Part shown: positions 1-64,000 of the stretch, piece by piece
Position numbering within the stretch: position 1 is the stretch's first letter
Layout of the letters: each line of letters opens with the position of its first letter
From: Eledone cirrhosa
Lineage: Eukaryota
Assembly (NCBI GenBank): GCA_964016885.1
Contig: OZ024741.1
Location: 321,532,001-321,596,000 of the forward strand
Direction of reading: 5' to 3'
Length of the DNA stretch: 64,000 nt
Program-made: the position numbers and the translations under genes
The notes under the pieces: generated by a model
What the model saw: the letters and a program-made list of their open reading frames with translations, nothing else
Told to the model about the DNA's origin: nothing
Databases searched by the model: none

Positions 1-1442
<1,442 letters not shown>

Positions 1443-1631
1443 AACTCCCAATTTTTTATATGATGTCTATGACACTGACAACAGTTATGTATCTACCTAA
1501 ATGTTTTGAAGACTATGATTTTAATCACCTGTTTAAACATTCTCTATGCTCCGATGATTCGAGACAGCCCTCTGATAGAAACAAATAAATGTATTAAACT
1601 AAGATTTCATTGTTTTAATATTTTGTATATA

Positions 1632-2299
1632 TCTATATATATAAAGTTGTAGTTCCTGTATGTCTGTTTGTTTGTTTGTTTGTTCACGAACTCCTCCTAT
1701 GGTTTTGGAGATAGTCCCCCATAACCATATATATTCTGAAACTACATTGCCCAGGGTACTTGGATAAGTATATTTCATTTTAATCAAAGGGTTCCCCGGG
1801 GCACAAATCCCCGCTGAAAATGTTTTCCCTTCCATTTATATGAAATTTAAACCATAGGTAAACGATAAGTTATGATGCCTATTCACAAAATTTCAGCAAA
1901 TTTCAATAATATTAAGACACCCTAATGGGGGTTAAACCCCCCTATAAGGGTTCCCCGGGAGCACAAACCCCCACTGAAAATTGTTTCCCTTCCATTTATA
2001 TGAAATTTAAACCATAGGTAAATGACAAGATATGATGCCTATTCACAAAAGTTTTCAATTGATATTTTGAAAAAAATTATTTACAAGAAACAAAATAAGA
2101 ATAATATTTAATAATGTAATTTTGATTTGATATATTACAAAAAATAATGTTTTCCAATTTTTCATGCATTACATTTTACATTGAGTAATATTGAAATGCA
2201 GAGTTTTTTTCCGTAAATTATATCACTGATTTAAAATCACTCATCATTTTCTTACAAAAAAATGTGTGAAACTCAGCAAGGCGCGGGTAATTCGGCTAG
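1632..2299 (+). mobile_element. Non-autonomous Helitron-like element with internal ~160-bp tandem units
   Basis: Starts A|TCTATATATATAAAG...(GTTT)n and ends GCAAGGCGCGGGTAATTCGGCTAG|T (TC...CTAG between A and T, no TSD). Internal unit recurs at ~1852 and ~2012. Related copies at 16627 and 41433. Confidence 0.65.
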
Positions 2300-2302
2300 T
2301 AT

Positions 2303-5300
2303 ATCATCATCATCATCATCATCACCGTTTTACGTCCGTTCTTCCACGCTAGCATGGGTTAGACGGGTTGTCCTGTTGTGGGCAGTGTCTGGTCGGCTGA
2401 CCATGCCTTGCTCATACAGGAACTGATCTGGCTTGATTTCTACAGCTGGATGCCCTTCCTAACACCAACCTCATTTACAGTGAGTGCTGGGTGCTTTTTC
2501 GTGGCGCCTACACGTCCACTTTACAGTGTGGGCTGGGTGCTTTTTTGCCGTGGCACCTCCACGACCACCTTGCGGTGGGGGAGGGGGGGGGGGGGCATAT
2601 TGTCTATAGGCTTCAGCTTGTACCCATGGGAGGTCGGGTACTCTGTATTACTGCGTGACGCCAGAAGTCACGGTCGCGTGTCATTGTCTTTGAGAGGTGT
2701 AATTGGGTAAGGTCGGCTTTTATCACCTCATCCCAGGTCATCTTGGGTCTCCCCACTCCGCGGTTTCCATCAACTTCTAGTGCTCTGCACCTTTTTATGC
2801 AGCTGTCATCCTTCATACGCATCACATGTCCATACCAGCGCAACCGCCTCTCCTGCACACAGCATTTGATTCCTCTTATGCTCAGTCTCTCTCTCAATTC
2901 ATTTATGCTTTGTCGTTCACGTATATTACTGTTACACATCCATAGGAGCATGCAGGCTTCGTTTCTCTCTAATCTACGTAAGTCTTCCACCTTCAGCGCC
3001 CAGGTCTCACTACCATGCAACATCGCTGTTCGGATACACGCATCATACAGTCTGCCTTTCATTCTGAGGGAGAAGCCTTTTGCAGCTAGCAGTGGTAGTA
3101 TTTCCCTAAACTTCTTCCATCCCGTTCTTACCCTAGTTATTGTACTTTCTGAACACCCACCTCCGTTGCTAATTCGGTCACCTAGGTAGCAGAAGCTGTC
3201 AGGGCCCTCCCAGAGATTGGTGGTACTTGTTTCCTGTGGCTGTTTGCTGCTTGCTGTCTCAGCACAGCTGCTGCATGTGAATCCTACATTCTTAATTAAG
3301 CTTCCTGAGATCCCGCTACATCTCTTGTGTACCCATTGTTTGCATTTGGGGCAGAGAATGGAGTTCCTACCTACACCTTTCCTACATACTGAGCAAGGCC
3401 ATTTCCCTGAGGGGATCTGGGTTCTGTTTTCTCGTCTACTTACAAGGACCTTAGTCTTTGTCATGTTGACTTTGAGACCCTTTCTTTCTAGTCCCTGCTT
3501 CCAAGTTTGGAATTTATTCTCTAGTTCTACCATAGATTCAGCTATGAGTGCGAGGTCATCAGCATACAGGAGTTCCCATGGGCATCCGGTCTTAAACTCC
3601 TCCGTTATTGCCTGCAGGACATGATGAACAGGAGAGGGCTAAGAACAGAGCCCTGGTGGACCCCAACCTGTACGCTAAATTCCTCGCTATACTCATTGCC
3701 AATCCTAACTTTGCTGACTGCTCCCTTATACATGGCTTGTACCACTTTCACAAGCCATTCATCTACTCCAAGTTTTCTAAGAGCCCACCAGATTACAGCA
3801 CGTGGAACTCTGTCAAAGGCTTTCTCAAGGTCGACAAATGCCAAGTAGAGTGGCTTACTTTTAGCTAGGTACTTTTCCTGTAATTGCCTCACAAGGAAGA
3901 GGGCATCGGTGGTGCCTCTTCCTGGTACAAACCCAAATTGCATCTCGTCTATTTTCACCCGGTCCCTAATCAGCTGTGCTATAACTCTTTCTGTTACCTT
4001 CATGACCTGGTCCATCAACTTTATACCTCTATAGTTTCCTCTATCTAGTGCATCGCCTTTACCTTTGTAGCAGTTGACAATGATGCTACTGCACCAATCT
4101 TTTGGTATGGCACCTTCTAGTATTACCTGGTTAACGATACGTGTGGTTATAGTGTGACCTACAGACCCAGATGCCTTCAGCATCTCGGCAGCTATACCCG
4201 ATGGACCGGTTGCCTTCCCCATCTTCATATCTTTGATTGCCTTACTTACTACGCTGCTGCTGACTTGTACTGCTGGTCCCTCTATAGGGTCTACTTGGGG
4301 TAGGGTCTCTTCTTCCCATGCATTCTCCTCATTTAGTAATCTATCATAATGACTCTTCCATGCATCTTTCTTCTCAGCACTTGTGAGGGCAAGCTCACCT
4401 TTATCATTCCAGATACACTTCTCTCCAATGACATCACAACTATCTCTGACACACTGCCTCGCAATCTTGAATACCTCCTGTTTCTGGTCCTCACGTTGCA
4501 AAACATGCTTGAATTTTCTATCCTCTGCTTCCCTCCTAGCTAAGTATACTTGTCGCCTAGCTTCCCTCTTGGTCTCTATGTAATGTACCCTGCTCCCCCG
4601 TTCTTCCATTCTTTCCATGCCTGTCTCTTGGCCTTAACTGCTTCATCTACCTTATTGTTCCACCACCAAGTCACTCTCCTCCTGCTTGAGGTCTTACTCC
4701 AGCCACAGACCTCATCCGTCGCCTCTAGTAAATTATTTTTTAGGAACTCCCAGTTCTCTTCTACATTAAATGTCTCTATCTGTTCTTCTTTACTGTCGTA
4801 GGCGTTGAGTAAAATATCTTTAAATCTGTTACTGGTTGAGGGCACTTTCAGCTTCCAGATCTTTCTTCTCCAGGTTGGCCTCTGTTTCCGGGTTCGTCTA
4901 GTTCTAACCGTGAGGTCGCTGACAACTAAGCTATGTTGGGATGTACATTCCTCACTAGGGAAGGTTTTGTGTTTACGACCGTCCATCTGTCACGTCCTCT
5001 GATGAGGATAAAATCTAACTGACTAGAGTGTTCCCCTGATCTATAGGTGATCAGGTGGTTGTCGGGTTTTTTAAAGTTTGTGTTACATATCGACATGTCA
5101 TTGGCGTCACAGAATTCTAGAAGTCTGAATCCTTCCTCATTCCTTGTGCCAACCCCATGGCCTCCATGTCCTCTATTGAAGCCGTCGCAGTGTTTACCTA
5201 CGTGTCCGTTAAAATCTCCTGCGATGATTAGGAAGTCATTATCGTCTGTTAGAGCAATAGTGTGCATTAGGGACTCGTAAAAACTATCCTTAAGTTCGTC

Positions 5301-5328
5301 TGGCAGCCCCGATTGGGGTGCGTAAGCT
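2303..5328 (-). mobile_element. RTE-clade LINE, 5'-truncated and frameshifted (partial APE endonuclease + RT with Cys/His finger insert)
   Basis: ORF pieces 4926-5267 (GDFNGHVG, LDFIL), 4576-4986, 3605-4618 (FVDLEKAFD, GVHQGSVLSPLLF), YADD at ~3555-3566 and 2613-3533 (RRLRWYGHV). (TGA)n tail at 2303-2323. Confidence 0.93.
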
Positions 5329-5388
5329 GATATATATATATATATATATGTGTGTGTTTGTTTTGTTTTATTTGTTCATCTATATATA

Positions 5389-5466
5389 CAGGGTGTCCCA
5401 AAAAATGTGTACACACTTTGATTAGAATGCTGTTGAAGTGTGTATACATTTTTGAGAGACACCCTG
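5389..5466. mobile_element. Tc1/mariner-type MITE (~78 bp)
   Basis: TA|CAGGGTGTCCCAAAAA...TTTTTGAGAGACACCCTG|TA. Related copy at 33724. Confidence 0.75.
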
Positions 5467-7444
5467 TATAAATGTATGTGTGTGCGTGTATATAATAGAG
5501 AGATTGGTGTTGTAGGTAAGTCCATCATGGCATTGCAGTTGACCTAAGAAATCTTTGGCAGTGCCCATCTCCTATCCAAGCAGCCACCCTCATTAAGTTT
5601 AGCCTTCCAGCAGACATAGTTACCGGAGTGTCTGAAAAAAGTCTCGGAGCCAAAAGTGAGTCGGGTAAAAACCAGTGTATCTGTCATTTAAAGATATTTA
5701 AGTAACAGCTGTACTAAGAGTGGGAAATGAAATTTTGTTTCATTTTTTTCGTTTATCGTTTTCGGTGCACCCGGCCGATTAACCCACTCGATATGCAAAT
5801 TGGGCTACTCAGCCGTTAATATGCATAAGGTAAGTATATACGTTCAACAATCTGGCAGGAAGGTATACGTTGCTGACGATAGCTAATAAGCTTGAAACTA
5901 GTACAGCGTTCCTTTGTCAGTGTTGAACAAACAAACGAGCAACGATGGTTGCTAGACACTACGGCTTAATACGGGATGTTTGTTTACAAACACACCGAGC
6001 ATTATAATAAATGTTCGGTGAATCCATACGTACATATATATATGTGTGCATGTATGTATATATATATACATACTACTGTACGTCTGTATACATATATGTA
6101 TGTACGTGTACATACTTATATTTAAGTAACAGCCGTACTAAGAGTGGGAAATGAAATTTGGTTTCATTTTTTCCGATTATATATATATGTAGAAGTTCTA
6201 TTTAAATTGTTGGGATACAACAAGCAAATATTTTTATAACTGATATAAACCACTCAACAAATTATTGGAGTAAAAATACGATATATGAACAAATGGAAAC
6301 TATATTTATAAAACCATATTTATTTCATTATACATATTTTAAGGACACCAAGTCAAATTATGGTGCGCTTTCATCAGATAAAATATAATATAGATCAGTT
6401 TTATAAATAAATATTGACATACCCTTAAGAATGCATATGTATGTATATACGAGTGGAAGTTAGTAAAATCGAAGTTGCGGCGGTCGGCCAGCATCTACGA
6501 ATAAAAAAAAACAATTCGGAGCTTGCACGAAGCACTCAATAAGATATCGATAAACTGAAAACTGTAGTTAAGGGGAAAAGGCATATATATATATATGTGT
6601 GTGTGTGAGTGAGTGTATCCTTGGTTCAAACGGGGGTAGCTACAGAAAGTAAGGTACTCAATACATAGAGTATAATTTTTTAATATAGAAATCTACAGGA
6701 CTAGAACAGTCGGCTTTCCTGATGTTTTCCTTCGAATGAAACAGTTCTAGTCCTGTAGAAGCCACTTCTATATTAAATAAATATATATATATATATGTAT
6801 GGTGGATGTTTGGATAGGGAAAGGGCACCGCCAAGCATTTCTAAGGTCAACTGAAATACCATGACGTACACAAACCTACAGCAACAATCCAGCCTCTACA
6901 ACTTCGTTTTCGGAGTTGGAGATCAAATTTGTTGGAAAAGAACATTCTCACCAAAGAAAGTTCTGGGAGTGTCCTTGTTTCTCCTTTCTCCGTTTTCGGA
7001 AAAAGTCCTTTTCGGTTGAATTGGGAGTCAGAATCATTGAAACACGGAAAAAAATGTTTGTACCGAACCATAGCAGTTGCTTTACTATTAATTTACCAAA
7101 GATTCGTTTTCTCTTCGATAGAATATTTCTTTTCAATATATATATATATCTGTTACTGCTTTTTCTTTGCCTGCTTAATTGATCCGGCTGGATCCCCTAG
7201 CGAGACCAAGTTGGTTTGCCCTTAAAAATTGCCCAGCTAATCGAATCACATAATATTGGGGCTGTGATCTTTCAATTCTGAGAAATAGCGATTCTGCCTG
7301 GAGCGACTCTCTGATCTCCGAGCTACGCACTCCGTCAGAGGGACCCCAGTAATTACTCAAGATTCATGACCATAGATAAGGGTTGGCACGAATACTGAAT
7401 TGTTACATTAAATAAATTTGTTTTATCAAATTATTGATATCTTA

Positions 7445-7485
<41 letters not shown>

Positions 7486-7744
7486 CAAACGACACAGTAC
7501 AATAATGAAGAAATATATTAGTTTTTCTCCACCTTTGTTGGTGCATATAATTTCCATTATGAAGAATTCGAGTATTTTAATTTTACTTTCATTGCGTATG
7601 CCACTAAATCAAAGCAACACACAATACACATGCGCTTCAAATGTTAAAAATAAAATTTGTACGAAAAATAGAAACGAGTTATCTAGTTTCCAACCGTATT
7701 CACCAACCAAATTGTTGTTCAGAATGTTCTCATAGACTCTTCCG

Positions 7745-7875
7745 AAACATTCCTCTGGCCGCTCGCCTAACCAGGGTAACTGGTGATGCTCTTGAAGGCG
7801 CTTAGCTGTTCCAGCGCATCAGCCTCGCCATCACTCGACCTAACGCTGCGAGTGTGCTGGCTTGCTCAAAAAATA
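7745..7875 (+). mobile_element. Possible C-terminal relic of a CRE-like (RLE) non-LTR retrotransposon
   Basis: Manual translation LAARLTRVTGDALEGA*LFQRISLAITRPNAASVLA resembles the QRISxAIQRGNA C-terminal motif of such elements. Confidence 0.4.
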
Positions 7876-8130
7876 TTAGAGGTTTTCCAGTGCTCCTCGC
7901 GATATCCTTATCTTTCTATGAGGCGGATGAAACCATATGCTGACTCAACTGGCATTAATGTTGTAGCTGTGTCGCCCATATTTTAGATGTGTAAAGGTTT
8001 GATAAGTAAATGTAGTTTGTAAAAGGAGGTTGTTGATTATAAAAAAAAATAATCATGGTTTTTGTTCTATCATAATAAGATTAATATATCAATATTGTAA
8101 CATTTAAATAAATCTGTAAGAAGAAATCAA

Positions 8131-9122
8131 GGTACTACCATGCTATTAGCTGTCAGAAGTGAAAGTTTGTGGAGTTACTTAAATGAAAATATAGGTGGCC
8201 CTTAAAAGGGCCAAATTAGAAAACAAGTCATTTTCACCAACAGTGGAATTACTTCTGACAGCTAATACCATGAACTTAAATGAATTTTCACCAACAGTGG
8301 AGTTACCTATGACAGCTAATACCATGAACTATATTTTCAGTCATGGTTATCAATGTAGAAAACAAGTCATTTTCACCAAGAGTGGAGTTAACTTAAATAA
8401 AAATATAGGTGGCCCTTAAAAGGACCAAATTAGAAAACAAGTATATGGTTATCAAATTGTTTTCACCAACCCTATACATTTATGAAGAAATGTTTAGAAA
8501 ACAGAAAACAAATTTTTTTCACCAACCTTATTCAAAAGCAGATACAGTCCCCATGGAGACAATCCCCACCAATCAGCAACAACACCACGTGTAAATAAAT
8601 AAACTTTAATCTTCACTTTGTGATAATACACGCATTTTCAAGTTAAAAAATATGAATTCTACAATATACCCAAGTGTTAATGGAATTAACCATCGCTACC
8701 GCTACTACAGCAGATACCATCAATCTCCATGGGGATGTATCCATGCTTTTGAATAAGGTTGGTGAAAAAAATGTTTTCTAAACATTTCTTCATAAATGTA
8801 TTGAGTTGGTGAAAAAAAAATTGATAACCATGTTTTCTAATTTGGCCCTTTTAAGGACCACATATATTTTCGGCGATATTCAATTTTAGTGGACTAAATG
8901 CTGCTTACTTCAATGTATGAGGCTATCCCAACAAATTTACATTCCCTTTTTTTTTAGCCGTTAAAAGAAATATAGATTTATATCCATATCTTCATTTAAG
9001 TTAACTCCACTGTTAGTGAAAATGACTTGTTTTTTAATTTGGCCCTTTGAGGGGCCACCTATATTTTCATTTAAGTAACTCCACAAACTTTCACTTCTGA
9101 CAGCTAATAGTATGGTAGTGCC
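8131..9122 (+). mobile_element. Non-autonomous Merlin-like element (internal-deletion derivative) with long TIRs containing histone stem-loops
   Basis: GGTACTACCATGCTATTAGCTGTCAGAAGTGAAAG... at 8131 is inverted at ...CTGACAGCTAATAGTATGGTAGTGCC 9122 (~100-bp arms). ~8540-8725 matches the promoter/5' end of the transposase at ~40895-41110. No clear TSD. Confidence 0.8.
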
Positions 9123-9429
9123 GATAAAAGATATCTAAATTAACAAACCAACTGCCTGATTAGAAATATACTATAATAGACTCCAGACTAAATGCGTGCA
9201 TAGTTTAAAATCATTTTAATACAAAAAGAAAACAAGAAAGGATGGAATGCAAAATAAACGGAAAGGGTGATGGGGCACGGCCCCGCGGACAAGACCGCAA
9301 CAAATGTCTAACTCAAATTATATTTCGTTCAGAAATAGACATCACGAAGCTAGTTGTATCATGTTTATCATGCTTTGAAAAATCGCAATCTATAAATAAA
9401 TCAGTATAAGACAAAACGTAAGGGTTTAG

Positions 9430-9445
9430 GGTCCTGAAAAGGACC
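9430..9445 (-). terminator. Histone 3' stem-loop of H2A
   Basis: GGTCCTTTTCAGGACC on the minus strand, ~31 nt after the stop. Confidence 0.93.
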
Positions 9446-9476
9446 GTTTGTAATAAAATAAACAATTTCTATTTAT

Positions 9477-9854
9477 TTACTTGGCAGCTTTCTGGGTCTT
9501 CTTGGGGAGAAGTACAGCCTGGATGTTAGGAAGGACACCACCCTGGGCGATGGTTACTCCAGACAAAAGTTTGTTCAATTCTTCGTCATTACGGATGGCC
9601 AACTGCAAGTGACGGGGAATAATCCTGGATTTCTTGTTATCTCTGGCAGCATTTCCTGCTAACTCCAAAACTTCAGCTGCCAAATATTCCATTACAGCAG
9701 CTAAGTAGACTGGAGCGCCGGCACCAACACGTTGGGCATAGTTTCCTTTACGGAGAAGACGATGGATACGACCAACGGGGAACTGAAGTCCGGCACGAGA
9801 AGAGCGAGTCTTACTCTTTCCCTTTACTTTTCCTCCTTTACCACGTCCTGACAT
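9477..9854 (-). CDS. H2A: Histone H2A, canonical (125 aa)
   Basis: MSGRGKGGK...[21 protein letters not shown]...[20 protein letters not shown]. Intronless, with stem-loop. Confidence 0.99.
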
Positions 9855-10106
9855 AGTTATTAATGCGAGTAGTTCGATGTAAACAATAACTGATGGAAGA
9901 TGCTGTCTGACTTAAATACACCACAATAGGCTATCAGCAGCCGCTGAATTGGCGGGATCACGTGATTTACTGAACCATCAATTTCTACCAATGAAATTGC
10001 AAAGCGCTAAATTGTTTAGAAACTGCGCTGGTGAGCCTACCTGTCAACTATAAATATAACTGAATGTATATGTTCCAGTATCAATTGATAATAACTGCTA
10101 TCTGTT
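9855..10106. promoter_or_regulatory. Bidirectional H2A/H2B promoter
   Basis: ~250-bp divergent spacer with TATAAATA (~10049), CCAAT (~9988) and CACGTG (~9959). Confidence 0.75.
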
Positions 10107-10481
10107 ATGCCGCCAGCACCAGCAGCACCCTCGAAGGGAGCAAAGAAGGCCGCCAAGGCTAAACCTCCACGTACTGGAGATAAGAAAAAGAAGAGGAAGA
10201 GGAAGGAAAGCTACTCCATCTACATCTACAAAGTGATGAAACAAGTTCATCCTGACACTGGTATCTCCAGCAAAGCTATGTCTATCATGAACAGTTTTGT
10301 TAACGATCTGTTCGAAAGAATAGCTAATGAGTCTAGCCGTTTGGCTCACTACAACAAGCGTTCGACCATCAGTAGCCGTGAGGTACAGACTGCTGTCCGA
10401 CTTCTCCTTCCCGGTGAATTGGCCAAACACGCCGTATCTGAGGGTACCAAGGCTGTCACCAAGTACACCAGCAGCAAGTAG
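10107..10481 (+). CDS. H2B: Histone H2B, canonical (124 aa)
   Basis: [30 protein letters not shown]...[16 protein letters not shown]. Intronless, with stem-loop. Confidence 0.99.
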
Positions 10482-10510
10482 AAAGTTACTACTATAATTT
10501 TCAAAACAAC

Positions 10511-10526
10511 GGCCCTTTTAAGGGCC
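10511..10526 (+). terminator. Histone 3' stem-loop of H2B
   Basis: GGCCCTTTTAAGGGCC, ~30 nt after the stop. Confidence 0.93.
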
Positions 10527-10944
10527 TGCAATATTTTTCTAAAGTTTTCTCTCCGGAATATTAGTTATGCTATTAATTTTCAAATGTTATCGTTTCTATC
10601 AAGTCTTGTTATTGCTTTCTTTTTAATATAAATTTATGGATTTACACCAATCTCGCGTTCGATGGCATTTTTTTAATTTCGTATTTAAACCTAACCCATC
10701 GAATCACGTGATTTTAGAAAACAAGGCTTTTGGACTCCCGGTGTTTTTTTTTTTTTTTTCGACGAATCTGGCTCGAACCCATCGGAAATTATTCGTCTCT
10801 AAATATTTCGGGTATGGTCACTTTGAAGTGTCAACATTCTAGGAAGATAGTTGATATCAAATCGATGAAGGGATGCTGTGCTGGAGACACGTCCATCCAA
10901 TGCAAGCAAGTAAAATGTCTAGATACTTGGTAATTATTAGTATG

Positions 10945-11260
10945 GGCACTACAACGTTATTAGCTGTCAGTCCAGTGGAAAAACAGGCGAAGGTGACGTC
11001 ACTCGTCAACATCGTTTATTTCCGTATTACTACCACGCGTAAGTGGAGTTTTCACGCGTTTTTTTGAGAGAGGGAAGACAAAAGGGCCAAATTAGAAAAG
11101 TCATGATTATAAAGCATATCGATGTAAGTGGAGTTACTTAAATGAAAATATAGGTGGCCCTTAAAAGGGCCAAATTAGAAAACAAGTCATTCATAAATTT
11201 AAGTTTTATAATCAAATTTTTTTCACCAACAAATATGACAGCTAATAGCGTTGTAGTGCC
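10945..11260. mobile_element. Merlin-like MITE (~316 bp) carrying a histone stem-loop
   Basis: TIRs GGCACTACAACGTTATTAGCTGTCA / TGACAGCTAATAGCGTTGTAGTGCC. Interior matches 39784-40030. Stem-loop at 11156-11171 (minus). Confidence 0.82.
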
Positions 11261-11295
11261 CGCAATTGTATCTTTACGTCTATTGCGCATAGATA

Positions 11296-11400
11296 CGAGG
11301 GTTGACAAAGATACTCTCATGGAATGTGACCAAATGAGGTTTATTTTTCAACATAGTCTCCCTTGCGTTCCACACACTTCTTCCATCGGTGTTGCAGTAC
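11296..11400 (-). mobile_element. Mariner transposon 3' fragment
   Basis: Minus-strand translation LQHRWKKCVERKGDYVEK* is the typical mariner transposase C-terminus. TA-CGAGGG TIR-like end at 11294. Confidence 0.65.
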
Positions 11401-12202
11401 TGAGATCAATGTTGTCCTCGGTAGTGGCAGTTGTAGGACGTCCAGACATTGGGTCATCTTCAAGAATCCCCTATCCTTTCCTAAATTCGGCTGCCCACTT
11501 TTGCACAAAGGAAAATTGTGGTACAATATTGTAAGGTCTGCTTATAGCATTATCCATCTTTCAAAAATGAAGGTCCACATTTCGTCGACTTCAATACATT
11601 TTATTACATTTTATTGTATTGTAAACATTAACTTTTATGGAAATTTTATTACAAAATTTCAATTTAGTTCGATTTTTGTGGAATTTATTTAACAAACATG
11701 GAAAAATAAGAAAAAGAATTTTTAAAAAAATAAGATAGAGTGGAACTGATTTCCAGGTCATACTAATGAAACAAGGTTTTTTTCCATTACTGATATTATC
11801 TGTCTGCTGCAAGTCCTGGTAGAAGATGCTACACGAATTAAAGTATTTTACTGAAGGATGCAACATGCTGCAGGATCGAAGAAACGAGCCCATGACTTTA
11901 TAATGGTTAGTCCAGTACCGTAATCCCTAAGGCATGTGCCTTCACAGAGGAAAGGTAAATCATATTATAACAGATTAGATGGGTACTATGTTAGATATTA
12001 CTATGTGTCATATTATACCAAAGAGGAAGTGTGCCGTATAATAAACATTGATATCAGGTTGATTCAAAAACTACCCGGTCCCAAATATGAACCCATGGTC
12101 GTCAGTCAAACACTTTAACCATTGTATGTATGTATGTATGTATACACATATGGGTGTGTGCATACATGTATGTATGTATATATGTAAGTATGTATGCGTA
12201 CA

Positions 12203-14610
12203 TGAGAACAACTGGAAGGACTTCAGGAGCTCGGTCTATGAGGCTTCAGCAGAGGTCCTTGGCTTTGTCACAAGAAAACAAGGACTGGTTTGATGAGAAT
12301 GACCAGGAGGTCAAGGCTCTGTTAGACAGAAAACAAAAGGCACTTGATGCAGTTCTTAAAGGTGGTAGCTCTGTTGGTGACAATTATGAGTGTTACAGAC
12401 AGGTAAAGAAGGAAGTGCAGGTGAAACTCAGAGCTATGCAAAATACCTGGTGGAGCAACAAAGGAGATGAAGTTCAAGTGGCATCTGACGGCAACAATGT
12501 GAAACTGCTGCACTTTCTACTCACAGAGGTGTATGGCCCTTTCAGCTCTCCAGTGGCCCCTTTGAGATCGAAAGATGGCAAGCAATTACTGCGCGACCCA
12601 AAAGACACTCGACAGATAGAGAGATCACTTTGATGAGCTGTTAAACCAGCCATCCCAGGTTGATGATGATTTCATTTGTTCCATTCCTATTGAACCAGTG
12701 AAGCATATGAGATGGCTTGCAGAGGGGACTTCTGTTGTGCATAAGCTGAACTGTGGTAAGTCTCCTGGTATAGATGGTCTGAGTGGAGCGGTTTTGAAGT
12801 GTGGTGGTGAAAACTTCACGCAGCGCCTGACTGAACTCATGAAAATGGTGTGGGAAGATGAGAATGTCCCACAAGAAGGATGCGCTCATGGTGATTCTCC
12901 ATAAAGGAAAGGACGGCAAGGACAAATGTGGCAATTATCATGTCATATCCCTTCTTTCAGTAGTTGGTAAAGTCGTGTCGAATATTGATGGATAGATTGA
13001 TCCCAAGAGTTGCTCTGAATGTGTTGCCTGAGTCGCAGTGTGGGTTCAGAAACGAAAGAGGAACAGTAGATATGATCGTTTCTGCTTGGCAGCTGCAAGA
13101 AAAGTGTATCGAACAATGTATGGACCTTTACCAGGTCTTTGTTGACTTGACAAAGGCCTTTGACACTGTTAATCGAACTGCGTTGTGGGAAAAAAATCCA
13201 AGGTAGGGTAGAAGATTCTGCATCTTTTCCATGATGACATGAAGGCTTTGGTCAGTATTGGTGGTAGCATCTCTGAACCAATATCAGTTGAAAATGGAGT
13301 GAAGCAGAGGGACATTCCGGCTCCAACTCTGTTTTCCTTATATTTTACGATAGTGTTTCTCATGGCATTCAAATATTGTTCTCATGGGGTTTACATCAGG
13401 TATCGCACTTCAGGAAGGTTGTTCAACACCAGGCGCTTTGGTACAAGCACAAAGGTATTAACATCTATAATCCGAGAGTTTTTGTATGCAGACGACTGCA
13501 ATCTTTTTGCACACTCACAAAGTGACATGCAGCATATTATGAATTCTTTTTCTGCAGCTTGCAGCACTTTGGACGTCACAATAAGCTTGGAAAAGACTGT
13601 TGTGATGTATCAGCCAGTACCTGGAAACGAGTACACTGCACCAAGTGTGTACGTGTATGGAAAGAGGCTAAAAGTTGCTGACAAGTTTGTTTACCTTGGT
13701 AGTACGTTGAACACTTCATGCACACATGATAATAAAATATCCTTAAGAATCAAGAAAGCCAGTGATGCTTTTGGACGGCTGCATCAACGTTTATGGTCCA
13801 GATGAGGTATCGCTATAAAAACCAAGGTGAAAGTGTATCTGACTTGTGTTGTCTCCTCTTTACTTTATGTTTGTGAAACGTGGGTCACATACAGAAAGCA
13901 CCTCAAGGATCTGGAGAGATTTCACCAACAATCTCTTCATAAGTTACTTGGAAGTTCTAGAACGGAGCAGGTGCGTGACTATAGAGAACATAATCTTTCG
14001 GTATCGGTTGAAGTGGTGCAGTCACGTGGTCCGGATGTCTGATGATCGTATTCCAAAGCAACTTCTCTATGGAGAACTGTGTGAAGGAAGGCGGCCACCA
14101 CACAAACCAAAAATGCGGTACCAGGACTGTGTCAGGGACACCTTGGCTTGTGCTGGAATTTCATCTGATGAATGGGAGAAAATGGCTGACGAGCGTGTGA
14201 AGTGGAGACCACTTTGAAACTCGTCGGAGAGAACACCTAACACTGAAAAGGAAGGTGAGGATTGAGACTGTTCTGAACTGCCTGCTGTTGAACATCATCT
14301 GGTTTGCCAGCACTGTGGTCGAGTCTGCCTGAGCAAAGCTGGTTTGATTAGACATGAACAAAGTCATATCAGTAGACCTCATGTAGATTATGATCTGAAA
14401 AGGTGTAAGAAATGTACAAGCATGGGAGGTCTTAAAAGATACATGTGAACATACAGCCAGAACAAAGCAATGGAAGGTTTCGAGGGAGCCTAAAGTTGCC
14501 ATGTGTGTGCCAGAGGGTGCAAGTATTTGGCTGGTTTAAAGAGTCACATTTGTGCTTCACATTTTTGAACATTTTATCGGGCGATAGCAATACTTGAACA
14601 CGAGTTTGCA
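12203..14610 (+). mobile_element. Decayed RTE (BovB-like) LINE with C-terminal C2H2-finger relics
   Basis: Fragments LPESQCGFR, FVDLTKAFD, FLYADD, FVYLGS, RIPKQLLYGEL. CxxC...H motifs at ~14305-14560. Many frameshifts. Confidence 0.88.
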
Positions 14611-15487
14611 GCCATCATGTAGTATGTATGTATGTATGTCGGGTCACTCTTGAGTGCTATTGGTAACATGTAACCCAGTACAACCTGTCGCATGGTCGGG
14701 TCGTCGGCGACCCCACCAAGCAACCCCACCAAGTTTACTTGGTGAGGAGGGTGATTTTGGACACCCTGCAGGACAAAAAACAAAACCTGACAAAGGGCGG
14801 AAGATCTCATAAGAGTCAACGGCCATCCAAAAGTGTGTAAATATGTATATACACATGTACATATGTATGTATATGTATATGTGTATATATATGGGTACAT
14901 GTGTATGTACATGCGTGGGGACATAGAAATAATAGGGCAAGACACCCGATCGTGCGGTTAAACCACTGGGAGTGAAGGACCCCTAGCCTTTGTCAGGGCA
15001 TTCTTCTAGGAGAAGGCAACTCAGGAAACTGGGATAACTCTGATATAAAACCTGCGGCTCAGTAGTTACCGATGATGTTGATATTTTCTTCTTTTCGGGT
15101 TATAGCTACTGTCGCTCAGAGAGTGGGATTGGCTCAGTGCACAGTCTTTCCTCATTTAAAAAAATATCTTCATGCACAGGCATTGCACGATAGAATAATT
15201 AATAATTATTAATAATGGTATAACGAGGAGGCAGCCATCATGTATGCATGCATGCGTGTATGTATGTGTGTGTGTGTGCATGCGTGTGTGTATATATATA
15301 TATGCATGTGGGTGTGTATATATATATCTCCATATACATATTTATTCAGCTGATATAGGCTGGATTGGTTGGAATATTCTGACGCGAATTCTTTCTGCTC
15401 TGTTAAATCGAAACAAATCTTGACTTTTTATTTGAGGTTTTCTATATAAGAGACCGGGAGACCATGTTGATACTATGAAGGCCATTT

Positions 15488-16090
15488 GTCCTAAGCCACC
15501 TGGACTATTGCTCCCAGCTGTGGTCACCCCATAGTATCAAACTAACCACGGAACTTGAGACAATCCAACGAAGCTACACCAAGAGGATTGCACGATGAAG
15601 GAGATGAGCTACGGGGAGAGGCTAAAAGAACTGAAACTCTACTCTTTGGAACGAAGACGGGAGAGATACGCAATGATATACATATGGAAAATCCTGGAGG
15701 GACTATCGCCAAACTTTGGTATTGAGAGCGGGACCAACCCCCGAACAGGACGTCACTGTGTGGTGACAAAGGTCCTGTCTTCCACATCTAGAACAAGAAG
15801 CAGATATTGTAATAGACTGGGGTTCAAAGGCCCTCAACTCTTCAACAAACTGACGAGGGATTTGAGAGATCTACATGGTGTGGCCGTGGATATTTTCAAG
15901 AAACTTCTCGACACCCTGTTATCCAGGATCCCGGATGAGCCCACATCACGGTACGAAGGTAATCTAAGGGCAGCAGCAACGAACTCCCTCTTACATCAAT
16001 GGCCAGCCAACACAGGCTGGAGATAGAATGTGTAGCAACAAGGGCAGTGCCCAATCATGGTCTCAGCCGGATGGCTGGAACAGCTAAAAG
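15488..16090 (+). mobile_element. CR1/L2-group LINE 3' fragment
   Basis: ORF 15595-16026 MSYGERLKELKLYSLERRRERYAMIYIWKIL. Minus-strand copies at ~19076-19410 and ~44455-44790. Confidence 0.75.
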
Positions 16091-16366
16091 AGTATATATA
16101 TATATATATTTAATATAGAAATGGCTTCAACAGGACTAGAACTGTTTCATTCGGAGAAAATCATCAGAAAAGCCGACTGTCAATGTAATATGGTGGTATT
16201 TATACATTTTCTGGTGGTAGGGGAGGGTAGTAAATTGATGCTAAGTAGACAAACACATACACACTGACAGGCACTCCTAATTTTCAAGATTCATTTATTC
16301 CAAACAAACAAAGGGTTTTCATTGATTGGCAATATTAAAATGCTCTGCTAAAAGATATAAATATCT

Positions 16367-16395
16367 GTGTATGTGTGTGTATATATATATATATA

Positions 16396-16430
<35 letters not shown>

Positions 16431-16505
16431 GTGTGTATGTGTGTGTTTGTGTATATATATATATGTGTGTGTTTGTGTATATATATATATATATATGTGT
16501 GTGTT

Positions 16506-16554
<49 letters not shown>

Positions 16555-16555
16555 T

Positions 16556-16615
<60 letters not shown>

Positions 16616-16627
16616 ATGTGTGTGTGT
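16367..16627. repeat. Compound (TA)n/(TG)n microsatellite
   Basis: Directly visible. Confidence 0.95.
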
Positions 16628-17579
16628 GCAAATTTCAATAATATTAAGACACCCTATAGTGAAAAGTTTGGCCAATAAATGGAACAAGATTTTACGAACT
16701 CCTCCCATAACCATATATATTCTGAAACTACATTCCCCAGGGTAGTTGTATAAGTATATTTCATTTTAATCAAAGGGTTCATCGGGGGCACAAAACCGCC
16801 GCTGAAACTTTACCTTCGATTTATATGCAAACCATAGGTAAACGACAAGATATGATACCTATTCACAAAATTTTAGAAAATTGCAATAAAATTAAAATAC
16901 CCTAATGGGGGTTAAACCCCCTATTAGGGTTCACCGGTGGCACAAACCCCTGCTGAAAATGTTTTCCCTTCGATTTATATGCAATTTAAACCATAGGTAA
17001 ACGACAAGATATGATGTCTATTCACATCATTTCAGCAAATTTCTATAAAATTACAATACCCTAATGGGGGTTAAACCCCCTATTAGGGTTCACCAGGGGG
17101 CACAAAATCCTCGCTGAAAATTTTTTCGGTTCGATTTATATGCAATTTAAACCATAGATAAATGAAGAGATATGATGCCTATTCACAACATTTCAATACT
17201 ATAAGACACCTTAATGGTGGTTAAACCCCCTATTAGGGTTCCCCGGGGGTACAAACCCCCGCTGAAAACTTTTCCCTTTCGATTTATATGAAACTTAAAC
17301 CATAGGTAAATGACAAGATATGATGCCTATTCACAAAAGTTTTCAATTGATATTTTGAAAAAAATTATTTACAAGAAACAAAATAAGAATAAGATTTAAT
17401 AATGCAATTTTGATTTGATATATTACAAAAAATAATGTTTTCCAATTTTTCATGCATTATATTTTACATTGAGCAATATTGAGTTTTTCTCCATAAATTA
17501 TATCACTGATTTAAAATCAATCATCATTTTCTTACAAAAAAAATGTGTGAAACGCAGCAAGGCGCGGGTAATTCGGCTA

Positions 17580-17580
<1 letters not shown>
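16627..17580 (+). mobile_element. Helitron-like element copy with ~4 tandem ~160-bp units
   Basis: Same unit as 1632-2299 and the same ...GGTAATTCGGCTAG|T end. Confidence 0.65.
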
Positions 17581-17624
<44 letters not shown>

Positions 17625-17654
17625 AGTGTGTGTATATATATATATGTGTGTGTG

Positions 17655-18645
17655 TGTGTGTGCTCATTATGTAGGAGAGGTGTAGGTAGAAACTCCATCC
17701 TCTGCCCCATATGCAAACTATGGGTACACAAGAGATGTAGTGGGATCTCAGGAAGTTTAGTTAAGAATGTAGGCTTTACATGTAGCAGTTGCACCAGGAC
17801 AGTAAGCAGCAAACAATCACTGAAAACAAGTGACATCAAAGTCTGGGAGGACTTGGTAAAAACAATACCGAATTAGCAGCAGAGAGGGTGTTCTGAAAGA
17901 ACGGGATGGAAGAAGTTGAGGGAGCTACTGCCACAGCTGGATACAAAAGGCTTTTCCCTCAGAATAAAAGGTAACTGTATGATGTGTGCATATGAACGGC
18001 AGTGTTGCATGGTAGTGAGAGCTGGACACTGTGTGTAGAAGACTTGCGTAGATTAGAAAGGAATGAAGCTTGTATGCTCCGATGGATGTGTAATAGTAAT
18101 ATACGCGAACAGCAAAGCATAAACAAACTGAAAGAGAAATTAGGCATAAGAGGAATCAAATGTTGTGTGCAGGAGAGGAGATTATGTTGGTATGGACATG
18201 TGATTCGTATGAAAGATGACAGCTACATAAAGTCCCAGAAAGACTTGAGATGAAGTGATAAAAGCCGACCTTGCCCAATTGCATCTCTGAAAGGCAATAA
18301 CACAGGACCAAGAGCTCTGGCGTTATGAGGTAATACAGAAACCCCAACTTCCCACGGGACCAGGCCAAGGCTGAAACATACATACAGTATGCACCACTCC
18401 ATCCCACCCGCCAATAATATTTCATAAGAACAGGCCGAAACACTGTAAAGTGGTCGTGATGGTGACACGGTAAAAAACACCCAGTCCACACTGTAAAGTA
18501 GTCGTGGAGGAATCACAACAAAAAACACCCAGTACTCACTGTAAATGAGCTTGGCATTAGGAAGGGCATCCAGCTGTAGAAACCAAGCCCAAATCAGTTC
18601 TTTATGAGCAAGACATGGTCACCTGACCTAACATTGCCAACAATA
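17655..18645 (+). mobile_element. RTE LINE 3' fragment (family of 2303-5328)
   Basis: CSLCRRGVGRNSILCPICK and MLHGSESWTL...RRLCWYGHV. Confidence 0.85.
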
Positions 18646-18647
18646 GA

Positions 18648-19008
18648 AGGCACATTGCTCAGTAGTTAGAGCATTGGGCTTGCAATTGAAAGGTTGTGAG
18701 TTTAATTCTCAGACCGGGTGATGTGTTGTTTCCTTGAGCAAGACACTTTATTTCACATTGCTCCAGTTTACTCAGCTGTAGAAATGAGATGATAGGACTG
18801 GGGTCCCTATCATTCCACTGCAAAAAAAAAAAAAAAAACACCCAGCACTCACTGTAAATGAGGTTGGTGTTAGGAAGGGCATCCAGCTGTAGAAATCAAG
18901 ACAGAATCAGTTCCCGTATAAGCAAGACAAGGTCAGCCGACTGGACACTGCCATCAACAGGACAACCCATGCTAGCGTAGAAGAACTGACATAAAATGAT
19001 GATGATGA
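18648..19008 (+). mobile_element. tRNA-derived SINE with RTE-type tail
   Basis: Degenerate A/B boxes, core TCCTTGAGCAAGACACTTTA, RTE 3' UTR and (TGA)n. Confidence 0.8.
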
Positions 19009-19414
19009 AATATAACAGAGTTTTATAGCTTGCTTGAAGCATTGATGAATAGGAAACACAAATTTAAATTTTGAAAACCAAGTTGAGGGCCTTTGAACCC
19101 CAGGCTGTTGCAATAGCTGCTCCTGATTTTAGATGTGGAAGACGGGACCTTTGGTACCACACAGTGACGTCCTGTTCGAGAATTGGTCCAGCTCTCAATG
19201 CGAAAGTTTGGTCTTAGTCCCCCCAGGATTTTCCATATGTATATCATTGCATATCTCTCCCGTCTTCATTCCGAGGAGTAGAGTTTCAGTTCTTTTAGAC
19301 TCTCCCAGTAGTTTATCTCCTTCATCGTGGCAACCTTCTTGGTGTAGCTTCATTGGATTGCTTCAAGCTCCATGGTTAGTTTGATACTATGGGGTGACCA
19401 CAGCTGGGAGCATT

Positions 19415-19775
19415 CATCATTTCATTTTACGTCCACTTTTTCCCTGCTTGCAAGGGTGGGACAGGAACTGATTCTGGCTTGATTTCTACAGCTGGATGCC
19501 CTTCCTAACACCAACCTCATTTACAGTGAGTGCTGGGTGCTTTTTTCCCGTGGCACCTCCACATCCACTTTACAGTGTGGGCTGGGTGCTTTTTTGCCGT
19601 GGCACCTCCACGACCACTTTGCAGTGGAATGATAGGGACCCCAGTCCTATCATCTCATTTCTACAGCTGAGTAAACTGGCGCAATGTGAAATAAAGTGTC
19701 TTGCTCAAGGAAACAACACATCACCCGGTGTGAGAATTGAACTCACAACCTTTCGATTGGAAGGCCAATGCTCTC
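19415..19775 (-). mobile_element. tRNA-derived SINE with RTE-type tail
   Basis: Reverse complement of the SINE at 23962. Confidence 0.8.
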
Positions 19776-19785
19776 AATATGTATG

Positions 19786-19829
<44 letters not shown>

Positions 19830-19877
19830 CATATATATATATATAATTTTTTGCTTCTCTAACTATATATATATATA

Positions 19878-20410
19878 TCATCATCATCATCATCATCAAC
19901 GTTTAACGTCCGTGTTCCACGCTTGCATGGGTTTGGACGGGGGTAGTCCCACTTGAGGCAAGAGTGATTGTCTTGCTCGCATAGGACTGTCTGGCAGGTT
20001 TTCTACAGTTGGATGCCCTTCCTAACACCAACCACATTTACAGTGTGGGTCTGGGAGGTTTTTACCGTGTTGCCTACACGGCCACATTACAGCGTGGACT
20101 GTGTGTTTTTTTGTCGTGACACCTACACGATCTCATTTGTTTCGGCCCGGATGGCGCGGCACCAACATAACTTTACATAGGACGAGGTGGTGTGGATGGG
20201 GTGGGGGTGGTGGTGGTGGGACGGGGTGTATTTTGTTAGAGATGCCTACTGGCAAGGCGGGTCTTCTCTGTTACTGAGTACCGCCAAAGGTCTCGGTCCA
20301 GTGACATTGTCTTGGAGAGGTGTAAGTGTGTGAGGTCGGAGTTTATCAGCTCGTCCCAGGTTTTTCTAGGTCTGCCTATTCCGTGGCTACCGTCTATCTT
20401 TATTGCCATA
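19878..20410 (-). mobile_element. RTE LINE 3' end
   Basis: (ATC)n tail, TGGATGCCCTTCCTAACACC motif and GRPRKTWDELI coding relic. Confidence 0.75.
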
Positions 20411-21639
20411 TATATATAAATATAAATTAGCGAGAATCGTATTTCAGCTCAGGAATTAACGAAAATCGACGTCCGATATGTGTGGCAAGCGGTCGATGAT
20501 TCATGTGAATCAGAGCTACAACATACGTTAAGGGCCAAACACACTGAGATGATGGTTAAACATATCATCCGCACAGCCAAAACAAACGACCAAGTAATTC
20601 GGGTCAAACAATAAAAATATATGTGTTGATACTTTCCCGGACCCTGGACTGATGGTAAAATCCAGTATTGGTTTCTGCGACTCCAAAATCAGGTACTGTC
20701 CGCCTACATAAAGAATGTTGGGCTTCTGGTAGGATGATGAACAAGGAAGTCGTGTTATCAACGGGTTTTGCTCCAAAATGCTATAGATAAGTGTGACTAT
20801 TACTGACCCCACGTGGGGTTCAGCAAGGGAGGCAACACCTCTATTAGGCGAATGATTCAGTTGTGTATAATATTGCGAGAATGCAAAATATCACAAATCG
20901 AATTAAGCTCTCGACAGAATGGTTAAATATAACAGAGCTATTCAACAGTCAATAGAAGCAACTAAAAAAATCTATAAAATTAACTGCTCAAAGAAATAAC
21001 ACCCCCACCTGGTCTGAGAATTGAACTCACAACCTTTCGATTGCAAGGCCAATGCTCTAACCACTAAGCCATGTGCCTCCATTACCATATTAACAACAAA
21101 TATGATTTTCACTGCAATAAAAAATGACAAGCTTTGTGAATGGTATTTCCACCCACTTTCCGCCCTCTTTTTTCTACAAAGCTAGTCAATTTCAACAGGT
21201 TTCAAAGCCTTCATTGATAATATGTGCAAAAAATAGTTAATTGCGAAGACTTTTAATGTAAGATTGGGTGGTAAGCACACACAAAAAAAAAGACAAAAAA
21301 AGCAGGAAAAACATTTTTCACACTGAGTTCAATAGCATGGTGCGATGTAGTATGGTGTAGTTTGTTATGGTGTGGTTTGGTTTGGTGTAGTTTGGTATGG
21401 TTTAGTTTGGTGTAGTTATAATATGGAAACCTATCATAAATTTACCAAGGTATGGTATAATCTGGTTTGGTGTAGTGTAGGTTAGTGTGGTGTGGTGTCT
21501 TATTGTGTTGCATCGTATAGCGTGATTCTCTTTAAATTAAAATCATTAAAATGTAATGCCTATCTTCTATATCTTAAAGAGTGACCTTAAATGTGATTGC
21601 AAATGACTTTTTTCTCTGGGTTAATGTTAGATTTAGGGT

Positions 21640-24600
21640 TAGTGTTAGGGTAAGTATTACTGTTAATGGTAAGTTTATTGTTAGTGACTGTGTTACTATT
21701 AGCATTACTGTCACTGTTAGTGTTACTGTAACTGTTACTCTTACAGTTACTGTTTGCGTTACTGTCTGCATCAGCGTTAGTATTTGCATAAGCGTCTATG
21801 TAAGCTTTTGTGTTAGTGTCTATGTAGACTGGTGTTAGCATCTGCGTTAGTGTTTGCGTAAGTGTCAGCATCTATGTCAGCATTTGCGTCAGCGTCTGAA
21901 TTGGTGATAGTGATTGTGTCAGCATTTCCCTTAGCGTCTGAGTCAACATTAGTGTTAGCATTAGTGTTTGTTTCAGTGCCTACGTCTACGTCAGCTTCTG
22001 AGTCAGCATTATCATTAGCGTCCGTGTCAGCACTTGTGTCAGTGTCAGCATTTCCCTCAGTGTCAGCGTTTGCATCAGCGTGCACGTCAGCATTTGCATT
22101 AGTGTTTGAGTCAGTGTTAGCATCAGCGTTTACATTTGTGTAGAGGTTAGCATTTGCGTCAGCATCTACATCAGCATTCACATTAGCATTAGCGTTTGCG
22201 ACGGCGTTTCCTTTAACGTCTTTGTCAGCATTTCCGTTAGCGTCTATGTCAGTGTTTCCATTAGCTTCTACGTCAGTGTTTACGTTAGCGTCTGTGTCAG
22301 TGTTTCCGTTAGCTTCTACGTCAGCATTTCCGTTAGCTTCTATGTCAGCATTTCCGTTAGCATCTATGTCAGTGTTTCCATTAGCATCTACGTCAGCGTT
22401 TCCGTTAGCATCTATGTCAGTGTTTCCATTAGCTTCTACGTCAGCGTTTCTGACCACGTCTGTGTCAGCGTCAGTATTTACATCTACATCAGCGTCAGCG
22501 TTTCAGTTAACGTCAGTGTTTACGTTAGTGTCTGTGTCAGCGTTTACGTTAGCTTCTTCGTCAGCGTTTTCGTAACGTCTACGTCAGCGTTTTCTGTTAG
22601 CATTGGCGTTTCCATCAACCTTTCCTGTGGCGTCCGCATCATTGCAGCGTCTGCATATCCCATGTAAGCGTTAACTTCAGCATTTGCGTCAGCGTTAACT
22701 TCAGCATTTGCGTCAGCCCTAGCGTCCGCATCAGCATTTGCGTTAGCGTCAGCATACATGTCAGCGCCGGCAAAATTGCCCCAACATTTGCGTCAGCGTT
22801 AGCTTTGGCTTTAGCAATCCGCATCAGCAATTGCGTTTTGGAGATCAGCTTCGGCGGTAAGGGTAAACGCTAACTTCTACGCCTGCTTCTACGTTAACAA
22901 CTACGTCAGCGTTTACGTTAGCTTCTACGTCAGCATCTACGTTAGCTTCTACATCAGCATCTACGTTAGCTTCTACGTCAGCGCTTACATTAGTGTCTGT
23001 GTCAGCGTTTGTGTTAGCTTCTACATCAGCGTCAGCGTTTACATCTACGTCAGCGTCAGCGTTTACATTTGCGTCTGTGTCAGCGTTTACGTTAGCTTCT
23101 ACGTCATCGTTTACATTAGCGTCTGTGTCATCGTTTACGTTAGCGTCTGCGTCAACGTGTGTTAGCATCTGTGTCAGCGTTTATGTTAGCATCTGCGTCA
23201 GTGTTTACGTTAGCATCTGTGTTAACGTGTGTTAGCGTCTGCATCAGCATTTTCATTAGTGTTTGCATCAGTGATTCCTTTAGCTTCTACGTCAATGTTT
23301 ACGTCTGCGTTAAGGTTCACATTAGCATCGCTGTCATCGTTTGTGTCAGCATTTGCGTTTGCTTTAACATCTGCATCAACATTTGCGTCTGTGTTTGCAT
23401 TAGTGTCTGCATTTGCTTTAGTGTTTGCATCAGCGTGAGCATTTGTGTCAGTGTCCACGTCAGCGTTAGAGTCTGAGTAGCATTTACATCAGCGTGTGCG
23501 TCAGAGTCTTTGTCAGCATTCGCCTTTGCACCTGCATCAGTATTCACGTTAGTGTTTGTGTCAGCGTAAGCGATTGTGTCAACATTTGTGCTAGCGTTTG
23601 TGCCAGCATAGCCATCTTCGTGAGTGTCAGCGTTGGCGTTAGTGTTAGTGTTTCCATTAGTGTTCGTGTTAGTGTTTGATTTTGTATTAGTGTTAGCATT
23701 TTTGTTAGTGTTAGTGTTCAGGTTAATGTTGACTTAGTTTTCTGGTTAGTGTTAGTTTTCAGGTTAGGGCTCGTGTTACTTTTAGTGTTAGTGCTCAGGT
23801 TAGTGGTTTATGGTAGTGTTAGTTTTAGTGGTAGTGTTAGTGTTCAGGTTAATGTTCGTATTAATGTCAGTTTTAGTGTTAGTGTTCAGGTTAATGTTAG
23901 TGTTTACGGTAGTGTTAGTTTTAGTGTTAGTGTTTTATTTTGTGTTAATGTTTGTGTTAATGGAGGCACATGGCTTAGTGGTTAGAGCATTGGCCTTGCA
24001 ATCGAAAGATTGTGAGTTCAGTCCTCAGACCAGGTGATGTGTTGTTTCCTTGAGCAAGACACTTTATTTCACATTGCTCCAGTTTACTCAGCTGTAGAAA
24101 TGAGATGATAGGGACTGGGGTCCCTATCATTCCACTGAAAAGTGGTTGTGTAGGTGCCACGTCAAAAAAGCACCCATCACTCACTGTAAATGAGGTTGGT
24201 GTTAGGAAGGGCATCCAGCTGTAGAAATCAAACCAGAATCAGTTCCCGTCCCACCCTTGCAAGCAGGGAAAAGCGGACGTAAAATGATGATGATGATGAT
24301 GATGATGATGATGTGTTAGTGTTTCCATTAGTGTTAGTGCTAGTCTTTGTTTTTCTGTTAATGTTAGTGTTTGTTTTAGTGTTGAGGTTAATGTTAGCTT
24401 AGTTTTCTGGTTAGTATCAGTTTTTGTGTTAGTTTTAGTGTTAGTGTTAGTTTTTATGGTAGTGTTAGTGTTACTGTTAGTGCTCAGATCAGTGTTACTG
24501 TTTATGGTAGTGTTAGTTTTAGTGCTAGTGTTTAGGTTAATGTTAGTTTTAGTGTAAGTGTATAGGTTAGTTTTAGTGTTCAAGTTATGTTTGTGTTAAT

Positions 24601-26240
24601 GTTAGTTTTAGTGTTAAGATTAGTGTTAGAGATTGTGTTAGTGGTTGTTTTTGTGTTAATATTTGTGTTAGTATCTCTGTTAGCATTAGTGATTGATGTT
24701 TACATTAGTGTTAGTGATTGTGTTAGCGTTAGTCTTTGTTTTTGTGTTAATGTTAGCATTAGTATTTCTGTTAGTGTTAGCATGAGTGTTTGTGTTAGTG
24801 TTCAGGTTAATGTTAGCCTAATTTTCAGGTTAGTGTTAGTGTTCAAGTTAATGTTAGTTTTAGTGTTAGAGATTGTGTTAGTGTTTGTTTTTGTGTTAAT
24901 ATTTGTGTTAGTATCTCTGTTAGTGTTAGTTTTAGTGTAAGTGTTCAGGTTAGTGTTAGTTTTAGTGTTAAGGTTAGTGTTAGTATTTGTTTTTGTGTTA
25001 GTATCTCTGTTAGCATTAGTGTTTGATGTTTCCATTAGTGTTAGTGATTGTGTTAGCATTAGTCTTTGTTTTTGTGTTAAGGTTAGCATTAATGTTAGCA
25101 TTAGTATTTCTGTTAGTGTTAGCATTAGTATTTATGCTAGTGTTCATGTTAATGTTAGCTTAGTTTTCAGGTTAGAGTTAGTGTTCAAGTTAATGTTAGT
25201 TTTAGTGTTAGTGTTGAGGTTAGTGTTAGAGATTGTGTTAGTGTTTGTTTTTGTGTTAATATTTGTGTTAGTATCTCTGTTAGCATTAGTGTTTGTTTTA
25301 GTGTTGAAGTTAATGTTAGCTTAGTTTTCTGGTTAGTATCAGTTTTCAGATTAGTGTTACTTTTAGTGTTAGTGCTCAGGTCAGTGTTAGTGTTTATGGT
25401 AGTGTTAGTTTTAGTGCTAGTGTTCAGGCTAATGTTTGTGCTAATTTTAGTTTTAGTGTTAGTGTTCAGGTTAGTGTTAGTGTTTTTTTAGTGTTTGTTT
25501 TTATGGTAGTGTTAGCGTTTGTGTTACTGTTTATGGTAGTGTTAGTTTTAGTGCTAGTGTTTAGGTTAATGTTAGTTTTAGTGTAAGTGTTCAGGTTAGT
25601 GTTAGTATTAATGTTAGTTTTAGTGTTAAGGTTAGTGTTAGAGATTGTGTTACTGTTTGTTTTTGTGTTAATATTTGTGTTAGTATCTCTGTTAGCATTA
25701 GTGTTTGATGTTACCATTAGTGTTAGTGATTGTGTTAGCGTTAGTCTTTGTTTTTGTGTTAAGGTTAGCGTTAATGTTAGCATTAGTATTTCTGTTAGTG
25801 TTAGCATTAGTGTTTATGTTAGTGTTCAGGTTAATGTTAGCTTAGTTTTCAGGTTAGAGTTAGTGTTCAAGTTAATGTTAGTTTTAGTGTTAGTGCTCAG
25901 ATTAGTGTTACTTTTAGTATTAGTGCTCAGGTCAGTGTTAGTGTTTATGGTAGTGTTAGTTTTAGTGCTAGTGTTCAGGCTAATGTTTGTGCTTATGTTA
26001 GTTTTAGTGTAAGTGCTCAGTTTAGTGTTAGTGTTTGTATTAGTGTTTACGGTAGTGTTAGTTTTAGTGCTGGTGTTCAGGTTAGTGTTAGTGTCAGTTT
26101 TAGTGTTAGTGTTCAGGTTAGTGTTTCTGTTAGTTTTCTATTTAATGTTAGTTTCCATATTTTGTGTTTGTGTTAGTTTTCATGTTAGCGCTAAGTTCAC
26201 TGTTAGAGCATGTGTGAGTGCAAGTGTTAGGGTAAGTATT
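21640..26240. repeat. Complex degenerate hexamer satellite (GCGTCA/GCGTTA grading into GTTAGT)
   Basis: 6-bp periodicity throughout, giving only low-complexity ORFs. Paralogous to ~50190-54500. Confidence 0.85.
23962..24312 (+). mobile_element. tRNA-derived SINE with RTE-type tail, near full length
   Basis: GGAGGCACATGGCTTAGTGGTTAGAGC (A box), GAGTTCAGTCC (B box), core, RTE 3' UTR and (TGA)n. Absent from the paralogous site near 53400. Confidence 0.85.
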
Positions 26241-26589
26241 ATTTTTAAAGTTAGGTTTTCTAATTTCCAGGAAAAAAGTTGATCCTCTCTAACTTGAGTG
26301 GTGTGATATAGTGTGGTAAAGTATAGTGTTTCATAGTCTTGTGTGGTGTTGTCTATTGTTGTATAGTGTAGTATGGTATATTGTTTCATAGCATGGTCTG
26401 ATGTGAGGTCGTACAGTGTTTCGTAGTGTGGTGTTGGATAAGGTGGTATGGTATAATGTTTGTCAGTGTGGTGTGGTATGGTATAGGTTGATGTAGTGTG
26501 GCTTAGTTTGATTATAATAATACAAATAATAATAACAATAATAATAGTAATAATAATTGTTCTTCTTGTTCATTTTCTATGTCTTTTTC

Positions 26590-26690
26590 TGTGCCTTTGA
26601 TTGCTTCTGTGCTTTTGACTGCTTCTGTGCCTTTGACTTCTTCTGTGCCTTTGACTGCTTCTGTGCCTTTGACTTCTTCTGTGCCTTTAT
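26590..26690. repeat. 18-bp minisatellite (TTCTTCTGTGCCTTTGAC)n
   Basis: About 5 units. Expanded version at 54863-55105. Confidence 0.85.
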
Positions 26691-27594
26691 CTTCTCCTCT
26701 GCCATCTAATCTAAATACCAAAAACAAAGAATGTAAAACATATGTGTTGCCTATCTCTCAGACTTTACAAAGTGCTGAGGAGATAAAGTTAATTTAAAGA
26801 ACAGTGTGCTCATGCACTGTGATCCTATAATGTAGCTTATAAGCTATTTCATAACTAAAAAACAATATCAAACATCAACAAAAGTATATACAAATATCTT
26901 TGAATGTTTAAGTTAAACCTAAATAGATCGTATCTACAGGTCATTAGGTTAAGGCTGAACTAAGATCCTATCTATAAATCATTAGGTTTAGACTGAACTG
27001 AGATCATACTTTCTTCTTCTTTTCGTCATCTTCGTTTCCCGTGTCTTCTTTGTCTTTGTTGTCATTTTCATTTTAGTCGTCTGCTTCGTCGTCTTTTTCT
27101 TCTTTTCCATCTAAATATAAAAAAAAATTGTAAACAATTATATAGCTGATCTCTCAGACTTTCACGAAACACCGAGGAGATAGTTAATATAACGAGTGGG
27201 GAGCTCATATATATATATATATATATGGTATAGCATGGTGTTATGTGGTCTGGTGTGGTACAACATGATGTGATGTGGTGTGGTATGATATGGTGAGGCA
27301 GGGAGGGGAGGGACACAACGTTAGATTAATGTTAACAATACACATGTAGCATCCACATGTGATGAGAAGGGGGAAACAGTGTTTAACTAATTTTAACATT
27401 ACATGTAGCATCCATCTACAGGTGATTAAGTTAAGACTGAGGTGTAATCATATGAAAAGGTCAATTTAAAACTACACTGAGATTCTGCTTAAAATGATGG
27501 TCAATGAAGTGTTTACTTACTCAAACCCTTTGAAATAACTTTCTTTCTCTTACTGTAACTGGACATACCTACGAAATAGAAAACAGTCGAATAG

Positions 27595-27932
27595 ACAGTA
27601 GTGTGGTGTGGTGTAGTGTGATGTGGTGTAGTGTAGTGTGGTTTAGTGTAGTGGACAGTGGTGTGGTGTAGTGTAGTGGAGTGTGGTTTAGTGTAGTGGA
27701 CAGTGGTGTGGTGTGGTGGAGTGGAGTGTGGTTCAATGTAGGGTGGGGGATATGGTGTAGTGGAGTGTGGTGGGATGTAGTGTGGTAGCATGTGGTGTGA
27801 TGGCATGTGATGTGATGTGGCGTGGCGTGGTGAAATGTGATGTGATATGATGAAATGTGGTGTGGTGTGGTGAAATGAGGTGAGAGGAGGTAATGGCGTG
27901 CGGAGTGATTTGATGTGGTGTGATGTGATGTG
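27595..27932. repeat. (GTGGT/GTGAT)n pentamer satellite
   Basis: Directly visible. Also at ~28900-29470, ~57200-57570 and ~58660-58990. Confidence 0.9.
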
Positions 27933-28257
27933 AAATTTTTTCATCCTATTTTTCATGTGCTATCAACTAATCCAATCTCCAAGATTCTTGAAACTGACTT
28001 TTTCCCAGGAAAACAGCGGGGTGAGGTGGTGCCCCCTTCACCCGGATAACCCCTGCTTACTCGGAATTTTCTCTTTGATTCTATTTTCATGCGTTATCAG
28101 TGAATATGACTTCCAAACCAGTCAAAGACAACTAGCTTTGGAGAAAGAGGAGAGGGAGAGGGGAAGAGTTTTGCAGATCTACACCCCCACTCACATGTTG
28201 TGGGACTTAATCATTTTCGGTATATTTCCTAGATGCTTCCAATCAACTTATTTCCCT

Positions 28258-28525
28258 GGGTTAGGTTTAGGGTTGGGGTAATGTTTAGGGTTTAGTTTTA
28301 GGGTTGGGGTAATGTTTAGGGTCTAGTTTTAGGGTTGGGGTAAAGTTTAGGGTTTAGTTTTAGGTTTGGGGTAAAGTTTAGGGTTTAGTTTTAGGTTTGG
28401 GGTAATGTTTAGGGTTTAGTTTTATGGTTGGGGTATAGTTTAGGGTTTAGTTTAAGGGTTGGGGTAATGTTTATATTTAGATTTAGCTTGGTTTGGTTTA
28501 GATTTAGAGTTTAGGGTTGGGGCTA
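28258..28525 (+). repeat. ~31-bp TTAGGG-rich minisatellite
   Basis: Unit TTAGGGTTTAGTTTTAGGGTTGGGGTAATGT. Paralog at ~57972-58300. Confidence 0.85.
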
Positions 28526-29737
28526 GATTTAATTTTATGTTTAATTTAGTTTTAGTTTCCACATCCCAGGAAAAAAATTGATTCAGAGCAACTGAAAGGT
28601 CAGATTAGTTGATAGCACTCAAAAGGAGACCGAAGAAAAATCATTAGGGTATATATCTACAAAACGAAAATGGTTTTTCCACCTGCTTTACCCCTCCTTT
28701 TTTCTAGAACAACTAATCATTTCCAACTGGTTTGGAGGTCACATTCGTTGATAACATACGAAAAATCTTAGAGAAAACTCTGGGGGTTAAATGAGAGAAG
28801 TGCATCCACCTAAGTTTTCCATGAAGAGAGAGTCAATAACAAAGATCTTGGAGATCAGATTAGTTGATAACACATGAAAAAAAGATGAGGAAAAAATGTT
28901 GGGTGTTATGTGGTGTGGAGTAGTGTGGTGTGTTTTTATGCGGAGTGATGTAGTGAGGAGTGGTGTGTTGTGTTGTGGTGTTATGTGGTGTGGAGTAGTG
29001 TGGTGTGTTGTAGTGAGGAGTGGTGTGTTGTGTTGTGGTGTTATGTGGTGTGGAGTAGTGTGGTGTATTCTTATGTGGAGTGATGTAGTGAGGAGTGGTG
29101 TGTTGTGTTGTGGTGTTATGTGGTGTGGGTAGTGTGGTGTGTTTTTATGTGGTGTAGTGTGGTGTGTTCTTATGTGGTGTGATGTAGTGAGGTGTGGTGT
29201 GTTGTGTTGTGGTGTGGAGTAGTGTGGTGTGTTGTAGTGAGGAGTGGTGTGTTGTGGTGTGTTTTTATGTGGAGTAGTGTGGTGTGATGTAGTGAGGAGT
29301 GGTGTGTTGTGGTGTGTTTTTATGTAGAGTGGAGTAGTGAGGAGTGGTGTGTTGTGTTGTGGTGTTATGTAGTGTGGTGTAGTGTTGTATGTTTTTGTGT
29401 GGTGTGGTGTGATGTGGTGCGGTGCACTGCGATGTGGTGCGGTGCGGTGCAGTGTGGTGTTGTGCAGTGAGGTTCTTCATCTTTATCTTTCTCTTCTTCA
29501 TCTTTGTATTCATCTTCTTTGTTTTGTCTTCCATCTAAACAAAAAAATATATATATAAAACATATATGTAGCCAATCTCTCAGACTTTTACAAAGCTCCA
29601 AGGAGATAACTTTAATATAAGTGGTGTGTTCCTGAACAGAGATACTACAACATAGCTTAAAAGCTATATATATACACATATATATATATATATATAAATA
29701 AATATACACGGGTGTGTATGATTGTGTATAGAAGATT

Positions 29738-30185
29738 ATATTAAGTGTTAATTGAACAAGTAATTTCATGCTTTCGCAATCTTCAGGTTCATAGCTAAAT
29801 AAACAATAATAATTCTTAGGGGTATAAAAACCCTAGAAAATCTTATTTACATCATTTCTAAAAATAGCAAAACAATTGATGCTTTGGATAGAGCCAAATA
29901 GAAGTCGTTAGACATGCTCAACCAACCATGACGCCTAAACCAATCAGCTTCAGTAATCCAGTAAAACTACACACCAATTGGTCGAAATACAGTTTTCAAA
30001 ATTTAGCATTCTGTAGCCACTTTTCACTGTATATAAGGCACAAAATTTACCCATCTCATTACAGTTGAAAATTGCAAACTTGGCTGTCACCACAGAATAT
30101 GAACCTAAAGATTGCGAAAGCATGAAAGTACTTGTTCAATTAACATTTAACACTTAATATTCTACCATACTATTCAGATTACATT
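29738..30185 (+). mobile_element. Penelope-like pseudo-LTR remnant (deleted version of 59340-60415)
   Basis: Short inverted arm 29738-29792 fused to the long arm. Matches 60026-60415. Confidence 0.7.
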
Positions 30186-30804
<619 letters not shown>

Positions 30805-31189
30805 ACTTGACGATGAGCATTCTAGTTGTTCAATAAACTGATTGAATAATACAAACGATGTTTTAATATACAGATTCATTATTTGTGTATATATAATATA
30901 TACAAAGCATATAAATAAATTTACAGTAGAATAACATAGCAAATATGTTTTAAATATATACATAAATAACATTACCAATGCTTAAATAACATTATAAATT
31001 GCTCGCGATTCTTTCAGAAGGATATATTCCTTTAATGTTGCAATATTAAAGAAAATATACGTATATATATACATACATATATTTATTCAACTAAGGAAAG
31101 TTGGTTGATTGAAAATCTGCCGACTCTTTCATAAGAGATGACAAACACTCAACAGTTTATGTTTATCCGGAGTTTTATTATAATAATTG

Positions 31190-31290
31190 TTTCTACTTTG
31201 GCACAAGGCCAGAAATTACTCAGTGTATTACTGGTACTTTATTTTATCGACCCCATAAGGATAAAAGGCAAAGTTAACCTCGCCGGGTTA
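31190..31290. mobile_element. Fragment of a second SINE-like family (also ~34920-35150 and ~38045-38150)
   Basis: Recurrent GGCACAAGGCC..., AAGGATGAAAGGCAAAGTTAACCTC and ATTTGAACTCAGA motifs. Resembles an abundant octopus repeat (from memory, unverified). Confidence 0.55.
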
Positions 31291-31558
31291 TAATAATAAA
31301 CAAGAAAGACGGTATCATTTGCCCATCCCTATTTATTTTACTATGCGTATTTCATTTGTATAACGTCTGCCCTACGTGTTCTCATATCAACGGATATCAA
31401 CGAATATCTCATATCAACGGATATTTACATTTTGCATGGATTTTTGTCGGAAGAAAACACGTAGGGCAGATATTATAGAAATGACATATGTCTTCGAAAT
31501 AAGTATAATAAAATTAATAGGGATGAACAAGTGAACCGTCTTTCTTCTTTATTATTAT
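31291..31558. mobile_element. Imperfect foldback / MITE
   Basis: Inverted arms TAATAATAAACAAGAAAGACGG...TCTGCCCTACGTGTT vs AACACGTAGGGCAGA...CCGTCTTTCTTCTTTATTATTA. Confidence 0.65.
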
Positions 31559-31588
31559 ATATACACACACACATATATATATATATAT

Positions 31589-32395
31589 ATGTTGAAAAGG
31601 TAACACACTAGAGAGAGATATACAGTGCGCTATCAATAAAACAGGGAAAAAACCACCAGTGTATGGAATCTATAACCTATGAAAGACAGACTATAGACAC
31701 GATAATTAAAAATATAAATTAAAGCGTAAATAAATACCTCTGCAACTATATAACACGTACAAATCCAAAGAGATCTGTTTCGCCAGTAAGTTGTTGGCAG
31801 AAATGGAATAACCCCAGTTGCTCAGCGTGTATAAGGCTATACATTTCAGACAACACTAAGAGAATTTTAAAAGTGACTGTCCAGCTACACGTGGGAGAGA
31901 GAAGTCACAGCGTGTTTAAGGGCAGTGAACCAGTGGCCTCTGAGGGACGAGCTACTAGAAAGGGCAACCCAAAACAACTCAGAGAAGTGTGCTCAACCAA
32001 ACAGAGGGATAGGAAAGACTGCTATAAGGAGCGAAATATCACGATAAATTAACGGAGCCATAGACCCTTGCCATTCCCTGTAAATAATATGCTCAAAGGA
32101 GAAGAAATCCTGAGCTCTATAAAATACAATATGTTGAAAAGGTAACACACTAGAGAGAGATATACAGTGCGCTATCAATAAAACAGGGAAAAAACCACCA
32201 GTGTATGGAATCTATAACCTATATAAAGGAAGACTATAGACACGATAATTAAAAATATAAATTAAAGCGTAAATAAATACCTCTATAACTATATAACACA
32301 CGTACAAATCCAAAGAGATCTGTTTCGCCTTTAAGTTGTTGACAGAATTGGAATAACCCCGGTTCCTCAGCTTCAGACAACACTGAGAGAATTTT
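31589..32395. repeat. Direct repeat pair of ~270 bp, ~540 bp apart
   Basis: ATGTTGAAAAGGTAACACACTAGAGAGAG... begins at ~31589 and ~32131. Confidence 0.8.
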
Positions 32396-32678
32396 GGCGC
32401 CAAACTTTTCCTTTTGAAAGAATAATGTGATTTGTCACGTGATATTACCTCTAAATATGTGAATACATACACAGCATTCTCCTCACGAAGGGCGAGAGTG
32501 GCGATCGCAAACATATATACATATACACGCAAACACATACACATCACACATATATATATACACGCAGAAACACACACATACAATAACGACGAGTACTACG
32601 AATCTGGAGGAGCGAATGATGGAGAAGATGAAGCTCTCTGCCGCAGAATAAATGGTATTTAATTTTAATAATAATACT

Positions 32679-32737
<59 letters not shown>

Positions 32738-32824
32738 GGAGGTGAGTTTTATCGTAGTACAATAAAGCAATGCAGATATCGGATAAGAAGCACTCTACAA
32801 TTTGTAGGACTGGAGTATAAATAA

Positions 32825-33182
32825 TATATAAGATCAAAAGATGGTTAAAAGAGTTCCATGTATTTTATTATGCGCATTTCAAAAACAAATATCATCATGC
32901 AATAACATTTGCGTTTTCGTCAGATAAAATAGGGAGACATGATATGAAGGTTAAAATACACTTGTAAATAGTGCAGTTTTAATGATATGTTGATTTAATG
33001 TAATGTTGATATATATATAATGATATGTTAATTTAAAACTGCACTATTCACAAGTGTATTTTAATCTTCATATCATGTCTCCCTATTTTATCTGACGAAA
33101 ACGCAAATGTTATTGCATGATGATATTTGTTTTTGAAATGCGCATAATAAAATACATGGAACTCTTTTAACCATCTTTTGAT

Positions 33183-33190
<8 letters not shown>
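32825..33190. mobile_element. Foldback MITE with ~155-bp near-perfect TIRs in a TA tract
   Basis: TATAAGATCAAAAGATGG...GTGCAGTTTTAA vs TTAAAACTGCAC...CCATCTTTTGATCTTATA. Confidence 0.8.
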
Positions 33191-33223
<33 letters not shown>

Positions 33224-33298
33224 GAATTGATTATCATTATCGTTTTTATGGCAAAAGATAGACAGAGAGGGAAAGAGATAGACAGAGGGAAAGATTTT

Positions 33299-33348
<50 letters not shown>

Positions 33349-33723
33349 AGAAAAACGAGAAAAAACGAGACCCTTAGAAACGAATAAGAGTCATCAAAGC
33401 GATCATATGTATTGCTTTAAACTGTAATGCGAAGGGATGCACTAGTATTTGAGGTACCATCATTTGGGATTTTAACCCCCGGACTTTTCCCTCCCGGTTT
33501 TGAAATTTAGGGAAAATTTAGGGGTGACTGGGAATATTTCATAATGTAGGGATTTTCTTTTCCTTTTCTATCATTTCTTATTTATGTATTTATATATTTA
33601 TTTATCTACTCTCGTGATTGATATTCCGACAAATGTTAGGGGTGTATTTTGGTTTTTTATTATGTCAGGTATAGCATCCAAAAATTTCTCCCTTCCCCCA
33701 ATATATATATATATATATACAAA

Positions 33724-33802
33724 CACAGTGTCCCAAAAAATGTATACACATTTCAACAGCAAAGTAATCAAAGTGTGTATATATGTTGGAGGGGACACCG
33801 TG
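33724..33802. mobile_element. Tc1/mariner-type MITE (degenerate copy of 5389-5466)
   Basis: CACAGTGTCCCAAAAAATG...GGGACACCGTG. Confidence 0.65.
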
Positions 33803-33848
33803 TGTATATATATATATATATGTGTGTGTGTGTATGTGTAACTAGTAA

Positions 33849-34087
33849 AACTGTAAAAATGCAGCGGTATATTCTAATTTGGCCCTTTTAAGGGCCACAT
33901 ATATTTTCATTTAAGTAACTCCACTTACATCTATATGCTTTAATAAAAAAAAAATAATAAAAAACGCGTGAAAAAAAAAAATTTTTTCATTTAAGTAACT
34001 CCACTTACGCGTGGTAGTAATACGGAAATAAACGATGTTTTGCTTTCATCGGCTGCTTCGACTGACAGCTAATAGCGTTGTAGTGCC
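33849..34087 (+). mobile_element. Merlin-like terminal fragment with histone stem-loop
   Basis: Stem-loop GGCCCTTTTAAGGGCC at 33881-33896 plus flank. Ends in TIR CTGACAGCTAATAGCGTTGTAGTGCC at 34087. Confidence 0.78.
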
Positions 34088-35639
34088 GAGTATTGATGTG
34101 ATATAAATATTTTAACTGATGAGATAGTAAATTTATTCTAATTGTTCTCTATACCAAGACACCAGTCATAACATCGTTACGAAAGAGTTTTCTTCGGCAG
34201 CGAAGCTTCCCGTGTTTATTGTATATAAACAATGTTTATGTCTTCATACACAGCGTTATGTTTAAACGCTGTCTTTATGCTACAGCCAATTAAATATAAC
34301 CAGCCGACGAAGGCTGTGCTTGACGTCCCATTCTCCGAGTGCTTCTTTCGGTCTTCGCAAAAAGACGCTGTGGAAAAACGTGCCTGGCAAACTGCGACGA
34401 CACCTATTCAATGTCGAGGAAAAGCTGGAGACGTGTCCTCATCGCATCGTCAGAAATGGCATGCCCAGTCCACGTTGTGGGTTTTCAGCGAATGGACTGT
34501 CTGACCAATGGCACGTTTCCCTTCCATAGAAAGCGAAAGAGCAAATGCTCCAGTGCGGTCAGACGCGGACCATAACGACAAGATGGTAGGTCAGTAGTAG
34601 TTGTACGCATTTGCCACATCTGCCCGACCTTTCTGTCCATTTCTGGGGGGGGGGGGGGGGAGTAGCCAATCTAGTCGTTACCCCGTCCCAGTTCCTATCC
34701 ACCTGGAGGTCTATACCGAATAAGACCCCAATGTTAACCAGTCCGTCCATCCAAGGTATAATCGATCGACAAGATCCCAGACCTCATTCGCTTGCCAAGT
34801 GAGGTAGACCAAGTAAACAATGTTTTCATTGTTGATACTATCTACCGGTCGCATCATCTGGCAGAAAGAGCAACGTGAAATAAAGGACACAACGCAACAC
34901 CCGGTCCGAGAATAATAATTTCTACTAAAGGCACAAGGCCAGCAATTTTTGGGGAAGGGAAACTCAAATAAACCCTGGTGCAATAATAATAATTGTTTCT
35001 ACTTTTGAACTCAGACCATAAAGGGCCGTAACTCTTTGCTTGCCGACCCTCTACCGGTACTGCCAATCCACTTAATTTTATGGACCCCGTAAGGATGGCA
35101 CAGCTAACCTCTACGGGATTGGGATTTGAACTCAGAATGTAAAGGGCCATAATTATATGCGCGAAGCTCAATAATGATGCTGTAATTAAAATAAAGAATA
35201 AGAGATCTTGAACGTTTAGCAGGAAAACAATTATTGAGTTGGAGGAGGAAATTGCAGTTATCTCCCATGGACCATTACAACTTGACAATCTATTGAATTT
35301 TATTGCAAAAAAATATATCTTGTAGTAAAAAAAAAAAAACTGCAATATTCACAGCAACGAGGAAAAAAAGAGGGCAAAGTAAGAAAAGAAAAAAGGGAAT
35401 TAAGCAACGAAAGGAAGAGGGATGGGGGGATTGCACAGACTCTACATCTCAGTTTGAACAGTGTTTCGGTGCGTCCGGCGGGTAAAATGGTAAAGGTATT
35501 GCCAGCGACACCCGCTAACAATTATGAATGATACCATAGAAAATTTTCATTATATTTTCATGTGGTTTTTGAAATCTTACAAGTTGGAAATTTGTTAAGG
35601 AACAATCAGAAAAAATTTATAAAAATTGAAGCCCAGGTC

Positions 35640-35960
35640 TTTACCGAGAAATAGCAACCGAATTGAGGGTGAAGGGTATAAAAAGTGTCATAGAAGTGGT
35701 TTTTACACGTGTTAGAAATAGAAGCTAAATTAAAAATAGAAATAGCAGCCACATTTAGGGTAACCGGTAAAAGTGGTCTTTCTACGTGCTAGAAATGGCA
35801 GTCAACTTGATGGTGAAGAGTATAAAGAGTGTCAGAAGTGGTTTTTACACGTGCTAGAAATAGCAGCCACATTCGGGATAAACGGTAAAAAGGTCTTTAC
35901 GTGCTAGAAATAACATTTAAATTCAGGGTGAAAGGTCAGAGAAAGACGTGGAAAGCCCTA
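35640..35960. repeat. Degenerate tandem repeat
   Basis: ACGTGCTAGAAAT-like motif recurs at ~35707, 35784, 35849 and 35899. Confidence 0.55.
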
Positions 35961-36723
35961 CTTTTTCCACCATTATTTTCATTTTCGTCTCGTCCAATCT
36001 TCCGAAATATACTGAGATACGAGAAAACTCCGAGGGTCTCCAGTTTTCTAAAAAGAATGAGTGGATTCCAACGGATTTGTAGGTCAGATTCGTTGAAAAC
36101 ACGAAACAGCCTAGAAAAAAAAAATTCCCACTGAACGAGAGATGAGAGTAGATATGTAAATTTTCCAATTAAGAATCAAATCAATAGAAATTATTGAAGT
36201 ATAATTTTTTTAAATATAGTAATTAATTTGTGAAACGCTCTACCGATTCCACAACTAAGCACCCAATGTTACAGGATGAGATAATTCATGGAATTTTCCT
36301 TCTCTTTGGAAGATTTTGCCATTATTGTAGGAGAGATGGCTGATAGTAACACAATTAGACCCCGTACTGCCGAGCTCCTCCGCAAGATTGGCTCGCTGGC
36401 AGGCCGTCTGAGGAAGCAGCTCGCGCGGTACAATCCCATTACCACCGCATCTAATCACACTCACCCCTTTCCATTTTTGTGACACTAGAGCCCTTGCCTT
36501 TCCCTTCCTTTTTCGATTTTTAAAAAATATTTTCTTGTTTTACATTCCATTCTTTCTTCTCAAGCAATTTTTTTTTCTTTTTCTATTTAAATTGCATTTA
36601 CATGATATAGTTTTACACAGAAAAAGTTCCTTTCTACAATTTATGAGTATGTTTAGCTTGAGAAGTGATTATGATAGTTTATAAATAAGATAATATTAAT
36701 TAATAACTAAATTTCTAGTAGAT

Positions 36724-36944
36724 AAGTTTATAGTTGACAGATAAACTCACCAGCGCAGATTCTCTTAGTAATTTAGCGCTTTGTAATTTCATTGGAAGAA
36801 ATTGATGGCTCAGTAAATCATGTGACCACAGAATGCTATTTTTAACTGTCTATTTCTGGAGCCCATTTTTGGTTTTAAAGGCAGAAAGCAATACAATGGT
36901 TCACTTTATTTTCCATAATCGTTGTTTAAATCATATCTACCATT
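36724..36944. promoter_or_regulatory. H2A promoter retaining the H2B-facing half of the bidirectional promoter
   Basis: 36724-36826 aligns by eye with the reverse complement of 9957-10058, including the H2B TATA. Confidence 0.75.
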
Positions 36945-37322
36945 ATGTCTGGACGTGGTAAAGGAGGAAAAGTAAAGGGAAAGAGCAAGACTCGTTCTTC
37001 TCGTGCTGGACTTCAGTTCCCCGTTGGTCGTATCCATCGTCTTCTCCGTAAAGGAAACTATGCTCAACGCATTGGTGCCGGCGCTCCAGTCTACTTAGCT
37101 GCTGTAATGGAATATTTGGCAGCTGAAGTTTTGGAGTTAGCAGGAAATGCTGCCAGAGATAACAAGAAATCCAGGATTATTCCCCGTCACTTGCAGTTGG
37201 CCATCCGTAATGATGAAGAATTGAACAAACTTTTGTCTGGAGTAACCATCGCCCAGGGTGGTGTCCTTCCTAACATCCAGGCTGTACTTCTCCCCAAGAA
37301 GACCCAGAAAGCCGCCAAATAA
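36945..37322 (+). CDS. H2A: Histone H2A, canonical (125 aa), orphan copy
   Basis: Identical to the 9477-9854 protein except QRIG vs QRVG. Confidence 0.99.
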
Positions 37323-37352
37323 ATACATTTTCAGAGTGTATTTTTCACCAAC

Positions 37353-37368
37353 GGCCCTTTTTAGGGCC
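37353..37368 (+). terminator. Histone 3' stem-loop of H2A
   Basis: GGCCCTTTTTAGGGCC followed by AC. Confidence 0.93.
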
Positions 37369-38629
37369 ACTACATTTTACGTATTGTCTATCCTGATTGA
37401 TCATTAATTTAGTTTTTATTAGCTTTCTAATATATATATCTTTACTCGGCTTCCTTCTGTTATGATATATAATAGGCTACGAAGCCGGTAAACCCTAGAG
37501 GACGCAGCACATCGCTATAGCGTTTCACCAGCCTCTTCCCTGTTTTATGTAGATGTAACACGATTGTCTTAACTGGCCGCAATTCATGGTGTCTCTGACA
37601 CTTACCGGCTATGTAGCCTCTTCCGTATATAAAACAATTTGGTGAGAAGCTATTTCTAGCAGAGCGAGCTGCCAAGTAGTGTCTAGAATAACATGTAAGT
37701 GGACGATAAGGTAGCCAGAGGAACTGACATTTAAAAATTTATTTGTAAAAAGTATCAGGTATTTGATATTTTTGTATCCCAATAAAAACAACTTCAAATA
37801 TGTATATTTGATTAAGTATAAATGTAATATTTGCCTTGCTATTTCAAATATATATTTGTGAATAAGTATGTAAAAAAAGTCCTATTGATGTGGTCGGGGT
37901 GTAAATGAAATTTTGCAAATGTTTACAATTAAAAATTACTTTTATTGTATCTTAATAATTGCGAAATTATAAAGCAACCAGCCACTTATTTTTACACGAG
38001 TGGTTCTGATTTACTTTTTTAATATATTTTTATTGCTTCTATTTTTGGCACAAGGATGAAAGGCAAAGTTAACCTCAGCGGGATTTGAACTCAGACCACA
38101 ACTCTTTGCTGTAAAGTATGGCGTCCTACCCGCTACCGATACTGCCAAATAGGGTGGGTGAATATTTTTTTAATCTGATAAGAACTCAAAACATCGCTAC
38201 AATGATGCGAGCCTGGACAGTGAGGGAACTTCGTCCAATGCATGAAAAAAAAAAAAAAAAGTACACCGAATTCCTTTTCATGAAAAAAATAAGCAATAAT
38301 GAAGATTTTCATCTAATTGAACTAAATATAGAAAAAAAATTGCAGACAAACTATATATATATATATATATATAACAAAGGAATTGTGGTAAGGAACCAAG
38401 AGTGGGAAATAGGAAATTTCCTATATATATAAGCAGCTCTTTACCAATATATATATTAGTAAAGACCTGCCAAGTTTATCTAACAGAACTAAGTGAATGA
38501 GAACATAGTTATATAACTATATAACTGTACGTGTAAAATTAATTAATATGCAAACTGGTCAGAATTTTGTAAAAATAATTAAAGCAAAGCACATCGATTA
38601 GGAGAGGTAACTTAAATGAAAATATAGGT

Positions 38630-38645
38630 GGCCCTGAAAAGGGCC
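38630..38645 (-). terminator. Histone 3' stem-loop of H4
   Basis: GGCCCTTTTCAGGGCC-ACC on the minus strand, ~30 nt after the stop. Confidence 0.95.
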
Positions 38646-38675
38646 GGTGACATACAAAACTAACAGATATTTAGC

Positions 38676-39677
<1,002 letters not shown>

Positions 39678-39706
39678 GCTGGTTAATGTTTTTAACATTT
39701 CAAAAT

Positions 39707-39722
39707 GGCCCTTTTTAGGGCC
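39707..39722 (+). terminator. Histone 3' stem-loop of H3
   Basis: GGCCCTTTTTAGGGCC, ~30 nt after the stop. Confidence 0.93.
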
Positions 39723-39997
39723 CCCTATTTATGTACAAAGTATTTCGATGTTCATTGATATACGATTATTTTCTACTTGATTTGGCACTACAACGCTATT
39801 AGCTGTCAGTGCAAACAGGCGAAGGTGACGTCACTCGTCAAACATCGTTTATTTCCGTATTACTACCACGCGTAAGTGAGTTTTCACGCGTTTTTTTTTT
39901 TTGAGAGAGGGAAGACTTAAAAGGGCCAAATTAGAAAACAAGTCATGGTTATAAAGCATATCGATGTAAGTGGAGTTACTTGAATGAAAATATAGGT

Positions 39998-40013
39998 GGC
40001 CCTTAAAAGGGCC
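39998..40013 (-). terminator. Histone-type stem-loop downstream of the Merlin transposase
   Basis: GGCCCTTTTAAGGGCC-ACCTATATTTTCATT in transposase sense, ~100 nt after the stop at 40116. Confidence 0.7.
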
Positions 40014-40115
40014 AAATTAGAAAACAAGTCATGGTTATCAAATAAATTTGATATATTCATTTATATTTTCATTATTCAAAAGCATGTTTAGAAACATTTT
40101 TTTCACCAACCTTAT

Positions 40116-40967
40116 TCAAATGCATGGAATCAGATGACGGATATGTTCTAATAACTTTTGGAAAATTTCTCCTTTAAATTCATACCGCCACATGAATTCA
40201 ATGAGATGGGTTTGAAGCAAATTTCTGGCTGTCCCGTTTTCCCTTTTATTCCTATTTTTTACGTGTTTCCACAAGAATTCTATGTGATTCGTTGTGGCAA
40301 ATGTTACTGGATCAACCAAAATTGATCGAATGGTTCACCGTCAAATGTTGATAGCCTAGCTGATCGATCGTATTATAGGAATGCCATAGATCAGATATTA
40401 TGGTTGTCCCTGGCAATATACGATCCTGTATAATGGTTAAAAGTGTCTCCGCTGTCCTGTCTTCTACTGCTACTAAAATACATCTTCTGGTAGCAAAATC
40501 CCACTGTGTTTTCACAGAATGGCCACGATGGTATTACCTTCTCACGAATGCGCTTTCATCAATCTCGACAATTCGGTTTGGCCCGCCAAGCTTAATGTTT
40601 TGTGCCACATAGTACTCTGCACATACATCACGGCAAAAATTTCGCCAATCTGCTACGGCCACATTCGCGATACGACATTCCTCTGAAATCTTTTGCCCCA
40701 AAATATAATATATCAACTATTTGTTCACACTTCAAATTGCTATTTTCTAAAAATGTGCCTTTTCTAATAGAAACCTGTTTTCTACATGACCAGATAATCC
40801 CATCTGACACATTTTGTTTCGCTACTTCCAACATACGTTGACCACATGAAGGGCAGACCTTTTGTGTATTCAGAAGTCCTTGAATTTTCAACCAATTGAT
40901 GGTATCTGCTGTAGTAGCGGTAGCGATGGTTAATTCCCTTAACACTTGGATATATTATAGAACTCAT
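40116..40967 (-). pseudogene. ISXO2/IS1595-like (Merlin) DDE transposase, frameshifted
   Basis: Consecutive fragments CPSCG..WSC..SIRKGTFLE, DWRNFCRDVC, LGGPNRIVEIDESAF, VEDRTAETLL..ILPGTTIISDLWHSY, HLTVNHS..F-VDP and TNHIEFLW. These are the DE / SD / N..E motifs of DDE_Tnp_IS1595. Confidence 0.9.
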
Positions 40968-41268
40968 TTTTCAACTTGCAGATGCGTGTATTATCACAAA
41001 GTGAAGATTAAAGTTTATTTATTTACACGTGGTGTTGGTGATGATTGTCGCTGATTGGTGGGGATTGTCTCCATGAGGACTGTCGCTTGTCTCCATGGGC
41101 ACAGTATCCATGCTTTTGAATAAGGTTGGTGAAAATAAATATATAGGGTTGGTGAAAAAAATTTGATAACCATAATTTGGCCCTTTTAAGGGACACCTAT
41201 ATTTTCATTTAAGTTAATTCCACAGTTTGGTGAAAAATGACTTGTTTTTTATATTGATAACCATAACT

Positions 41269-41414
41269 ATGAAAATATGTGACGTCATTCGTCAACCTTC
41301 TCCTACTTTCACTTCTGACAGCTAATACCATGAACTGTAAAAATGCAGTTCATGGTATTAGCTGTCAGAAGTGAAAGTAGGGGAATGTTGACGAATGACG
41401 TCACATATTTTCAT
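41269..41414. repeat. ~69-bp-arm hairpin formed by two Merlin ends joined tail to tail
   Basis: ...CTGACAGCTAATACCATGAACTG-TAAAAATG-CAGTTCATGGTATTAGCTGTCAG... Confidence 0.85.
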
Positions 41415-41432
41415 GTATGTGTGTGTGTGTGT

Positions 41433-42970
41433 GCAAATTTCAATAATATTAAGACACCCTAATGGGGATTAAACGCCCTATAGTGAAAATTTTGGCCAAT
41501 AAATGGAACAAGATTTTACGAACTCCTATGGTTTTGGAGATAGACCCCCCCCCCCCCCATAACCATATATATTCTGAAATTACATTGCGCAGGGTACTTG
41601 TATAAGTATATTTCATTTTAATCAAAGGGTTCATCGGGGGCACAAAACCGCCGCTGAAACTTTATCTTCGATTTATATGAAATTTAAACCATAGGTAAAT
41701 GACAAGATATGATGCCTATTCACAAAATTTCAGCAAATTTCAATAAAATTAAAATACCCTAATGGGGGTTAAACCCCCTATTAGGGTTTACCGGTGGCAC
41801 AAACCCCTGCTGAAAATGTTTTCCCTTCTATTTATATGTAATTTAAACCATAGGTAAACAAGATATGATGCCTATTCACATCATTTCAGCAAATTTCAAT
41901 AAAATTACAATACCCTAATGGGGGTTAAACCCCCTATTAGGGTTCACCAGGGGGCACAAAATCCCCGCTGAAAATTTTTTCGGTTCGATTTATATTCAAT
42001 TTAAACCATAGAAAAAATGAAGAGATATGATGCCTATTCACAACATTTCAATACTATAAGACACCTTAATGGTGGTTAAACCCCCTATTAGGGTTCCCCG
42101 GGGGTACAAACCCCCGCTGAAAACTTTTCCCTTTCGATTTATATGAAACTTAAACCATAGGTAAATGACAAGATATGATGCCTATTCACAAAAGTTTTCA
42201 ATTGATATTTTGAAAAAAATTATTTACAAGAAACAAAATAAGAATAAGATTTAATAATGCAATTTTGATTTGATATTTTAGCAGTGTAACAGTATGTAGT
42301 CGTGAATTGACAGTGTAGTAAAATGATAGTATCCTCGTTGGATTGTCTTGTCGACATAGACGTGAGGGAAGGTCCCTCGATCTATTTACCATCTTTGTAT
42401 TTACAATATTCCTTTCGTCAGGTCGCCAATTCCAGCAGCATGGATTATAGATGTTATTGAGACACGAGTAACATAATGATTTCAACAGCAGAATTAGAGA
42501 TGAAATGTATGTTTATTTTTGATGTAGCACAAACAATGTTTGTTAACTTATATGGTTGAAGTTACACATAAAAAAAGGTTACAAAAGGGAATGTGCCATT
42601 GCGCCGGAAAGCCGGCGAGGCTAGGGTGCAAAATCTCACCGTTACATTGTGCGTGTTGCTGGTTCGAAGTTCCTGGTACAAGAGAAAGATTCTTCAATTC
42701 TTCCTCGGGGCGCGTAGGGATACATCCTCTTCTACTGGCGCTGATTGGCTGAACTGAGCCAAATCACGCACAGAGAATGTATGTGAGCCTGCGGAATGTA
42801 GGTCACTACAATACCTCCGAGCAGATGTTTTCCAATTTTTCATGCATTATATTTTACATTGAGTAATATTGAGTTTTTCTCCATAAATGATATCACTGAT
42901 TTAAAATCAATCATCATTTTCTTACAAAAAAAATGTGTGAAATGCAGCAAGGCGCTGGTAATTCGGCTAG
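41433..42970 (+). mobile_element. Helitron-like element copy interrupted by an insertion
   Basis: Matches 16627-17580 and ends CGGCTAG|T at 42970. Confidence 0.65.
42314..42810 (-). mobile_element. Candidate solo LTR
   Basis: TGTAGT...ACTACA termini ~500 bp apart. Minus-strand AATAAA near 42515. Lies within a ~550-bp block absent from the paralog at ~17420. No clean TSD. Confidence 0.45.
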
Positions 42971-43017
42971 TATATATATATATGTGAGTGTGTGTATATA
43001 TAAATATATGTGTGTGT

Positions 43018-45104
43018 GTGTGTGCTCATTATGTAGGAGAAGTGTAGGTAGAAACTCCATCCTCTGCCCATATGCAAACTATGGGTACACAAGAGATGTA
43101 GTGGGATCTCAGGAAGTTTAGTTAAGAATGTAGGCTTTACATGTAGCAGTTGCACCAGGACAGTAAGCAGCAAACAATCACTGAAAACAAGTGACATCAA
43201 AGTCTGGGAGGACTTGGTAAAAACAATACCGAATTAGCAGCGGAGGGGGGGGGGGCGTGTTCTGGAAGAAGTTGAGGGAGCTACTGCCATAGCTGGATAC
43301 AAAAGGCTTTTCCCTCAGAATAAAAGGTAGACTGTATGATGTGTGCATATGAACGGCAATGTTGCATGGTAGTGAGAGCTGGGCGCTGTATGTAGAAGAC
43401 TTGCGTAGATTAGAAAGGAATGAAGCTTGTATGCTCCGATGGATGTGTAATAGTAATATACGCGAACAGCAAAGCATAAACAAACTGAAAGAGAAACTAG
43501 GCATAAGAGGAATCAAATGTTGTGTGCAGGAGAGGAGATTATGTTGGTATGGACATGTGATTCGTATGAAGGATGACAGCTACATAAAGTCCCAGAAAGA
43601 CTTGAGATGAAGTGATAAAAGCCGACCTTGCCCAATTGCACCTCTGAAAGGCAATGACACAGGACCAAGAGCTCTGGCGTTATGAGGTAATACAGAAACC
43701 CCAACTTCCCACGGGACCAGGCCAAGGCTGAAACATACATACAGTATGCACCACTCCATCCCATCCGCCAATATATCTTTCATGAGAACAGGCCGAAACA
43801 CTGTAAAGTGGTCGTGATGGTGACACGGTAAAAAACACCCAGTCCACACTGTAAAGTAGTCGTGGAGGAATCACAACAAAAAACACCCAGTACTCACTGT
43901 AAATGAGCTTGGCATTAGGAAGGGCATCCAGCTGTAGAAACCAAGCCAAAATCAGTTCTTTATGAGCAAGACATGGTCACCTGACATAACATTGCCAGCA
44001 ATAGAAGGCACATGGCTCAGTAGTTAGAGCATTGGGCTTGCAATTGAAAGGTTGTGAGTTTAATTCTCGGACCGGGTGATGTGTTGTTTCCTTGAGCAAG
44101 ACACTTTATTTCACATTGCTCCAGTTTACTCAGCTGTAGAAATGAGATGATAGGACTGGGGTCCCTCATCATTCCACTGCAAAGTGGTGGAGGTGCCACG
44201 GCAAAAAAAAAAAAAACACCCAGCATTCACTGTAAATGAGGTTGGTGTTAGGAAGGGCATCCAGCTGTAGAAATCAAGACAGAATCAGTTCCCGTATGAG
44301 CAAGACAAGGTCAGCCGACCGGACACTGCCCACAACAGGACAACCCATGCTAGCGTAGAAGAACTGACATATAATGATGATGATGAAATATAACAGAGTT
44401 TTATAGCTTGCTTGAAGCATTGATGAATAGGAAACACAAATTTAAATTTTGAAAACCAAGTTGAGGGCCTTTGAACCCCAGGCTATTGCAATAGCTGCTC
44501 CTGATTTTAGATGTGGAAGACGGGACCTTTGGTACCACACAGTGACGTCCTGTTCGAGAATTGGTCCAGCTCTCGATGCGAAAGTTTGGTCTTAGTTCCC
44601 CCAGGATTTTCCATATGTATATCATTGCATATCTCTCCCGTCTTCATTCCGAGGAGTAGAGTTTCAGTTCTTTTAGACTCTCCCAGTAGTTTATCTCCAT
44701 TGTGGCAACCTTCTTGGTGTAGCTTCATTGGATTGCTTCAAGCTCCATGGTTAGTTTGATACTATGGGGGTGACCAAAGCTGGGAGCATTCATCATTTCA
44801 TTTTACGTCCACTTTTTCCCTGCTTGCAAGGGTGGAACGGGAACTGATTCTGGCTTGATTTCTACAGCTGGATGCCCTTCCTAACACCAACCTCATTTAC
44901 AGTGAGTGCTGGGTGCTTTTTTGCCGTGGCACCTCCACGACCACTTTGCAGTGGAATGATAGGGACCCCAGTCCTATCATCTCATTTCTACAGCTGAGTA
45001 AACTGGAGCAATGTGAAATAAAGTGTCTTGCTCAAGGAAACAACACATCACCCGGGTGTGAGAATTGAACTCACAACCTTTCGATTGCAAGGCCAATGCT
45101 CTCA
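43018..45104. mobile_element. RTE 3' fragment + SINE + CR1/L2 fragment + inverted SINE (paralog of 17655-19775)
   Basis: Near-identical ORF fragments to copy 1. Confidence 0.82.
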
Positions 45105-45109
45105 ATATG

Positions 45110-45159
<50 letters not shown>

Positions 45160-45162
<3 letters not shown>

Positions 45163-47730
45163 ATACTTTGGGAGGGTCATGTTGCAAATAAGAAACACAC
45201 GTACCAGTTGCTTTCACTTCAATTTATTATATATTTATAAATTTACAAATTTATAAATTTCTGGTTGGTTGGTTCCACAACCAGATAGTTGTTTATATAT
45301 AGTCATAGTTCTTTCGTCACACACTCTGTGACCTCTTCAGTGACTGGAGATTCCTTTCTTTGTTTCTGTGCCTCTCCTTTGTTCTGTCCTACGCCATTTT
45401 GTTTCTGTGTGTGTGTTGTGTGCTCAGTCTGCGCATGCGCCACATCCGGGTGTCTGTGTGTGTTTATGTTCATTTATCTATTTGTTTATTTACATGTTAC
45501 TGGTTGGTTGTTTGTTCTATGTGTGTGTGTGTTTTCATTTTGTCCTTAATTGTAAGTTGTGATGTTGCTGTTCCACTCGTATTTTCTATTTAATTTTGGT
45601 TGTAATTCTTTTATGTTTATTGCCTCTGTAATTTGTCTAAACATTGCGTCTTTTCTGTGTGTAGATTCTATTTTTATTTCTATGTTCTCTAATTTACCCT
45701 TGTGTTCTATCTTAGCATGTTGGTAGAGTACAGATGATTCTTTATTATCTTGAAGGTCTCGCCAGTGTTCATTTATCCGTTCCCCTACACTACGAGCTGT
45801 CTCACCTATGTACACTATATTTTTGTCTCTACATTGTCCTTCAGTACATCTTATGCTATACACTACATTTCTAGTTTTACAGTTAATATGGGGGCTTATT
45901 TTACAGGTTACACATTTCTTATCTATACATGAGGGTCTTTGAAAAGGGTATGTCTTGCTAATAAGTGTTTTTACGGAGGTACCTGGTCTTTCTACTATCT
46001 TAATATTGAGTTTATGTTTATTTAGGGCCCTTCTAAATTTGTAAGCTAGTTCACCTCTAGGGGTTGTATCGATGAACATTACACTCTGGTATTTATTGCT
46101 ATCATACCATGAGTTTATTCTATTAGCCTTGTTCCTAGTTCTTTCTATTCTATTCCAAAATTTGCTCCTATACAAGGGGCAGGTCCCATTTATGTCATTA
46201 TTTACCATTTTTTCCTATTTGGTTCTGGCTCCTCTATACACTCTGATTCTATCTCTCTGATTGTAGCCAGAGAACTGCATACGGTGGATGAAGTGTTGTA
46301 TGTGTCTCTCTAGTTCTTCGGGGTTGCACATGCGGGACACATTTCTCATCACCCGTACCAAATCCGCAATCAGTATGTTGATTTTGGTATGGTCCGAAAT
46401 GGCCGAGTTTCGGTGGATCAGATGTTTGGAAGTCATGGGTTTGGCATAATGGGAATGGAGGATTTGTTTTTTGTTGTTAATGGTATCTAACCAGAGCTCT
46501 GTGTCTAGTACAGGTAATCGATGGTTGGGGTGTTTACTTGGGTAGTCTATAGTAACTCTAATGCTCTGGTGGATGGAGTTTGCTATTTGCTGGATGCTTT
46601 CCATTGTGTTTTTCTCTAGTTCCTGACTGTTCTCTAGTGGGGGTGTCTTAACTACGATGTTTATATCATCTACGTAGCGGGAGTACATTATCAGGGTTAA
46701 GGGGTCTTCTAATTGTTCTTTAAGTTTAAGTTTAAGTCTACTGTCCCACCATACCATGAATAAGTTAGCTATGTCGCCTGCAATGCTAACACCAATGGCT
46801 GCTCCTTCCTCTTGGGCATATGTTTTTCCATTAAATTTGAGCATATGTTCCTTAAGGGTTAGTTTTATGCTGGCCCCTACCGCATGTGCAATCATTTTCT
46901 TCAGTTCATCGTGGTTTTCGGGTGTCCGTATGGCTCTGGTCCACCCGTTCCATCTATCTGTGTGGGTTTTCTTGGCCATTGAGGTAATGGTAGGTGGTCT
47001 GCCTCTTGCTGGTCTTGTAGGGCACAGGTTGCTAAGGTCATATGTGTCTAGGTAACTATTACTATAGGTAAGCTTAAGTAGGAGTCCCAGCTCACTGGTA
47101 TCAATCCCACGGAACTCAACCTTGCTCTCACTGATCATTTCTACGCATTTCTCCACAGCAAAATCCACGTCAATAGATGGATACAGGGACACAACATCCA
47201 TACTGCCTATTATGCAGTTTGTTAGGTCCCCAGATCGGTTACTCACGCCGATTCTGCTGAGGAGGTCCTCCGTGCTGTCACATACATCTGGGGACATTTC
47301 AATGATGGGGCGTATGATCAGGGAGAGGAAGTAGGACAGTCTATAGTTACTAGCAATGTTAGCTCCACAGACTGGCCGTGTTGGTGGTCCCGCGACAGGG
47401 TCACAGCCCGTTTTATGGTCTTTTCGAAGCCCATACAACGCCGGCACGTCACTGTTCCAGGCCTGGAAGTTGTTGGCGGTCCTTTTGTTGGGCTGCATTA
47501 TATTCGTCCACATCACCATATGGGCATTGAGGGCTTTTTCTCTATCCTCATGCTCCTGTGGTGTTACCTCTCTTGTGTTAGTGATGTGGGGTTGCATTGC
47601 CTGGATGTAGTTTGGCAGGCTGTCAACCGACATTCTGCCAGACTTGTCTGTTGGAAAGCATGCTATCTCTCCATTACGTGAGCGCTGCATGAGCTTACGC
47701 AAGCCATTTGCAAATTTTTCTGCGGGCTCG
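45160..47730 (-). mobile_element. Penelope-like element (RT + GIY-YIG), 5'-truncated, one frameshift
   Basis: 46215-47702 RT (SMDVVSLYPSI, GAAIG, RYVDD, LPVLD). 45546-46208 GIY-YIG (NVVYSIRC...YIGETARSVGERINEH). Not present at the paralogous position. Confidence 0.92.
45301..45345 (-). ncRNA. Minimal type I hammerhead ribozyme-like motif (Penelope 3' end)
   Basis: AGUCA-CUGAAGAG-GUCAC(loop)GUGAC-GAAA-GAAC-UA-UGACU, on the same strand as the element. Confidence 0.65.
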
Positions 47731-47979
47731 ATAAGGATAAATATATATCAAATATATAAGAACCGTAGAGCAAATATTTATTAAAATAACAGATTAAAGT
47801 TTAAGCAAAGAATCGGCTGCTTTCACCCTTAATGGGATCTTCTGAAACTAAAAAAAATCAATCTGTGAATGCAGAAGTAAATATTTCTAAGCCGACCTTT
47901 CCCAATTGCACCTCTCAAGGGCAATGACACACGACCATGACCTCTGGCGTCACACAGTAATACAGAAGACCCGACTAAT

Positions 47980-49870
47980 ACAACTTCCAAGATGCTCGCA
48001 GTGGACTATGCTTTTAGCATATTAACAAAAAATATGACTTCCGCTGCAATAAAAAATGACTAGCTTTGTAAATGGTATTTCCACCCACATCCTCCATCTT
48101 TTTTCTACAAAGCAAAAAAATAGTCAATTGGGAGCACCTTTAATGTCAGATTGGGTGGTAAGCGCACACAAAAAAAAAAAAAAGGAAACGGGAAGAAAAT
48201 GTTTCACATCAAGATCAATAGCTTGGTGCGATGTAGTATGGTGTAACTTGGTTTGGTTTGGTGAAGTTATGAAATGGAAACCAATTGTAAACGATAGATT
48301 CCCATGTCATATTCATTGATAATGTGTGGGAAATTAGTCATTTGCAAGCACCTTTGATGTTAGTTTGAGGTGGTAAGCACAAAAAAAAAAAAAGCAGGTA
48401 GCAAATTTGTCACATTGATCTCCATACCATGGTGTGATGTAAATGGTAGAAGTAGGTGTTCTGTAATAAATTTACCATATAGTGAAGTATTGTTATGGTG
48501 AATTTATGGTGTGGATTGGGATAGATTAATGTGCTGTAATGTGCTTTGTTATAAGTGAGGATTTAAATTTCCATTTTGATTTATGTTAGAAAAAATTTTT
48601 TCCTTCATTTTTGCATGTGCTATCAACTTCCAAGATGCTCGCAGTGGACTATGCTTTTAGCATATTAACAAAAAATATGACTTTCCCCTGCAATAAAAAA
48701 TGACTAGCCTTGTAAATGGTATTTCCACCCACATCCTCCCTTTTTTTCTACAAAGCTAGTAATTTTCATCAGGTTTCCATGTCATAACCATTGATAATAT
48801 GTGCATAAAATAGTAATTAGCGAGCACCTTTATGTCAAACACCAAAATCAATAGCTTGGTGTGGTGTGGTTTGGTGAAGTTTCTACAAAGATAGTAATTT
48901 TCGACAGGTTTCCATGTCATAATTATTGATAAGTGGAAAAAAAATAGTCAATTGGGAGCACCTTTAATGTCAGACTGGGTGGTAAGCCCACACAAAAAAA
49001 AAAAGGAAACGGGAAGAAAATGTTTCACACCAAGATCAATAGCTTGGTGCGATGTAGTATGGTGTAACTTGGTTTGGTTTGGTGAAGTTATGAAATGGAA
49101 ACCAATTGTAAACGATAGATTCCCATGTCATATTCATTGATAATGTGTGGAAAATTAGTCATTTGCAAGCACCTTTGATGTTAGTTTGAGGTGGTAACCA
49201 CAAAAAAAAAAGCAGGTAGCAAATTTGTCACATTGATCTCTATACCATGGTGTGATGTAAATGGTAGGAGTAGGTGTTCTGTAATAAATTTACCATATAG
49301 TGAAGTATGGTTATGGTGAAGTATATGGTGTGGATTGGGGTAGATTAATGTGGTGTGCTTTGTTATAAGTGAGGATTTAAATTTCCATTTTGATTTATGT
49401 TAGAAAAAATTTTTTCCTTTATTTTTGTATGTGCTATCAACTTCGAAGATGCTCGCAGTGGACTATGCTTTTAGCATATTAACAAAAAATATGACTTCCG
49501 CTGCAATAAAAAATGACTAGCTTTGTAAATGGTATTTCCACCCACATCCTCCATCTTTTTTCTACAAAGCTAGTCATTTTCGACAGTTTTCCATGTCATA
49601 ATTATTGATAATATGTGCGAAAAATAGTCAATTGCAGCACCTTTGATGTCAGATTGGGTGGTAAGAACACACACACAAAAAAAAAAGAAACAAAATTTTT
49701 CACACTGAGATCAAAAGCATGGTGTGATGTAGAATGGTGTAGTTTGTTATGGTGTGGTTGGGATTGTTGTAGTTATGACATGGGAACCTATTGTAAATGA
49801 TAGGTTTCCATGTTATATACATTGATAATGTGTAAAAAAATAGTCATTTGTGAGCACCTTTTAATCACTG
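47980..49870. repeat. Complex tandem repeat, ~640-810 bp units
   Basis: AAGATGCTCGCAGTGGACTATGC recurs at ~47989, 48632 and 49446. Confidence 0.8.
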
Positions 49871-50189
49871 AGATTAATAGCATGGTGTGATGTAGTATGG
49901 TGTAGTTTGTTATGGTGTGGTTTGGTTTGCTGTAGTTAGGTATGGTTTAGTTTGGTGTAGTTATAACATGGAAACCTATCATAAATTTACCACGGTATGG
50001 TATAATCTGGTTTGGTGTAGTGTAGGTTAGTGTGGTGTGGCGTCTTATTGTGTTGCATCGTATAGCGTGATTCTTTTTAAATTAAAATCATTAAAATGTA
50101 ATGCCTATCTTCTATATCTTAAAGAGTGACCTTAAATGTGATTGCAAATGACTTTTTTCTCTGGGTTATTGTTAGATTTAGGGTTAGTG

Positions 50190-53100
50190 TTAGGGTAAGG
50201 TTTACTGTTAATGGTAAGTTCATTGTTAGTGACTGTGTTACTGTAACTGTTACTCTTACAGTTACTGTTTGCGTTACTGTCTGCATCAGCGTTAGCATTT
50301 GCATAAGCGTCTATGTAAGCTTTTGTGTTATTGTCTATGTAGACTGGTGTTAGCATCTGCATTAGTGTTTGCGTAAGTGTCAGCATTTGCGTCAGCGTCT
50401 GCATTGGTGATAGTGATTGTGTCAGCATTTCCCTTAGCGTCTGAGTCAACATTAGTGTTAGCATTAGTGTTTGTTTCACTGGCTGCGTCTACGTCAGCTT
50501 CTGAATCAGCATTATCATTAGCGTCCGTGTCAGCACTTATGTCAGTGTCAGCATTTCCCTCAGTGTCAGCGTTTGCATCAGCGTGCACATCAGCATTTGC
50601 ATTAGTGTTTGAGTCAGTGTTAGCATCAGCGTTTGCATTTGTGTAGAGGTTAGCATTTGCGTCAGCATCTACATCAGCATTCACATAGCATTAGCGTTTG
50701 CGACAACGTTTCTTTTAACGTCTTTGTCAGCATTTCCGTTAGCGTCTGTGTCAGTGTTTCCATTAGCTTCTACGTCAGTGTTTACGTTAGCGTCTGTGTT
50801 TCCGTTAGCTTCTACGTCAGCATTTCCGTTAGCTTCTATGTCAGCATTTTCGTTATCTTCTACGTCAGCGCTCCGACCGCGTCTGTTTCAGCGTCAGTAT
50901 TTACATCTACATCAGCGTCAGCGTTTCAGTTAACGTCAATGTTTACGTTAGCGTCTGTGTCAGCGTTTACGTTAGCTTCTACGTCAGCGTTTCCGTTAGC
51001 ATTTCCATTAACCTTTCCTGTGGCGTCCGCATCATTGCAGCGTCTGCATATCCCATGTAAGCGTTAACTTCAGCATTTGCGTCAGCGTTAGCCTTAGCCC
51101 TAGCGTCCACATCAGCATTTGCGTTAGCGTCAGCATACACGTCAGCGCCGGCAAAACTGCCTCAAAATTTGTGTCAGCGTTAGCTTTGGCTTTGGCTTTA
51201 GCAACCGCATCAGCAATTGCTTTTTGGAGATCAGCTTCGGCGGTAAGGGTAAACGCTAACTTCTACGCCTGCTTCTACGTTAACAACTACGTCAGCGTTT
51301 ACGTTAGCTTCTACATCAGCATCTACGTTAGCTTCTACGTCAGCATCTACGTTAGCTTCTACGTCAGCATCTACGTTAGCTTCTACGTCAGCGTTTCCGT
51401 TAGCATCTATGTCAGTGTTTCCGTTAGCTTCTACGTCAGCGTTTCTGACCGCGTCTGTGTCAGCGTTTACGTTAGCTTCTTCGTCAGCGTTTTCGTAACG
51501 TCTACGTCAGCGTTTTCTGTTAACATTGGCATTTCCATCAACCTTTCCTGTGGCGTCCGCATCATTGGAGCGTCTGCATATCCCATGTAAGCGTTAACTT
51601 CAGCATTTGCGTCAGCCCTAGCGTCCGCATCAGCATTTGCGTTAGCGTCAGCATACACGTCAGCGCCTTGCAAAACTGCCTCAACATTTGCGTCAGCGTT
51701 AGCTTTGGCTTTAGCAATCCGCATCAGCAATTGCGTTTTGGAGATCAGCTTCGGCGGTAAGGGTAAACGCTAACTTCTACGCCTGCTTCTACGTTAACAA
51801 CTACGTCAGCGTTTACGTTAGCTTCTACATCAGCATCTACGTTAGCTTCTACGTCAGCGTTTCTGACCGTGTCTGTATCAGCGTCAGTATTTACATCTAC
51901 ATCAGTGTCAGCGTTTCAGTTAACGTCAGTGTTTACGTTAGCGTCTGTGTCAGCGTTTACGTTAGCTTCTACGTCAGCGTTTTCTGTTAGCATTGGCGTT
52001 TCCATCAACCTTTCCTGTGGCGTCCGCATCATTGCAGCGTCTGCATATCCCATGTAAGCGTTAACTTCAGCATTTGCGTCAGCGTTAGCGTTAGCCTTAG
52101 CCCTAGCGTCCGCATCAGCATTTGCGTTAGCGTCAGCATACACGTCAGCGCCGGCAAAACTGCCTCAAAATTTGCGTCAGCGTCAGCGTTAGCTTTGGCT
52201 TTAGCAATCCGCATCAGCAATTGCGTTTTGGAGATCAGCTTCGGCGGTAAGGGTAAACGCTAACTTCTACGCCTGCTTCTACGTTAACAACTACGTCATC
52301 GTTTTGTTCGCTTCTACGTCTGCGTTTACGTTAGCTTCTACGTCAGCATCTACGTTAGCTTCTACGTCAGCTTCTACGTTAACATCTACGTCATCGTTTA
52401 CGTTAGCTTCTACGTCAGCATCTACATTAGCTTCTACGTCAGCGCTTACATTAGTGTTTGTGTCAGCGTTTGTGTTAGCTTCTACATCAGCGTCTGCATT
52501 TACATCTACGTCAGCGTCAGCGTTTACATTTGCCTCTGTGTCAGCATTTACGTTAGCTTCTACGTCATCGTTTACATTAGCGTCTGTGTCATCGTTTACG
52601 TTAGCGTCTGTGTCAACGTGTATTAGCATCTGTGTCAGCGTTTATGTTACCGTCTGCGTCAGTGTTTATATTAGCATCTGCGTCAGTGTTCACGTTAGCA
52701 TCTGTGTTAAAGTGTGTTAGCGTCTGCGTCAGCATTTTCATTAGTGTTTGCATCAGTGTTTCCTTTAGCTTCTACGTCAATGTTTATGTCTGCGTTAAGG
52801 TTCACATTAGCATCGCTGTCATCGTTTGCGTCAGCATTTGCGTTTGCTTTAACATCTGCATCAACATTTGCGTCTGTGTTTGCATTAGTGTCTGCATTTG
52901 CTTTAGTGTTTGCATCAGCGTGAGCATTTGTGTCAGTGTCCACGTCAGCGTTAGAGTCTGAGTAGCATTTACATCAGCGTGTGCGTCAGAGTCTTTGTCA
53001 GCATTCGCCTTTGCACCTGCATCAGTATTCACGTTAGTGTTTGTGTCAGCGTAAGCGATTGTGTCAACATTTGCGCTAGCGTTTGTGCCAGCATAGCCAT

Positions 53101-54500
53101 CTTCGTTAGTGTCAGCGTTGGCGTTAGTGTTCGTGTTAGTGTTTGATTTTGTATTAGTGTTAGCATTTTTGTTAGTGTTAGTGTTCAGGTTAGTGTTAGT
53201 GTTTGTGTTAGTGTTCAGGTTAATGTTGACTTAGTTTTCTGGTTAGTGTTAGTTTTCAGATTAGGGCTCGTGTTACCTTTAATGTTAGTGCTCAGGTTAG
53301 TGGTTTATGGTAGTGTTAGTTTTAGTGGTAGTGTTAGTGTTCAGGTTAATGTTCGTGTTAATGTCAGTTTTAGTGTTAGTGTTCAGGTGAGTGTTTACGG
53401 TAGTGTTAGTGTTATTTTTTCCATTAGTGTTAGTGTTTCCATTAGTGTTAGTGCTAGTCTTTGTTTTTCTGTTATTGTTAGTGTTTGTTTTAGTGTTGAG
53501 GTTAATGTTAGCTTAGTTTTCTGGTTAGTATCAGTTTTCGTGTTAGTTTTAGTGTTAGTGTTCAGGTTAATGTTAGTGTTTTTTTAGTGTTAGTTTTTAT
53601 GGTAGTGCTAGTGTTTAGGTTAATGTTAGTTTTAGTGTAAGTGTTCAGGTTAGTGTTAGTTTTAGTGTTAAGGTTAGTGTTAGAGATTGTGTTAGTGTTT
53701 GTTTTTGTGTTAATATTTGTGTTAGTATCTCTGTTAGTGTTAGTTTTAGTGTAAGTGTTCAAGTTAATGTTAGTGTTAGTTTTAGTGTTAAGGTTAGTGT
53801 TAGAGATTGTGTTAGTGTTAGTATTTGTTTTTGTGTTAGTATCTCTGTTAGCATTAGTGTTTGATGTTTCCATTAGGGTTAGTGATTGTGTTAGCGTTAG
53901 TCTTTGTTTTTGCGTTAAGGTTAGCGTTAACGTTAGCATTAGTATTTCTGTTAGTGTTAGCATTAGTGTTTATGTTAGTGTTCAGGTTAATGTTAGCTTA
54001 GTTTTCAGGTTAGAGTTAGTGTTCAAGTTAATGTTAGTTTTAGTGTTAGTGTTAGAGATTGTGTTAGAGATTGTGTTAGTGTTTGTTTTTGTGTTAATAT
54101 TTGTGTTAGTATCTCTGTTAGCATTAGTGTTTGTTTTAGTGTTGAAGTTAATGTTAGCTTAGTTTTCTGGTTAGTATCAGTTTTCAGATTAGTGTTACTT
54201 TTAGTGTTAGTGCTCAGGTCAGTGTTAGTGTTTATGGTAGTGTTAGTTTTAGTGCTAGTGTTCTAGCTAATGTTAGTTTTAGTGTAAGTGTTCAGGTTAG
54301 TATTAGTGTTTACGGTAGTGTTAGTTTTAGTGCTGGTGTTCAGGTTAGTGTTAGTGTAAGTTTTAGTGTTAGTGTTCAGGTTAGTGTTTCTGTTAGTTTT
54401 CTATTTAATGTTAGTTTCCAGATTTTGTGTTTGTGTTAGTTTTCATGTTAGCGCTAAGTTCACTGTTAGAGCATGTGTGAGTGCCAGTGTTAGGGTAAGT
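50190..54500. repeat. Degenerate hexamer satellite, copy 2, with ~500-bp higher-order units
   Basis: Paralog of 21640-26240. Block CCTTTCCTGTGGCGTCCGCATC at ~51012, 51542 and 52009. Confidence 0.85.
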
Positions 54501-54862
54501 TATTTTTAAAGTTAGGTTTTAGCTTAAAGTTAGGTTTTCTACTTTCCAGGAAAAAAGTTGATCCTCTCTAACTTGAGTGGTGTGATATAGTGTGGTAAAG
54601 TATAGTGTTTCATAGTCTTGTGTGGTGCTGTCTATTGTTGTATAGTGTAGTATGGTATATTGTTTCATAGCATAGTCTGATGTGAGGTCGTACAGTGTTT
54701 CGTAGTGTGGTGTTGGATAAGGTGGTATGGTATAATGTTTGTCAGTGTGGTGTGGCATGGTATAGGTTGATGTAGTGTGGCTTAGTTTGATTATAATAAT
54801 ACAAATAATAATAACAATAATAATAGTAATAATAATTGTTCTTCTTGTTCATTTTCTTTGTC

Positions 54863-55105
54863 TTCTTCTGTGCCTTTGTTTTCTTCTGTGCCTTTGTTTT
54901 CTTCTGTGCCTTTGACTTCTTCTGTGCCTTTGACTTCTTCTGTGCCTTTGACTTCTGTGCTTTTGACTTCTTCTGTGCCTTTGACTTCTGTGCGTTTTAC
55001 TTCTTCTGTGCCTTTGACTTCTTCTGTGCTTTTGACTTCTTCTGTACCTTTGACTTCTTCTGTGCCTTTGACTGCTTCTGTGCCTTTGACTTCTTCTGTG
55101 CCTTT
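54863..55105. repeat. 18-bp minisatellite, expanded
   Basis: About 13 units of TTCTTCTGTGCCTTTGAC. Confidence 0.88.
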
Positions 55106-55556
55106 ATCTTCTCCTCCGCCATCTAAATACCAAAAACAAAGAATGTAAAACATATATGTTGCCTATCTCTCAGACTTTACAAAGTGCTGAGGAGATAAAG
55201 TTAATTTAAAGAACAGTGTGCTCATGCACTGTGATCCTATAATGTAGCTTATAAGCTATTTTATAACTAAAAAACAATGTCAAACATCAACAAAAGTATA
55301 TACAAATATCTTTGAATGTTTAAGTTAAACCTAAATAGATCGTATCTACAGGTCATTAGGTTAAGACTGAACTAAGATCATATCTATAAATCATTAGGTT
55401 TAGACTGAACTGAGATCATACTTTCTTTTCTTTTCGTCATCTTCGTTTCCCGTGTCTTCTTTGTCTTTGTTGTCATTTTCATTTTAGTCGTCTGCTTCGT
55501 CGTCTTTTTCTTCTTTTCCATCTAAATATTAAAAAAAATTGTAAACAAATATATAG

Positions 55557-56591
55557 ATTTCTATTTATTGCCACTAGGACGCAAACGAAGGGGACAAATA
55601 CAAGGGGGGAGTTTACACAAAAAGGCGAGTAAAGAAAACAAATAACAAATATAAAATTAACAATAAAGTCCTCAATAGGGAAGAGGCGTTTGGGGGGTCG
55701 CACACACCCCCGAAAAAAGTGTGCAACCCCTTCTCCTCAGGAGCACAGAGAGAGGGTGCTCCCTCGTTCCTTCCCCTTTTCCATCTACAGGCTGATGTAA
55801 AGAGAAGGCCCATTCACACGGGCCATTCTCGCCACTTTCACCCACCTTTCATAAAAACGACTGGGGTTGAGTATCTCTCTCCATCCTGATCCTTCTTCCG
55901 AAATGATATCGGAAGAAACGGATCAGTTGTTGGCCAGAGAGAAAGGTGCCTGACCTGAGTCCTTTCAGAAGCGTCCACCATACAACCTCTTTCACCATGG
56001 CTATTACGCACAGAAACACCGCCTCTCCTTCATTTTTGAAGGGTGGAGGCGGCTTAATCGTTACAATGGCCTCGGTTGTCAACCGGATCGGTCCCACCCG
56101 TGATAGCAGTCGTTCGACATAGCCCCACAGATCGGCTACGCCCGAGCAGTGTACCAATGCGTGTGCAACGGTTTCCTCGTCTCACACGCATCTGGGACAG
56201 ATCTTTTTGGCGGGGTCTCTACCCGGGCGTCCGTGTCTGTAGAGTTTTTCTCGAACGGGTAGAGCCCCTCGGTAGCACTGCCAGGCCAGGGACTTCTGGA
56301 AGTTGTCCATAGGTCCCGGGCGGAATGTCCTACCGAAAAGGCTGGCCAGTTCGTCTTCCTCCATGTTAGGGCTTCTCCGAGGACGTCGTCGCACCTGCTG
56401 CGTACCAGCCCTCTATAGAATGTCGCGGTGGAGTCTCCACTGATAACCGGGTCCACCTGCCAGAGGGCCGTGAGCGCCTGGGCACATTCAGTGTGCCAGG
56501 CGCCCAGTTTTCTCGGTCTTTGCTTGACCAGGATTGCAGCTCGGTGAGTGAGACGAGTCTGGGAAAGGTTCGTCTCACAAACGGGGCCCAC
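55557..56591 (-). mobile_element. L1/Tx1-like LINE 3' fragment with 12-bp TSD
   Basis: zf-RVT-like LAWQCYRGALPVREKL...CPRC...HC. TSD ACAAATATATAG at 55545-55556 and 56592-56603. Empty site at ~27134. Confidence 0.85.
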
Positions 56592-56663
56592 ACAAATATA
56601 TAGCTGATCTCTCAGACTTTCACGAAACACCGAGGTTAAACAGTTAATATAACGAGTGGGGAG

Positions 56664-56711
<48 letters not shown>

Positions 56712-59178
56712 AACCAGTAAGACCCCCTGGTCTTACTGGTTCCTATTACCCACTCTACTACCTCAAGTATTGAGTACTTTGGTGCGTTATGGTCCACCTG
56801 GTTCCTTACCACATTTCCTTCGTTATATATATATATATATATATATATGGTATAGCATGGTGTTATGTGGTCTGGTGTGGTACAACAAGGTGTGATGTGG
56901 TGTGGTATGATATGGTGAGGCGAGGGAGGGGGGGGGGGGGCAACGTTAGATTAATGTTATCAATACACACGTAGCATCCACATGTGATGAGAAGAGGGAA
57001 ACAGTGTTTAACTAATTTTAACATTACATGTAGAATCCATCTACAGGTGATTAAGTTAAGACTGAGGTGTAATCATATGAAAAGGTCAATTTAAAACTAC
57101 ACTGAGATTCTGCTTAAAATGATGGTCAAACCCTTTGAAATAACTTTCTTTCTCTTACTGTAACTGGACATACCTACGAAATAGAAAACAGTCGAATAGA
57201 CAGTGGTGTGGTGTGGTGTAGTGTAGTGTAGTGTGGTTTAGTGTAGTGGACAGTGGTGTGGTGTAGTGGAGTGTGGTTTAGTGTAGTGGACAGTGGTGTG
57301 GTGGAGTGGAGTGTGGTTCAATGTAGGGTGGGGGATATGGTGTAGTGGAGTGTGGTGGGATGTAATATGGTGTGATGGCATGCGATGTGATGTGGCGTGG
57401 TGAAATGTGATGTGATGAAATGTGGCGTGGCGTGGTGAAATGTAATGTGATGTGATGAAATGTGGCGTGGCGTGGTGAAATGAGGCGAGACGAGACGTGA
57501 TGTGATATGGTGTGATGTGATGTGGTGAGATATGGTGTAATGTGGTGTGGTGTGATGTGATGTGATGTGAAATTTTTTCATCCTATTTTTCATGTGCTAT
57601 CAACTAATCCAATCTCCAAGATGCTTGAAACTGACTCCCCCCCCCCAGGAAAACGGCGGGGTGAGGTGGTTCCCCCTTCACCCGGATAACCCCTGCTTAC
57701 TCGGAATTTTCTCTTTGGTTCTATTTTCATGCGTTATCAGTGAATATGACTTCCAAACCAGTCAAAAACAACTAGCTTTGGAGAAAGAGGAGGGAGAGGG
57801 GAAGAGTTTTGCAGATCTACACCCCACTCACATGTTGTGGGACTTAATCATTTTCGGTATATTTCCTGTGCTATTAATTTCCTGTGCTATATCCTATGCT
57901 ATTTCCTGTGCTATTTCCTGTGCTATTAATTAATCTGACCTCCTAGATGCTTCCAACCAACTTATTTCCCTGGGTTAGGTTTAGGGTTGGGGTAATGTTT
58001 AGGGTTTAATTTTAGGGTTGGGGTAATGTTTAGGGTCTAGTTTTAGGGTTGGGGTAAAGTTTAGGGTTTAGTTTTAGGTTTGGGGTAAAGTTTAGGGTTT
58101 AGTTTTAGGTTTGGGGTAAAGTTTAGGGTTTAGTTTTAGGTTTGGGGTAATGTTTAGGGTCTAGTTTTAGGGTTGGGGTAATGTTTAGGGTTTTGTTTTA
58201 TGGTTGGGGTATAGTTTAGGGTTTAGTTTAAGGGTTGGGGTAATGTTTATATTTAGATTTAGCTTGGTTTGGTTTAGATTTAGAGTTTAGGGTTGGGGCT
58301 AGATTTAATTTTATGTTTAATTTATTTTTAGTTTCCACATCCCAGGAAAAAAATTGATTCAGAGCAACTAAAAGGTCAGATTAGTTGATAGCACTCAAAA
58401 GGAGACCGAAGAAAAATCATTAGGGTATATATCTACAAAACGAAAATGGTTTTTCCACCTGCTTTCCTAGAACAACTAATGATTTCCAACTGGTTTGGAG
58501 GTCATATTCGTTGATAACATACGAAAAATCTTAGAGAAAACTCTGGGGTTAAATGAGAGAAGTGCATCCACCTAAGTTTTCCATGAAGAGAGAGTCAATA
58601 ACAAACATCTTGGAGTTCGGATTAGTTGATAACACATGAAAAAAAGATGAGGAAAAAATGTTGGGTGTTATGTGGTGTGGCGTAGTGTGGTGTGTTTTTA
58701 TGTGGTGTTATGTAGTGAGGTGTGTTTTTATGTGGTGTGGTGTAGTGAGGTGTGGTGTGTTGTGTTGTGGTGTGGAGTAGTGTGGTGTGTTTTTATGTGG
58801 AGTAGTGTGGTGTGTTGTAGTGAGGAGTGTTGTGTTGTGCTGTAGTGAGGAGTGGTGTGTTGTGTTGTGGTGTTATGTGGTGTGGAGAAGTGTGGTGTAG
58901 TGTTGTATGTTTTTATGTGGTGTGGTGAAGTGTGGTGTGGTGCGGTGTGGTGCAGTGCGGTGTGGTGTAGTGTGGTGTTGTGCAGTGAGGTTCTTCATCT
59001 TTATCTTTCTCTTCTTCATCTTTGTATTCATCTTCTTTGTTTTGTCTTCCATCTAAACAAAAAAATATATAAAACATATATGTAGCCAATCTCTCAGACT
59101 TTTACAAAGCTCCAGGGAGATAAATTTAATATAAGTGGTGTGTTCCTGAACAGAGATACTACAAAATAGCTTAAAAGC

Positions 59179-59216
<38 letters not shown>

Positions 59217-59339
59217 AATAAATATACACGGGTGTGTATGATTGTGTATAGAAGATTATATTAATAAAAGGAATTCCAACTTTGTCTGATTTATTCGTTT
59301 TATTTACAATCCTTTAAAATTATAATGGTATTAGAATGA

Positions 59340-60415
59340 AATAGCATGGTAGAATATTAAGTGTTAATTGAACAAGTGATTTCATGCTTTCGCAATCTTC
59401 AGGTTCATATTCTGTGGTGACAGTCAAGTTTACAATTTTCAACTGTAATGAGATGGGTAAATTTTGTGCCTTATATACAGTGAAAAGCGGCTACAGAATG
59501 CTAAATTTTGCAAACTGTATTTCGACCAATCGGTGTGTAGTTTCACTGGATTACTGAAGCTGATTGGTTTAGGCATCACGGTTGGTTGGGCATGTCTAAC
59601 GACTTCTATTTGGCCCTATTCAAAGCATCAATTGTTTTGCAATTTTTAGAAATGATGAAAATAGCATTTTCTAGGGTTTTTATACCCCTAAGAATTATTA
59701 TTGTTCATTTAGCTTGGGTTGGAATTTTGAAAAATATTCCCAAATGCAAATATGAACTGCAAAAGCAGAAATCTAATTTACTGCATTAAATGCCCGAATT
59801 GTGAAGAACTATATGTCGGTCAAACTGGAAATGCACTATCGGAACGTGCACGGGTGCACCGACAGCAAATCAGAGACCCAAATGTCCGTCGGATACCCCT
59901 GAGTAACCATCTAGCAACATGTGGTCAGAAAATATTTATAATATTTCCATTCTACAAATTACACAGGCCAAGTGAAATCAAGAGAAAAATCAAAGAAAAG
60001 AATTGTATTCATAAATTCCAACCCAAGCTAAATAAACAATAATAATTCTTAGGAGTATAAAAACCCTAGAAAATGCTATTTATATCATTTCTAAAAATAG
60101 CAAAACAATTGATGCTTTGGATAGAGCCAAATAGAAGTCGTTAGACATGCTCAACCAACTATGACGCCTAAACCAATCAGCTTCAGTAATCCAGTGAAAC
60201 TACACACCAACTGGTCGAAATACAGTTTTCAAAATTTAGCATTCTGTAGCCGCTTTTCACTGTATATAAGGCACAAAATTTACCCATCTCATTACAGTTG
60301 AAAATTGCAAACTTGACTGTCACCACAGAATATGAACCTGAAGATTGCGAAAGCATGAAAGTACTTGTTCAATTAATATTTAACACTTAATATTCTACTA
60401 TACTATTCAGATTAC
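59340..60415 (+). mobile_element. Penelope-like 3' fragment: GIY-YIG ORF between inverted pseudo-LTRs
   Basis: ORF 59752-60042 (NLIYCIKCPNC..YVGQTGNALSERARVH). Arms ~59340-59714 and ~60026-60407 are reverse complements. Confidence 0.88.
60333..60371 (+). ncRNA. Minimal type I hammerhead ribozyme-like motif
   Basis: UGAAC-CUGAAGA-UUGC(GAAA)GCAU-GAAA-GUAC-UU-GUUCA, with palindromic stem III (AAGUACUU). Confidence 0.65.
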
Positions 60416-60789
60416 ATCAATAAAATTCAGATTACATCTATATATATACACATACACATATATATATATACATACATTCATATATACACTTCTACGAAAT
60501 GTAATGTAAAAATACCATTTTCTTCTTGTCTCCCCACCCTTCGGTTCATTCATCCATATATCTGTATAATCGCCCAGAATCCAATCCTACTTTCTCAATG
60601 CTATTCTATAATTCTGTCTGGCTGTTCTAAATAATCTTGTGTATTTTAAAATCCCAGTATATCGCTTGTTACTGTTATATGCTTTATTTAAAACCTTCTT
60701 CTCGCTCGCTAACTACCCAATACCCCTCCCTCCCGCCCCCACTCTCCACCATTATTATTTGGACCAATCATAAGTCAGCGGCCTATGCT

Positions 60790-63700
60790 ATCACTTCTGG
60801 TTGCTTTTCGATATGATGGATGGACTAAGGCATTCTGGAGAGTCTGAAGAATCTGGACACTCAGAGACAATGCCAAATATAACGAGAAATTCACCTCATG
60901 CTGCCGGACGAAAGGGCAAGGACTCCTCCTCTTTGTTTCGGCCGCGGATGGCCAACATAACCCCAACCCCATCCCCCTCACCCATCCCCGCTCCCCACCC
61001 ACCAAACGCAATCCAAAACTTCAGAGTTTGTACCATGAATGTAGGCACCTTAAAAGGTCGCTCTAACGAGGTTGTAGAAATGCTTGAACGTAAGGAGGTT
61101 GATGTTTGCTGTATCCAAGAGACCAGGTGGAGAGGCGGGTCTGCTAGATTCATTGTGGGTAAAAAACGATGCTATAAGCTTTTCTGGGTGGGAAATGACA
61201 ATTGGCTGGGTGGGGTATGAATCATGTTAGCAGAAAAATAGACGTAAATAGAGTGAACGATAGAATAATTAAAATAAGACTTGTTCTAAATAGAACTACT
61301 GTGTAAGTAATATCTGCGTACGCACCTCAATCCGGACTGCCTGGCGCTATAAAAGACAGATTCTATGAGACACTGATGCTCACTACCTCCCAAATAACCG
61401 ACAGTGACTATTTAATTATTTCTGGTGACCTAAATGGTCACGTTGGACAACATTGTGACGGCTATGACGGAATCCATGGAGGCTATGGGTTTGGTACTAG
61501 AAATGAGGAAGGCTCCAGAATCCTGGAATTCTGTGATGCAAATAACCTAACTATCTGTAACACTAACTTCAAAAAGCGAGACAATCACTTGATCACCTAC
61601 AGATCAGGGGGAACATAACAGCCAGGTAGATTATATCCTTACCAGAAGACGTGACAGAGTGTCTGTTGTAAAGACTAAATCCCTCCCCCATGAAGAATGC
61701 AGCTCTCAACATAGACTCATAATTAGCGACCTCATAGTCAGGACGAGACGTTCTCGACAACAGAAGAGGATTATCCTCAGGAGAAAAATATGGAAGCTAA
61801 AGGACCCCACAGCCAGTAATAAATTTAAAAGCATATTACTTGATGCTTTCGACAGTAAGGAAGAGCAATTAGAGTCGTACAATATAGAGGAACAGTGGGA
61901 ATTCCTGAAAGCAAACCTGCTGATGGCGACAGATGAAGTCTGCGGCTGGAGCAGGTCTATAGGCAGGAGGAGAGTAGCGTGGTGGTGGAACAGTAAGGTG
62001 GAGGAGTCAATTAAGGCCAAAAAGCAGGCTTGGAAAGTATGGCGGGATGGGGGGAAGTAGAGAAGACTATCAAGTGGCCAGGAGGGAAGCTAGGAGACAA
62101 GTGTACTTCGCAAGAAGGGAAGCAGAGGAAAGAAAGTTCAAGCATGTTCTACAACGCGAGGACCAAAAACGTGAGGTGTTCAGGATTGCTAGGCAATGTG
62201 TCAAGGAAAACCGTGATATTGTCGGGGAGAAGTGTGTCCTTAATGATGATGGTGTACTTGCCATCACTGACGCTGATAAGAAGGTAGCTTGGAAGTGTCA
62301 CTACGAGAGGCTACTAAATGAGGAGAATAAATGGGAGAAAGACAGTCCCCCCCACATCGATCCAATAGAGGGACCAGCAGTGCTAGTTGAAGGTAGTATA
62401 ATAAGTAAGGCAATCAAAGATATGAAGACAGGTAAGGCGGCTGGGCCTTCGGAAATAGTTGCTGAAATGCTGAAAGCATCTGGAACAGTGGGACACACTA
62501 TGGTCACCCGGATAGTAAACCAAGTCATACAGAATGGGGTTGTTCCAAAGGACTGGTGTAGCAGCATCATCATTAACTGCTACAAGGGTAAAGGAGATGC
62601 CCTAGATATGGGTAACTATAGAGGCATTAAATTAATCGACCAGGTCATGAAGGTCACAGAAAAAGTAATAGCGCAACTAATCAGAGAGCGAATTGATCTA
62701 GATGAAATGCAGTTTGGGTTTGTGTCAGGCAAAAGTACCACAGACGCTCTTTTCATTGTACGACAACTACAGGAGAAGTACCTAGCTAAAAGTAAACCCC
62801 TAAACTTAGCTTTTGTCGACTTGGAGAAAGCCTTTGACAGAGTCCCCCGTTCCATTATCTGGTGGGCTCTTAGAAAACTAGGTGTTGATGAATGGCTTGT
62901 GAGAGCTATACAAGCCATGTATAAAGAAACAGTCAGCAAGGTTAGAATTAACAATGAATATAGTGAAGAGTTTAGCGTAAAAGTTGGTGTTCATCAGGGC
63001 TCCGTTCTTAGCCCCCTCCTATTTATTATTGCCCTTCAGGCTATAATAGTGGAGTTCAAGACCAGCTGCCCATGGGAACTCCTATACGCAAATGATCTAA
63101 CGCTCATAGCTGAATCAATGGCTGAACTAGAGAAGAAATTCCAAACATGGAAGCATGGCCTAGAATCAAAAGGCCTTAAAATTAACCTGTCTAAGACTAA
63201 AGTTCTAGTTTGTAGGAAGGAAAATAGGGCACCGGTCCGATCCGGGAAATGGCCATGCTCAGTGTGTAGGAAAGGTGTAGGCAGAAACTCCATTTTATGT
63301 CCCAAATGCAAAGTATGGGTGCATAAAAGATGTAGTGGGATCACAGGTAAGCTAACTAAGAATATAGATTTTATATGTGGCAGGTGCTCTGGTGCAATAA
63401 GTAGCAGCAAGTGCCCACAGAATACTAGCTCCTTCCATTGCACAGATGGTTCTATAGAAATAGTGGACAGCTTCCGTTACTTGGGTGACAAAATCAGCAA
63501 TGGTGGAGGGTGCTCTGAAAGTACAGTAGCTAGAGTCAGAACTGGATGGAAAAAGTTCAGAGAGCTTATACCACTATTAGCCGCTAAAGGGTTCTCTCTA
63601 AAAATGAAAGGCAGGCTGTATGATGCCTGCATACGAACAGCAATGTTACATGGCAGTGAGACCTGGGCATTGTGTGCAGAGGATATACACAGACTGGAGA

Positions 63701-64000
63701 GGAACGAAGCTTGCATGCTCCGCTGGATGTGTAATAGTAATATACGTGAACGGCAAAGTATAAACGAACTAAGGGAAAAATTAGAAATAAGAGGGATCAG
63801 ATGCTGTTTACTCGAGAGAAGACTACGTTGGTACGGTCACGTGATGCGCATGAAAGGCGACAGCTGTATAAAAAAGTGCAGGGCGATAAAAATAGACGGT
63901 AGCCACAGAGTAGGCAGACCCAGAAAAACCTGGGACGACTTGATAAATTCCGACCTCACACACTTACACCTCTCCAAGACAATGTCACTGGACCGAGATC
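60790..64000 (+). mobile_element. RTE-clade LINE, near full length, decayed, running off the window
   Basis: APE motifs TMNVGTL, CCIQETRW and SGDLNGHVG. RT motifs FVDLEKAFD and GVHQGSVLSPLLF. Stops and frameshifts in the 5' half. Catalytic motif reads YAND (~63086-63097). Confidence 0.92.

Follow-up and report, generated by a model that had tools for sequence, protein, structure and literature searches.

Among the cellular mRNAs of animals, only those of histones are regarded as ending in the histone stem-loop (PMC4604434, PMC9745837). What, then, are histone-type stem-loops doing at the ends of a DNA transposon? This question is raised by a 64,000-nt stretch of DNA from Eledone cirrhosa (hereafter the window), which lies on a chromosome-sized contig (C2) of the 3.0-Gb genome and includes a histone cluster. 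A both-strand scan of the window returned 13 histone-type hairpins, eight of them transposon-borne and five belonging to real histone genes (two H2A, one H2B, one H4 and one H3), which confirmed that the transposon copies outnumber the genuine ones. The eight hairpins and two accompanying half-copies were all found at the positions and on the strands given in the original prediction, and the four in the element at 8131..9122 read outward. As stem-loops they are not uniform: all are present, but only four of the eight are perfect (8197, 11156, 33881 and 39998), and the Rfam Histone3 cut-off was passed in the window only by the H4 hairpin and by three transposon copies, 8197, 11156 and 39998.

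The element at 8131..9122 is a non-autonomous Merlin element, an internal-deletion derivative with a left-type terminal repeat at both ends. Inverted ends of about 100 bp holding an H4-like block had been predicted; the inverted arms are indeed there, ~121 bp long with 7 mismatches, but the hairpins are subterminal, 67 nt in, and the terminal repeat common to hairpin-free relatives comprises the first ~36 bp only. This terminal repeat proper lies at 8131..8166 (+) on the left, where it matches the hairpin-free sister subfamily at 83% over 36 bp, and at 9087..9122 (−) on the right. The outer left H4-derived block (8169..8212, −) has a perfect hairpin at 8197-8212 with a TTT 5' flank, and is followed by two 54-bp units (8232..8339) with two H4-derived pieces around a terminal-repeat core and by the inner left block (8381..8426, −), whose hairpin at 8411-8426 has a U.G wobble. 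By comparison with intact ORFs, 8652..8752 (+) is a transposase remnant in which the first codons are fused to the last codons and the stop. Behind it, a truncated H4 block at 8844..8871 (+) takes the position of the sense copy that follows the transposase stop, with a C.A mismatch in its hairpin (8844-8859), and the outer right block (9041..9084, +) has a hairpin at 9041-9056 with a TTGA loop and a U.G closing pair. No target-site duplication was found for this copy (4 of 8 positions mismatched). Contigs from public runs spanned both of its junctions without any difference and at single-copy depth; they come from one study, possibly of the assembly's own sample, and are not independent.

The remaining transposon hairpins of the window belong to two further members. 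Those at 11156-11171 (−) and 33881-33896 (+) are the two ends of one giant 23-kb non-autonomous element (10945..34087), which also has a half-copy near 11080 and for which no clean target-site duplication was found. A coding-type member on the minus strand (39784..41400, right terminal repeat at 39784, half-copy near 39916) has a sense hairpin at 39998-40013 and an antisense hairpin at 41179-41194 flanking a broken transposase (~40116-40967); the latter hairpin has a G.A mismatch at the diagnostic second pair. The window's own H4 gene, with a real stem-loop, lies at 38630..38987 (−) and is a paralogue of the donor described below. We also observed that a long segment, containing tandem repeats of 12/18/24 bp and of 31 bp, is duplicated at 15584-30150 and 41686-59714; it is probably cargo shared by two giant elements.

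Genome-wide, the window element matched 411 places (from 40 scored candidates), and a 36-nt block of hairpin plus flank had 502 exact matches on many chromosomes as compared to 0 for the reversed control, and is therefore neither a chance match nor a local one. Rather than being missing from the family consensus, the block proved to be family-wide in one Merlin lineage. Perfect hairpins with the TTT flank of the family numbered 589, and the terminal repeat of the hairpin lineage had 501 exact matches, that of the sister subfamily 93. Coding members have a single ORF, which is intact at 300-302 aa in L098 and L100. The 302-aa ORF of L098 matched PF12762 (DDE_Tnp_IS1595) above cut-off (68.8 bits, E 6.7e-19), and the transposase blocks EIDE, ISDL and HIEC are present. 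The terminal inverted repeats begin with GG, and among 47 end pairs within loci, 13 had a perfect 8-bp target-site duplication and 21 had at most one mismatch; none was perfect at 6, 7, 9 or 10 bp, and many of the misses are internal end units of larger elements. With an IS1595-type transposase, GG inverted repeats and 8-bp target duplications, the family is Merlin.

Giant Merlin members of 22-48 kb were seen as well, with a common cargo of other repeats, and most transposase-coding copies extend >6 kb into shared cargo without a left end there. All seven giant pairs tested matched at 8 bp, one inside a TA run (on contig C1: L141/L142, L148/L149, L150/L152, L153/L155, L162/L164, L166/L167 and L168/L169).

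The source of the block could be identified. Graded versions of one 3' flank are found in twelve hairpin-bearing H4 genes. The donor among the H4 genes, L065 on contig C7, agrees with the block at 63 of 64 sites, and the family block retains the donor's 48 downstream nucleotides. The H4 gene of the window was considered as donor and rejected (37 of 39 nt, against 63 of 64 at L065). One element, L080, has the last H4 codons, the stop, the UTR, the hairpin and 200 nt beyond it between Merlin ends, and the matches of seventeen family members together span −63 to +968 of the donor, counted from the hairpin; the majority sequence of these members deviates from L065 at 25 of 451 sites of the extension. 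Because L080 holds H4 codons and the members cover this much of the donor, the direction from H4 to transposon and a transfer of ~1 kb from the identifiable L065 locus are established at the level of sequence. Today, no family ends are found within 30 kb on either side of L065; one short family end is located 1 kb past a different H4 gene, L062.

The same likeness could be produced by a local rearrangement, by an assembly artefact, or by an H4 gene that took its end from the transposon. The window copy, with no target-site duplication, would fit the first two, but 502 exact copies across many chromosomes speak against them, as do the junction-spanning contigs (from one study, possibly of the assembly's own sample). 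A transfer from transposon to gene is contradicted by the twelve H4 genes with graded versions of one flank and by the element carrying H4 codons. Artefact and reverse transfer are refuted by the copy number, the donor match and the codons in L080, and we regard this set of explanations as almost certainly wrong.

The sister subfamily shows what the ends look like in relatives of the hairpin lineage. It has ~74-88% transposase identity and a slightly different terminal repeat, 15 of whose 93 matches are in tandem and in the same orientation, 11-18 kb apart, on a small contig (C1421:13729-200345). The same native TTTGTTTTCTAATTTG/ATAACCATGAC repeat is mirrored at both of its ends without the H4 block, and in the hairpin lineage the block is located at the joint of this repeat. 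It starts with the first G of the stem, directly after native CTAATTT, and in its commonest form runs for 63 nt before returning to native AACCATG; the trimmed block begins exactly at the first stem base and ends just past the GATATG common to most histone 3' flanks. Only 1 of 30 sampled sister ends had a hairpin. In a tree of 48 transposase rows, rooted at midpoint, 36 hairpin-bearing rows and one truncated row formed one 100/100 clade, and 11 sister rows, all hairpin-free, fell outside it. As read from this tree, the hairpin was gained once, in a single lineage. No hairpins were found in 13 loci of distant Merlin families (L204-L216, 31-41% identity), and in three descendants (L239, L243 and L252) the H4 flank is kept while the hairpin is lost. 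The mirror layout predates the capture and thereby explains the outward orientation of the hairpins. In a set of 23 short elements, made up of the window copy and 22 others that have a target duplication, 30 of 34 hairpins read outward, and three of the four exceptions are back-to-back central pairs. The proposal that the histone sequence has become a structural subterminal repeat is thus borne out: it is H4-derived, was inserted in an older repeat, is fixed in one Merlin lineage, and has been mirrored and multiplied by the element.

From this we propose that a Merlin ancestor captured a piece of one H4 locus, likely once and by template switching during repair, as modelled for Pack-TIRs. The captured ~1 kb would have been trimmed in one lineage to a 46-64-nt block starting at the hairpin, which would then have fused into the older subterminal repeat of the family before being duplicated and mirrored to both arms, if the trimming took place in that order. 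The hairpin itself would have no job of its own. That it is a passenger of subterminal repeat turnover, captured likely once from H4, is the reading we favour, and we consider it probable without being certain of it. It agrees with the dispensability of the hairpin and with its decay as an RNA signal, both described below. In young copies, private changes were about as frequent in the hairpin (4 of 368) as just upstream (31 of 2983, p=0.79; private rates on the 5' side are inflated by misalignment and were excluded), which suggests that there is no selection on the hairpin after insertion of individual copies. On the other hand, the trimmed block has its limits exactly at the stem and just past GATATG, the sense copy persists through every sampled step of the active lineage, the trimmed lineage has more exact terminal repeats than the sister (501 vs. 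93), though it is also younger, and the same hairpin is found behind genes of other mobile elements.

Turnover of the repeat is also visible in the 54-bp units at 8232-8339, which have no hairpin. The unit core had 38,523 exact matches in the genome, nearly all on contigs after C12, and the unit forms tandem arrays in L017 (C895) and also occurs at L028 (C28). Its summed contig depth was ~two million, as compared to ~eight for single-copy flank. Tandem Repeats Finder found the array in L017 and missed the two window units. The most amplified H4-derived piece is hence a hairpin-free satellite, as expected from repeat turnover.

Could the block have a function in the DNA of the ends? We sampled 27 distinct lineage ends (from 30 loci, with three dropped for a shared flank), of which 19 had an outward hairpin within 650 nt, four an inward one (internal or in short elements) and four none. 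The four hairpin-free ends are one end type, and three of them belong to giants that are paired with their far end by a matching 8-bp duplication, one inside a TA run; since these duplications match, the hairpin is not needed at both ends. An obligatory transposase-binding site, as suggested in the original prediction, is contradicted by these ends together with the sister subfamily, which lacks the block, and the dispensability of the hairpin is in this respect established. A weaker version, in which the block assists the transposase as an accessory site, acts as a spacer, or is a palindrome that promotes fold-back repair and thereby its own spread, would agree with the outward orientation in the short elements and the back-to-back pairs among the exceptions, with a block as unchanged as the native end sequence, and with 12 nt of H4 origin beside the right-type terminal repeat, which persist even in hairpin-free ends. 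In addition, L020 folds back at the hairpin and at least 112 loci join at its first base. However, the sister elements have perfect duplications without the block, the hairpin-free giant ends have matching ones, and the mirror symmetry is older than the capture. Junctions recur at block positions 12, 18-20, 30-36, 45-48 and 62-63, and these types are spread across the whole block and not concentrated in the hairpin, for which reason the hairpin as a breakpoint hotspot was rejected. We find a role of this kind rather improbable. Still less probable, and in our view very unlikely, is that the hairpins act as two-sided terminators shielding histone genes or as a source of SLBP/U7 decoy RNAs. Both ideas, which were part of the original prediction, could draw on the outward orientation at both ends, on the 589 TTT-flanked perfect hairpins in the genome and on the three family members in the histone cluster of the window. 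Yet elsewhere none of 168 family loci adjoined core-histone coding sequence (~1.5-kb flanks, overlapping loci included), leaving histone shielding unsupported, and a family end was seen at just 2 of 19 histone loci. The decoy idea is weakened because the conserved A-rich 5' flank has been replaced by TTT, in 156 of 178 distinct sites. Half of the window copies are damaged, and the private changes point to no selection after insertion.

One function was missing from the original list and is the most testable one. A sense hairpin follows the stop in 33 of the 35 coding copies that reach it, at a median of 137 nt after the stop and perfect in 24, and it might serve as a histone-type 3' end for the transposase message: cut through SLBP and U7, without poly(A), tying the supply of transposase to S phase or oogenesis, while the other hairpins would be by-products of mirroring. 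As in the 3' end of replication-dependent histone mRNA (Rfam RF00032), the family has a 16-nt stem-loop with G2-C15, U6-A11 and U at loop positions 1 and 3, with ACCUA after the stem and H4 downstream sequence to +64. The stem-loop is strictly canonical at 127 of 178 distinct sites (a set that includes 30 loci chosen by exact match). The sense orientation and steady position, the presence of the sense hairpin behind intact 300-302-aa ORFs and the absence of backbone substitutions in the block all favour such a role, as does the finding that the whole H4 downstream region (64 nt) is kept only in the sense copy type, compared with 46 nt in the inner 5' type. There are also parallels in other elements, with two Tc1-type metagenome ORFs ending 28 and 36 nt before a perfect hairpin and three Helitron families in this genome with a sense hairpin 270-580 nt after the helicase stop. 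But in contrast to histone messages, the family has a TTT flank, a distance of 137 nt from a non-histone stop, an AATAAA upstream and many copies that are antisense or have no gene. An A at −2 or −3 is present in every one of the 23 histone hairpins examined here, TTT in none, and according to PMC10388802 SLBP requires two adenines 5' of the stem for wild-type affinity. In 22 of the 23 histone genes the hairpin follows the stop by 24-40 nt, and a range of 25-60 nt is called critical for regulation in the accessible part of bioRxiv 10.64898/2026.10.14.759114, which 137 nt exceeds. The AATAAA lies within 100 nt upstream of the sense hairpin (44-88 nt) in 26 of 33 coding copies, and the sister has none at this position. 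The downstream region has lost one T, and L180, the oldest of the coding copies, retains more of the H4 sequence at the antisense end, its 5' one. On balance a histone-type end is unlikely, although it is the main rival of the passenger reading.

The pattern of change along the active lineage bears on both the passenger and the histone-end interpretation. The transposase ORF is under purifying selection (pN 0.031, pS 0.137), and between the oldest (L180 and L186) and the youngest subfamily the block has no shared substitution, whereas 26 of 191 synonymous sites have changed (P ~2e-4 with the synonymous sites as the standard of rate). Drift would be expected of a neutral passenger, so an unchanged block counts against this reading. 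However, the native 137 nt before the sense block are equally unchanged over the same path, hence the block is not singled out, and judged from the sequences constraint on the whole end or homogenisation among copies would explain its state equally well. The synonymous sites are moreover an unfair clock for this lineage, because the H4 flank differs just 5.5% from the captured copy. Selection specific to the block was for these reasons set aside. A mosaic origin of the young ORF was also considered and not seen, as the changes accrue as a nested ladder. The synonymous change of 13.7% along the active lineage, in subfamilies that differ little in age (terminal branches of 1-2%), indicates a faster clock than the host flank suggests.

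Processing of a histone-type end would involve U7, and a search for U7 snRNA gave no match above the Rfam cut-off (65 candidates scored, four matches, the best at 29.7 of 34 bits; control genomes also match). The best match, L221 (C3:314686447-314686503), has a stretch resembling a U7-type Sm site, and its 5' part misfits the histone flanks seen. We noted no obvious purine-rich downstream element in the histone 3' flanks (L061-L075 and the window); they have in common AAGT at ~16-20 nt and GAT(A/G)TG at ~36-45 nt beyond the stem, perhaps a sign that the 5' end of U7 is unusual.

The same hairpin turned up in other mobile elements. Perfect hairpins that have no T at −2 number another 449 in the genome (control 3), and a query with the core histones found no such coding sequence at the first 30 of these loci. 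Ten of the 30 lie 270-580 nt behind Helitron helicase ends and have A-rich flanks, and eleven more belong to one of the families concerned. Three Helitron families (Pif1 helicase; on contig C1, L258, L260, L267, L272, L275, L278, L279, L282 and L283), with a mutual identity of 53-65%, have a sense hairpin, and one of them has twin hairpins 76 nt apart. The hairpin was rejected as a family-wide trait, being carried by only 3 of 30 helicase-selected copies of one family. Six other loci (L263, L265, L266, L268, L277 and L284) have single perfect histone-type hairpins in unrelated-looking sequence, with neither a histone nor a helicase ORF close by.

When metagenomes were scanned with the upstream motif that is shared, 25 loci were returned: one histone cluster, ten GC-rich loci (at least 0.48) and 14 that were translated. 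Two Tc1-type transposase ORFs (PF13358, PF01498; L291 and L304) stop 36 and 28 nt short of a perfect stem-loop that has GAACGCAAAAAC-like sequence in front of it; this is canonical histone spacing behind a transposase gene. Three RING-finger ORFs among the 14 translated loci end 36, 60 and 94 nt before the hairpin, and taken with other ORFs of no known type the distance is 28-94 nt (L293, L296, L299, L294, L307, L289 and L297). By eye, a convergent ORF in L296 resembles a Polinton-type capsid protein, with no Pfam match. The Tc1-type and RING-finger cases keep the flank and the spacing and so have the look of a used signal, which marks the Merlin copy as the weaker candidate. They also raise the prior that mobile elements use the histone 3'-end pathway. 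That the Merlin lineage swapped in a histone 3' end which couples transposition to DNA replication, as one example, with a known donor gene, of a wider strategy found too in the Helitrons of this genome and in Tc1-type transposase and RING-finger genes of mobile elements from other invertebrates, is a tentative idea to which we give a low chance.

Compared with what is described for the Merlin superfamily (IS1595/IS1016-related) in the available text of PMC8101967, the family has the expected GG, inverted repeats, 8-bp duplications and single DDE_Tnp_IS1595 transposase, as well as internal tandem repeats of the kind proposed to be a source of proto-satellites. It differs in that the repeat unit holds a captured host RNA-processing signal fixed in a transposase-coding lineage, in that members reach 22-48 kb, and in that the derived 54-bp unit actually became a satellite. 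It also resembles the multicopy Pack-TIRs of animals (Ssk-FB4, with gap-filling and FoSTeST models), which in the portion of PMC8277862 available are likewise host fragments with an identifiable parent in a terminal-repeat transposon, amplified by transposition and with short microhomology at the joints. The elements here hold host sequence with such a parent (L065) and are multicopy, with different flanks and with duplications. Unlike the few-copy internal cargo of non-autonomous elements described there, in text that does not mention Merlin, the cargo has been trimmed to ~60 nt, sits in both subterminal arrays, is kept by coding elements and is present at >500 sites. Full-text searches of the openly accessible literature listed no description of a transposon-borne histone stem-loop.

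Taken together, our results show that the element is a Merlin Pack-TIR whose coding lineage has taken a host RNA-end signal into its subterminal array, and the route of this signal can be traced from the donor gene through intermediate forms to an end module that is now fixed. The family has intact transposase genes and, as a built-in control, a sister without the hairpin, so borrowing of the histone pathway by mobile DNA is directly testable; if the transposase message does end at the hairpin, it would be made and destroyed like a histone message. Even as passengers, the hairpins that transposons carry at >500 sites will swell the number of Histone3 annotations for this genome. The captured DNA also contributed to a satellite with at least 38,000 units, which makes this a traceable case of a path from host gene to transposon end to satellite.

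Follow-up and report, generated by a model that had tools for sequence, protein, structure and literature searches.

Why does the gene of a cut-and-paste transposase run into the 3′ end of a histone gene? The question is raised by a 64,000-nucleotide stretch of the Eledone cirrhosa genome (hereafter the window), in which a Merlin transposase gene is followed, on its own strand and near several histone genes, by a hairpin of the histone type. The initial annotation had read this arrangement as a captured H4 3′ end, through which the transposase mRNA might be processed and timed like a histone message.

The classification of the element was borne out. An intact ORF of the family scored 68.8 bits against PF12762 (cut-off 27), the 26-bp outer terminal inverted repeat (TIR) starts with GG at both ends of MITEs and giant elements, and target duplications are 8 bp long, in agreement with the description of Merlin elements in the accessible text of PMC8101967 (TIRs of 24-462 bp starting 5′-GG, 8- or 9-bp target duplications and a DDE_Tnp_IS1595 transposase). 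The DDE triad (D151, D212, E249) is nearly invariant across 22 sequences, and among named proteins the closest come from Octopus bimaculoides and O. sinensis (73-85% identity). The window copy is dead, as had been stated, with four deletions and one insertion; two copies elsewhere (L010 and L015) retain intact ORFs of 300 and 302 aa. Among the 30 best matches, 26 transposase-bearing copies have a recognisable 3′ end, and these diverge by 0.7-2.9% from their consensus. The proposed span of the element (39784..41337) needed revision: position 39784 is indeed an outer end, but 41337 is the centre of an internal palindrome, and the unit continues past the window edge (Table 1).

Table 1. Features of the window, with positions counted from its first nucleotide
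Feature	Position	Strand	Remark
MITE of the same family	8131..9122		Four hairpin copies; ~310 bp past the H2A hairpin
MITE of another Merlin family	8872 to ~8985		Nested in the 8131..9122 MITE
Divergent H2A-H2B pair	9430..10526		Hairpins 9430-9445 and 10511-10526; a family insertion behind each 3′ end
Giant Merlin A	10945..34087		23.1 kb, without transposase; ~420 bp past the H2B hairpin
Blocks of giant Merlin A	~11109-11171; 33881-33942	-; +	
Local H4	38605..38987	-	Gene 38676-38987, hairpin 38630-38645; paralogue of the donor
H3	39267..39722	+	Gene 39267-39677, hairpin 39707-39722; host gene beside the insertion
Outer TIR of giant Merlin B	39784..39809	+	5′-GG start, pattern match; insertion ~60 bp past the H3 hairpin
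Downstream AATAAA	39848..39853	-	Within the subterminal repeat
Direct repeat of 40002-40041	39916..39955	-	97.5% over 40 nt; 5′ half of the hairpin only
H4-derived block, 63 nt	39951..40013	-	Hairpin 39998-40013 plus 47 nt of downstream flank; 61/64 against H4 C7:67458180
AATATA	40052..40057	-	Private change of the window copy; AATAAA in 22/26 family copies, 5′ of the hairpin
Merlin (DDE_Tnp_IS1595) transposase gene	40116..40967	-	Broken: four deletions, one insertion
Second H4-derived block, 46 nt	41179..41224	+	Antisense to the transposase and 5′ of its ORF; 42/46, one stem mismatch in the window copy
Internal palindrome	41269..41414		Two 69-bp arms and an 8-bp spacer; joins the transposase unit to cargo, no true terminus
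Cargo of giant Merlin B	41415..64000		Retroelement fragments and simple repeats, common to other giants; traced to ~65 kb

The hairpin behind the gene has the features of a histone 3′ end. Its block lies 102 nt 3′ of the transposase stop (40116-40118, minus strand), close to the ~100 nt first estimated, and the scan with Rfam Histone3 (RF00032) that the initial annotation had proposed placed it at the gathering cut-off (34.1 bits, cut-off 34). The other matches of this model in the window were two element copies (8173-8217 and 11132-11176) and the true H4 end (38605-38650). The block hairpin has the 6-bp stem and 4-nt consensus loop, forms in the predicted fold (z -2.5) and belongs to 20 window matches of a hairpin pattern that averaged 0.75 matches in shuffles. 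Genome-wide (3.0 Gb), the exact 36-mer of the block occurs in at least 502 copies and the TIR pattern of the family in 745 matches. Histone 3′-end sequences scattered in this way can be a source of annotation errors, and host transcripts could be cut at them.

Among 12 intact H4 genes, the best donor is C7:67458180, which matches the window copy at 61/64 and the 11171 copy at 62/64 positions. The neighbouring H4 was rejected as the source, with 52/61 for the window copy and 53/61 for the 11171 copy, the latter reproducing the manual count made earlier. The claim of a captured H4 3′ end therefore stands, including the sequence past the hairpin, but for a different donor than the adjacent gene. 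No family element is left within 10 kb of the donor. In short derivatives the block sits in both arms, facing outward, with two to four copies per element, and so it belongs to the subterminal inverted repeats as one of their modules.

A sister MITE subfamily (160 pattern matches, 104 TIR matches) records how the block arrived. Pieces of the C7:67458180 flank lie in both arms at nine of ten loci examined, spanning -28 (the CDS end, in one copy) to +379 and keeping the native 5′ flank, and the MITE consensus differs from the donor at 1/71 positions in the core and 3/143 beyond. Four sister transposase copies (84-86% protein identity) share this TIR type and these modules yet do not contain the block, and in a quick version of the protein tree the block-bearing ORFs form one clade (SH-aLRT 100, 13/19 rows), the six rows outside it being without the block. 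Because the sister MITE carries donor flank from -28 to +379 and the older sister transposases are without the block, the transfer ran from H4 to the transposon; it was a single, recent event. The reverse direction was rejected, as the downstream motifs are also found in divergent H4 paralogues, and flank specific to the donor locus, together with the CDS end, is present in the MITE. Capture of the H4 3′ end is accordingly a real event with a known donor, direction, single origin and position in both arms. A pre-capture subfamily (148 ends) and related transposases spread without the block. With a block-less ancestor, a long-flank MITE and a trimmed block all preserved, the steps of the capture are documented with unusual completeness. 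Pre-capture and long-flank MITE copies also cluster on C18 at ~4.9-12.6 Mb, some with identical flanks, which suggests duplication together with a host tandem array.

Transposase units and MITEs are accompanied by far larger forms. TIRs of the family pair at 23-31 kb, and exact 8-bp target duplications flank nine of nine giant pairs tested, one of them low-complexity (ATATATAT). The giant units are therefore moved whole by their outer TIRs, as expected of a cargo-carrying composite. On C1, 11 left ends could be matched with a partner at a distance of 20-50 kb. Small elements with both ends showed an exact target duplication in three of nine cases and a near-match in three more. For the window's own three elements (giant A, giant B and the MITE) no clean target duplication was found, and the right end and target duplication of giant B were not found to +20 kb beyond the window. 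One other giant, analysed over its full length, carries retroelement debris and simple repeats that match both window giants at ~85-96% in the non-repetitive parts; no histone CDS was detected inside giants or beside other family copies.

Several smaller observations concern the cargo and the surroundings. In the window, positions 45546-47690 (minus strand) hold a long reverse-transcriptase ORF and then a GIY-YIG-like ORF, which we take to be Penelope-like from their motifs, and at 59357-60383 a short ORF with GIY-YIG-like motifs is enclosed by a 371-nt inverted repeat (95%). One giant carries, inserted in its left end, an LTR-retrotransposon with gag, protease, RT and integrase-like frames (L156 ~700-4800; C1:5551000-5555100). 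A frameshifted H2B, forming a pair with an intact H2A, lies ~25 kb left of the window (L155; C2:321507006-321507991). In a second, block-less Merlin family, ends pair at ~28 kb (C1:205172258-205200306 and 205511469-205539608), which hints at giants in more than one Merlin family.

What the captured piece does in RNA was the central proposal of the initial annotation: SLBP and U7 snRNP would process the transposase pre-mRNA at the hairpin, yielding a non-polyadenylated, S-phase- or oocyte-timed mRNA and coupling cut-and-paste to replication. The two intact-ORF copies L010 and L015 do keep an intact hairpin and the full native downstream region, whose 47 nt were copied almost unchanged from the donor H4. 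The only fixed hairpin substitution is the fourth loop base, a variant seen in 9/49 host genes, and the block has not changed along the active lineage. The absence of an AATAAA between stop and hairpin, however, is true of the window copy only: the hexamer occurs there in 22/26 family copies, in 20 of the 22 at 44-66 nt before the hairpin and followed by U- and GU-rich sequence, and the four exceptions carry four different single changes. It is also present in the older subfamily. Poly(A) cleavage at such an AATAAA would cut 5′ of the hairpin, although the hexamer alone is no proof of a poly(A) site because the region is A+T-rich. The second AATAAA, downstream of the hairpin, is present at the position first given for it.

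The 5′ flank likewise speaks against histone-type processing and is as unusual as first noted. Host histone ends have an A at -3 in 48/49 cases and never more than one T in -5..-1. The coding subfamily instead reads AATTT before the stem, a flank found in 0/49 host ends, and has lost the A at -3; the last U of this flank is predicted to pair with the A after the stem, adding a U-A pair at the stem base. According to the accessible text of PMC10388802, SLBP requires two 5′ adenines for full affinity, and it is the non-coding sister MITE that has kept the A/C-rich flank. In addition, the block is found just as much in antisense orientation and in MITEs that code for nothing, and closely related transposases were active without it. 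Compensatory stem changes were not seen in the lineage. Compared with a replication-dependent histone mRNA 3′ end (RF00032), the hairpin and downstream region thus derive from a real H4, but the 5′ flank is replaced, a poly(A) signal lies upstream and the block also occurs in antisense. Since AATAAA precedes the hairpin and the coding subfamily lost the A at -3, we judge, from sequence features, that histone-type processing of the transposase mRNA is quite improbable. If the hairpin did function in RNA, the family would offer a direct test of a cut-and-paste element timed to replication through SLBP.

Two observations concern the U7 side of the host machinery. The best U7-like Rfam match among 65 candidates scored reached 29.7 bits, below the cut-off (L394; G000:C3:314686447-314686503, minus strand), and is probably due to chance. 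The 49 host histone 3′ ends (L031-L150 and the window) share a conserved GT/AAGT ~16-19 nt past the hairpin, followed by pyrimidine-rich sequence. In vertebrates and sea urchins the histone downstream element is purine-rich, and the 5′ end of U7 in this animal may be unusual.

A role in DNA was considered as well, namely that the block is a working cis-element of the ends, either a transposase-binding or target-recognition sequence that histone genes share, a role proposed for the subterminal repeats of Dada, or an outward terminator that stops read-out transcription. Between the older (L265, L275) and the young subfamily, the two block types acquired 0/63 and 0/46 fixed changes against 14/88 at fourfold sites (Fisher P 4e-4 for the 63-nt block), which makes a function possible; ORF changes along the active lineage are evenly spread, with a dN/dS of 0.17-0.26. 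Other subterminal modules, however, are about equally conserved: non-coding modules outside the block changed at 15/454 sites, and the block is not significantly slower (P 0.24 and 0.09). A mosaic ORF as the source of the rate gap left no sign, and A-to-G editing or CpG decay was not seen. The stretch from +35 to +71 is retained in every post-capture subfamily, the two to four copies per element face outward, and all eight giant pairs inspected end by end have a full block on at least one side, all of which would suit a cis-element, for which the subterminal repeats of Dada set a precedent (accessible text of PMC3706591). On the other hand, hairpin-less ends of one common type transpose (four independent insertions with target duplications), pre-capture relatives were active without the block, block-less Merlin families reach histone flanks too, and insertion distances vary, unlike the fixed site of Dada. 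We therefore regard a cis-acting role as unlikely, if less so than a role in mRNA processing. As to tempo, 41 changes separate the young ORF from the L265/L275 node, which itself gained four, although both copy sets are ~1-1.5% old; change thus seems to be much quicker in the active lineage than in inserted copies.

If neither use accounts for the block, its origin may lie in where these elements insert. We surveyed 57 near-full-length histone CDS, using H4, H2A and H3 with their flanks as queries and leaving out H1 and solo H2B. Within 1.5 kb of these CDS (131 kb), seven family ends were found in five events, including the window element, against 0.033 expected. Three of the five pattern-matched events lie in the window's own cluster; outside it, two family events remain against 0.029 expected (P 4e-4). 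Over all Merlin families, eight primary events fall within 1.5 kb of histone CDS, against ~0.09 expected ends, seven of them on the 3′ side of the gene, and Merlin events are spread over five separate histone clusters. Outside the window's cluster, three Merlin families contribute five pattern events (four independent) against 0.08 expected ends. Insertions range from upstream of the hairpin to ~700 bp beyond it, or from 18 nt past the stop to 770 bp past the CDS. The 18-nt case is a sixth family event, too degenerate for the pattern, in which a MITE follows a broken H2A and an older-type transposase fragment sits between this MITE and the hairpin, directly before the latter. About 1% of family ends lie near histone genes, tens to more than 100 times the random rate, and ~99% lie elsewhere; this baseline is the random rate rather than other highly expressed genes, and the counts are small and from one assembly.

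The bias is shared by relatives without the H4 piece. Two block-less Merlin families (34-41% protein identity; 486 and 836 ends) also reach histone flanks, with one insertion 411 bp past H3 (perfect duplication), one 318 bp past H2A and two nested in other Merlins; one of the two patterns had been widened for a variant seen at a histone-region locus, which introduces a small bias. Because block-less families behave in the same way, the block cannot be the cause of the bias; the H4 capture, in turn, is plausibly a consequence of it. The pre-capture subfamily had 0 pattern matches in the surveyed histone flanks, its 148 ends being too few to inform, and no family end was found at loci of histone-like fragments. 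One block-less family also placed 3/43 of its C1 events within 2.5 kb of block-family ends, against 0.03 expected, at sites without histone genes; the target may therefore be broader than histone genes, for instance a chromatin state. Three Merlin hotspots shared on C1 contain no histone or known RNA gene. One of them (L399; C1:360029000-360034000) has a 208-aa uninterrupted ORF with a helicase-like fragment nearby.

The opposing view is that the block is chance filler DNA and that there is no target bias, the histone clustering resulting from local hopping or open chromatin. The elements are full of templated duplications and deletions, three events lie in one cluster, and the hairpin in inserted copies decays at the rate of the rest (5/416 sites, 1.2%, against ~1.4%), all as chance would have it. 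Single cases of rare hAT-like and Tc1-like elements are likewise present near histone genes; these families and a piggyBac-like one had been picked from histone flanks and returned only the match used for picking, plus one further piggyBac-like end. Yet local hopping or chance sits poorly with five histone clusters, three Merlin families and the excess outside the window's cluster, or with the hairpins adjoining two further Merlins in other organisms (below). Given that histone 3′ ends make up ~1e-5 of the genome, it is improbable that one would be captured blindly. Overall, chance filler is the least probable of the readings weighed here.

The account that we favour, with somewhat better than an even chance of being right as a whole, combines the bias with the capture. 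Merlin elements insert preferentially within a few hundred bases behind histone genes, for a reason that may lie in chromatin. In one lineage, 400 bp or more from the 3′ end of H4 C7:67458180 entered the subterminal region, probably while a gap left by excision or insertion was being repaired. The piece was then duplicated as a mirror image in the second arm and shortened to the hairpin with 30-47 nt of flank. It now travels as a subterminal-repeat module, carried by transposase units of 1.7 kb, by MITEs and by giants of 23-31 kb. For the transposase mRNA, the most likely end is the AATAAA that precedes the hairpin. Rather than a proven device for self-timing, the captured piece is more likely a record of where these elements land.

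Known systems, compared through the accessible parts of the cited sources, share single features with this family. Like the Merlin superfamily (relatives of IS1016/IS1595), it has GG-starting TIRs, 8-bp duplications, a ~300-aa DDE_Tnp_IS1595 transposase and internal repeats, but it differs in carrying a histone 3′ end in each arm, in having mobile forms of 23-31 kb and in its bias for histone 3′ flanks; the words 'histone' and 'composite' are absent from the main text of PMC8101967. Dada (PMC3706591, PMC8869645) resembles it in its association with multicopy genes and in having subterminal inverted repeats with a counterpart in the target gene, as the block in both arms has in H4. Whereas Dada uses a fixed site in snRNA or tRNA genes, has 7-9 bp in common with the target and has no TIRs, the present family shares 46-63 nt, inserts at varying distances and not at a fixed position in the target gene, places ~99% of its ends elsewhere and encodes an unrelated transposase. 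Pokey, a piggyBac-type element that prefers 28S rDNA and also inserts elsewhere (PMC3706591), has a comparable partial preference for a multicopy gene but belongs to another superfamily with another target, and the accessible text mentions no captured target end for it.

Transport of host DNA also has precedents. Pack-MULEs (PMC6431247) and Helentron (PMC4067079) carry host gene fragments, those of the Culex Helentron including H4 and H1-type coding fragments; there, coding fragments lie inside the element, whereas here a 3′-end signal lies in both subterminal repeats of a cut-and-paste element. In the Drosophila Ising TE macro-transposons (PMC6431247), two elements bracket and move large host DNA, whereas in the present family a single unit of 23-31 kb has multiplied, its many copies being flanked by clean 8-bp duplications; the accessible text of that review does not name Merlin. 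The O. vulgaris repeat paper (PMC13282606) has Merlin in a table and, in its accessible text, never mentions histones, and the accessible parts of PMC5371812 and PMC13525598 describe no such case. Across the open literature so covered (Repbase, Dfam, subscription journals and supplements being outside its scope), we found neither a DNA transposon described as carrying a histone stem-loop nor any account of giant Merlins or of Merlin elements favouring histone genes. Target-biased DNA transposons are rare, and those described in these sources aim at RNA genes. A bias of several Merlin families, if true, would add protein-coding multicopy genes as a target and give a handle on how a transposase finds S-phase-active chromatin.

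Finally, relatives in other organisms were screened for the hairpin. In viral and prokaryotic collections the relatives were all distant, and a hairpin was not found. The hairpin is likewise absent from six relatives in the same genome (69-86% identity) and from 18 more distant loci there, one of which has a MITE 2 kb away. Among the best 80 of 187 metagenomic loci, a strict histone hairpin is absent from 78, many with short flanks, and present in two, L171 and L220, against 0.004 expected from composition. Real genomes also contain true histone hairpins. In L171, the best match (49% identity), the hairpin lies in sense orientation 84 nt past the stop, with an A/C-rich flank, the loop CTTT and no AATAAA in between, and scores 28.7 bits with Rfam, below the cut-off; in L220 (36% identity) it lies antisense ~560 nt upstream and scores 30.3 bits. 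The loop CTTT is given for C. elegans histone genes in the accessible text of PMC1924863. L171 falls in a neighbouring clade and L220 far away in the quick tree, and neither contig contains a histone CDS. Both are single contigs without a recognisable TIR pair, so the hairpins may be inside the elements or part of host sites.

These two loci bear on the RNA hypothesis in both directions: the canonical arrangement in L171 and the excess of strict hairpins support processing by SLBP and U7 snRNP, but relatives between L171 and the octopod family are without the hairpin, and on the same grounds the hairpin was rejected as an ancestral trait of the clade. Judged by sequence, the RNA mechanism is unlikely for the octopod family and would be most possible for L171. 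A wider reading joins the cases, with Merlins homing in on histone 3′ ends and repeatedly taking up the stem-loop (here, and independently in L171 and perhaps in L220), kept for a histone-type, replication-timed end of the transposase RNA or for targeting to the histone locus body. We consider this doubtful; were it true, a transposon would be exploiting the histone 3′-end machinery. Just past the stop of L171 (L171:1157-1178), there is also a faint likeness to late H3 codons, as if an H3 end had been deleted, although the match is weak (tblastn E 0.5).
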